Shown here piece after piece: positions 1 through 32,253 of a DNA stretch of 32,253 nucleotides; within the stretch, counting starts at the first letter, position 1; every line of letters begins with the position of its first letter. Both the position numbers and the translations under genes were made by a program. The notes below the pieces were generated by a model. That model was not told where the DNA came from. It was given only the letters and a program-made list of their open reading frames with translations, and searched no databases. The DNA comes from Gemmatimonadales bacterium (lineage in GTDB: Bacteria; Gemmatimonadota; Gemmatimonadetes; Gemmatimonadales; Gemmatimonadaceae): NCBI GenBank assembly GCA_038319425.1, contig JBBQDE010000001.1, forward strand, positions 1 through 32,253. The letters are read 5' to 3'.

Positions 1-1
1 G

Positions 2-2650
2 CTCGACGCGCTCCGCGCCGATCTGCTGCTCGTCGCCAGCGACGGCCGCTCCGAGAGCGACAGCGTCGTCGTGCACGCGGCCGACCGCGCGTTCGTTGGC
101 GCGGTGACGTTGCGCGTCACGTATCCGGCCTATCTCGGCCGCGCGGGAGAAGTGCTGCCGGTCGGCGAGCCACTGCGCCTGCCGCGCGGCACGGCCCTCG
201 ACATCGCGGGGCGGGCCTCCGTGCCGGTGACGTCGGTCTCGCTGTCCGAGGCGGGCCACGAGACGTATGCCCTCGTGCCGTCGGGACACGTGTTCGCCGG
301 ACGTCTCCTCGCGCTGCGATCGATGCAGCTCCGATGGAGCGCGTCGGGGCCCGGCGGCGAGGTGCCCGACCTTCCTCCGCCGCTCGAGATCACGACGCTT
401 GCCGACTCCGCGCCTCGCGTGGACATCGTGGAGCCGAAGGGCGACACCATCCTGGTTGGGTCAGCGAGGATCGGACTCGGCATCACCGCGTCGGACGATC
501 ATGGCATCGCCCGCATCGCCCTGCGCGTGACACGAGCGAGCGACGCGGCCACGCAGCAGGGCGTGGCGACGATCGCCGGTACGTCGTGGTCGGGCACCGC
601 GGCGCTGGACATCGCGACGCTCGCGCTTCAGCCGGGCGAGGCGGTGCGGGTCCGCGCCGAGGCCATCGATGCGTCGCCGTGGGCACAGCGCGGCGTGAGC
701 CGCGAGCTGGTGGTGCGTCGCGCCACGGCCGAGGAGCTCCGCGCCAGTGCGCGCGCCCTGGGTGATTCCGCGGTGCAGGAAGCGCGCGCCGCCGCGAGCG
801 CGCAGCGCTCGCTGGCACAGCGCACGGATGAGGCAGCACGCGCGCAGGCCCGGCAGGGCGCGAGCAAGGACGGCCAGGAGGCGAGCAGCGCCGCCGCGGC
901 GTCGACGCCGCAGTCGAAGCGGAACATGTCGTTCGAGAGCGCGGAGAAGGCGCGAGCCCTCGCGCAGGAGCAGCGCGCCATGACGGAACGCGTGCAGAAG
1001 CTCCGCGACGCGACGCAGAATCTCGAGCAGCAGCTCAAGGCGGCGGGTGCGCTCGACACGGCGCTGGCGCGGCAGCTCGGCGAAGCGCAGGCGCTGTTGC
1101 GCCAGGCGCTCACGCCACAGATGCAGGCGCAGATGCAGAAGCTCGAGAACGCGGCGCAGCAGATGAACGGTGAGCAGTCGCGCGACGCGCTGCGCGACCT
1201 CGCGCAGATGCAGCAGCGCATGAAGGAGCAACTCGAGCGCAGCGCGGAGATGCTGAAGCGCGCGGCGCATGAAGGGGCGATGCAGACGCTCGGCGACCAG
1301 GCGAAGGAACTGGCGGCGAAGGAGCGGGTGCTCGCCGACTCAGCGGCAGCGAACGGTGCCGACCGGAAGGCAGAGGATGCCCGCGCGGCGGCGACGCTCG
1401 CCGAACAGACGGAGCGGCTGCGTCAGCAGATGGAGAGCCTCAAGGACCGCTTGACCAAGGACCGGGCCGAGGCGGGCGCGGCGCACACCGAGCAGGCGAA
1501 GGATCACGCCGCGAAGTCCGAGACCGGCATGCGGCGCGCGGCGAACGAGATGCAGTCGCGGGAGCGTGGCGAGACGGGCGATGGCAAGACTGGCCAGCAG
1601 CAGCCGGGCGAGCCGAAGGCCGGCGATCCGGCCGATGGCAGCGAACGCGCTCGCGACGCGGCCGCCGAGATGGACCGCGCGGCCAAGTCGATGCAGGACG
1701 CGCGCGCCGAGCAGGTGAAGGAATGGAAGAAGGAGCTGACGTCGGAGCTCGACCGCGCGGTGCAGGAGATGATGCAGCTGTCGCGCGAGGAGCGTGCGCT
1801 CGAGCAGAAGGCGCGCAGTGGTTCGCCCTCCGATGACCGGCGCGGCGCGCAGAGCGCGGTGGAGCAGGGAGTGGACAAGGCGAGCGAGCGGCTGCAGGGC
1901 GCGGGCAAGAAGAGCGCGCTCTTCTCCCCCCGGTCGCAGCGCGCGATGTCCGACGCGAAGGAGAAGGTGAGCCAGGCGACGCAGCGCGTGAGCGAGTCGA
2001 AGGGGAGCGTGTCGCAACAGGCCGACGCCCTCGGCGATGCGGCGGATGCGTTGACGAAGGCCGCGGCCGCGCTGGCGCGCGACCGCGAGCGGGCGAATAG
2101 CGCCAACAGCGCCTCGGGCTTCAGCGAGATGCTGCAGCAGATGCAGGAGGCGGCGCAGAAGCAGGGGCAGATCAACTCGCAAGCACAGGGGCTGATGGGC
2201 ATGCCGAGCGCCAGCCAGAGCGGGGCAGGGCAGTCGCTGGCCCGTGAACTGGCGCGACGGCAGCGCGGCGTGGCCGACCAGCTGGACGAGGCGGGCGACG
2301 CCGCGGGTGGTGACAAGGCGGAACAGCTCGCGCGCGAGGCGCGGCAGCTCGCGGATGCGCTGGACGGCGGCCGGCTGGACGCCGCTACCCTGGCTCGGCA
2401 GCAGCAGCTCTTCCGACGCCTGCTCGATGCCGGCCGCTCGCTCGAGAAGGAGGAACGGGAGGACACGGGCAAGCGCGAGGCGAAGTCGGCGACTGGCAAC
2501 GACACGTTCACACCAGGCGCGAAGGTTGACACCAAGGCGGCGGTTCGCTTCCGTGCCCCGACCTGGGACGAGCTGCGCGCGCTTTCCCCAGACGAACGGC
2601 GGGCGATCCTCGACTACTTCACTCGGCTGAACAGTGCGTCGTCGCCGTAG
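2..2650 (+). CDS. Giant Ala/Gln/Glu/Arg-rich coiled-coil, low-complexity protein. Its 5' end lies outside the window. DUF4175/TIGR02302-like by recollection only.
   Basis: The frame is open from nt 2 (LDALRADLLLVASDGRSESDSVVV...), so the track start (GTG 71) is internal. A beta-rich N-part (VDIVEPKGDTILVG, ITASDDHGIARIALRV) is followed by about 600 aa of A/Q/E/R/K helical low complexity. Third-position GC is very high. TAG stop at 2648-2650. The next gene overlaps it by 17 nt. Confidence 0.75.
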   Translation, partial: LDALRADLLLVASDGRSESDSVVVHAADRAFVGAVTLRVTYPAYLGRAGEVLPVGEPLRLPRGTALDIAGRASVPVTSVSLSEAGHETYALVPSGHVFAGRLLALRSMQLRWSASGPGGEVPDLPPPLEITTLADSAPRVDIVEPKGDTILVGSARIGLGITASDDHGIARIALRVTRASDAATQQGVATIAGTSWSGTAALDIATLALQPGEAVRVRAEAIDASPWAQRGVSRELVVRRATAEELRASARALGDSAVQEARAAASAQRSLAQRTDEAARAQARQGASKDGQEASSAAAASTPQSKRNMSFESAEKARALAQEQRAMTERVQKLRDATQNLEQQLKAAGALDTALARQLGEAQALLRQALTPQMQAQMQKLENAAQQMNGEQSRDALRDLAQMQQRMKEQLERSAEMLKRAAHEGAMQTLGDQAKELAAKERVLADSAAANGADRKAEDARAAATLAEQTERLRQQMESLKDRLTKDRAEAGAAHTEQAKDHAAKSETGMRRAANEMQSRERGETGDGKTGQQQPGEPKAGDPADGSERARDAAAEMDRAAKSMQDARAEQVKEWKKELTSELDRAVQEMMQLSREERALEQKARSGSPSDDRRGAQSAVEQGVDKASERLQGAGKKSALFSPRSQRAMSDAKEKVSQATQRVSESKGSVSQQADALGDAADALTKAAAALARDRERANSANSASGFSEMLQQMQEAAQKQGQINSQAQGLMGMPSASQSGAGQSLARELARRQRGVADQLDEAGDAAGGDKAEQLAREARQLADALDGGRLDAATLARQQQLFRRLLDAGRSLEKEEREDTGKREAKSATGNDTFTPGAKVDTKAAVRFRAPTWDELRALSPDERRAILDYFTRLNSASSP

Positions 2651-4349
2651 GGCGGCGTTGCACGCCGGGCTCATCGCGCTCGTGCTGCTGGCGGTCGCGC
2701 CGCCGCGTGCCAGCGCCCAGGAAGAGGAATCGCCGGCGGTGCTGCGCGCGCTCGACCTCGAGAACGCGGGCAAGTATCGCGAAGCCGCGCAGCTCTTTCG
2801 CGCGGCGCTACGTGCCTCTCCCACCGCCGGCGCGCTACTCGGCCTGGAGCGCGCGTATGCGGAGCTGGGCATGAGCGACTCCCTGCTCGCGCCGCTCGAC
2901 TCGCTCATCGCACGCCGTCCGCGCGAGCCGCTCTTCCGCAGCGTGCAGTTGCGCACGCTCCAGATCCTGCGTCGCGATGACCTGCTCCGCGCCGCGTTCG
3001 AGCGCTGGGTGCGCGAGGTGCCGCGCGACCCGGCGCCGTTCCGCGAGTACGCGCGGCTCCTGCTGCAGCTCGGCCGGTCCGCCGCGGCCGACAGCGTGGT
3101 GCAGCGCGGCCGCCTCGTGCTGGGAGGCGTGCGCGACCTGGAGTACGAGACGGCGCAGCTTCGCGCGGCGCAGGGCGCGTGGGTGTCGAGCGCCGAGGCG
3201 TGGCGCCGCGCGCTGGGCGATGCGCCACACCTTGCCGGCGCGGCGGCGTATGCGCTGGCACCGACGCCGGCGGTCACCCGCGACTCGCTGCGCGGCATCC
3301 TGCTCGCGAGTCCGGCGGAGCTCGGATCGCGCAGCGCGCTGGCGGAGCTCGAGCTGGCGTGGGGCCGCCCGCACGAAGCGTGGGAGGCGCTCCGCGTCCT
3401 GCCGGCAGACACCACGTCGGCGCGCGTGTGGGCCGACTTCGGCGAGCGCGCGCTGGCGGAAGAGCGGTTCGACGTCGCGCGGGATGCGCTGGCGGCGTCG
3501 CTCCGCGTGCATCGGACCAGCGCGCTCGCGCTCAGCGCGGCCAACGCGGCGCTGCGTGCCGGCACACCCGTCGACGTGTTCGTCCTCGCGCCGCTGGCGG
3601 ACGTGGACGCGGATCCGGCGCGGGCGGCGCGCGACTACGTGCCGGTGCACGTCCAGGCGCTGGCGGCGCTCGGTCGCGGCGCGGAGGCGGAAGCGGTGGT
3701 GGATCGATACGACCGCTACCTCGCACCCGGCCAGCGGATGCGCCTTGCGCGCACGCTGGCTTCGGCGTGGGTCCACGCGGGCGACCTGCCGCGTGCGCGC
3801 GCCGCGCTTCGCGCCGCCGGCGAGGATGCCGATTCGAGCGAGGCTGCCGGTTGGCTCGCCCTGTACGAGGGGCGGCTCGCCGACGCGCGTACGCTGCTCA
3901 AGGGCGCGCGCGACCCGGGGCAGGATATGGCGCTCGCGCTCGGCATCGTCGCGCGCACGCGCGGCGACTCGGCGCGCGTGCTGGGTGCCGCGTTCCTGGC
4001 ACTCGCGCGGGGCGACAGCGCCGCAGCGGGGGCCAGGTTCGTCGAGGCCGCCGAGCGCCATCCGGAGGTGGCGTCGGCACTGATCGGCGCGGCGGCGCGG
4101 CTGCGCGCGGCGCGTGGAGACGACACCGGCGCGATGCAGCTCTGGCAACGCGTGGTAGCGCAGTACGGCGACAGCCCCGAGGCCGCCGAGAGCGAGCTCG
4201 AATGGGCGCGGACGCTGCGCCGGCGCAACGACACGGCCGGCGCGATCACGCATCTCGAGCATCTGATCCTCACTGCGCCGCAGAGCGCGCTCCTTCCCCA
4301 GGCGCGTCGCGAGCTGGAGCTCGCGCGCGGCGCCGTGCCAAGCCCCTGA
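2634..4349 (+). CDS. Secreted/periplasmic TPR-like repeat protein
   Basis: 571-aa ORF with a GTG start that overlaps the preceding gene. Signal peptide RRRRRAALHAGLIALVLLAVAPPRASA|QEE. Ala/Leu/Arg-rich helix pairs typical of TPR (GKYREAAQLFRAALRASP, GDSAAAGARFVEAAERHP, GDDTGAMQLWQRVVAQYGDSPEAAESELEWA). Confidence 0.7.
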   Translation: MRRRRRAALHAGLIALVLLAVAPPRASAQEEESPAVLRALDLENAGKYREAAQLFRAALRASPTAGALLGLERAYAELGMSDSLLAPLDSLIARRPREPLFRSVQLRTLQILRRDDLLRAAFERWVREVPRDPAPFREYARLLLQLGRSAAADSVVQRGRLVLGGVRDLEYETAQLRAAQGAWVSSAEAWRRALGDAPHLAGAAAYALAPTPAVTRDSLRGILLASPAELGSRSALAELELAWGRPHEAWEALRVLPADTTSARVWADFGERALAEERFDVARDALAASLRVHRTSALALSAANAALRAGTPVDVFVLAPLADVDADPARAARDYVPVHVQALAALGRGAEAEAVVDRYDRYLAPGQRMRLARTLASAWVHAGDLPRARAALRAAGEDADSSEAAGWLALYEGRLADARTLLKGARDPGQDMALALGIVARTRGDSARVLGAAFLALARGDSAAAGARFVEAAERHPEVASALIGAAARLRAARGDDTGAMQLWQRVVAQYGDSPEAAESELEWARTLRRRNDTAGAITHLEHLILTAPQSALLPQARRELELARGAVPSP

Positions 4350-5626
4350 TGACTTCACTCACAACGATCACGCCGCGCATCGTCGCGCTGTCGCTCGCGC
4401 TCCTCGCGGCGCCGGCGCTGCCGGCGCAGCGGTTGCTCGTGCCGATGGACGATGGGCAGACCAACCATCTCAAGGCGTACGGCCTGACCTACAACGCCAT
4501 GAAGACCGGCGTGCAGGCGGAGTGGCTGCTGAACTATCGTGGCGGCGCCTTCCTCCTGCCGGATCTTCCCGAGCTGCGCCGGCGCGCCGCGCTCGACGGG
4601 ATTTCGGTGGAGCCGTTGACCGATGCGTCGCTCGCGACGATCCGGCGAGAGATGGCGGGGGGGAACATGGAGAGCGTGCCGTTGGAGAAGGCGCCGCGCA
4701 TCGCCGTGTACACGCCGCCCGACGCGCAGCCGTGGGACGACGCCGTGACCCTGGCGCTCAAGTACGCCGGCATCGAGTTCACGCCGATCTACGACGAGCA
4801 GGTGGAGCAGGGCGACCTGGGCAAGTACGACTGGCTGCACCTGCATCACGAGGATTTCACGGGACAGTTCAACAAGTTTCATCTCGGATATCGCGACGCG
4901 CCCTGGTTCCGCGAGCTCGTCGCCAAGAATGCGGCGGCGGCGAAGCGGCTCGGCTTCGCCAGCGTGCCCGGGCTCAAGAAGGACGTCTCGGAGCGGATCC
5001 GGCAGTTCGTGGAGCGCGGCGGCTTCCTGTTCGCCATGTGCGGCGCGACGGAGACGCTGGAGCTGGCGATCGCCGGTCACGACGTGGACATCGCCGGCGA
5101 GTTCGCCGATGGAACGCCGATGGACCCCGACGCCGACGCGCGCATGCAGTGGAAGCGATCGCTCGCATTTCGCGACGCGCACCTCGAGCATTCGCCGTTC
5201 GTGAACTCGATGAGCGACATCGACGGACACCAGGTGAACGTCCCCGGACGGCGACAGCCGCTGGGCACCTTCACGCTGTTCAACTTCTCGGCGAAGTTCG
5301 ATCCGGTGCCGAGCATGCTCGTGCAGAACCACCGCGCGGTGCTGAACGACTTCTATGGCGTCACGACGTCGTTCACCAAGGCGACCCTCAAGAGCGGCGA
5401 CATCGTGCTCGCCACCGAGGAGGGAGCGCCGTGGGTGAAGTACCTTCACGGCGACTACGGCAAGGGGACGTGGACGTACCTCGGCGGACACGACCCCGAA
5501 GACCCGCAGCACGCGATCGGCAATCCGCCCACCGACCTGTCACTGCACAAGAGCAGTCCCGGGTACCGGCTGATCCTCAACAACGTGCTGTTTCCCGCCG
5601 CGAAGAAGAAGCCGCTGAAGACCTGA
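4349..5626 (+). CDS. Secreted class-I glutamine-amidotransferase-like protein. From memory, this family is often auto-annotated as asparagine synthetase B in Bacteroidota.
   Basis: ATG 4349 shares one nt with the TPR stop (TGATG). Track ORF 3179..5626 is only a 5' extension that runs through the TPR gene in another frame. Signal peptide MTSLTTITPRIVALSLALLAAPALPAQ. Motifs: HLKAYG, WLLNYRGG, WDDAVT, LHLHHEDFTGQ and FLFAMCGATE (nucleophile-elbow-like Cys). Confidence 0.7.
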   Translation: MTSLTTITPRIVALSLALLAAPALPAQRLLVPMDDGQTNHLKAYGLTYNAMKTGVQAEWLLNYRGGAFLLPDLPELRRRAALDGISVEPLTDASLATIRREMAGGNMESVPLEKAPRIAVYTPPDAQPWDDAVTLALKYAGIEFTPIYDEQVEQGDLGKYDWLHLHHEDFTGQFNKFHLGYRDAPWFRELVAKNAAAAKRLGFASVPGLKKDVSERIRQFVERGGFLFAMCGATETLELAIAGHDVDIAGEFADGTPMDPDADARMQWKRSLAFRDAHLEHSPFVNSMSDIDGHQVNVPGRRQPLGTFTLFNFSAKFDPVPSMLVQNHRAVLNDFYGVTTSFTKATLKSGDIVLATEEGAPWVKYLHGDYGKGTWTYLGGHDPEDPQHAIGNPPTDLSLHKSSPGYRLILNNVLFPAAKKKPLKT

Positions 5627-5633
5627 TCGCGCC

Positions 5634-7136
5634 TCACAGTCTGGGGTTCATCGCGTCCGACGGCGCAGTCGCCGGGGTCGACTGGCCCATCATCGCGCGC
5701 GGCGTGGCCGCCGCGGCCGCTGGCACGATGTTCTGGTTCACCCGGAACACGTTGCTGGGGTCGTACTTCGCCTTGATCGCCGCGAGTCGATCGTAGTTCG
5801 TGCCGTACGCGTCCCGGACGCGGCCCTGCTCTTCCTGGGTCAGGAAGTTCACGTACGCTCCCCCGGCGGCGAACGGTGCGGCGGCGTTGTAGACGTCGCG
5901 CGCCCACGTGATGAAGTTGCCGTCCATCGAGTCGTCGTCCCAGCGGGCGTGCACGTTCATCACGAACTGCGCGCGCCGGCCCATGTAGGCCGTCGCGTCG
6001 TCGGGCTTCCGACTGATCGCGCCGCCCAGGTGGGCGAGGAAGATCTCGCTCTGCGGACCTGGCAGCTCAGCGACCTGCGCGACGAGCGTGTCGAGCAGCT
6101 CGTCATTCAGTGTCATGAAGTTGTGGGTCTTCCAGTAGTTGCGCGCGCCCGGCGTGAGCAGCGGGTCGAAGGCGGTCTGGAATGCGGCATAGGGCGCGGG
6201 GCCGACGACGTCGGCGTGCGGCGTGCCGATCGCGCGCAGCGGACGCAGCGCACGCTCGCCGGCGGCGAGGTCGCCCGCGTAGCAGACCGCAAGCACCAGA
6301 ACCTCCTTGCCATGGACGGAGGTGGGCAGGAACGGCAGCGGTGGCGCCTTGCGCATCACGGCCCACACGGAGAGCGCGTCGGGAGCCGCCTCCACAACGT
6401 CGCGGTACCGCCGCAGCAGCTGCGCTGCGTTGTCGAACGGGTGGACGATGAGCCCGGCGAGCACCTCCGGTCCCACAGGGTGCAGGCGATACTCGAACGA
6501 CGTGACGACGCCGAAGTTGCCGCCGCCGCCGCGAAGGGCCCAGAAGAGATCGGAATTCTCCTGCTCGCTCGAGGTCACCAGCGCGCCGTCGGCCGTGACG
6601 ACGTCGGCACTGAGCAGGTTGTCGACCGTGAGCCCATAGGTGCGTGAGAGCCAGCCGTAGCCGCCGCCGAGCGTGAGGCCGGCGATGCCGGTCGTCGAGT
6701 TGATGCCGAGGGGTGTGGCGAGCGCGAACTGCTGGGTCTCGGTATCGAACTCGCCGAGCGTCACGCCACCTTCGGCGCGGCCCGTCCGGCGCGCCGGATC
6801 GACGCGCACGGCGCGCATCGGTGCGAGGTCGATGAGCAGCCCTTCATCCGCGAGGGCGTTGCCGGCGATGTTGTGCCCGCCGCCGCGCATCGAGAACAGC
6901 AGGTCGTGCTCGCGCGCGAACCGGACCGCCCGCAGCACGTCGGCGGCGCTGTGACAACGCGCGACGAGTGCCGGCCGTCGGTCCACCATGCCGTTCCAGA
7001 TGCGGCGCACGTCCTCGTAGTGTGGGGAGCCCTTCGGCACGATGTCGCCGCGCAGCGACGTCGCGAAGCGTTCGAGCTCGGTCGACGCAAGCACGGTCTT
7101 CTCTCCGCCGCGCGTGCGGACCATCAGGTCTGGCAT
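5634..7136 (-). CDS. FAD-binding (PCMH-type) oxidoreductase with a berberine-bridge-enzyme-like C-terminus
   Basis: Start placed at ATG 7136 because AAGGAGG lies 7 nt upstream. The track start at 7217 adds 27 aa and has no RBS. Motifs: RGGGHN, GGGYGWLSRTYG, RGGGGNFGVVT, and the BBE-like tail YVNF...NYDRLAAIKAKYDPSNVFRVNQNI. Confidence 0.85.
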   Translation of the reverse strand: MPDLMVRTRGGEKTVLASTELERFATSLRGDIVPKGSPHYEDVRRIWNGMVDRRPALVARCHSAADVLRAVRFAREHDLLFSMRGGGHNIAGNALADEGLLIDLAPMRAVRVDPARRTGRAEGGVTLGEFDTETQQFALATPLGINSTTGIAGLTLGGGYGWLSRTYGLTVDNLLSADVVTADGALVTSSEQENSDLFWALRGGGGNFGVVTSFEYRLHPVGPEVLAGLIVHPFDNAAQLLRRYRDVVEAAPDALSVWAVMRKAPPLPFLPTSVHGKEVLVLAVCYAGDLAAGERALRPLRAIGTPHADVVGPAPYAAFQTAFDPLLTPGARNYWKTHNFMTLNDELLDTLVAQVAELPGPQSEIFLAHLGGAISRKPDDATAYMGRRAQFVMNVHARWDDDSMDGNFITWARDVYNAAAPFAAGGAYVNFLTQEEQGRVRDAYGTNYDRLAAIKAKYDPSNVFRVNQNIVPAAAAATPRAMMGQSTPATAPSDAMNPRL

Positions 7137-7358
7137 GTGCGCACCTCCTTGGGAGTGACATCCGACGGTGTCGAAGCAGCACGGATCTGGCATCGGGCGC
7201 GCCTCATCATGCGGCAATCAGATGAACAGTCAAGTGGAACGCGGCCCGGGAGTCCCCCGTGTGACGCCGCGGCACTGGCGGAGGTTGGGCGGTACAGTGC
7301 TTCCCTCTGCTCAGGTCGCGGTCGCCGCCGATTCTTCTCACGCGCTCACACACCATTC

Positions 7359-7850
7359 ATGCTCACGTCGCCGCGCTACGCTTCCACTCGACTTCTCCTG
7401 ACGGCGCTCGGCTTGTCGTATCTCGTTGGCTGCCCGGCGGCGGCGCCGATCTCGCCGGCCGACGCGCCGACCGACGCGGCGGTGCCAACTGCTCTCCGCT
7501 CCGAGCTGGCTTTCACCTCGGTGCTGGCGAAGCCGCCCATGCAGGACACCGCACGCGTGGCGGCGGTGCCGGCCGGCATGGCAGTCCTGGGCCTGTTGAA
7601 CCAGACGGCCCCTTGTTTCTCGCTCGCCTCCGCCGCGACAAAGGCCGGTGCGCTCATCGTGGTGCGCCTGACGGCCACGGAGGTGCAGGGGACATGCAAC
7701 ACCTTTGCGGCGGGGGCGTTCGACTACGACGTCGGCGTGACGGGAATGCCGGCCGGTACCTACGACGTGGACGTCCTGCATCGCGTCGTGTTCAAGGACG
7801 GGCGGGTCGCCGAGTCGAGGGTGGGCGCCAGGCGCGTCGAGGTGAGATAG
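7359..7850 (+). CDS. Small lipoprotein of unknown function
   Basis: ATG 7359 lies inside track ORF 6873..7850, whose upstream part is antisense to the oxidase gene. Signal peptide with lipobox LSYLVG|C. The mature part is beta-rich. High GC3. Confidence 0.6.
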   Translation: MLTSPRYASTRLLLTALGLSYLVGCPAAAPISPADAPTDAAVPTALRSELAFTSVLAKPPMQDTARVAAVPAGMAVLGLLNQTAPCFSLASAATKAGALIVVRLTATEVQGTCNTFAAGAFDYDVGVTGMPAGTYDVDVLHRVVFKDGRVAESRVGARRVEVR

Positions 7851-7865
7851 GGCGGGCATCCCGCC
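7851..7865 (+). terminator. Short GC hairpin (GGCGGG-cat-CCCGCC) followed by a T-rich tract
   Basis: Starts immediately after the TAG stop at 7848-7850 and is followed by tctcttcggttta. The stem is only 6 bp. Confidence 0.3.
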
Positions 7866-7887
7866 TCTCTTCGGTTTATCTTCAGGG

Positions 7888-10443
7888 GTGCCGCGCCCTG
7901 CTCCCAAACCGCCGTCCATCTCGCGACTCGCCACGCCCGCGACGGCGGCGATGCGCGCCGCCATCCGCCTCGCGGGCGGTCGCGAGGTGTGCTTCGTCAG
8001 CACCCTGGACGAATCCGGCGTGGTGCAGACGGCGCGCGTGGTAGCGCGGGGTGACGTGGCGAGCGTGCTGGCGCTGCCCGGCTTTGCGCGACGCGGCGAG
8101 ATGTTGCTGCACAACCATCCGTCCGGATTGCTCGAGCCTTCGGGGGCGGACTACGACGTGGCCGCGCGCATGCACGACGACGGCATCGGCTTCGGCATCG
8201 TGGACAACGACGCGCGTGCGCTGTACGTCGTGGTGGAGGTGCCACGCGCCGACACGAAGATTCGGCTCGACCCCGAGGCGGTGGCCCACGACCTTGGGCC
8301 CGATGGCCCGATCGCGCTCCAGCACGCGCGCTACGAGGACCGCGAGAGCCAGCGCGCGATGGCCGCTGCCATCGCGCGGGTCTACAACGACGGCGGGGTC
8401 GGCCTGCTCGAGGCGGGTACTGGCGTCGGCAAGTCACTCGGCTACCTGGTGCCGGCGCTGCGTTGGGCGGCGGCGAACGGCGAGCGCACCGTGGTGTCGA
8501 CCAACACCATCAACCTGCAGGAACAGCTCGTCGGCAAGGATCTCCCCTTCCTCGCCAAGGCGCTGGGCGACCAGAAGGTGCGCTTCGCGCTGCTGAAGGG
8601 ATGGCGCAACTACCTGTGCAAAGCGCGGCTGGAGCAGGCGAGTGGCGGCGCGGCGCAGCTGTTCGACGACGGCATGGCCAGCGAGCTGGCGACGCTGGCG
8701 GCGTGGGCCGAGCGCACGAGCGACGGCTCGCTCGCCGACCTGCCGACGCCGCCGCGGCCCGAGGTGTGGGACGAGGTGTCGGCCGAGGGCGACATCTGCA
8801 CGCGGATGAAGTGCCCGCATTTCGACCAGTGCTTCGTGTTCAAGGCTCGCCGGGCTGCGGCGCAGGCGGATGTGATCGTGGTGAACCACCACCTGCTGCT
8901 CTCCGACCTCGCCGTGCGGCGCGCGGCGCAGAACTGGGACGACGCCGCGGTGCTGCCGGCGTACGGCCGGCTCGTGGTGGACGAGGGACACCATCTCGAG
9001 GATGCCGCCGCCACGCACCTGGGCGCGACGGTGACCCGGCGCGGGCTCCAGCGCCTCGTGAGCCGCCTGGATCGGCGCGGCCGGGGGCTGCTCCCGGCCC
9101 TCGTGATGCGGCTGTCCGCGAGCAACGATCTGTTGAGCACCGCGAGCCTGGACCTGCTCGAGGCCCGACTCGCGCCGTCGGTGAGCGCGATGAGCCGGAA
9201 GAGCGCGCTCCTGTTCGACCTGCTCGACACCTTCATCGAGCAGGAGGGGCAGTCCGTCGTGCGGCTGTCGCAGAGCTTCGCGACGCACGCCATCTGGAAG
9301 GCGGGGCTCACGCTCGCGCTCGAGGACACACTCGGGGAGATCGACCTGCTCGGCGAAGGGTTGCGGCTCGTGCGGGAGCGGATCGAGGGGAGCACGAAGC
9401 TCGATGAACAGCTCGCACCGCTGCTGAACGAGATGCGCTCGGTGACGAAGCGCCTCCAGACGGCGGGCGACGGGCTGCGCCGCGCGCTCACGCCGCCACC
9501 TGATGACGATAGCGTGCGCTGGATCGAAGTGCGCGGGCGCGAGCGCAGCGTCGCGGTGTCATCCGTGCCGCTCGATCTCGCGCCGATCCTGCGCGAGGAC
9601 CTGTTCAAGCGGCTCGACAGCACGATCGTCACGAGCGCGACGCTTACTGCGTCGCGCGGCGACATCGCGTCCGACGCGCGGCGGTTCGACTTCCTCGCCG
9701 CGCGCCTGGGGCTCGACGATCCGGAGCTGCATCCGACGACCGCGGTGTTCCCGTCGCCGTTCTCCTACGACACCCAGTCGCTGCTTGTGATCCCGAGCGA
9801 CATCCCGGCGCCGAACGTGGACGCCGACGGGCACCGGAACGCGGTGACGCGGATCGTGCTCGACGTGGCGGAGGCATCGGACGGCGGCCTGTTCGTGCTC
9901 TTCACGAGCCACCGGGAGGTGCGGCAGCTGGCGAACGCGCTGCGGGCGCGGGGCATCGAGCGGCGCTGGCCGCTGCTCGTGCACGGCGACGAGGGACGCG
10001 ATGCGCTGTTGGCCCGCTTCCGCGAGTCGGGACGCGCCATCCTGCTCGGCACCGCGTCGTTCTGGGAGGGGGTGGACGTGCCCGGCGAGGCGCTGCGCGG
10101 GTTGGTGATCGCCAAGCTGCCGTTTCGTGTGCCCACCGAGCCCGTGACGGCTGCGCAGTGCGAGGCGATCGTCGCCCGTGGAGGCGACGCGTTCGCCGAA
10201 TACATGCTGCCGCACGCATCGCTCCGGCTGAAGCAGGGCTTTGGTCGGCTCATCCGCTCCAGCACCGACCGGGGCGTGGTCGTGATCGGCGATCCGCGCA
10301 TCGTGACGAAGCGGTACGGACGAGGGTTGCTCGAGGCGCTGCCGCCGGCGCGACGGGTCATCGGGCGATGGGCCACCATCGCGGAGCGGGTGCGGGCGTT
10401 CTATTCCGACATCGCCGTGCCGGTGGGCGACGTTGAGCGATAG
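7888..10443 (+). CDS. dinG: DinG/XPD-family Fe-S DNA helicase with an N-terminal RadC-like JAB/MPN+ domain
   Basis: 851-aa ORF starting at GTG 7888, with an alternative ATG at 7951. Residues 30-120 carry a complete JAMM signature, H-N-H-PSGLLEP-S-GA-D (nt 8110-8151), preceded by acidic GREV/DESG. From about residue 165: motif I EAGTGVGKS, a four-Cys pattern (WRNYLCKA, then C-x4-C-x5-C in ICTRMKCPHFDQC), motif II VVDEGHHLED, and C-terminal motifs TSATL, LLGTASFWEGVDVPG and QGFGRLIRS. Confidence 0.9.
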   Translation: MPRPAPKPPSISRLATPATAAMRAAIRLAGGREVCFVSTLDESGVVQTARVVARGDVASVLALPGFARRGEMLLHNHPSGLLEPSGADYDVAARMHDDGIGFGIVDNDARALYVVVEVPRADTKIRLDPEAVAHDLGPDGPIALQHARYEDRESQRAMAAAIARVYNDGGVGLLEAGTGVGKSLGYLVPALRWAAANGERTVVSTNTINLQEQLVGKDLPFLAKALGDQKVRFALLKGWRNYLCKARLEQASGGAAQLFDDGMASELATLAAWAERTSDGSLADLPTPPRPEVWDEVSAEGDICTRMKCPHFDQCFVFKARRAAAQADVIVVNHHLLLSDLAVRRAAQNWDDAAVLPAYGRLVVDEGHHLEDAAATHLGATVTRRGLQRLVSRLDRRGRGLLPALVMRLSASNDLLSTASLDLLEARLAPSVSAMSRKSALLFDLLDTFIEQEGQSVVRLSQSFATHAIWKAGLTLALEDTLGEIDLLGEGLRLVRERIEGSTKLDEQLAPLLNEMRSVTKRLQTAGDGLRRALTPPPDDDSVRWIEVRGRERSVAVSSVPLDLAPILREDLFKRLDSTIVTSATLTASRGDIASDARRFDFLAARLGLDDPELHPTTAVFPSPFSYDTQSLLVIPSDIPAPNVDADGHRNAVTRIVLDVAEASDGGLFVLFTSHREVRQLANALRARGIERRWPLLVHGDEGRDALLARFRESGRAILLGTASFWEGVDVPGEALRGLVIAKLPFRVPTEPVTAAQCEAIVARGGDAFAEYMLPHASLRLKQGFGRLIRSSTDRGVVVIGDPRIVTKRYGRGLLEALPPARRVIGRWATIAERVRAFYSDIAVPVGDVER

Positions 10444-10451
10444 GGATCGGG

Positions 10452-10576
10452 AACAACACCACGGTGAGCAGTGAGCACTGGCCACGGGGCAGCAAGATCG
10501 CAGACAACTTTGATTGGTGGTCCCTGCGCCCCTCCGTTCTTCGTCGCGCTTGCTCATCGCTCACTGCGGTGTTGTT
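10452..10576. repeat. Imperfect 26-nt inverted repeat flanking a 73-nt loop (long stem-loop candidate)
   Basis: Arm 1 (10452-10477) is aacaacaccacggtgagcagtgagca. Arm 2 (10551-10576) is tgctcatcgctcactgcggtgttgtt. 22 of 26 positions are Watson-Crick, and 2 more would be G-U pairs in RNA. It lies in the 187-nt gap between the dinG stop and the FAH start. Confidence 0.5.
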
Positions 10577-10630
10577 TCGAGAGACTGGGCCGGAATCGTC
10601 AGGTCGCTGCGTGGGCGTTACCTTCAATGC

Positions 10631-11251
10631 ATGCCCATCCTCTCACCCAGCAAGATCGTGTGCGTGGGACGGAACTATGTCGCGCACGCAAAGGAGCTCG
10701 GTAACGACGTCCCGGCCGAGCCGCTGATCTTCCTCAAGCCGCCCTCGAGCCTGATTCGCAGCGGGGAATCCATCCGCCTGCCAACGGTGTCCAATCGGGT
10801 GGAGTATGAAGGAGAGATCGGTGTCGTGGTCGGCGCTCGGCTCCGGAAGGCGAGCCCTGGCGACGCACGACGCGCCGTAGCGGGCATCGTGGCGACAAAC
10901 GATGTCACGGCGCGCGATCTTCAGAAGTCGGACTCCCAGTGGACGCGGGCGAAGGGGTTCGACACCTTCTGTGCGGTCGGCGACGTGGCCGAGCCGCCCG
11001 CGGACCTCTCGACCCTCACCGTGACGACGCGCGTGAATGGCAAGGTCCGACAGCAGGGGCGGGGATCCGAGATGGTGTTCGACATTCCTGCCGTCCTCGC
11101 CTACATCTCGAACGTGATGACGCTGGAGCCTGGCGATCTCGTCCTCACCGGCACACCGGAAGGGGTGGGGACCCTTGTACCGGGCGATGTGGTAGAAGTG
11201 GAGATCGACGGCGTGAGCCGTGTCAGCAACCCTGTCACCAACGACGACTAG
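10631..11251 (+). CDS. Fumarylacetoacetate hydrolase (FAH) family protein, YcgM/oxaloacetate-decarboxylase-like
   Basis: Start at ATG 10631; the upstream part of track ORF 10514 is not protein-like. Motifs: KIVCVGRNYVAHAKE, PLIFLKP, YEGEIGVVVG, DVTARDLQ, KGFDTF, GDLVLTGTPEGVG. Confidence 0.85.
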   Translation: MPILSPSKIVCVGRNYVAHAKELGNDVPAEPLIFLKPPSSLIRSGESIRLPTVSNRVEYEGEIGVVVGARLRKASPGDARRAVAGIVATNDVTARDLQKSDSQWTRAKGFDTFCAVGDVAEPPADLSTLTVTTRVNGKVRQQGRGSEMVFDIPAVLAYISNVMTLEPGDLVLTGTPEGVGTLVPGDVVEVEIDGVSRVSNPVTNDD

Positions 11252-12438
11252 TGCCGCCGCACGCTTCACGCTTCACCACGCTGCCGGAGTACCCTCTGGC
11301 GAAGATCCCGCAGAAGAAGCGGGAGCTCGTCGAGCGTGGCGTGGACGTGATCGATCTCGGCGCCGGCGACGCGGACCTCGATCCGCCGCGCGCCGCGGTT
11401 GAGCGGATGGCGACGGCGATTCGCGAGCCCGCGCTGGGCCGCTACGGATTCGGCATGGGATACGTGCCGTATCGCGAGGCCGTCAGCGCCTGGATGCAGC
11501 GCCGATTCGGCGTGCACTTCGACCCGATGACGGAGATCGTGCCCCTGATCGGGTCGAAGGAAGGCATCTCGCATCTCGCGCTCGCGTACCTGGAGCCGGG
11601 CGCGGTGGGGATCATTCCCGAACCCGGCTACAACTCGTACCAGGGTGGCACGCTGCTCGGCAGCGGTGAGCCGTACCGGTACGCGCTCCGCCCGCGGACG
11701 AACTTTCTCGTCGAGCTCGACGAGATTCCGGCGGACGTGCTGCGCCGCGCCCGCATCCTGTATCTCAACTACCCGAACAACCCGACGTCGGCGATCGCGC
11801 CGGTGGATTATCTCGAGCGTGTCGTGCGCACGTGTCGCGAGCGCGACATCCTCCTCGTATACGACAACGCGTACAGCGAGCTCGCGTTCGACGGCTACGT
11901 GCCGCCCAGCATCTTCGAGATCGACGGCGCGCGGGACGTGGCGATCGAGTTCCATTCGCTGTCCAAGACCTACAACATGACCGTGAGGCGGTGCGGCTGG
12001 GCCGTCGCGCGGCCCGAGGTGTCGGCGACGCTCGCCAAGATCAAGTCGTTCGTCGATACGGGGCAGTTCATGGCGATCCAGGCCGCCGGTGTCGCGGCGT
12101 TGAGTGCGTGGTCGGATTTCGTGCCCGCCAACGTCGCGGTGTTCACGGCGCGTCGCGATGCCGCGGTGACCGCGTTTCGCGACGCCGGATTCGAGTGCGA
12201 CGTGCCGCGCGCGACGATGTACCTCTGGATCAAGCTGCCCGATGGCATTCCCTCGGCGGCGTTCGCCGACCGGCTGCTCGAAGAGGAAGGCGTCGTGGTG
12301 ATGTCGGGTTCGTCGTTCGGCGCGGGCGGTGAGGGATTCTTCCGGATCTCCTTCATCACCTCTCCGGCGCGCATCACTGAGGCGGCGCAGCGGGCCGGCC
12401 GCCTGCTCACCGCCATGGCCGGCGTGGGGGCTGTTTGA
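11251..12438 (+). CDS. Class I/II PLP-dependent aminotransferase, LL-diaminopimelate-aminotransferase-like
   Basis: GTG 11251 shares one nt with the FAH stop (TAGTG). The track start at 10939 would overlap the FAH gene. Motifs: IDLGAGDADLDPP, YPNNPT, and the PLP-lysine motif HSLSKTYNM followed by a conserved Arg. 395 aa. Confidence 0.85.
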   Translation: MPPHASRFTTLPEYPLAKIPQKKRELVERGVDVIDLGAGDADLDPPRAAVERMATAIREPALGRYGFGMGYVPYREAVSAWMQRRFGVHFDPMTEIVPLIGSKEGISHLALAYLEPGAVGIIPEPGYNSYQGGTLLGSGEPYRYALRPRTNFLVELDEIPADVLRRARILYLNYPNNPTSAIAPVDYLERVVRTCRERDILLVYDNAYSELAFDGYVPPSIFEIDGARDVAIEFHSLSKTYNMTVRRCGWAVARPEVSATLAKIKSFVDTGQFMAIQAAGVAALSAWSDFVPANVAVFTARRDAAVTAFRDAGFECDVPRATMYLWIKLPDGIPSAAFADRLLEEEGVVVMSGSSFGAGGEGFFRISFITSPARITEAAQRAGRLLTAMAGVGAV

Positions 12439-13250
12439 TGCCGATGCGCCGCCCATCGGGCTCGCTGCTCGTCTCGATCGGCATCCACCTGGTGCTGGCG
12501 CTCGTGCTGGCGAACGCCGCGTTCCACTACGATTTCAGTTCGCTGAACTCCCGGCCGACCGCGGCTGCGCAGGAGAAGATCACCTATGTCGCGGTGGCAC
12601 CGGCGGGCGGCGCCCTTGGCGGGAGTGCCCAGGGCGTGCACGCCAAGGCGACGACGCCGCAGCGCGGACTCGTGGCGCCATCGCGGGTGCCATCGCGAGT
12701 CGTGCCGGCGCCTGAACCTGTTGGCGGAACGCCGGGCGGCCAGGTGGGCGGCCGGGGTGTTGGCGGCGGCGTGGGTCCAGCCACCGGCGTGGTGCCGGCG
12801 GATCCCGATCCGCGGCTCGCCGCCGATGCGCACCAGTTCGTCCCCATTCCCAAGACGCACGGCCAGCGCGTGGACAGCACCGTGCGCGCCATCGTGCTGG
12901 CGTACAACGACTCGGTCGCGGCAGCCGCGGCGGTCGCGGGTCGCAAACCCGGCGACTGGACGTTCGAGCGGAACGGCCAGAAGTGGGGCATGGACGGCAA
13001 CAAGATCTACCTCGGCAAGTTCGCCATCCCGAGTGCCGTGCTCGCCGCGCTTCCCCTCCACATCCAGGGAAATCCCGGTGAGACGATCGCCGACCGTCTC
13101 GTGACGACGCGCCGCGGGGATCTGCTGGATCACGCGCAGTCGCAGTACCACGACATCGAGTTCAAGAGCGCCGTGAAGCGCATCCGCGAGCGCAAGGACA
13201 AGGAGCGGCGCGAGAAGCTGATCGCCGAGGGAAAGACGACGGATCAGTGA
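12438..13250 (+). CDS. Membrane-anchored Gly/Pro-rich protein of unknown function (TonB-like N-terminal anchor)
   Basis: ATG 12438 shares one nt with the aminotransferase stop (TGATG). One N-terminal TM helix (LLVSIGIHLVLALVLANAAF), a Pro/Gly-rich linker, a globular C-part and a charged tail (KRIRERKDKERREKLIAEGK). Confidence 0.7.
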   Translation: MPMRRPSGSLLVSIGIHLVLALVLANAAFHYDFSSLNSRPTAAAQEKITYVAVAPAGGALGGSAQGVHAKATTPQRGLVAPSRVPSRVVPAPEPVGGTPGGQVGGRGVGGGVGPATGVVPADPDPRLAADAHQFVPIPKTHGQRVDSTVRAIVLAYNDSVAAAAAVAGRKPGDWTFERNGQKWGMDGNKIYLGKFAIPSAVLAALPLHIQGNPGETIADRLVTTRRGDLLDHAQSQYHDIEFKSAVKRIRERKDKERREKLIAEGKTTDQ

Positions 13251-13286
13251 GAAGGTGAGAAGGTGAGAAGGTGAGAAGGTGAGAAC
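13247..13286. repeat. Tandem octamer repeat: (GTGAGAAG)x4 plus GTGAGAAC
   Basis: Five head-to-tail 8-nt units that begin inside the stop codon region of the upstream gene. A degenerate pyrimidine-rich complement (cactcttccttctcactctctcactcttctgaccttctc, about 13330-13372) lies on the other side of the hairpin below. Confidence 0.9.
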
Positions 13287-13325
13287 GGAAAGGGCACACC
13301 GGATTGAATCGGGTGTGCCCTTTCC
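13287..13325. terminator. Strong hairpin between convergent genes (candidate bidirectional terminator)
   Basis: ggaaagggcacacc / ggtgtgccctttcc forms a 14-bp stem, extended by 3 more bp after one G-G mismatch, with a 3-nt loop. It sits between the 12438..13250 gene (+) and lexA (-). No clean U-tract on either side. Confidence 0.55.
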
Positions 13326-13379
13326 GCATTCACTCTTCCTTCTCACTCTCTCACTCTTCTGACCTTCTCGCTGCGTTTC

Positions 13380-14048
13380 TCAACTTACCAGCTCCGCATC
13401 CGCGGTCGTAGGCAGGATGGGTTGGACGTTCGATTCCATGAACGGCCGGAAGACGCCGCAGACCACGCCAAGCACGGCGAAGTCTTCCTTCGGTCCCACT
13501 TCGATCGCGCGGTCGGCCTCGTTGGCCGGCTCGAGGACAATTGTGCCGCCGCGATGCGTGAGCGTCTTGATCGTGGCTTCCTCACCTAGGCGCGCGGCGA
13601 CGATGTCGCCATCCTTGGCGCGCGTGGAGGGCGACACGAGCACGTAGTCGCTGTCAAAGATGCCGCGGCCGATCATCGAGTCTCCCTTGATGCGCAGGAA
13701 GAACACGTCGTCCGTCGGAAGGAAGCGGCGGTCCATCGTGAGGTAGCCCACGCGGTGATCCGGGAGCAGCGCTGGCTCGCCGGCGTGCACGCGCCCGTAG
13801 TACGGCACCGGCTGCGTGCTGGCCTGGCCGGCGTAGCCAACGATGCGCACGCCGCGCGAACGCGACTGATCGCGTTCGATGAAGCCCTTTAGCGAGAGCG
13901 ACGCGAGCAGGTCGGAGACCGTCTTCGTCGACTTGATGCGAAACTTCTTCGCGATCTCGCGGATGCTGGGCTGGTAGGTGTTCTCCGCCAGGAAGTCGAT
14001 CAGGTAGTGATACACCCGTCGCTCGAGGGGAGTGAGTGGCTCCGTCAT
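13380..14048 (-). CDS. lexA: LexA repressor (S24 peptidase family)
   Basis: N-terminal winged HTH (PSIREIAKKFRIKSTKTVSDLLASLSLKGFIER). Ala-Gly cleavage site in GRVHAGEP. Catalytic Ser in GDSM and Lys in EATIKTL. 222 aa. Confidence 0.92.
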   Translation of the reverse strand: MTEPLTPLERRVYHYLIDFLAENTYQPSIREIAKKFRIKSTKTVSDLLASLSLKGFIERDQSRSRGVRIVGYAGQASTQPVPYYGRVHAGEPALLPDHRVGYLTMDRRFLPTDDVFFLRIKGDSMIGRGIFDSDYVLVSPSTRAKDGDIVAARLGEEATIKTLTHRGGTIVLEPANEADRAIEVGPKEDFAVLGVVCGVFRPFMESNVQPILPTTADAELVS

Positions 14049-14117
14049 ACATCCTCACCGGCAGTTGTACGCCGGGCGTCGATACCGCTCGACCCCGAAG
14101 TGAGCAACTTTGGCGCT

Positions 14118-14145
14118 AATGTAGCTCCAATATGGAAAGCCGCAA
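14118..14145 (-). promoter_or_regulatory. Candidate sigma-70-type promoter for lexA
   Basis: On the minus strand: TTGCGG, a 16-nt spacer, then TACATT. The -10 element lies 70 nt upstream of the lexA ATG. This is pattern matching only. Confidence 0.3.
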
Positions 14146-14172
14146 CCGCCGACCCCGCGCGCCCTGGAGCCT

Positions 14173-15636
14173 TCACGCGCCGGGCGAGTCGCCGAGGCGG
14201 GCGATTGCCGCGTCGAGGCGCAGGATCGCTCGCTCGCGCCCCAGCATCAGCAGCACGTCGAAGATGCCTGGACTGACGCCCAGCCCCGTGAGCGCCACGC
14301 GGAGGGGCTGAAAGATCCTGCCCGCCTTCTCGCCGAAGCCGAAACGCTCCGCCAGCATGCGGAGCGCCTCCTCCATCGCGGCGGGCTCCCACGGCGACAG
14401 CGGCGCGAGGGCGTCGCGCACGGCGGCGAGCAGCTCGGCCGTCGCCGGCCGGTCCTTCCACTGCTTGGCCACCGCGTCGGCGTCGTAGCTGATCTCGTCG
14501 AGGAAAAAGGGACCCGCCTGGCGCACGATGTCGTCAATCGTGCGGGCTCGCACCTTGAGCAGGTCGAGCAGCGCGAGATACCAGTCGGGGCGCGACGCGA
14601 GGTCCGCGGCAGTCGTGAACCCGGCTGCCTCGAGCGCCGGCGTCACGATCGCGGCCAGGTCGGCCGACGGCACGAGGCTGAGGTGCTGACCGTTCATCCA
14701 CTCGAGCTTCTTCGGATCGAAGATCGCGGCCTTCTTCTGGAGGCCGGCGGGGTCGAACAGCTCGACCATGCGCGGCAGCGTCATGACCTCGATGTCATGC
14801 CCGGGCGACCAGCCGAGCAGCGCGAGGAAGTTGAGCATCGCACCGGGGAGGATGCCGAGGTGCTGATAGTCGCCGACGGCGGTCGCGCCGTGGCGCTTGC
14901 TCAGCTTCTTGCCGTCCAGCCCGTGAATCATCGGCAGGTGCGCGAACCGCGGGAGCGGCTCGCCGAGAGCGCGGTAGAGCAGGATCTGCTTCGGCGTGTT
15001 GGAGATGTGGTCGTCGCCGCGCATGACGAGCGTGATGCGCATGAAGATGTCGTCGCTCACAACGGCCATGTTGTAGATCGGCGTGCCGTCGGCGCGGAGG
15101 ATGATGAAGTCCTCGATGTCCTTGTTCGGAAACGCGATCTCGCTGTGCACCAGGTCGTCCCACGACGTCGTGCCGTCGGGCACGCGGAATCGCAGTGTGA
15201 ACGGCTCGCCGGCGGCAACGCGGCGCTCCACCTCGGAGGGGGCGAGTCGGTCGCACCGGCGGTCGTACTTGAAACTGTCCTTGCTCGCCTCGGCGGCGGC
15301 GCGGCGCTCGGCCAGCTCGGCCTGCGCGCAGAAGCAGCGGTAGGCCGTGCCGTTCGCCAGCATCCGGTAGGCGTCGTCGCGATTGCGTTCGGCGTTCGCG
15401 CCCTGGTAGACGACCTCCTCGTCCCAGAGGAGGCCGAGCCACTCGAGGCCGTCGAAGATGGCGCGGGTGCTCTCGTCGGTGGAGCGCGCCTTGTCGGTGT
15501 CCTCGATGCGGAGCAGGAACTGGCCGCCGAACTTCTTCACGTACAGCCAGTTGAACAGGGCCGTGCGCGCGCCGCCGACGTGCAGATAGCCGGTGGGCGA
15601 GGGAGCGAAGCGGAGGCGCGGGACGGGAGCGGCCAT
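14173..15636 (-). CDS. gltX: Glutamate--tRNA ligase
   Basis: 487 aa. HIGH-type motif PSPTGYLHVGGARTALFN, LRIEDTD, and KMSKS-type motif KLSKRHG. Confidence 0.95.
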   Translation of the reverse strand: MAAPVPRLRFAPSPTGYLHVGGARTALFNWLYVKKFGGQFLLRIEDTDKARSTDESTRAIFDGLEWLGLLWDEEVVYQGANAERNRDDAYRMLANGTAYRCFCAQAELAERRAAAEASKDSFKYDRRCDRLAPSEVERRVAAGEPFTLRFRVPDGTTSWDDLVHSEIAFPNKDIEDFIILRADGTPIYNMAVVSDDIFMRITLVMRGDDHISNTPKQILLYRALGEPLPRFAHLPMIHGLDGKKLSKRHGATAVGDYQHLGILPGAMLNFLALLGWSPGHDIEVMTLPRMVELFDPAGLQKKAAIFDPKKLEWMNGQHLSLVPSADLAAIVTPALEAAGFTTAADLASRPDWYLALLDLLKVRARTIDDIVRQAGPFFLDEISYDADAVAKQWKDRPATAELLAAVRDALAPLSPWEPAAMEEALRMLAERFGFGEKAGRIFQPLRVALTGLGVSPGIFDVLLMLGRERAILRLDAAIARLGDSPGA

Positions 15637-15665
15637 GAGGCGACGTGGAACGAGGGGAAATGCGC

Positions 15666-15695
15666 GAAGGCCCGCCGCGGCTGCGACGGGCCTTC
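15666..15695 (-). terminator. GC-rich hairpin between tRNA-Ser and gltX
   Basis: GAAGGCCCG / CGGGCCTTC forms a 9-bp stem with a 12-nt loop. It begins 5 nt downstream of the tRNA 3' end on the minus strand. Confidence 0.35.
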
Positions 15696-15699
15696 GGAG

Positions 15700-15789
15700 C
15701 GGAGAGAGAGGGATTCGAACCCTCGATAGAGGTTGACCCCCTATGCCGGTTTAGCAAACCGGTGCCTTCAGCCTCTCGGCCATCTCTCC
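15700..15789 (-). tRNA. tRNA-Ser (anticodon GCU), class II with a long variable arm
   Basis: The reverse complement folds by hand: acceptor GGAGAGA/TCTCTCC, anticodon stem CCGGT/ACCGG with loop TTGCTAA, a long variable arm, T-arm GAGGG-TTCGAAT-CCCTC, and discriminator G. CCA is not encoded. Confidence 0.9.
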
Positions 15790-15882
15790 AGAGGCGCCGC
15801 GTGCTGCGGCCAGGGCGGAATGTAACCGCCCGCGCGCGACGGGAGCAACCGGCGGGGTCGGTCGCGCGGCGCGGCCAACGAG

Positions 15883-15965
<83 letters not shown>

Positions 15966-16021
15966 TGAATGGAGGAAGCTACCGACGCCGATCGGCGTGA
16001 ACAACCGCCGGTGCGCCAGCG

Positions 16022-16243
16022 TCAGCTCGCGAAGACGACGTCGCCGTCCTCGTCGATCCCGAGCTCCTGCTGCAGCCCGCACACGCCGCAGAGCTTCGTG
16101 GCGATCCAGACCGCCTGCAGCTCGGCGCGGACTGCCTCCGTCGCCGGCTTCACGACGAGCTTCTTGTAGGTGTACTCGCCACAATTCTCGCAGGCGTGAG
16201 CGCGAGCGATCCGCTCCGCCCGCTCGCGGGTGATCGCCGCCAA
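16022..16243 (-). CDS. Small zinc-ribbon-like protein (CxxC ... CxxC), unknown function
   Basis: 73 codons with very high GC3. It has two CxxC pairs (CENC, CGVC). The only in-frame start is TTG 16243, 2 nt after the SPFH stop, which suggests translational coupling. Confidence 0.55.
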   Translation of the reverse strand: MAAITRERAERIARAHACENCGEYTYKKLVVKPATEAVRAELQAVWIATKLCGVCGLQQELGIDEDGDVVFAS

Positions 16244-16245
16244 CG

Positions 16246-17322
16246 TCAGAGGTCCGGCCGCAGCGGATCGGTGCCCGCCGAGAGCTGCGCTGGCGGCGAG
16301 CCGGCCGCGGATGGCGACGAGGAAGGCCCAGGCTGACGCGGCGCCGGATTGCTGTTGCTGCGCGTCAACAGCTCGCGCAAGCCACCGAGCGCGCCCATCA
16401 CCCCAGTCGCTTCGGCCGGCAGGAAGATCGTCGTGCCGGCGCCCTCGGTGATCTTGGGCAGGGCCTCGAGGTACTTGAGGCCGAGGAGGTACATGGCCGC
16501 CTGGCCCTCGGGCAGCGCGGCGGAGATCCTCACGAGCGCGTCGGCCTCGGCTTCGGCCATCGCCGTGCGCGCGGTCGCGAGCCCCTGTGCGCGCAGGATC
16601 GCCGCGTCCTTCTCACCCTCCGCGCGGCGCACCTGGGATTCGCGCACGCCCTCCGCCTCGAGAATAGCGGCACGCTTGCCCGCCTCGGCGTTCGTGACCG
16701 CCGCGCGGCGCTCGCGCTCGGCGCGCATCTGCAGCTCCATCGACTGCTGAATGTCGCGCGGCGGCTCGATCGCCTGGAGCTCGACGCGGGTGAGGTCGAC
16801 GCCCCAGCCAATCGCGGCCTCCTCGATCACCTCGCGCATCCGCGTGTTGATCGCATCGCGGCTGGCGAGCGTGGAGTCGAGCTCCATCTCGCCGACGATG
16901 TTGCGCAGCGTCGTCTTGGTCAGCGTCTCGAGCGCGTACGGGAGGTTCTGCACCGCGTAGGTGGCCTTCTGCGGATCGGCCACGCGATAGTAGACGACGG
17001 CGTCGATGTCGATCGTGACGTTGTCCTTGGTGATGACCGGTTGGCTCGGGAAGTTGAGCACCTGCTCGCGGAGGTCGATGCGATTGGTCGACCCGGCGGT
17101 CACCTTCTTCGTGCCGCCGGGGTCCACCTGGAAGTAGCGCACGTCGATGGACTTCGGCCGCTCGATGTAGGGGACAAGGATGTTGAGGCCGGATCGGGCG
17201 ACGCGGTGGAAGCGGCCGAGCCGCTCGATCACCATCACCTCCGCCTGGCCGATGATCTTGAACGAGGCACGCGCCACTGCGACCAGCAGGGCGACGATGA
17301 TCGCGGCAATTGCGAGACCCAT
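16246..17322 (-). CDS. SPFH/band-7 (stomatin/paraslipin-like) membrane protein
   Basis: N-terminal TM helix, then the SPFH core (VMVIERLGRFHRVARSGLNILVPYIERP, VITKDNV, YYRVADPQKATY). This is followed by an Ala/Glu/Arg coiled coil and a Pro/Ser-rich tail. ATG 17322 has GGAG 5 nt upstream. The track start GTG 17328 is 2 codons longer. Confidence 0.88.
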   Translation of the reverse strand: MGLAIAAIIVALLVAVARASFKIIGQAEVMVIERLGRFHRVARSGLNILVPYIERPKSIDVRYFQVDPGGTKKVTAGSTNRIDLREQVLNFPSQPVITKDNVTIDIDAVVYYRVADPQKATYAVQNLPYALETLTKTTLRNIVGEMELDSTLASRDAINTRMREVIEEAAIGWGVDLTRVELQAIEPPRDIQQSMELQMRAERERRAAVTNAEAGKRAAILEAEGVRESQVRRAEGEKDAAILRAQGLATARTAMAEAEADALVRISAALPEGQAAMYLLGLKYLEALPKITEGAGTTIFLPAEATGVMGALGGLRELLTRSNSNPAPRQPGPSSSPSAAGSPPAQLSAGTDPLRPDL

Positions 17323-17471
17323 GACCACTCCGTCGAGGACTGAGAGATGTTACCGCCGGGTCGGGATGGGGGCAACGCTGACGGAGTCAGACCAGGCGGC
17401 GCAGCCAGAGGGCGATCGCCGATGAGCGTCGTCGCGACGCTCTCACCAACATGGAAGTCTCTCCGGCACGA

Positions 17472-17927
17472 TCAAAAGCGCTCGCCGGCGGCCTCACGAG
17501 CCTGATTGCCAGCCGGGCGGATGCGCGACCACATGTTGTGAAAGAACAGGAGCAAGCCGATGATTTGCGCGGCGCCGGACGCGACGACGAGCCACCGTAG
17601 CCCCAGGGCGTCGCTCCGCGTGCGCGCCAGCTCTCCGATCACCCGCACCAGCGTCCCCGACGCGAGAAGCCAGTACGCCGTCTCGGCCACGGCTGGACGA
17701 TATTGGCTGTCTCCTTTGGCCGGACGCGGGAACATCCACAGGGCGACGCCGAGGATCATCATCATGACGAAACCGACGAGGAGGGCGTGGGTGTGCGCAC
17801 TGACGAGATAGGCGGATTGAATGTGCGCGCCGAGCTCGCGCTGAAGCATCATCCATCCGCCGAGCATCAGTCCGAGCACGAGGAAGAAAATTGCCGTTTT
17901 GAGGTAGCGCCGCACGAGCGACGTCAT
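17472..17927 (-). CDS. 4-TM membrane protein B, mini heme-copper-oxidase-subunit-I-like (paralog of the upstream gene)
   Basis: 151 aa with four predicted TM helices. TM2 carries AHTHALLVGFVMMMILGVALWMFPRP. Its ATG overlaps the upstream stop (ATGA, 17924-17927). High GC3. Confidence 0.75.
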   Translation of the reverse strand: MTSLVRRYLKTAIFFLVLGLMLGGWMMLQRELGAHIQSAYLVSAHTHALLVGFVMMMILGVALWMFPRPAKGDSQYRPAVAETAYWLLASGTLVRVIGELARTRSDALGLRWLVVASGAAQIIGLLLFFHNMWSRIRPAGNQAREAAGERF

Positions 17928-18412
17928 GCCTCACGCGCGGGAAAGGTCGGCAGTGGAGCGCGCGAATGAGCGATGACCGCTTCACGCGCGTGCGCGATCG
18001 CAGCCTGATTGGACGCCGTCCCGTCCACCGTCCGCCAGATGACGTAGACGAAGAGGTACGCGCCGAGCGCCGACAGGCCGCCACCGGCGACGAGAACCTG
18101 GGTGCCCGCAGTGGGCGATGCGGCGCGGAGCACAAACCCCGCCACCAGCAGTGCCAGTCCCACGTTCGAGATCCACCAGTGCCAGCCCGCGATGCGACGG
18201 CTGTGGAGTGGAAATCCCACGAATCGCGGGATGGCGTGGTAGGCGACGCCATAGATCATCATGGTCACGAAGCCGAGGAGCACCATGTGCATGTGGGCGA
18301 CGCGGTGGATCGTCCACGGCGGATAGGCGGCCATCGCGAGCCCGAGGCTGACACCGAGAGCGAGCCAGGCAAGGCTGGCTTTCAGGAAGGCCTTGACGAA
18401 CCAGTCCATCAT
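17924..18412 (-). CDS. 4-TM membrane protein A, mini heme-copper-oxidase-subunit-I-like
   Basis: 162 aa counted from ATG 18412, which shares one nt with the upstream stop (TGATG); the track start at 18442 is 10 codons longer. Four predicted TM helices. TM2 carries AHMHMVLLGFVTMMIYGVAYHAIPRF. This matches the helix pattern H-x-H-x3-LG(W/F)-x6-(F/Y)G-x2-Y-x3-PR that I recall from cbb3 CcoN/FixN and NorB. Confidence 0.75.
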   Translation of the reverse strand: MMDWFVKAFLKASLAWLALGVSLGLAMAAYPPWTIHRVAHMHMVLLGFVTMMIYGVAYHAIPRFVGFPLHSRRIAGWHWWISNVGLALLVAGFVLRAASPTAGTQVLVAGGGLSALGAYLFVYVIWRTVDGTASNQAAIAHAREAVIAHSRAPLPTFPAREA

Positions 18413-18633
18413 CAGTCCGCGACGCCGACCAGTGACGCGCACGCGGACGTCTCGAGCAGCGTGAGCAGGACGCCCAAGTCAGCATGGACGTGCTGCGCCG
18501 CGTCGCGCAGTGTTGAGCTCGCCCGGCAGCACGTGTCCAACCCGAACACGTGAAGGATCGGGGCGGTCGCCGGGTACGTGGTGAGCACTTCGTTGACGGT
18601 GCTGGCCGCGGTGACGTGGACGAAGGGTAACAT
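18412..18633 (-). CDS. Stand-alone ScdA/YtfE (RIC) N-terminal-domain-like protein (DUF542-like)
   Basis: 73 aa. TVNEVLTTYPATAPILHVFGLDTCCRASSTLRDAAQHVHADLGVLLTLLE resembles the RIC N-domain (compare E. coli YtfE ...[20 protein letters not shown]...). It includes the di-Cys motif but has no hemerythrin-like di-iron domain. Confidence 0.6.
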   Translation of the reverse strand: MLPFVHVTAASTVNEVLTTYPATAPILHVFGLDTCCRASSTLRDAAQHVHADLGVLLTLLETSACASLVGVAD

Positions 18634-18663
18634 GGTGTCTTGTTCCTGTTGAGGTCAGTGCGT

Positions 18664-19506
18664 TTAGAGCATCGTCGGGGCCGCCGACCCGGCGGCGCAG
18701 CGAAAGCCCAGACCTGCGACTGTGGAACGCGCGTTGAGTCCGGCGCGTACGGCGGAGCGCATGAACGCGGGATAGTTCGCCGGATCGGCGACGCCGATGG
18801 CGGCGCTGGCGCAGGACACGCGTCGGCCCTGCACCCCGGAACTGCGACCGGCGACGTGCGAAACGTCAGCAGGCATCCCGGCGTTGACGTCGAGCGTCCA
18901 CTCCCAGGCCGAGCCATGGAGGTCGCGCACGCCATAGGTGTTGGCGAGCCCGGACCCAGCGACCGGAAGCGTTGCGGAGACTCGCGCCGCATAAAGCGCG
19001 AGGATGCGACGGCGAAATACCGGATCGGCGCTCGCGTCGCGGCGCGTCTCGCTCGCGGCGGCCACGTACTCCCATTCGTCCAGCGTCGGCAGCCGCTTGC
19101 CGCGCGCGGCGCAAAACGCCTTTGCGGCGAACCATGAGACGCCGGTGACCGGACGCTGAAGCTCGACGCCGGTGCCGGCGTCGAGCGCGCCCGGCCAATC
19201 GACGAGATACGATGCCTCGGCGAAGTTCCGACCAACGCGGCCGCGCTGCCACTGCGGCTGCGCGCGCACGAACGCGAGGAACTCGGCCCGCGTGGCGGGC
19301 TGCCGATCGAGCGCGAACGTCGCCACGCGCACCCGGCCTCCGCCGGACACGGCGTACAGTGGGCGATAGTCGCCGGCGGGAATCGGGACCATCCCGCCGT
19401 CGACGACACGGTGGCCACGAGTTGGGCGACCAATGACCGCCGCCGCCGCCACGATCGGACATGCGACCGTGATGGCGGCGACGAGTGCGATGAGACGCGG
19501 ACGCAT
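18664..19506 (-). CDS. nirV: NirV: formylglycine-generating-enzyme (SUMF1/FGE-sulfatase) family protein
   Basis: 280 aa with a signal peptide. FGE-family motifs: PVTGVSWFAAKAFCAARGKRLPTLDEWEYVA, NTYGVRDLHGSAWEWT, GLGFRCA. It sits directly downstream of nirK, as in known nirK-nirV pairs. Confidence 0.85.
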   Translation of the reverse strand: MRPRLIALVAAITVACPIVAAAAVIGRPTRGHRVVDGGMVPIPAGDYRPLYAVSGGGRVRVATFALDRQPATRAEFLAFVRAQPQWQRGRVGRNFAEASYLVDWPGALDAGTGVELQRPVTGVSWFAAKAFCAARGKRLPTLDEWEYVAAASETRRDASADPVFRRRILALYAARVSATLPVAGSGLANTYGVRDLHGSAWEWTLDVNAGMPADVSHVAGRSSGVQGRRVSCASAAIGVADPANYPAFMRSAVRAGLNARSTVAGLGFRCAAGSAAPTML

Positions 19507-19539
19507 GATGTGCAGTCCTCGGGTCGCGTGGGCGCGCTG

Positions 19540-20796
19540 CTAGCGACTGGCCGGGGTGGACGACGTGACGGCCGCGAATACCCTGCCGTCATCCGGACCG
19601 CTCACGTGGAGCATGCCGAGCGCTCCCTTGTTGAAGGCGCGGAAGATCGAGTGGTCCACGAGAATGAGGTCGCCGGACTTCTCGACGCCGAACTCGACGA
19701 TCGCGGATCCGCCGGCGGGGATGAGGGTAGTCTGGACATTGTGCTGTGTCGCCACGCTGCCGCCCTCCGAGTACACGTTGTCGAACACCTCGCCGATGAC
19801 ATGGAAGGAGCTGGTAAGGTTCGGGCCCGCGTCGCCGACGAACAGGCGAACGCGCTCGCCGACTTTCGCCTGGAGCGCGTGGTCGCCGGTGAGCGCACCG
19901 ACGCTGCCGTTGAACACCACGTAGGTGGGCTTCTCGTCGATGCCCTTCTCCATGTCGAGCGACTGCATGCCCGGGTCGCCGAACTTGCCCGTCGTGTAGA
20001 ACTCGCTCTGCATGACGTAGAACTCGTGGTCGACCTTCGGCAGGCCAGCCCTGGGCTCGACGAGGATCATGCCGTACATCCCGTTGGCCATGTGCATCGG
20101 CACGGGCGAGGTGGCGCAGTGGTAGATGAAGAGGCCTGGATTCATGGCGGAGAAGGTGAAGACCGACTCGTGCCCGGGCAGGGTGAGGGATGCGTGCGCT
20201 CCGCCACCGGGGCCGGTGACGGCATGCAGGTCGATGTTGTGGGGCATCGTGCTGTTCGCCGCGTTCTTCAGGTGGAGCTCGACGAGGTCGCCTTCGCGCA
20301 CGCGAATGAAGGTGCCCGGCACCGAGCCGCCAAAGGTCCACATCGTGTACTGGACGCCGTCGGCGAGACGCATCGCCTTCTCCGTCACCTCGAGATTGAC
20401 GATGACGCGCGTGGCGTGGGTGCGCGTGATGGGCGCCGGCACGTTTGGCGCCGTCGTGAGGACCGCGATCTCCTGCCCGACGATCTTGCCGGACGGGGAG
20501 TGAATCGGCACCACCTGCACCGCATTGAGCTCGGAGGCGTCGGCGGGCATGCCGCAGCCGCCGAGGCTTGCGGCGAGCAGCGCGGCAGCGGCCAGGGCGA
20601 ACGCGAGCCGGATGCGATCACCGCGCGTCACCGCCGCGAGCGAGCGAGGCTCGAGTGGATCGCGCCGAACCAACGGGATCGCCCTGTGAGCGTACATCAG
20701 CTCGGCTGGAGTTGGAGCGAGAGGCACGCGTGCATCATTTTCGGCGTCGAGCAGATATCTGGCGTAGTGCGCGCTATCGGACGTGGAATTGGACAC
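19540..20796 (-). CDS. nirK: Copper-containing nitrite reductase NirK, lipoprotein (AniA-like) type
   Basis: HNIDLHAV supplies a T1 His, the catalytic Asp and a T2 His. [20 protein letters not shown] supplies a T2 His plus T1 C-x7-H-x4-M. Also HVIGEVFD and LVDHS. Lipobox LAASLGG|C. The coordinates give the longest ORF (GTG 20796). The first 55 codons have depressed GC3, and GTG 20631 would give a canonical 26-aa lipoprotein signal peptide, so the true start may be 20631 or ATG 20697. Confidence 0.92.
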
Positions 20797-20862
20797 GGGG
20801 CCCTCGCTGAAAGATGACTTCTCGTCTCCCAGGGAGGATCGGTCCTTTTGGCGGCGGGAGCA

Positions 20863-20914
20863 GTCGGGAAGAAGCCCGAGCGTGTGTCGGGGAACCTGGC
20901 ACCCGTGTGTCGGG
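20863..20914 (-). promoter_or_regulatory. Three direct repeats with a GTCGGG core, phased every 23 nt, upstream of nirK
   Basis: On the plus strand: gcaGTCGGGaag (core 20863-20868), cgtgtGTCGGGga (core 20886-20891) and cgtgtGTCGGGag (core 20909-20914). The two distal copies share the 11-mer CGTGTGTCGGG exactly. They lie 67-118 nt upstream of the longest-ORF start. Confidence 0.5.
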
Positions 20915-20971
20915 AGTTTTCATCCCTGATGCAATGCTCACCCCCGAGGCGATTGGCCGTCTGGCGTGCGC

Positions 20972-21388
20972 CTAGGGTTCAGCACCCCGATGCGCGCGCG
21001 TCGCGAGCTTGCTCAGCGCGCGGATCCATAACACCGAGCTCGCCACGAGTGCACAGTGGAGCCAGTCCCCTCCGCTCAATGCCGCCGTGCCAAGAGCGTG
21101 CTGCAAATACGGCACGTATATCACCGCGACCTGAAGCGCCAGTGACAGCCCGACCGCCCCCCATAGCCACCGATTGCGGAACAGCCCACCGAACGCGCTT
21201 CGCGTGTCGGACCGTGCGTTGAACACGTTGAACAGCTGAAGGAACATGAGCGTCGTGAAGGCCATCGTCTGGGCGTGGCGCATGCTGCCCCTTCCGGCTA
21301 TGAAGCCGCCGGGCAGCGCGACGTCGAGCACGAAGAGCGTCGCGAGGGCCATCACAACTAACACGAGCGCGATACCGCTCCACGCGAA
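20972..21388 (-). pseudogene. 3' remnant of a P2-type cation-transporting P-type ATPase (C-terminal TM domain only)
   Basis: The frame is open for only 138 codons (FAWSGIALVLVVMALATLFVLDVALPGG...TMAFTTLMFLQLFNVFNARSDTRSAF...NRWLWGAVGLSLALQVAVIYVP...DWL). This matches the last TM helices of Ca/Mg-type ATPases. A stop lies immediately upstream (21389-21391), and no A-, P- or N-domain coding is present in any frame up to 21637. Confidence 0.7.
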
Positions 21389-21568
21389 TCACGGTGGCGT
21401 GCGCGGCCGAGATGGCGCGGAGCGCAGCCCCGGCCCACTCCGCGCGGCAGGCGCGGCGCCGGACGTGGGCTGCCTGAGGGCCGAGACGGTCTTCGTCAGG
21501 AGTTGTCCGGACGACGTTCCGTATTTCCGCCTACGGAGTGATGCCGCCGATGCACGTAACCTTCCCCC

Positions 21569-21589
21569 GGTACACTGATGTACCAGTGT
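21569..21589 (+). promoter_or_regulatory. Two interlocked dyads upstream of the tandem-USP gene (operator candidate)
   Basis: GGTACA-ctga-TGTACC (21569-21584) overlaps ACACTG-atgtac-CAGTGT (21572-21589). The site lies 49-69 nt upstream of ATG 21638. Confidence 0.4.
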
Positions 21590-21637
21590 GCGAGATCGCC
21601 TTGGCATCCCGCCACTCCAGCGTAACCAGGAGGTCCG

Positions 21638-22612
21638 ATGTCCACCGATCTTGCCGTCGCTCCCCAGCTTGCCAGCGAGCCGATGCCGCGCGTTCCGCGC
21701 TCGCTCTTCGGGCGCGTGGTGCTGCTGGCCACGGACGGCTCAGCCGCCTCCAACGCGGCAACACGCACCGCGTTTGCGATCGCCGAGCGGCACGGCGCGA
21801 ACGTTCACGTCATCAACGTGATCGACACCCGCTCGGCACCGCTCCCGCCCGGGCTCGACCTCGCGATCGGCATCGCCGATGCCGCCGTCGGCCCGCTGGT
21901 GCATGCCGAGCAGGTCGAGTCGGTGCGCGACGACATCGCGGCCGCCATCGGCGAACCGGTCGACTGGCGGATCCGCGTCGCGCTCGGCACGCCGGCGCGG
22001 GTGATCGTGCAAGAGGCGCACCGACTGCGCGCTGCGCTGGTGATCGTGGGCCTGCGGCGGCATGGACGACTCGAGCGTGCGATGCAGGATGAGACGGCGC
22101 TCGAGGTAATGCGCCGAGCAGCGTGTCCAGTGCTGGGCGTCGCCGCGGACGCCACCGCACTGCCGATCAAGGTGCTCGCTGCGGTGGACTTCAGCCGCTC
22201 GAGTCTGGCGGCAGCCCGCGCCACGCGCGCGGTGCTGGACGATGGCGGCACGATCGTGCTTGCCTACGCACCTCCAGTGACGTTCGCTCTCCCCGATGAT
22301 GGCGAGGCGGTGATTCACAAGCTCGGCGTCGCGGCCGGCTTCGCGCGCTGTCGCGCCGAGCTCGAGGGCGATCGTATCACGATCGATCAGATCACGTTGC
22401 ACGCCCAGTCCTCCACGCCGGTAGCGGCGGCGCTGCTCGAGTACGCCGATGGCGCCCGGTGCGATCTGATTGCGGCCGGCAGCGCGCGACGCGGGCGGCT
22501 GGATCGCTGGATGTTGGGGAGCGTGAGCACGGACCTGGTGCGCGACGGTCGGCATTCCGTGCTGATCGTCCCACCGCGGACGCTCAAGAATGCCGTGACG
22601 CCAACACCCTAG
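21638..22612 (+). CDS. Tandem universal stress protein (two UspA domains)
   Basis: AGGAGG lies 5 nt upstream of the ATG. Domain 1: VVLLATDGSAASNAA...ALVIVGLRRHGRLERAMQDETALEVMRRAACPVLGV. Domain 2: KVLAAVDFSRSS...DLIAAGSARRGRLDRWMLGSVSTDLVRDGRHSVLIVPP. Confidence 0.9.
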   Translation: MSTDLAVAPQLASEPMPRVPRSLFGRVVLLATDGSAASNAATRTAFAIAERHGANVHVINVIDTRSAPLPPGLDLAIGIADAAVGPLVHAEQVESVRDDIAAAIGEPVDWRIRVALGTPARVIVQEAHRLRAALVIVGLRRHGRLERAMQDETALEVMRRAACPVLGVAADATALPIKVLAAVDFSRSSLAAARATRAVLDDGGTIVLAYAPPVTFALPDDGEAVIHKLGVAAGFARCRAELEGDRITIDQITLHAQSSTPVAAALLEYADGARCDLIAAGSARRGRLDRWMLGSVSTDLVRDGRHSVLIVPPRTLKNAVTPTP

Positions 22613-22621
22613 CGCCTCGCG

Positions 22622-22667
22622 CGCTCAAGGTCCGCGTCGCTCAAGTTCCGGCCGTATGACGGCGTCA
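22622..22667 (+). promoter_or_regulatory. Direct 13-mer repeat pair plus an 11-bp palindrome upstream of the lipoprotein gene
   Basis: CGCTCAAGGTCCG (22622-22634) and CGCTCAAGTTCCG (22638-22650) repeat with a 16-nt period. A third CGCTCAAG lies at 22581. The palindrome TGACGgCGTCA is at 22657-22667. All lie 56-101 nt upstream of ATG 22723. Confidence 0.35.
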
Positions 22668-22722
22668 GATCGGACCGCACGGCGCTAATTCATCGGCAGT
22701 AAACGATCCGGAGGGTCGCGAC

Positions 22723-23415
22723 ATGAGACATTCCCTCGTGGCATACACAGCAATCACGCTCGGCGCGGTCGTGTCCTGCCGCGCCGACCGATCCAAAGAA
22801 CCAGAGTTCGCCGTCGCGTTGCAACAGGGAACACCCGCACAGGCGCTGGATGTGGCGCTTGAGCGACCCATGGCGCATCGTCGCGAGGGGCAGGTTCTGC
22901 TGGATAGCGCGCGTGCCGCGCTGGGAACCGGAGACACCATGGCGGCAAGAGCACTGCTGCATCGTGCCGCGTCTTTCTTCGTCATGCAGGCGAACGCGCC
23001 TCCCAGCAGCGGCACGCACGACCTGCTCGCCGTCGCCAGTGGCCTGGACGCGCTGGCGAACGACGTCGGCCGCCGAAGTGTCGAATCGTCCGGCCTCGCA
23101 CGGTTGTCGGCGCACGCGAATCTCGCCGAAGCCGAGCGGCATGGCGCGCTTGCCGCGGTGGCATGGTCACTCGGCAGCAAGGAGTCGATCGCCGACGAAC
23201 TCACCATGGCCGCCGATCACGTGGAGCGGGCCGCGTTGGACGCCAGGATCGAGGTCCCTTCAGCGACTCGGCGCGTGCTCTCTCAACTTCGGGCGATCGC
23301 ATCTGCCCTATCGACGGAGCGTGCGCTCACCGTCCACGAACTCGATGAGCCACTGGCGGGCCTGCACCTGGAGATTCGCGCGTTGCACTGGCGCCTGGAG
23401 CATTCCACATCCTGA
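22723..23415 (+). CDS. All-helical lipoprotein of unknown function
   Basis: GGAGGG lies 8 nt upstream of the ATG. Signal peptide with lipobox LGAVVS|C. 230 aa, Ala/Leu/Arg-rich and helical. I recognise no family. Confidence 0.65.
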   Translation: MRHSLVAYTAITLGAVVSCRADRSKEPEFAVALQQGTPAQALDVALERPMAHRREGQVLLDSARAALGTGDTMAARALLHRAASFFVMQANAPPSSGTHDLLAVASGLDALANDVGRRSVESSGLARLSAHANLAEAERHGALAAVAWSLGSKESIADELTMAADHVERAALDARIEVPSATRRVLSQLRAIASALSTERALTVHELDEPLAGLHLEIRALHWRLEHSTS

Positions 23416-23483
23416 TCGCAGCGCACACGCGCGGCGCCGGGAGGGTGATGCCCTGGTCGTGGTGCGCCGCGATGAACAGGCCG

Positions 23484-24018
23484 TCATGCGACGGCCACCG
23501 GGCTTGGCTTCGCGCGCGTGGCAATCTGCCGAACGGCGTCGCTGACCATACGTTGCGTGCACCCAGTGCGCATATAATCCGCCAAGTACACGGCCGAGCC
23601 AACGCTCCGGCCACGTACAGGGCAGGGCGTAGTCGATGACGACTCGAAGCAGGGACCCGCTCCCGTGAGGCGTCACCTCGAACTGCATTTGGTCCGGACC
23701 GATGACAAGTAGCCTTGGAGAGCCCACGCTTTCCCAAGCTTTCCGGTTGGCGGGTCTCGCCTCGTCACCACCTCGTCCAGAGACAGCTCGAGGCCGAAGG
23801 CCTGGCCGCTCACGCCAATGTGCGATCCCACTCTCTGGCTGCGGCCCTCATCAAGGATGGTCGTCATGCGGCCTCTGCCCATTCGCCACGAACTCTGGCT
23901 CATGTGGGACGAGAGGCTCGTGCACGTCGATGAGGGCGAACACGCGCTCGGGAGACGCTGACACCACCGCACTGCTTTCGTGGTGATGAGGAAATGGTGC
24001 GGGAGTGTGAGGTGTCAC
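23484..24018 (-). pseudogene. SRPBCC (polyketide-cyclase/START-like) family gene disrupted by three frameshifts
   Basis: GTG 24018 has GGAAGGAG 6 nt upstream. Family-like peptide segments are spread over alternating frames:
- HESSAVVSASPERVFALIDVHE (frame of ORF 23851..24543).
- LSSHMSQSSWRMGRGRMTTILDEGRSQRVGSHIGVSGQAFGLELSLDEVVTRRDPP (frame of ORF 23673..23972).
- RKAWESVGSPRLLVIGPDQMQFEVTPHGSGSLLRVVIDYALPCTWPERWLGRVLGGLYAHW (frame of ORF 23308..23727).
- CTQRMVSDAVRQIATRAKPSPVAVA, ending at a stop at 23484.
The shifts fall near 23914-23919, 23745-23750 and 23562-23566. Confidence 0.6.
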
Positions 24019-24095
24019 GTGCAGCTCCTTCCGAGCTATCCGGCGTGTAAGGGGAGGATGACGCGTCGAGTGTCCTGTCGTAAGCGCGCGGCCCC

Positions 24096-24746
24096 TCAAT
24101 GCGTCGGGGAGACCGACTTCGCAGCGCGCTGCGCATTCGGCGCGGCAAGACCGAAGCCGCTCGCGGGCGCCCGCGCTGCTTGCGACGTGGGCGCGAAGTG
24201 CGGCATCGCCACGCGGCGGAGCCACAGCCCGCCGGCCAGGTGCAGCGCTCCGAAGAATACGGCGAAGAAAGCGCCAAGGTACAGCGGCACGAACCTGGGC
24301 ATGTCGGCGAGCAGCGTGACCGACAGGCCGAGCGGGAGGACCGCCGCCGTTACGCCGACGAGCGTCCAGCGCGTGCGCCGCATTGGCCACAGTGCCAGCG
24401 CGAGCGCACCCGTCATGGACCCGTAGAGGATCAACCAGAGAGCGACCAGCGTCATCGCTGTGTTGAGCGGCGTGTATGGCAACCCGATCGTCAGCGCCCC
24501 GAACGCGACGGACGCCGCCCCATGCCCGCTCAGCACGGGCCACGCCCGGAGCGATCGCCGAGCGTGCATGCCGACGAGCACGTCGTACGACCCCGAGAGA
24601 GCGACGAGCGCCCCCGCCACGATCATGGATACTGGCAGCGCAGTTTCCGGCCAGCTGAGCGCGACGATGCCCGACACCGACAGCACCAGGCCGCGGGCAA
24701 GCTGCGAGCGGGAGTACTGATCGAGAGCACGATATGGGCTCAGCAT
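24096..24746 (-). CDS. HdeD-family (DUF308) membrane protein
   Basis: 216 aa with six hydrophobic helices and the usual DUF308 repeat pattern (GLVLSVSGIVAL, MIVAGALVALSGSYDVLVG, ASVAFGALTIGLP, TLVALWLILYG). GGAG lies upstream of the ATG. Confidence 0.7.
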   Translation of the reverse strand: MLSPYRALDQYSRSQLARGLVLSVSGIVALSWPETALPVSMIVAGALVALSGSYDVLVGMHARRSLRAWPVLSGHGAASVAFGALTIGLPYTPLNTAMTLVALWLILYGSMTGALALALWPMRRTRWTLVGVTAAVLPLGLSVTLLADMPRFVPLYLGAFFAVFFGALHLAGGLWLRRVAMPHFAPTSQAARAPASGFGLAAPNAQRAAKSVSPTH

Positions 24747-24816
24747 GACGGAACTCCGGCTACAGTGGAGCGCGTGAGGCCGACCTCACGCGCGCGCCTG
24801 CGACGATACTCGTGGA

Positions 24817-25308
24817 TCAACGCCCTTCCTCGTTCGACCCCGCCGCGGCGCCTACGGGCGCGACGCTGGCGGGCCGCACCTCCGTATGCCGCACCTGACC
24901 GCCGAGGTAGGCGGTGTAGCCCATCACACCGCCGGCACCGACGGCGAGAACGAAGGCGGCCGCGGTTACGCGGCGCGACAGCGCCCGCCCACCGCGGTGC
25001 CACGCCAGCGTGCCGAGTGCCAACGCACCGAGTCCACCGACGATGATGGCCGCATCGAGGGCGGCATCCTCGTGCCGCGCGAGGATGGTCTCCGAGAAGC
25101 CGGGCAACTTCTCGATGAGCCCTTCCGCCGGCTCACCGGTGAAGTACACCGCGACGGTGACCGCGCCAACGAGCACGGCGAGCGCGAGCGACACCTTCCC
25201 CAGCTCGCTGCTGCGGCGATACGCTGCGACGGCCAGAAGCAGCGCGATGATCAGCGTGGCTATCACGGGAAAGTGATTGAGCGCGAGATGGAGATGAGCG
25301 ATGCTCAT
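24817..25308 (-). CDS. DUF2231-like 4-TM membrane protein
   Basis: 163 aa. The N-terminus AHLHLALNHFPVIATLIIALLL resembles the DUF2231 signature, assigned from memory. GTGAGG lies upstream of the ATG. High GC3. Confidence 0.65.
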   Translation of the reverse strand: MSIAHLHLALNHFPVIATLIIALLLAVAAYRRSSELGKVSLALAVLVGAVTVAVYFTGEPAEGLIEKLPGFSETILARHEDAALDAAIIVGGLGALALGTLAWHRGGRALSRRVTAAAFVLAVGAGGVMGYTAYLGGQVRHTEVRPASVAPVGAAAGSNEEGR

Positions 25309-25375
25309 GACGACGCCTCACTGATAGTGGTTCGTGCGTTCCCCTCTAGGATGCGCACCGCCCAGGTCGCGGTCT

Positions 25376-25406
25376 GTCCGGCTGAGTCCTCGCCATGTGT
25401 CGGGAG
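25376..25406 (-). promoter_or_regulatory. Second occurrence of the nirK-type direct repeat (two copies, 23-nt phasing) upstream of the DUF2231 gene
   Basis: catgtGTCGGGag (core 25399-25404) shares the 11-mer TGTGTCGGGAG exactly with the distal nirK copy. ggtctGTCCGGct (core 25376-25381) is a degenerate copy exactly 23 nt away. The orientation relative to the downstream minus-strand gene is the same as at nirK. The site lies 68-98 nt upstream of ATG 25308. Confidence 0.5.
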
Positions 25407-25477
25407 ACTTACTCTCTGTGGTGGCGCCCGGAATTCGGTCCGATTCACCAACGCACAAGTCCGCGCGACGAATGACC

Positions 25478-25891
25478 TCATGGGCGCTCGTCTCGAGCGA
25501 TGACGCTCAGGCGCCCTTGTCCGTCGAGTCGCAACGTCAGTTTCTTCGTGATCGGCACGGGATCCATCTGATCCACCTCGACGCGCACCCTGTCGAGGGC
25601 GATGCGGATAACGGACACGCGCGCGCCCTGCTGAAGCCCTGCGCCGCCGAGCGCACCCAGCCTGGCGGAGTCGACAAGGATACCGGTGAAGCTCACGCCA
25701 ATCGGCAGCTCGTCCAGCGTACCGGGCGCGAGCTTCGCGCCGAGCTGGCCCGCGATCTCGGCGGTGGAGATCTGTCGCGACTGGAGTCGCACCTCACCGC
25801 CGACCTGGGCGGCGGCGGAGTGGGGGCCAAGCGTGAAGGCGATGTAGGCGGCCGCGAGTCCGACGGCGCGCGCGAGACGCATGGCGCTCAT
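25478..25891 (-). CDS. Small secreted protein of unknown function
   Basis: ATG 25891 has GAGGAGG 6 nt upstream; the track start at 26065 adds 58 non-protein-like residues. Signal peptide MSAMRLARAVGLAAAYIAFTLGPHSAAA|Q. 137 aa. Confidence 0.6.
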   Translation of the reverse strand: MSAMRLARAVGLAAAYIAFTLGPHSAAAQVGGEVRLQSRQISTAEIAGQLGAKLAPGTLDELPIGVSFTGILVDSARLGALGGAGLQQGARVSVIRIALDRVRVEVDQMDPVPITKKLTLRLDGQGRLSVIARDERP

Positions 25892-26151
25892 GTGGTCCTC
25901 CTCGACAGGGGTGACATCCCTTCGGGACAAGGATCGCATGGCCGCGCCGTACTGTCTGTAGGGCAGGCACGGACAGGGACGATCATTGCGGTCGTGTCGC
26001 GGCCCTGGTTTTTCACCACCGATGTAAGGTGAAGGCGGACTGCGCTCCCGGAGGCCGTCCTGCATGCTGAAGCCCGGGATCTTCGCCTGCGCGGCGAGAT
26101 CTGCAGTTGGACCACGTGCATCGCTTCAGTGGGGGCACGCGGCCCCGCAAC

Positions 26152-26176
26152 CGCGCGGCCACATCGTGGCCGCGCG
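26152..26176 (+). promoter_or_regulatory. Perfect 25-nt palindrome/hairpin (11-bp GC-rich stem, 3-nt loop) ahead of the DUF2892 gene
   Basis: CGCGCGGCCAC-atc-GTGGCCGCGCG, 38 nt upstream of ATG 26214. It lies in the divergent intergenic region. Confidence 0.45.
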
Positions 26177-26213
26177 CCGCGCCAACCATCACGCCGAAAA
26201 CGAGGGACGACCC

Positions 26214-26426
26214 ATGCTCGCGAAGATTCTGCTCCCCAACATGAGCGCGACGGACCGGATGGCCCGTGTTCTCCTCGGCCTCATCCTGCTCTCGCTCACG
26301 GTGCTCGGTCCGAAGTCCCCGTGGGGATACATCGGGCTCGTGCCGCTCATCACGGGCCTGGTAGGCAGCTGCCTGCTCTACACGGTGCTCGGACGGTCAA
26401 CCCTCCGCCTCGATCGAGCGCACTGA
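26214..26426 (+). CDS. DUF2892 (YgaP-like) small membrane protein
   Basis: 70 aa. TDRMARVLLGLILLSLTVLGPKSPWGYIGLVPLITGLVGSCLLYTVLGRST matches the DUF2892 pattern (DR..R...G......W...G..PL.TG..G.C..Y..LG). GAGGGA lies upstream of the ATG. Confidence 0.75.
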   Translation: MLAKILLPNMSATDRMARVLLGLILLSLTVLGPKSPWGYIGLVPLITGLVGSCLLYTVLGRSTLRLDRAH

Positions 26427-26612
26427 TCGGGGCCGGACGATCGCTACCTGCCGCGCGACGCGATCGCCGTATACCACCCGAGTTTGGTAAGCCCGGGCGC
26501 CGTGTCCACGTTCGCCTGACAGACGGCGGCGTCAAGGACAGACATCCTCAATGGTGCGGAGGAGGCGCATCCGGCGCCACGCGTCGGTGTCGTTCATTCG
26601 GAGGAACCGATT

Positions 26613-27269
26613 ATGAAGACCGATTCGCAGCTACAGCGAGACGTACTGGATCAGCTCACGTGGGAGCCCAGCATCCGAGAGGCCGAGATCGGAGCGGCGG
26701 TGAAGGAGGGCGTGGTCACGCTCTCCGGCTACGTCGACACCTTTGCCGAGAAGTGGGCCACGACACGTGCCGTGGAGCGACTGAACGGGGTGAAGGCGGT
26801 CGCCGACAATCTCGAGGTCAAACTGCCCAGTTCACACGTGCGCTCGGACACGGACATCGCGCACGCCGCGGTGCGGGCACTCGAGTGGGACGTCCAGGTG
26901 CCTCACGACAAGATCAAGATGACCGTCCGCGACGGATGGGTGACCCTCGAAGGCGATGCCGAGTGGCAGTACCAGCAGATCGCCGCCGAGCGGACAGTTC
27001 GCTTCCTGACCGGCGTGATCGGAGTCACCAACCTGATCGCCGTGAAGCCGCGCCATGCGTCGTCGCTCGACGTGAGTGGGAAGATCCACGAGGCACTGCG
27101 CCGCAGCGCCGAGTTCGATGCCGGGCGTATCACGGTCGAGGCGCACGATGGCAGCGTGACTCTCAAGGGGACGGTCCGCTCGTATGCCGAGCGTCGGGAT
27201 GCGGAGCGAGCGGCCTGGGGCGCGCCGGGCGTGACGACGGTGGACGACCGGATTGCCGTGACGATGTGA
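26613..27269 (+). CDS. BON-domain protein (three BON repeats, OsmY-like)
   Basis: GGAGGA lies 7 nt upstream of the ATG. Three repeats: IGAAVKEGVVTLSGYVDTFAEKWATTRAVERLNGVKAVADNLEV, IKMTVRDGWVTLEGDAEWQYQQIAAERTVRFLTGVIGVTNLIAV, and ITVEAHDGSVTLKGTVRSYAERRDAERAAWGAPGVTTVDDRIAV. Confidence 0.88.
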   Translation: MKTDSQLQRDVLDQLTWEPSIREAEIGAAVKEGVVTLSGYVDTFAEKWATTRAVERLNGVKAVADNLEVKLPSSHVRSDTDIAHAAVRALEWDVQVPHDKIKMTVRDGWVTLEGDAEWQYQQIAAERTVRFLTGVIGVTNLIAVKPRHASSLDVSGKIHEALRRSAEFDAGRITVEAHDGSVTLKGTVRSYAERRDAERAAWGAPGVTTVDDRIAVTM

Positions 27270-27284
27270 GCGTAGAGTACTTCG

Positions 27285-27308
27285 CCGGGCCCGCGTGACG
27301 CGGCCCGG
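27285..27308 (+). terminator. GC hairpin after the BON gene
   Basis: CCGGGC(c)CGCG-tga-CGCGGCCCGG: a 10-bp stem with one bulge, 16 nt after the stop. No U-tract. Confidence 0.3.
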
Positions 27309-27510
27309 CGGAGGTGCCGGTCACTGCGGTCGATGACGGCCATCGCCAGTGCCCGCAGATACGGCGGGATCATGACGTTTTCTCCTTCGAGAGTGAAGCC
27401 GCAGTGCCCCGCTCACCTTTCTCAGTCTCGGAACCTCAAGGACACGCGATGACATTCAGTCTCTTTTCCCAATCTCGTCCTCAGTCGCGCGGCACCGCGT
27501 CGGACACGCC

Positions 27511-27897
27511 ATGAGCGCAGAGGAACGGGGACCGGCATCGTCCGGCGAGATCCGCGATGGCGAGGTGTCTGAACCCATTGGGGGCGACGCCTCCCGTACG
27601 ACTACTTCCGATGCGGTCTGGACGGTCGTCGTCGAGCATGCACCGAGTTTTGAACAGAGTGGTGAACAGGGTGGCTCGTATCAGATCATCCAATGCCCAA
27701 ACGACGACTACGCTGTTATGGCCTTGCCAACCTCGATATACCGTCTGGCAGGGGGTGGGGGGACCTTCCGTTGCCCCAGCTGCAATCAGGATTTTGGGGC
27801 ACCCGCGCAGCCCGATCGAACGCATGCCGAAATGGCCCTTCAAGCTCCGCCCCGACGTAGCCGGGAGCGCGTTCCGCCTGGGGCAGGAAACGATTGA
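27511..27897 (+). CDS. Questionable orphan ORF with a Cys-x..-CxxC segment
   Basis: 128 codons in a locally lower-GC stretch (about 27370-27950). The middle part is protein-like (WTVVVEHAPSFEQSGEQGGSYQIIQCPNDDYAVMALPTSIYRLAGGGGTFRCPSCNQDF). However, there is no RBS, GC3 is clearly lower than in neighbouring genes, and I recognise no family. Confidence 0.25.
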   Translation: MSAEERGPASSGEIRDGEVSEPIGGDASRTTTSDAVWTVVVEHAPSFEQSGEQGGSYQIIQCPNDDYAVMALPTSIYRLAGGGGTFRCPSCNQDFGAPAQPDRTHAEMALQAPPRRSRERVPPGAGND

Positions 27898-28036
27898 GCA
27901 CGCGGCCTAGACGCTGTCGGCACGAGCGGACCATGAAAAGACGACGATGCCGTCGGGCGTGATGCCGTCAGGCAAAGCGGGACAGGCGCGCTACGGCGTC
28001 CCGGGTATCGTTGATGTGGCACTGACGGAGGAAAAG

Positions 28037-28978
28037 ATGCGAAGGATTTTAATTGCGACGCATGGTGGCGTATCGGCCGACGGCGCCGTGCGCGTCGCCA
28101 ACGATCTGGCGAAGAAGCTCGGCACGACATTGAGCGCGTTCTGCGTCGTGGAACCGCTTCCGATTATCGACGCGGGATTCGGGGTGCCGTACGTGGAGAC
28201 GCCTGAACTCGAGGAGGCGCGGCGACATGCGTTGCGCGCGGGCGTCGCGGCGCAGCTGGCGCGGTGCGGGGTAACCGCCCCCATCCGAACGACAATGGGA
28301 TCCGCGGCGACGGAAATCGCCGCCGCCGCACGGAGCGCCGGCGCGGAGTTGATCGTGCTCGGCATCGGACCGCATAAATTGCTCGACCGCGCGCTCGGCC
28401 ACGAGACGGCGCTCCAGCTTGTACAGAGCGCCAGCACGCCTGTGCTGGCCGTCGCGGCCGGTGCCGTCGCCGCGCCGGGCCACGTGCTCGTAGCGATGGA
28501 TTTCTCACCGACGAGTTTTCTGAGCGCGCGCATGATCGCGCGCTGGATGCGTGCCGGCGACACGTTTCATGTGGTGCACGTGGCGCACTTCCGTGACAAC
28601 CCGATGCACGGCGAGCTCGATCAGGTGCGCGCGACCGCGGCGCTCGCCAGATCGCTCGACGCCATCGTTGCCGATCTCGCGATCCAGGACGGCGTGATCG
28701 TGGGAACGACGGTCGTCGTCGGCGAGCCGGCGCAAATGGTGCTCGAACTCGCCGTCCGGGTAGGCGCGGACCTGGTCGCGACCGGAAGTCACGGCTATGG
28801 CATCTGGAAACGACTCACGTTGGGCAGCGTCGCATCGAAGATCCTGCGGCTCTCCTCGCAGTCGGTCCTCGTGACGCCGATCGGCAGTCTTGGAACGCTT
28901 GAGCTCACCGCGCCGACTGTCGCGTCGGTTCCGCGTCCCGTCTCGCGCGAGGACGCCCGCGTGAGCACGGTAGCATAA
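28037..28978 (+). CDS. Tandem universal stress protein (two UspA domains), paralog of 21638..22612
   Basis: ATG 28037 has GGAGG 6 nt upstream; the track start at 27947 is 30 codons longer. Domain 1: RILIATHGGVSADGAVRVA...ELIVLGIGPHKLLDRALGHETALQLVQSASTPVLAV. Domain 2: HVLVAMDFSPTS...DLVATGSHGYGIWKRLTLGSVASKILRLSSQSVLVTP. Confidence 0.9.
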   Translation: MRRILIATHGGVSADGAVRVANDLAKKLGTTLSAFCVVEPLPIIDAGFGVPYVETPELEEARRHALRAGVAAQLARCGVTAPIRTTMGSAATEIAAAARSAGAELIVLGIGPHKLLDRALGHETALQLVQSASTPVLAVAAGAVAAPGHVLVAMDFSPTSFLSARMIARWMRAGDTFHVVHVAHFRDNPMHGELDQVRATAALARSLDAIVADLAIQDGVIVGTTVVVGEPAQMVLELAVRVGADLVATGSHGYGIWKRLTLGSVASKILRLSSQSVLVTPIGSLGTLELTAPTVASVPRPVSREDARVSTVA

Positions 28979-29101
28979 GAGAGCAACGCAACCGGTCGCA
29001 GCGGGCGTCCGGCTGCGCCTGCCGCGTAGCCGGCGTCGGGAGATGTCCTAACAAAATCGCGTACACTTTCCGACTGCCGAGCGGGCATCCGTCACGGAGC
29101 T

Positions 29102-29117
29102 TCCATGCAGGCATGGA
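29102..29117 (+). promoter_or_regulatory. 6-4-6 dyad TCCATG-cagg-CATGGA upstream of the response-regulator gene
   Basis: Perfect 6-bp arms, 35-50 nt upstream of ATG 29152. The arm/spacer geometry is the same as the GGTACA-N4-TGTACC dyad at 21569. Confidence 0.35.
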
Positions 29118-29151
29118 GTCCGGGGTTCCCGCTCGACAGGAGGAGGGTCCG

Positions 29152-29931
29152 ATGGCCGACGCCGATGTTGGACGTCCGTGGAGTGCGCCGATTCCACGCG
29201 GGACGCTGGCCGAGATCGGCGCCGAACTGGCCGCACGGCCGTATGCGCGCCGAGGGGTGCCCGCGCCCGAGGTGCCGATCCGCGTCATGCTGGTGGACGA
29301 CCACGCCATAGTGCGGTCCGGAGTGAAGGCATTGCTGCGCGCCTGGCCGGATCTGCAGGTCGTGGCGGAGGCCGCTGGTGGTGACGAGGCGCTGGCGATG
29401 GCGCTGCGGGTGGAGCCTGACGTGATCGTGATGGATCTCGACATGCCAAACGGCGATGGCGAGTCTGCTACCCGCGCGATCGCGGAGGCCATCCCTGGGG
29501 CGCGCGTGCTCATCCTCACGATGTATCCCGAGCGTGAGCGGCTGCTGCAGTTGCTGGCGGCCGGCGCGCGCGGCTACCTCACGAAGGAGATCGCCGACCG
29601 CGACCTCGCGGACGGCATTCGTGTCGTCGCGTCAGGCGAGGTGTACCTCCGTCCGGTCGTGGCGCGCGAGCTGGCCGAGCGCCATGAGCCGCCGGCTCCG
29701 GCGCTGACGAACGCCCGCGCGCGATTCGAGCGGCTCAGCGAGAGGGAGCGTACGGTCGTCGGGTTCACCGCACGTGGCTTCAACGGTCCGGAGATCGGTC
29801 GCCGGCTCGGCATTGCCGCGAAGACGGTGGACACGTACAAGCAGCGCATCGAGCAGAAGCTCGGCCTGTCGCACCGCACGGAGTACGTCAGCTTTGCGCT
29901 GGATGCGCATCTCCTCCACGCGTCAGCGTAG
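29152..29931 (+). CDS. NarL/FixJ-family response regulator (REC plus LuxR-type HTH)
   Basis: ATG 29152 has AGGAGGG 6 nt upstream. REC domain: IRVMLVDDH, phospho-acceptor VMDLDMP, LILT, GYLTK. HTH domain: LSERERTVVGFTARGFNGPEIGRRLGIAAKTVDTYKQRIEQKLGL. A roughly 30-aa N-terminal extension precedes the REC domain. Confidence 0.9.
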   Translation: MADADVGRPWSAPIPRGTLAEIGAELAARPYARRGVPAPEVPIRVMLVDDHAIVRSGVKALLRAWPDLQVVAEAAGGDEALAMALRVEPDVIVMDLDMPNGDGESATRAIAEAIPGARVLILTMYPERERLLQLLAAGARGYLTKEIADRDLADGIRVVASGEVYLRPVVARELAERHEPPAPALTNARARFERLSERERTVVGFTARGFNGPEIGRRLGIAAKTVDTYKQRIEQKLGLSHRTEYVSFALDAHLLHASA

Positions 29932-29965
29932 CGAGGCTCGTACCGACGAGCGGCGGTCGAGGAAG

Positions 29966-30926
29966 TCAGCGGCTCGCGCGCAGCGCGTTCAGGATCACGG
30001 CAACGTCAATTGCTTCCTGCAACAGGGCGCCCACGGTCGGGGGAATCATCCCCACGCCGGCGAACCCCATCGCGATGCCGCTCAGTACGAGGCCGGCCCA
30101 GATGCTCTCCCGCGCGAGTCGGGCGGTGCGCCGTCCGATGGCGACGGCATCGCCGACGCGCTCCAGCTGGTCCGACAGGATGATGACGTCGGCCGCCTCG
30201 CTGGTGATGCCGCCACCGTGGCCAGCCAACGCAATGCCGACGTGCGCGGCGCTCAGGGCCGGCGCGTCGTTGGTCCCGTCGCCTACCATGAGGACCACCT
30301 CCCCGTCGCGCACGAGCTGTTCCACGGCCGCGACCTTGTCCGAGTTTCGTCCCGACATGGGCGGCGATCGGGACCGGCTCGCCGGTGAGCGAGGATGCAT
30401 CCACGTCGGAGCTTCCATCGACGACGATGCCGTCGCAGGGCACGAGCTCGCCTGGCCGGAGCAGCAGCGTGTCGCCGATCGCCACGGCGTCCGCGTCAAC
30501 ATCCTCGATGCCACCAGGGAGCGCGCGGTGCGCATGGCGAGGGGCCGCGGCTTCGAGGTCACGCACGGCGGCCGACGCGCGACCTTCCGCATACCGCTCG
30601 AGCGCTTCACCCCCCGTCTGCATCACGACGATCACCAGACCGGGCAGCGGCTCGCGCAGCACGACCGCGGCAATGACCGCCGCGGCGGCGACGAGATCGG
30701 TGGCGAAGCGCCCGTGTCGAGCCGCGACCAGCATTTCCCATACGATCGGCGCCCCGAGCACCACCAGCGCCGCTAGCCACCCCCGCGCCACCCCGTCGCC
30801 GTACCCAGCGACCCGAGCAGCGGCGCCGGCGACGATCGCGAGGACGGCCAGCGCAGGAACGATGGCTTGCCGCCAGACGATCGAACCGCGTGCCCGCGCC
30901 GCGCCGGGCACGGACGCGCGAGTCAT
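29966..30926 (-). pseudogene. P1B-type heavy-metal P-type ATPase with a large internal deletion and a frameshift
   Basis: The N-part, in the frame of ORF 30006..30926, has TM helices and the start of the actuator domain ([36 protein letters not shown]). About 30 nt later, in another frame (ORF 29966..30610), the sequence jumps to the end of the P-domain ([37 protein letters not shown]...AADVIIL) and the last two TM helices. The CPx helix, the DKTGT phosphorylation site and the whole N-domain (about 300 aa) are missing. The junction is near 30345-30360. Confidence 0.7.
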
Positions 30927-30932
30927 GGCCAG

Positions 30933-31382
30933 CTACTCCTGACCGGTGATCGACGCGCGCCCGCTGATCTCCTGCATGTGGATGCCGAAGAGGATGCTGC
31001 GATGGGGAACGGGATCATCGGCCGAGAAGGTCTCAGGAACGAGTCCCGTGAGCAGCTGACGGGCTCGCGCGTATGTGCTGGAAGACCCCGTCTCTGGATC
31101 GAGCAGATGAAAGCTCCCCTTCGCCACCACGCTCGACCAGTCGAACACGCCGTGGACCTCGTCCACCTCGAACGCACACCAGGGACGGTGCGCGAGCGTC
31201 ACGAGCTTGGTGCCGATGCTGGTGCGCCCGAAGATCCAGTCCCCGTCAACGACGTAGTGCACCGGCTCGATGTCCACGCGGTCGTGGAACGAGTACGCGA
31301 GGCGACCGACTCGGTGGCGCGCGAGCAGCGTGCGTGCGTCGGTCTCATCGAGGGTGCGAAACACCGGCACGGCCGTCTTCAT
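30933..31382 (-). CDS. Pyridoxamine-5'-phosphate-oxidase-family (FMN-binding split-barrel) protein
   Basis: 149 aa. LDETDARTLLARHRVGRLAYSFHDRVDIEPVHYVVDGDWIFGRTSIGTKL...PWCAFEVDEV..WSSVVAKG is typical of the Pyridox_ox_2/NimA-like group. GAGGTG lies upstream of the ATG. There is a 9-nt gap after the regulator gene. Confidence 0.8.
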   Translation of the reverse strand: MKTAVPVFRTLDETDARTLLARHRVGRLAYSFHDRVDIEPVHYVVDGDWIFGRTSIGTKLVTLAHRPWCAFEVDEVHGVFDWSSVVAKGSFHLLDPETGSSSTYARARQLLTGLVPETFSADDPVPHRSILFGIHMQEISGRASITGQE

Positions 31383-31391
31383 GGCGTCACC

Positions 31392-32144
31392 TCATTGTGC
31401 CTGGAGCAGACCCAGTCGCAGGCAGAGCTGCACGTAGTCCGCTCGATGTGACAGCCCCATCTTCTCGGTGATGCGCTGCTTGTACGTTTCCACCGTCTTG
31501 GGGCTGATGAACAGCTTCTCGCCGATCTCGGAGGCGGAGTATCCGCCCGCGACGAGCACCAGGACATCGCGCTCGCGCTCACTCAGCGCCTGATAACGTT
31601 CGCGCTCCACGGCGTGCTCCGAGCGGCGGGACATGGCCCGTGCGAGCGCGAGCGACGCCGACGGCTGGACGTAGACGTCGCCCGACGCGACGGCACGAAT
31701 GGCATCCGCCAGCTCGCGATCCGCGGCGTTCTTCACGAGATAGCCGGCGGCGCCGGCCTCGAGCAGGGTCACGAGGTACTCGTCCTCGGTGTGCATCGTG
31801 AGGATGAGGACGCGCGTGGCCGAATGCGTCGCGACGAGCTGCTTCGTCGCGGTGAGCCCGTCCATCAGCGGCATGTCGAGGTCCATCACGGCGACGTGCG
31901 GGGTGAGCCGCTCGATCAACGACACCGCGTCGCGGCCGTTGGTCGCCTCACCGACGACCTGGATGTCCTTCGTCGCGCCGATGAGGGCCTTCAGGCCGGC
32001 GCGCACGACGAGATGATCGTCGGCGAGCACGACGCGGATGATGTCGGGCGGGGACACGGGTGGCATGCGCGAGGCGGGCCAGGGGCTCGGTGACGGAGCG
32101 GCGCCAGTCAAGCGCGCCGCTCCGGGAGTGGTCGTCCCCTTCAT
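31392..32144 (-). CDS. NarL/FixJ-family response regulator, paralog of 29152..29931
   Basis: REC domain: IRVVLADDH, VMDLDMP, LILT, GYLVK. HTH domain: LSERERDVLVLVAGGYSASEIGEKLFISPKTVETYKQRITEKMGL. ATG 32144 lies 1 nt after the multicopper-oxidase stop (coupled). An alternative ATG is at 32066. Confidence 0.88.
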   Translation of the reverse strand: MKGTTTPGAARLTGAAPSPSPWPASRMPPVSPPDIIRVVLADDHLVVRAGLKALIGATKDIQVVGEATNGRDAVSLIERLTPHVAVMDLDMPLMDGLTATKQLVATHSATRVLILTMHTEDEYLVTLLEAGAAGYLVKNAADRELADAIRAVASGDVYVQPSASLALARAMSRRSEHAVERERYQALSERERDVLVLVAGGYSASEIGEKLFISPKTVETYKQRITEKMGLSHRADYVQLCLRLGLLQAQ

Positions 32145-32145
32145 C

Positions 32146-32253
32146 TTACTTCGTTACCACCAACGCCGTCACCATCCCGACCATCCCGTGCTCGCTCTCG
32201 GCGTGCGGCAGGATGTGGCAGTGGAAGGCCCAGGTGCCCGGGTTGGTACAGTT
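32146..32253 (-). CDS. Multicopper oxidase, 3' end only (5' part lies outside the window)
   Basis: Not in the ORF track because no start lies in the window. The reverse strand reads NCTNPGTWAFHCHILPHAESEHGMVGMVTALVVTK-stop. The HCH-x3-H-x..-GM element is the C-terminal T1/T3 copper signature of multicopper oxidases. TAA stop at 32146-32148. Confidence 0.8.
   Translation of the reverse strand, partial: NCTNPGTWAFHCHILPHAESEHGMVGMVTALVVTK

Follow-up and report, generated by a model that had tools for sequence, protein, structure and literature searches.

Introduction

What does a RadC-type JAB domain do when it is carried, in a single polypeptide, by a DNA helicase? The question is raised by a gene of a soil or sediment Gemmatimonadaceae bacterium, which lies in a stretch of 32,253 nucleotides (the window) and which joins an N-terminal JAB/MPN+ domain to an Fe-S helicase of the DinG/YoaA kind. 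[quoted passage not shown]

The architecture is already known; it was described in 2011 and named in 2025. Iyer, Zhang, Rogozin and Aravind reported, from five lineages, DinG/RAD3 helicases to which a RadC-JAB domain is fused, and noted that closely related DinG helicases bear a 3'-5' exonuclease or a RadC-JAB domain at the same N-terminal place (Iyer et al., 2011; PMC3239186). From this displacement of one domain by the other they argued for a role in DNA repair, possibly as a nuclease (PMC3239186). A 2025 review defined a 'RadC-like DinG' subgroup (its section 3.8), with the Desulfuromonas soudanensis protein A0A0M4DKS9 as exemplar, and presented an AlphaFold 3 model in which a metalloprotease-like fold was remarked (PMC11981726). 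In this subgroup the RadC-like domain has conserved E, two H and D residues as its putative catalytic centre, and the subgroup was assigned to the orders Desulfuromonadales, Brachyspirales, Ca. Brocadiales, Spirochaetales and Acanthopleuribacterales, while Gemmatimonadales were placed under plain DinG (PMC11981726). Both works are without experiments on the fusion (PMC3239186, PMC11981726), and in the literature on RadC/JAB biochemistry and on bacterial DNA–protein crosslinks we found no experiments on RadC-like DinG. As the fusion was recognised as a clue in both 2011 and 2025, the window adds no new concept. A preliminary description of this gene had called the biochemistry of RadC unresolved, and the review agrees (PMC11981726).

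The gene and its start

The open reading frame runs from 7888 to 10443 on the forward strand of the window DNA and encodes 851 amino acids, with a GTG start codon and a stop codon at 10441–10443. The gene, the stretch before it and its N-terminal tail are as follows.

7888..10443, + strand: whole gene, RadC-like JAB domain plus DinG/YoaA-like Fe-S helicase (motifs; Pfam; a single tblastn HSP over both parts in 33 other species)
7851..7885, + strand: non-coding stretch 5' of the gene, with a hairpin and the CTTCGGTTTATCTTCAG element
7888..7950, + strand: Pro/Ala-rich N-terminal tail, aa 1–21, with 'PAPKPPS.SRLA' (kept in homologues; the ATG of relative locus L001 is aligned)

The preliminary description had placed the JAB domain and the helicase in one ORF, and this was borne out: the junction from JAB to helicase contains neither a stop nor a change of frame, the closest in-frame stop 5' of the ORF is a TGA at 7843, and each of the 33 relatives spans both parts in one HSP. 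One possible objection is that the fusion is an artefact of annotation, with two separate products or with a true start 3' of the JAB domain. Such a reading could draw on the published Gemmatimonas aurantiaca DinG, which begins at the equivalent of window aa about 134, and on the in-frame GTG codons that the linker contains. When the published N-terminal fragment of G. aurantiaca was searched against proteins, the hits were short metagenomic fragments only, with no named entry among them. Yet the codon bias is uniform, with a codon-position GC of 0.75/0.46/0.88 in the JAB part that equals that of the helicase part, and the JAB part is under strong purifying selection (dN/dS of 0.06 against L001 and 0.19 against L002). 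In 33 species the two parts run on without a break, and the ATG of L001 aligns with the window GTG at 7888. An additional internal start would, moreover, leave the fused product in place. We therefore regard an artefact as very unlikely.

Homologues keep the N-terminal tail as 'RPAPKPPS.SRLA', and residues 11–20 of the tail reach a pLDDT of about 89 in the full-length predicted model. The second candidate start, M22, is excluded as a general start by the Ile that P0045 carries at this position. On the DNA sequence, the JAB domain is part of the predicted product with either candidate start. Upstream of the gene we found, as an inverted repeat, the hairpin GGCGGG-CAT-CCCGCC (7851–7865) with a T-rich tail, followed by the CTTCGGTTTATCTTCAG element (7869–7885), which adjoins the start codon and is also kept in L001. 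The sequencing runs that contain the gene sequence are DNA metagenomes only, from sediment and soil.

The JAB domain

The domain and its predicted active-site positions are as follows.

7951..8241, + strand: RadC-type JAB/MPN+ domain, aa 22–118 (Pfam PF04002; model; Foldseek; dN/dS)
7984..7986, + strand: codon of E33, the JAMM general-base glutamate (invariant in 33/33 full-length relatives)
8110..8151, + strand: HNHPSGLLEPSGAD, aa 75–88, with H75, H77, S85 and D88, the predicted zinc ligands plus catalytic Ser (invariant in 33/33)

The JAMM motif E-x(n)-HxH-x7-S-xx-D is formed by E33 together with HNHPSGLLEPSGAD; the HxH-x7-S-xx-D pattern alone arose in 234 of 200,000 shuffles of the protein. 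The complete RadC-flavour signature that the preliminary description had reported at nt 8110–8151 lies exactly there, and Pfam RadC (PF04002) scores above its gathering threshold of 22.1 bits, with 25.1 bits (E 1.8e-5, aa 31–99) for the whole protein and 31.4 bits (E 1.9e-7) for aa 1–135 alone. A profile of the JAB domain searched against the PDB found RadC 2qlc (E 3.8e-7), so that the JAB fold is supported by both profile searches, while phmmer with the domain alone found 2qlc marginally (E 0.052). Structure prediction, which had been proposed as a further check, supports the fold as well: the AlphaFold model of the domain has a pLDDT of 93.4, and its best Foldseek match is RadC 2qlc (probability 1.0), followed by CSN5/Rpn11/BRCC36/AMSH/Sst2/PfJAMM1.

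E33, H75, H77, S85 and D88 are invariant in all 33 relatives, which share 33–91% identity; the few apparent exceptions, among them L030 and L031 from fusobacteria and Brachyspira, retain these residues with insertions of 1–5 residues. The JAB part is also the most conserved region of the protein, with a mean identity of 48% over the 33 relatives. The domain is minimal (about 97 aa), and obvious ubiquitin-binding insertions are absent.

It shares its JAB subtype (HNHPSG..PS..D) with RadC proper, which is represented by E. coli YicR and by the C-terminal domain of the Chlorobium tepidum protein in 2qlc, to which the domain is closest by both structure and profile. The two have only the JAB domain in common, however, as the window protein scores 21 bits against a cut-off of 180 and 16 bits against 133.85 with the full-length RadC models of NCBIfam (PRK00024 and TIGR00608), which include an HhH region.

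The helicase

The remainder of the protein is divided as follows.

8242..8337, + strand: linker and N-terminal helices of the helicase, aa 119–150 (JAB-less relatives begin here)
8338..9087, + strand: motor domain 1 with inserted Fe-S domain, aa 151–400, approximate borders (Pfam DEAD/DEAD_2; Foldseek 6fwr)
8413..8436, + strand: Walker A AGTGVGKS, aa 176–183 (K182 invariant, 33/33)
8617..8832, + strand: Fe-S ligands C244, C304, C309 and C315 (kept in 31/33, 29/33, 33/33 and 33/33, respectively)
8980..8991, + strand: Walker B / DEAH box DEGH, aa 365–368 (D365, E366 and H368 invariant, 33/33)
9088..9567, + strand: arch domain of long helices, aa 401–560, approximate borders (full-length model)
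9568..10440, + strand: motor domain 2, aa 561–851 (Helicase_C_2; aligned to E. coli DinG residues 445–688)

The complete DinG-type helicase of the preliminary description was recovered in full, with Walker A, the DEGH box (Walker B), four Cys that lie between these two motifs, and Helicase_C_2 (PF13307; aa 658–820, nt 9859–10347, E 4.8e-46) all present. The JAB-less loci L034–L080 align from query residues about 118–136, and the segment of aa 119–150 is among the least conserved of the protein. The full-length model (pLDDT 87.8, pTM 0.83) shows the four-domain fold of HD1, Fe-S, arch and HD2, in which the arch is built of the helices at 415–534 and has the lowest conservation (21% mean identity); Foldseek matched this model to DinG, CasDinG and XPD.

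The closest solved structure is E. coli DinG (6fwr/6fws; Foldseek E 3.6e-42, TM 0.75 target-normalised; sequence E 2.6e-43). The identity to it is about 25%, E. coli DinG is without an N-terminal catalytic domain, and the window protein scores 411 with the model NF008729, whose cut-off is 598. The best NCBIfam match is E. coli YoaA (NF053712), with 557.6 bits over aa 135–824, which is below the equivalog cut-off of 680. The two proteins share an Fe-S cluster and an expected 5'-3' helicase core, but YoaA, a helicase of the XPD/Rad3 type, is without a JAB domain and depends on HolC/chi. YoaA, which is the closest characterised helicase, acts at blocked forks, in the removal of 3' chain terminators (PMC4636137, PMC9826845). 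Organisms with RadC-like DinG are reported to be without HolC (PMC11981726). Judging from its family membership, the window helicase would be active in ATP-dependent unwinding and would move in the 5'-3' direction.

Spread of the fusion

With the JAB domain as query, 597 clusters were found among 1.84 billion representatives, and 72 representatives of this JAB clade were sufficiently long for their architecture to be judged. Walker A follows about 102 aa past HxH in 58 of them; the other 14 look like out-of-frame, frameshifted or garbled translations. Among the judged representatives, the JAB clade was thus seen only as the N-terminus of such helicases. The phyletic spread, which the preliminary description had proposed to search, extends to 33 species representatives of at least six phyla in which a tblastn HSP spans JAB domain and helicase in a single frame, the lineages being Gemmatimonadota, Spirochaetota, Desulfuromonadales, Acidobacteriota, Sumerlaeota and Fusobacteria.

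The window JAB domain with its linker is 42% identical over 135 aa (E 5e-30) to the RadC-like DinG of D. soudanensis. With this subgroup the window protein shares the domain order, the HxH at about aa 68–75 with Walker A about 102 aa on, the E/HxH/S/D centre, the 4-Cys Fe-S domain and the YoaA-like core; it differs by its phylum and by its 21-aa Pro/Ala-rich N-terminal tail. ExoDinG of Firmicutes (S. aureus 8zef/9ii8; B. subtilis DinG) resembles the window protein in having an N-terminal catalytic domain and a similar size. The N-terminus of ExoDinG, however, is a DnaQ-like DEDD 3'-5' exonuclease, which has the RNase H fold and no relationship to JAB, and the ExoDinG models PRK08074 and TIGR01407 match the helicase part only, from model positions 251 and 243 and below cut-off. 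The earlier remark that DinG of Firmicutes carries an exonuclease instead is therefore correct, and 8zef/9ii8 are examples.

Genomic context

The gene is surrounded in the window by gltX, lexA, an aminotransferase gene, an FAA hydrolase gene and tRNA-Ser genes, and synteny with housekeeping genes is kept within Gemmatimonadota. We found no cas or mobile genes, no CRISPR arrays or defence genes, and no Ubl, E1 or E2 genes within the 32 kb of the window. Partner genes were looked for by all-against-all clustering of the ORFs of the 33 fusion loci, a test to which shadow ORFs in GC-rich genomes add noise. No neighbour gene was common across phyla among these loci, which suggests that the protein is self-contained.

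The gene lexA lies 3 kb 3' of the JAB-DinG gene, as it does in L001 and L002, and its promoter contains a conserved candidate element, GGnGCTACATTnGCnCC. Nothing upstream of the JAB-DinG gene matches this candidate element, and its window-wide matches are not above chance, so by way of the lexA-promoter element we found no link of the gene to SOS control.

Taken with the motifs and models above, the window protein is, with high confidence, a chromosomal housekeeping RadC-like DinG, in which an intact minimal Zn-JAB/MPN+ domain is set N-terminally on a YoaA/DinG-type 5'-3' Fe-S superfamily-2 helicase.

Discussion

The preliminary description had proposed that the JAB domain acts on a DNA-bound substrate that is delivered by the helicase. 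This is a reasonable suggestion, in keeping with the invariant catalytic residues and the obligatory fusion. Tentatively, we favour a mechanism in which a metallopeptidase coupled to the helicase rids ssDNA of protein obstacles or adducts. The helicase would load onto ssDNA at gaps or stalled forks and translocate 5'-3' until it meets a protein obstacle, which could be tightly bound, covalently crosslinked or a peptide remnant. Cleavage of the obstacle by the tethered JAB domain would follow, through peptidase/isopeptidase chemistry, and the cleared strand would allow replication restart or repair. This chemistry is, as far as we know, common to every JAMM enzyme characterised to date, and a protein obstacle on ssDNA is the substrate that we infer for the JAB domain.

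A narrower and more doubtful proposal, built on analogy, is that JAB-DinG could be a self-contained bacterial machine that repairs DNA–protein crosslinks or clears protein roadblocks, a one-protein analogue of FANCJ plus SPRTN. In that pair a 5'-3' Fe-S helicase of the XPD family presents a protein bound to DNA to a Zn metalloprotease, or unfolds it for that enzyme; likewise, the window helicase might run 5'-3' into an adduct and unfold it while the attached JAB metallopeptidase cuts. FANCJ and SPRTN, however, are two separate, ubiquitin-regulated proteins, and SPRTN is a zincin (SprT), so that the protease parts are non-homologous. The likeness is a working analogy only. Against a peptidase mechanism it counts that E. 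coli radC mutants have normal DNA-damage sensitivity (Attaiech, 2008, as cited in PMC11981726), and there is the nuclease argument of Iyer et al. (PMC3239186), together with the nucleotide-acting enzymes that the deaminase-like fold includes.

The main rival to the peptidase mechanism has the JAB domain act as a metal-dependent nuclease or other nucleic-acid hydrolase that trims the unwound strand, for example at a blocked 3' end, as an equivalent of the ExoDinG exonuclease. The non-homologous displacement of an exonuclease by RadC-JAB at the same N-terminal place of DinG argues for it (PMC3239186), and so do the ExoDinG structures 8zef/9ii8, which show the same overall layout, the role of YoaA at 3' chain terminators, and the placing of JAB within the deaminase-like fold, which probably descends from a nucleotide-binding ancestor (PMC3239186). 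We consider this reading possible, though somewhat unlikely. Another option is that the domain serves a Ubl or another specific protein partner as isopeptidase or processing peptidase (of the Cap3, Bil or SAMP-like kind), or that it processes or regulates its own helicase. This seems improbable, given the lack of Ubl, E1 and E2 genes in the window and of a neighbour conserved across phyla, and the minimal form of the domain with no obvious ubiquitin-binding insertions; its unvarying covalent attachment to a DNA motor points instead to a substrate centred on DNA.

It could also be asked whether the domain is catalytic at all. Fusobacterial versions were described as lacking the zinc ligands, with a DNA-binding role suggested for them (PMC3239186), and MPN- domains are frequent scaffolds in eukaryotes, so that a DNA- or protein-binding pseudo-enzyme that anchors or regulates the helicase can be imagined. 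With E, HxH, S and D invariant in 33/33, and retained with short insertions even in L030 and L031, we hold this to be very improbable. Least credible is a helicase for anti-phage or anti-plasmid defence, of the CasDinG or type IV CRISPR kind. The PADLOC typeIV_DinG models do score up to 446 bits, but they match the generic DinG core, NCBIfam Csf4 (TIGR03117) scores 118 against a cut-off of 400, and the window, with no cas genes, arrays or defence genes, keeps its housekeeping synteny in Gemmatimonadota. The PADLOC matches were accordingly taken as generic DinG similarity and the defence reading was dropped.

What is added here to the published picture is that this JAB clade is seen only fused to helicases, with catalytic residues that are invariant in every relative examined; that no other part of the protein is as well conserved as the JAB domain; and that the fusion occurs in Gemmatimonadota, as a housekeeping chromosomal member in a phylum published as plain DinG. 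Combined, these additions strengthen the case for biochemistry on the RadC-like DinG subgroup. Among the contextual clues that RadC-type JAB domains work on DNA or on DNA-attached targets, their obligatory covalent joining to a DNA motor is the strongest. If the crosslink-repair reading were true, it would show RadC-type JAB domains to be DNA-guided proteases and so disclose an activity that has long been sought.

Domain Organization and Predicted Structure

JAB-DinG is encoded by one open reading frame, exactly as the preliminary description had placed it:

7888-10443, + strand: JAB-DinG fusion ORF, GTG start, 851 amino acids

A script check of the motifs puts the JAMM motif HNHPSGLLEPSGAD at residues 75-88 (nt 8110-8151), in agreement with the position first reported, and finds E33, the glutamate that completes it, together with the Walker A sequence AGTGVGKS (residues 176-183), four cysteines (C244, C304, C309, and C315) and the DEGH box (residues 365-368). 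In shuffles of the fusion protein the bare HxH-x7-S-xx-D pattern appears in only 0.12%. The Pfam model of the RadC-like JAB domain, PF04002, scores 25.1 bits on the whole protein (gathering score 22.1) and 31.4 bits (E 1.9e-7) on residues 1-135 alone; Helicase_C_2 matches at E 4.8e-46, and DEAD and DEAD_2 match too. For the helicase, the nearest NCBIfam model is YoaA with 557.6 bits, which is below its equivalog cut-off of 680, followed by DinG, and among proteins of solved structure the closest in sequence is E. coli DinG (6fwr, E 2.6e-43).

The JAB domain model, built in AlphaFold2 from a 28-sequence alignment, has a mean pLDDT of 93.4. Its first Foldseek match in the PDB is the RadC C-terminal domain (2qlc; E about 4e-5, probability 1.0), followed by the JAB/MPN proteins CSN5, Rpn11, BRCC36, EMC8, AMSH/Sst2, and PfJAMM1. 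A search with a sequence profile built from the domain again recovers 2qlc (E 3.8e-7), along with a weak match to AfJAMM, so that the JAB fold proposed at the outset is backed by profile search, Pfam and structure prediction alike. The nearest structures to the full-length model (pLDDT 87.8, pTM 0.83) are those of E. coli DinG, S. aureus DinG, CasDinG, and XPD.

Distribution and Conservation of the Fusion

Close homologues of JAB-DinG number in the thousands, the best 120 of which are 82-98% identical, 812-876 amino acids long and derived from Gemmatimonadaceae metagenome bins. With the JAB domain alone as query, 597 clusters were found at E <= 1e-3 among 1.84 billion cluster representatives. 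Seventy-two of the listed matches reach at least 125 amino acids beyond HxH and were judged; Walker A lies ~102 amino acids downstream of HxH in 58 of them, and the other 14 are, by their reading, out-of-frame or garbled translations, so that, among the matches listed, this JAB clade is always the N-terminal part of such a helicase.

The phyletic spread, which the preliminary description had proposed to survey, was followed in one scan of GTDB species-representative genomes, where a single tblastn HSP crosses both parts at 33 loci from several phyla: Gemmatimonadota, including Longimicrobiales; Spirochaetota (Treponema, Spirochaeta, and Brachyspira); Desulfuromonadales, Geobacteraceae, and Trichlorobacter; Acidobacteriota, Terriglobia; Sumerlaeota; and Fusobacteria. 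The other loci of the scan are JAB-less relatives that start at query residues about 118-136. Across 33 full-length relatives (33-91% identical), E33, H75, N76, H77, P78, G80, S85, and D88 of the JAB domain and K182, D365, E366, H368, C309, and C315 of the helicase are invariant. Two homologues (P0258 and P0265) and one locus (L033) failed the strict motif pattern; each has a short insertion but lacks none of the catalytic residues. Mean identity is highest in the JAB domain (48%), followed by HD1 (46%), HD2 (42%), and the arch (21%). Neighbour joining on the helicase part gives a rough tree without support values, in which the fused proteins mostly form one broad clade with a few JAB-less sequences nested within it; this suggests a single old fusion plus some losses.

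The JAB and helicase parts share one frame without an intervening stop, and codon-position GC over residues 22-125 (0.75/0.46/0.88) matches the helicase pattern. The dN/dS of the JAB segment is 0.06 and 0.19 against the orthologues of two of the fusion loci, L001 and L002, respectively, as low as or below that of the motor domains. The ATG of L001 aligns to GTG 7888. Since the N-terminal tail 'RPAPKPPS.SRLA' is kept among homologues and M22 is replaced by Ile in one of them, the start is placed at or near 7888 rather than downstream; separate JAB and helicase products are a less likely reading, and an extra internal start beside the one near 7888 may exist, though the fused product would still be made. 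The sequencing runs that hold the sequence are DNA metagenomes only, from sediment and soil.

Genomic Context

The surroundings of JAB-DinG are chromosomal and ordinary. Upstream lie genes for a DUF4175-like protein, a TPR protein, a BBE/FAD oxidase and a small putative lipoprotein, and downstream those for an FAA-hydrolase family protein and an aminotransferase, followed by lexA, gltX, two tRNA-Ser genes and, farther away, SPFH, multicopper oxidase and Usp proteins:

13380-14048, - strand: lexA
14173-15636, - strand: gltX
15699-15965, - strand: two tRNA-Ser genes (anticodons GCT and TGA), adjoining gltX
16246-17328, - strand: SPFH protein
19540-20796, - strand: multicopper oxidase
21638-22612, + strand: tandem-domain universal stress protein
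27947-28978, + strand: tandem-domain universal stress protein
30006-30926, - strand: P-type ATPase fragment
31392-32144, - strand: LuxR-type response regulator

The two tRNA-Ser genes side by side with gltX fit a chromosomal housekeeping region, and the Usp, multicopper oxidase, SPFH, P-type ATPase, and LuxR genes are ordinary stress/metal genes with no apparent link to JAB-DinG. Synteny is held within Gemmatimonadota only and no neighbour gene is common to different phyla, so JAB-DinG appears to function with no operon partner of its own.

The lexA gene, ~3 kb downstream of JAB-DinG on the opposite strand, is likewise downstream in L001 and L002. Its promoter element GGAGCTACATTAGCGCC (14112-14128) has GCTA-N3-TAGC symmetry and is conserved between the window and L001; no similar site was found upstream of the JAB-DinG gene, and matches across the window are not above chance. 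The stretch 7851-7885 follows the putative lipoprotein gene, whose TAG stop is at 7848-7850. It contains a hairpin rich in GC (GGCGGG-CAT-CCCGCC, 7851-7865) that is followed by a T-rich tail, and the element CTTCGGTTTATCTTCAG (7869-7885), kept in L001, which ends 2 nt short of the GTG start; the two may represent a terminator and a promoter, the latter giving an mRNA with little or no leader. Directly upstream of the L001 orthologue (L001:5830-5890) there are short tandem repeats with GATTCACC / GGCTTCACC units, which by alignment are not in the window.

Discussion

JAB-DinG is an obligatory fusion under strong purifying selection, with the catalytic motifs of both modules intact and in a housekeeping context. 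From its membership in the family of DinG, YoaA, and XPD, the helicase would translocate 5'-3' on ssDNA, and the reading that we tentatively favour is that the JAB domain would act as a peptidase that cuts proteins trapped on, or crosslinked to, the strand along which the helicase moves. We favour it because, to our knowledge, every JAMM enzyme characterised so far is a peptidase or isopeptidase with exactly the motif of JAB-DinG, and because the structural neighbours of the JAB model are peptidases. A third reason is that eukaryotes offer a working precedent in another pair of Fe-S helicase and metalloprotease, where FANCJ meets and unfolds a DNA–protein crosslink that SPRTN then cleaves (PMC12279946). 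The main rival, which we consider less probable, is the reading of Iyer et al. (2011; PMC3239186) that the JAB domain is a nuclease. It is supported by the position of the domain, which is that of the exonuclease in ExoDinG (the Firmicute DinG), and by the part that YoaA plays in tolerating the chain terminator AZT.

We give less weight still to readings of the JAB domain as a Ubl-type isopeptidase or a non-catalytic module and to a defence function; no cas, mobile-element or ubiquitin-like system genes lie within the 32-kb window. The PADLOC 'typeIV_DinG (CAS-IV-A associated)' models reach up to 446 bits on JAB-DinG, but these scores reflect the generic DinG core and there are no cas genes nearby, and we reject an identity as type IV CRISPR DinG; Csf4 is rejected as well, its NCBIfam score being far under the cut-off. 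Automatic defence-system annotation could mislabel housekeeping DinG-type genes of this kind.

With 42% identity (E 5e-30) to the N-terminal 135 amino acids of Desulfuromonas soudanensis A0A0M4DKS9, JAB-DinG is, by sequence, a further member of the described RadC-like DinG subgroup. In Table S1 of the review of that subgroup (PMC11981726), Gemmatimonadales (G. aurantiaca C1A7T8) are entered as plain DinG. C1A7T8 begins 'MTLGPYGLVAQAMR' and aligns from residue about 134 of JAB-DinG on with 71% identity (compared stretch 8284-8520, residues about 133-211). Since in P0134, a relative from metagenomes, a JAB domain precedes '...DVTLGPYGLVAQAMR' where C1A7T8 starts 'MTLGPYGLVAQAMR', the published start of C1A7T8 may be an internal GTG, with the JAB domain missed. 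Among the GTDB loci the fusion is found throughout Gemmatimonadota, and an uncultured Gemmatimonas (L011) is one of its carriers. The interpretation first given, of a JAB module acting on a DNA-bound substrate delivered by the helicase, is reasonable but has been published since 2011. The one, small addition to the published record is taxonomic, namely the fused genes in Gemmatimonadota, and the biochemical question that JAB-DinG raises remains testable.

Follow-up and report, generated by a model that had tools for sequence, protein, structure and literature searches.

The five genes at 17472-20796 of the window (the whole stretch of DNA analysed, 32,253 nucleotides) raise the question of why a nirK-nirV pair is followed by a small cysteine protein and two short membrane proteins, named A and B here, and of what this tail might do with the nitric oxide (NO) that NirK makes.

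A compact five-gene nirK operon

Together these genes form a nirK operon in the genome of a member of the Gemmatimonadota, probably of the Gemmatimonadaceae. The features, in the order of reading, are the following:

20797..20971, minus strand: non-coding stretch upstream of nirK, which from its position only presumably holds the operon promoter
19540..20796, minus strand: nirK, copper-containing nitrite reductase, predicted lipoprotein (TIGR02376, 352.9 bits for a cutoff of 296.3; Cu-oxidase_3 and Cu-oxidase_2 domains)
18664..19506, minus strand: nirV, FGE-sulfatase-domain protein, 280 aa (Pfam FGE-sulfatase, 92.1 bits for a cutoff of 23.3)
18412..18633, minus strand: stand-alone protein of the ScdA_N/DUF1858 superfamily, 73 aa (ScdA_N, 29.7 bits for a gathering score of 32.5)
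17924..18412, minus strand: protein A, 162 aa, 4 TM, single-repeat NnrS/heme-copper-oxidase-like protein (COX1 positions 343-398, 34.3 bits)
17472..17927, minus strand: protein B, 151 aa, 4 TM, paralogue of A (COX1, 33.9 bits)

Profile searches with COX1, FGE-sulfatase, ScdA_N and the NirK TIGRFAM bore out the five family assignments made in the original prediction and did not place A and B in an unrelated family. The packed arrangement that it had described was likewise retrieved by direct reading of the sequence. Gaps of 33 nt and 30 nt separate nirK (stop TAG 19542-19540) from nirV (ATG 19506) and nirV (stop TAA 18666-18664) from the ScdA_N gene (ATG 18633). The stop TGA of the latter (18414-18412) and the start ATG of A (18412-18410) have one base in common, within a TGATG, and the ATG of B (17927-17925) is overlapped by the stop TGA of A (17926-17924) in an ATGA. 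These 1-nt and 4-nt overlaps are repeated in the gene calls of all inspected ScdA_N-A-B loci (L001, L003, L004, L008, L097 and L098), indicating that the packing is conserved and not accidental. Neither a sigma-70-like promoter nor a convincing terminator was found within the unit, and we infer that the five genes are co-transcribed.

The longest nirK ORF encodes 418 aa from GTG 20796, and further candidate starts lie downstream (ATG 20697, TTG 20673 and GTG 20631). The Cys of the NirK lipobox (LGGC) is Cys81 of this long ORF, whereas gene calls give the orthologues 371-374 aa; translation probably starts at one of the three downstream codons, in which case the upstream non-coding stretch would reach to about 20631. 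Searches of 20797..20971 for a sigma-70 consensus, an FNR box, a shared palindrome and Rfam elements gave nothing, an NO-type operator was looked for upstream of nirK and not found, and no Rrf2 or Crp regulator is encoded in the window. NirV starts with a hydrophobic, signal-like segment. The longest ORF for A begins at GTG 18442, and we placed its start at ATG 18412 because its homologues are 161-162 aa long and begin with ME/MDWFVKAF.

A and B are single repeats of the NnrS/heme-copper oxidase fold

We showed that the 12-TM NnrS/heme-copper oxidase fold, which is made up of three 4-helix repeats, is represented by a single repeat in each of A and B, which are paralogues with 32 % identity over their full length. 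In hhalign comparisons with 12-TM NnrS-like proteins, A reached 98.4 % and B 98.7 % (E = 2.4e-16). Moreover, the HMM of the mini-family matched all three repeats of the 12-TM proteins, mostly with independent E-values of 1e-21 to 1e-7, and 12-TM proteins with three B-matching stretches score 44-60 bits with Pfam NnrS, above its gathering score. In the window itself, no protein matched Pfam NnrS at E <= 0.1, and neither A nor B reached the Pfam gathering score for NnrS, DUF2871 or COX1, the last being missed slightly (34.8). We found more than 1005 homologues of A and more than 1736 of B; part of the latter also match Pfam NnrS, and some are named 'uncharacterized protein involved in response to NO' by JGI. 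The original statement that the window has no nnrS was misleading: with two proteins that are each related to the NnrS family as a single repeat, the tail is a split NnrS-like module and not unrelated to known NO-regulon proteins.

The kinship extends to oxidase subunit I. Protein A was matched by phmmer to residues 327-393 of the cbb3 subunit CcoN (E = 1e-7), and the family profile retrieved CcoN residues 309-413 (E = 4e-7) and aa3 COX1 (E = 2e-4) from the PDB. In this match to TM9-12 of CcoN, H40 and H42 of A align with both heme-ligand His of the GHVH motif, and the HxH of A and B is aligned to the pair of helix-X heme ligands in subunit I of the cbb3 and aa3 oxidases. The AF2 model of A (pLDDT 80.5) consists of four long helices, and the top Foldseek matches were CcoN chains only, with a probability of 1.00; the fold search with the B model (pLDDT 79.6) was uninformative. 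Source annotations misname the family as "cbb3-type cytochrome c oxidase subunit I".

The conserved His expected of such oxidase-like proteins are indeed present. In A, H40 (18295-18293) and H42 (18289-18287) are invariant among homologues, and H59, H78 and R96 are also conserved. The corresponding pair of B, H45 (17795-17793) and H47 (17789-17787), together with R95, E99 and Q121, is at least 90 % conserved in the family (51 diverse members). The cytoplasmic C-terminal tail of B, RIRPxGxxxREAxGERF, is invariant. Finally, TM2 is rich in Met in both proteins (AHMHMV..TMM in A, MMM in B).

The ScdA_N protein as a proposed partner of A

The 73-aa protein scores slightly below the ScdA_N gathering score, which its orthologues exceed with up to 46 bits, and it has weaker matches to DUF1858 and TIGR03980. 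No signal peptide is present, and the protein is presumably cytoplasmic. Its D-T-C-C motif is invariant (C35 and C36, 18531-18526), with A7, D33, C35 and C36 unchanged throughout the orthologue alignment. Judged by profile comparison (hhalign 96.9 %, E = 1.8e-10), this small Cys-Cys protein is homologous to the DUF1858 domain that is fused to some 12-TM NnrS-like proteins. ScdA_N is found in 23/36 loci with A and in 5/44 without A.

The module recurs beside denitrification genes

The A/B family is large: it was found at no fewer than 408 GTDB species loci, and clustering at 50 % identity gives 661 groups. In Gemmatimonadota, nirK or nos genes lie within 6.5 kb in 56-73 % of the assessable family loci; nir or nos genes accompany B within this distance in 27 of 48 species loci, and such a context was also seen in 24/33 metagenome loci that are centred on A and measure 3 kb or more. 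The survey revealed, in two phyla, strong enrichment near nirK, nirV, nos and nor genes, which is the kind of support that the original prediction had asked for. The tail, first taken for an unusual extension, proved to belong to a standard operon of Gemmatimonadota, nirK-nirV-(SCO1)-(ScdA_N)-(Cupin_2)-A-(CopD)-B, and the exact gene order of the window is found again in L008, L159 and L162. The nirK-nirV pair is also present in L005, L008, L097 and many further loci.

Common neighbours of the family in this phylum are ScdA_N, Cupin_2, SCO1, CopD and Rrf2 or Crp regulators, with Rrf2 or Crp/Fnr regulators adjacent in several arrangements. In the nearest relative, L097, nirV and ScdA_N are separated by SCO1/SenC, which occurs in 14 of the 33 A-centred loci, and CopD separates A from B in L005, L170 and others. 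Elsewhere, nos clusters end with a plastocyanin-like cupredoxin gene directly followed by A (L123, L137, L142 and L146; also L001), or A/B genes stand between or beside nirK and nos genes (e.g. L016, L022, L037, L139 and L142). A and B are not an obligate pair: many loci carry just one of them, and each is also found by itself beside nirK or nos genes.

The denitrification context holds for Gemmatimonadota and for Ignavibacteria-like genomes, where the order Crp - mini protein - ferredoxin - NorB is found. In I. album, a family member inside the nos cluster adjoins Rrf2, hemerythrins and a DUF1858-DUF2249 protein, and a DrpB-like protein adjoins a 12-TM relative and a mini protein. It does not extend to family members of Lentisphaeria and some other lineages, which have no N-oxide gene context, and solitary members adjoin Crp/Fnr with no copper enzyme nearby. 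Our literature search found no paper describing a split mini-NnrS module; we are dealing with a widespread, uncharacterised module of split NnrS-like proteins.

What the module might do

From the sequence comparisons, we tentatively propose, as a reading that may well be right, that A, B and their cytoplasmic Cys-Cys partner form a split, miniaturised NnrS-like heme (possibly heme-copper) module acting on the NO made by NirK. A and B, with both termini in the cytoplasm, would assemble their single repeats into a hetero-oligomer with the NnrS-like 12-TM architecture. Near the outer face of the membrane, b-type heme could be bound at subunit interfaces by the HxH pairs, which lie where TM2 meets the periplasm and occupy the positions of the helix-X heme ligands in oxidase subunit I, and by the conserved Arg at the corresponding end of TM3; copper may be bound too, as in NnrS. 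NirK, anchored to the membrane as a lipoprotein, would release NO near this outer face, and the NO partitioning into the membrane would be bound and buffered or transformed by the module, as NnrS protects cells from NO. The ScdA_N protein, which is translationally coupled to A and homologous to the domain fused to the cytoplasmic C-terminus of full-length relatives, may couple the module to the cytoplasm. NirV, and in sister operons SCO1 or CopD, could take part in loading copper. The analogy that the module 'works like NnrS' provides a weak mechanistic anchor.

Several observations do not fit this proposal easily. The logic of repeats predicts three units and the operon has two, with A or B alone in many loci. 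Both proteins stay under the Pfam gathering scores, the fold search with the B model gave no help, the window has neither an Rrf2 or Crp regulator nor a recognised NO-type operator ahead of nirK, and part of the family stands outside any N-oxide gene context. Furthermore, neighbours so often connected with copper (NirK, NosZ, SCO1, CopD, cupredoxin) suit other explanations equally well.

A rather unlikely alternative is that A/B constitute a small membrane cytochrome b that passes electrons from the quinol pool or another membrane complex to NirK or NosZ on the periplasmic side, directly or via the cupredoxin encoded next to it. His ligands near the periplasmic side, as in the low-spin heme sites of heme-copper oxidases, would suit such a relay, as would the genes of A behind cupredoxin genes and the occurrence of the module with both copper reductases; moreover, the inspected stretches of Gemmatimonadota nos clusters contain no other dedicated membrane electron-transfer gene. 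However, we identified no quinol-site motif in A/B, NnrS relatives are not known as electron carriers, and nirK operons elsewhere use generic cytochrome c or cupredoxin donors. A relay would also leave the cytoplasmic ScdA_N partner, the Rrf2/Crp adjacency and the NorB context unexplained.

The dominance of copper proteins in the neighbourhood, with SCO1 and CopD inserted in sister operons, and the Met-rich TM2 could also point to cofactor maturation, which we consider improbable. Here A/B, NirV, SCO1, CopD and the cupin would form a copper (or heme) trafficking route loading periplasmic NirK and NosZ, and the HxH and Met residues would be a metal-conducting site and not a heme site. Yet the HxH aligns precisely with oxidase heme ligands, and CcoN also has the nearby Met. 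In addition, NorB is a non-copper enzyme, solitary members stand beside Crp/Fnr with no copper enzyme near, and the window keeps A and B although it has neither SCO1 nor CopD.

It is more doubtful still that an oligomer of these single-repeat subunits is a novel NO reductase, converting NO to N2O at a heme/non-heme metal centre, which would link NirK to NosZ in Gemmatimonadota without norB. The superfamily includes all respiratory NO reductases, and the conserved His, Glu and Gln of A/B lie at one membrane depth. On the other hand, the CuB/FeB ligands (helix VI His, helix VII His-His) are absent from A/B, the mini protein of the Ignavibacteria-like locus is encoded beside a canonical NorB and is thus no substitute for it there, and NnrS reportedly does not remove NO. 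The position of A/B genes beside or between nirK and nos agrees with such an enzyme, as does the published finding that, with over 400 MAGs of Gemmatimonadota surveyed, nirK and nosZ were widespread and a complete denitrification pathway was found in none (PMC10581226).

Last, that A/B are decayed oxidase fragments or generic membrane proteins hitch-hiking in the operon, as their scores under the COX1 threshold, their source names and some solitary members might suggest, is hardly credible and largely refuted by conservation and synteny: lengths are constant (B 151 aa, A 161-162 aa) at 60-88 % identity across hundreds of species, GC3 (0.80-0.81) is similar to that of neighbouring genes, start/stop overlaps and invariant motifs are kept, and the A/B genes are met again and again in the company of nir, nos and nor.

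Comparison with known systems

As in the nirK-nirV units known from Rhodobacter sphaeroides and from other Proteobacteria/Bacteroidetes, nirK is followed in the window by an FGE-sulfatase-domain gene; one survey found NirV in about 61 % of the genomes with NirK (PMC4770552). The operon described here differs by the extension with ScdA_N, A and B and by a lipoprotein NirK, and its sister loci add SCO1, Cupin_2 and CopD.

The RIC/ScdA/YtfE di-iron proteins, members of nitrosative-stress regulons (PMC1274295, PMC9052748), have an N-terminal ScdA_N domain whose D-x-C-C motif is kept in the 73-aa protein. The latter lacks the part that defines RIC function, the hemerythrin-like di-iron domain, being the N-domain alone, translationally coupled to a membrane protein. 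A homologous domain (hhalign 96.9 %) is found in Thermus DrpB, a DUF1858-containing, membrane-associated cytoplasmic regulator of nitrate respiration (PMC6282519), and in Bradyrhizobium bsl7085, a small DUF1858 protein that adjoins nnrR and nirK and is strongly NnrR-dependent (PMC6710368). Each is a small or membrane-associated cytoplasmic protein that is encoded alongside nitrate/nitrite respiration genes and is under Dnr/NnrR-type control (PMC6282519, PMC6710368). Neither has a described membrane partner, and DrpB, unlike the 73-aa protein, has two DUF2249 domains and no Cys-Cys motif.

DUF2871 (PF11070), an uncharacterised 4-TM family of about 134 aa, resembles A/B in size class and topology. 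Its matches are weak (A 17.6 and B 18.0 bits, under the gathering score of 27.4), and distant B-family members reach 26.7 bits, one of which NCBI calls a 'DUF2871 family protein'; a literature search found neither an assigned function for DUF2871 nor a denitrification link.

Among heme-copper oxidases, helices IX-XII of CcoN (PDB 3mk7, 8smr, 9g6b) match in sequence and predicted fold, and A retains three further His of TM10-11. The HxH aligns with the proximal high-spin heme ligand and one low-spin heme ligand of subunit I. However, A/B represent only one of its three 4-helix arcs, without the CuB ligands (helices VI and VII) and the helix-II His context, and no subunit II or III, CcoO or CcoP is encoded near them.

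NnrS belongs to the same superfamily, and the full-length proteins closest to B are the 12-TM proteins that exceed the NnrS gathering score; denitrification/NO-stress genes and Rrf2 or Crp regulators form a common genomic theme. A/B differ in having 4 TM and not 12, as two paralogous subunits in place of one chain. Whereas the NnrS-like 12-TM relatives carry the HxH motif in their repeat 1 (2+1+1 His), it is present in each of A and B.

Organization of the nirK operon

The five minus-strand open reading frames that were originally predicted between 17472 and 20796 are all present in the window and, as read directly from the sequence, they are packed as described, with two short gaps followed by two overlaps.

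Junctions of the operon and genes A and B
19542-19540 to 19506, minus strand: nirK stop to nirV ATG, 33-nt gap
18666-18664 to 18633, minus strand: nirV stop to ATG of the 73-aa gene, 30-nt gap
18414-18412 and 18412, minus strand: TGA of the 73-aa gene and ATG of A, one base in common (TGATG)
17924-18412, minus strand: gene A, 162-aa protein with four transmembrane helices (TM)
17926-17924 and 17927, minus strand: TGA of A and ATG of B, overlapping (ATGA)
17472-17927, minus strand: gene B, 151-aa 4-TM protein

The mechanical list of reading frames opens A at a GTG (18442); its homologues of 161-162 aa begin at the equivalent of the ATG at 18412. The start of nirK lies somewhere in 20631-20796, and the lipoprotein signal of NirK ends in LGGC (Cys81, counted on the long reading frame). 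GC3 is 0.80-0.88 across the operon, similar to that of neighbouring genes. At each of the orthologous ScdA_N-A-B loci inspected, the called genes show the same 1-nt and 4-nt overlaps. This gene packing is conserved, and the operon genes are probably co-transcribed and translationally coupled; a promoter and terminator scan found no internal promoter-like site and no convincing terminator-like site in the operon.

Profile searches with TIGR02376, FGE-sulfatase, ScdA_N and COX1 support the families proposed for all five genes, the ScdA_N and COX1 scores falling just short of their gathering thresholds. NirK reaches 352.9 bits with TIGR02376 (cutoff 296.3) and contains Cu-oxidase_3 and Cu-oxidase_2 domains, while NirV, whose gene begins 33 nt past the nirK stop, reaches 92.1 bits with FGE-sulfatase PF03781 (cutoff 23.3). 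Profile scans of the rest of the window revealed no nor gene, canonical nnrS, Rrf2 or Crp/Fnr regulator. The absence of nor, nnrS and NO regulators stated in the original prediction stands for these families, but is misleading as regards A and B, which are NnrS-type repeats themselves. Two NarL-type response regulators are encoded in the window.

Upstream of nirK, a search for operators of the NO or oxygen type gave weak inverted repeats only (window 20600-21700), and neither a TTG-N8-CAA box nor a common palindrome was found in 29 orthologous regions. An Rfam search of the whole window returned two tRNAs and nothing else. Only three sister loci (L029, L038 and L043) carry the palindrome TTCTCAT-N6-ATGAGAA upstream of nirK, which is absent from the window. 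Rrf2 adjoins nirK in two of these three; the palindrome may be an Rrf2 operator. Rrf2 or Crp/Fnr genes adjoin the operon in sister loci, none in the window. The Rrf2 neighbours could not be retained as NsrR, the superfamily model alone being passed.

Upstream of nirK, the window has a disrupted P-type ATPase gene.

Flanks of the operon
30006-30926, minus strand: N-terminal E1-E2_ATPase fragment, 8.6 kb off, beside Pyridox_ox_2 and a NarL-type regulator
21638-29931: inserted island encoding two tandem-Usp proteins, DUF308, DUF2231, a three-BON-domain protein and a NarL-type response regulator
20972-21364, minus strand: C-terminal Cation_ATPase_C fragment, adjoining nirK
16022-17328, minus strand: SPFH/Band_7 gene and a 73-aa four-Cys reading frame, 143-nt gap after B

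The syntenic locus L008 has the order regulator, Pyridox_ox_2, 627-aa ATPase, nirK; the middle of the ATPase gene of the window seems to have been replaced by the island (21365-30005 between the fragments). The same island lies beside nirK in the nearest relative, L097, and its gene set resembles hypoxia/dormancy (DosR-type) regulons. On the other side, L008 keeps the SPFH/Band_7 and four-Cys pair, but two Ser/Thr kinase genes, absent from the window, intervene after B.

Membrane proteins A and B

A and B are paralogues that share 32 % identity over their full length. Both score just under the gathering threshold of COX1 PF00115 (34.3 and 33.9 bits, threshold 34.8) and below that of DUF2871 PF11070 (17.6 and 18.0 bits, threshold 27.4). 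NnrS PF05940 matches neither at E ≤ 0.1, and some B homologues match it weakly (19.7-24 bits, threshold 28). By score, A and B thus fail as members of Pfam NnrS or DUF2871. We also rejected a decayed oxidase, on the grounds of conservation, constant length, GC3 and synteny.

The AF2 models (pLDDT 80.5 for A, 79.6 for B) each consist of four long helices and a short C-terminal helix. Judged by the positive charges, both termini are likely cytoplasmic, an orientation in which the conserved His-x-His pair (H40/H42 for A, H45/H47 for B) would sit where TM2 meets the periplasm. Among PDB sequences, phmmer with A retrieved only chains of CcoN, subunit I of cbb3 oxidase (E = 1e-7), with AHMHMV of A aligned to GHVHAG, which contains the helix-X His pair ligating hemes b3 and b. 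A profile built on 51 diverse members of the family matched CcoN 309-413 (E = 4e-7) and aa3 COX1 346-478 (E = 2e-4); the His-x-His of both proteins is conserved across the family and aligns to the CcoN GHVH motif and the helix-X region of aa3 COX1. With the model of A, Foldseek found CcoN chains at probability 1.00 (rmsd ~3.5 Å over ~107 columns). With that of B it returned generic helical bundles only (all E > 0.2), and for B sequence profiles are the better evidence.

An exhaustive representative search with B gave 661 clusters at 50 % identity (203 at E ≤ 1e-10), mostly of 140-155 aa, together with proteins of 450-580 aa that match B in three stretches. These long relatives pass Pfam NnrS at 44-60 bits and also match COX1. 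In hhalign comparisons with the 12-TM NnrS-passing proteins, the B family scored 98.7 % and the A family 98.4 %. Moreover, the HMM of the 4-TM mini family matches all three 4-TM repeats of the 12-TM proteins over nearly its whole length, with independent E-values (Z = 1e6) of 1e-21 to 1e-9 for repeats 1 and 3 and weaker ones, 5e-9 to 0.23, for repeat 2. By these matches, A and B are each one stand-alone repeat of the 12-TM fold of NnrS-type proteins, a fold itself related to oxidase subunit I. A PDB search with an NnrS-like protein found no solved relative. The 12-TM relatives carry a His-x-His in repeat 1 and a single His each in repeats 2 and 3; A and B have the pair in every subunit, and where TM3 meets the periplasm they also carry a conserved Arg, a candidate heme-propionate partner.

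Each protein also has features of its own. In A, residues 40-78 (window 18179-18295) include H59, H70 and H78 besides the His-x-His; they align with His of CcoN TM10-11, and their equivalents are absent from B. The cytoplasmic tail of B, W-x-R-I-R-P-x-G-x-x-x-R-E-x-x-G-E-R-F (window 17472-17540), is invariant among 46 relatives and still recognisable in Ignavibacteria-like members, which suggests a putative docking peptide for a partner.

The 73-aa ScdA_N-type protein

The 73-aa protein scores 29.7 bits with ScdA_N (gathering score 32.5), its orthologues 46 bits; it also has weaker matches to DUF1858 and to the "hybrid cluster protein-associated redox disulfide domain". D33, C35 and C36 are invariant, within a D-T/A-C-C motif invariant in seven orthologues. 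RIC equivalog models match it with no more than their own first ~55 positions (19-22.6 bits, cutoffs 204-259), and hemerythrin had no match in any window ORF scanned.

A C-terminal DUF1858 domain is found in three of five 12-TM NnrS-like relatives, one of which also has an N-terminal copy. In a 12-TM protein with a cytoplasmic N-terminus, the C-terminus is cytoplasmic. Profile-profile comparison relates the small proteins to the fused DUF1858 domains (96.9 %, E = 1.8e-10). The fused domains are devoid of the Cys pair, and BLASTP between the 73-aa protein and one NnrS-DUF1858 fusion gave no match; the relation shows in the profile comparison alone. This fusion ("Rosetta stone") evidence applies at the superfamily level. 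Taken together with the probable translational coupling to A and with co-occurrence, it suggests that the small protein acts where the membrane module faces the cytoplasm.

Distribution and gene neighbourhoods

A 90 % cluster database contains over 1005 homologues of A and over 1736 of B, both lower bounds. The best matches (63-88 % identity) come mostly from Gemmatimonadota MAGs. Their usual database name is "cbb3-type cytochrome c oxidase subunit I", and now and then "uncharacterized protein involved in response to NO". Among GTDB species genomes, at least 408 loci encode B relatives, the best 80 of the 408 being all from Gemmatimonadota.

The expected association of the tail genes with denitrification genes was found for both A and B. 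A tblastn census covered the 48 of these best 80 B loci with flanks of 3 kb or more in both directions: 27 (56 %) contain a nir or nos gene and 21 NirK, along with A (21), Cupin_2 (18), ScdA_N (17), Crp/Fnr (8) and Rrf2 (6). In an A-centred scan of metagenome contigs, 24 of 33 loci of at least 3 kb (73 %) have a nir or nos gene; NirK is found in 18, B in 21, Cupin_2 in 18, ScdA_N in 16 and SCO1 in 14. Since we estimate, by simple reckoning from a 4-5 Mb genome with one or two nirK, that a random 13-kb window would hold nirK in well under 1 % of cases, the enrichment near nirK is large. Across all 80 loci, ScdA_N is present in 23/36 with A versus 5/44 without A.

A general Gemmatimonadota operon can be written as [Rrf2]-nirK-nirV-[SCO1]-[ScdA_N]-[Cupin_2]-A-[CopD]-B, and the exact gene order of the window is repeated in three loci (L008, L159 and L162). 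The unit is a recurrent operon type in this phylum rather than a singular one. Our literature search, like the original prediction, came upon no described nirK-nirV unit with such a tail. Nor did we find 4-TM COX1/NnrS-like proteins described in nir/nos clusters, the literature coverage being incomplete and this being absence of evidence only. A split single-repeat NnrS/HCO-like module with an ScdA_N-type partner is common in Gemmatimonadota nir/nos clusters and systematically mis-annotated.

In L097, whose A is 84 % identical, SCO1 lies between nirV and ScdA_N: a SCO1/SenC gene occupies 9175-9750 of that locus, whereas the window has 30 nt only (18634-18663) and lacks the copper-chaperone gene in the operon. 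The 166-aa CopD protein was considered as a third repeat unit and dismissed, as it does not match the family HMM.

Other arrangements include ScdA_N-A-B convergent with a clade II-type nos cluster, nos clusters ending in cupredoxin-A, nirK-B without A, ScdA_N-B, and Crp/Fnr divergent from B-DUF3565. In five loci of the last kind (L047, L049, L050, L051 and L014), the solitary B-type gene is followed by those of a 74-aa DUF3565 protein and a conserved 174-aa protein without a Pfam match. An Ignavibacteria-like genome has the order Crp/Fnr, mini protein, ferredoxin, NorB, Cupin_2. In Ignavibacterium album (L092 4606-7456), a 151-aa mini protein lies inside the nos cluster between nosF and nosY. 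It is preceded by a DrpB-like DUF1858-DUF2249x2 protein, a divergent 422-aa triplicated COX1/NnrS-like relative and DUF59, and followed by DoxX, nosY, Rrf2, two hemerythrins and nrfHA; as NO-related inserts in a nos cluster go, this one is unusually rich. In Lentisphaeria and two further lineages, mini-family members stand alone and have no N-oxide genes in their vicinity.

Possible functions of the A/B module

Since NnrS serves as the anchor, we tentatively propose, by analogy, that A and B oligomerise into an equivalent of the NnrS core. A b-type heme, perhaps with copper, would be held between the TM2 helices near the periplasmic face. The module would act on the NO made by the membrane-anchored NirK, and the Cys-Cys 73-aa protein would be its cytoplasmic partner. 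Homology, topology prediction, conserved ligand-type residues and synteny are the basis of this proposal; beyond them, we infer. Repeat logic calls for three units per assembly, versus two repeat genes in the operon, and A or B can occur alone.

The nos clusters that end in cupredoxin-A raise another reading, somewhat unlikely in our view, in which A/B relays electrons to NirK or NosZ via the adjacent cupredoxin. SCO1, CopD and NirV in the neighbourhood, and the fact that NirK and NosZ are both copper enzymes, suggest a role in copper maturation, which we consider unlikely. A novel NO reductase would fit the survey of Gemmatimonadota MAGs in which nirK and nosZ are widespread and a complete denitrification pathway is never found (PMC10581226); we judge it improbable. 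As a bolder and equally doubtful idea, A and B could be living single-repeat versions of the unit that was triplicated into the 12-TM NnrS/HCO core, forming homo- or hetero-trimers with a catalytic heme/metal centre that consumes NO. If true, such trimers would supply a so far overlooked step of NO reduction that links NirK to NosZ in the Gemmatimonadota of soils.

What NnrS does has been an open question since 2002. A split version made of 150-aa subunits, in which only four to six residues are candidate ligands and a cytoplasmic partner is identifiable, lends itself far more easily to spectroscopy, mutagenesis and structural studies. The mini family also provides sequence-level evidence that the 12-TM NnrS-type core is a triplicated 4-TM unit, and free-standing A/B-type units would be a means to test the assembly of the pseudo-threefold heme-copper-oxidase architecture. 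Not being singular to the window, the module is a compact and widespread way into both the NnrS question and the origin of the pseudo-threefold oxidase core. Furthermore, Gemmatimonadota are among the most abundant soil carriers of nosZ and nirK, and a conserved, mis-annotated membrane module in nir/nos clusters affects the genome-based reading of their NO and N2O metabolism. Thousands of 150-160-aa entries named "cbb3-type cytochrome c oxidase subunit I" do not belong in a count of oxidases.

Comparison with known families

Heme-copper oxidase subunit I has 12 TM in three 4-helix arcs, with CuB/FeB ligands (helix VI His, helix VII His-His) and a helix-II His. A and B, with four helices each in 162 and 151 aa, lack these ligands; the helix IX-XII equivalent is all they have of the three arcs, and an HH pair is missing. 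As a heme-copper oxidase, the A/B module is excluded by its 4 TM, the missing CuB ligands and the sub-threshold COX1 score. A and B are superfamily relatives of all three membrane families, heme-copper oxidase, NnrS and DUF2871.

The 73-aa protein resembles the N-domain of RIC by the D-T/A-C-C motif of its orthologues, but RIC/ScdA/YtfE proteins have a C-terminal hemerythrin-like di-iron domain that it lacks, which rules it out as a RIC. Precedents for small DUF1858-type proteins in denitrification regulons are found in Bradyrhizobium and Thermus. The small DUF1858 protein bsl7085 of Bradyrhizobium adjoins nnrR and nirK and shows a 29-fold drop in an nnrR mutant (PMC6710368), and Thermus DrpB (DUF1858 and two DUF2249), a cytoplasmic protein associated with the membrane, regulates nitrate respiration (PMC6282519).
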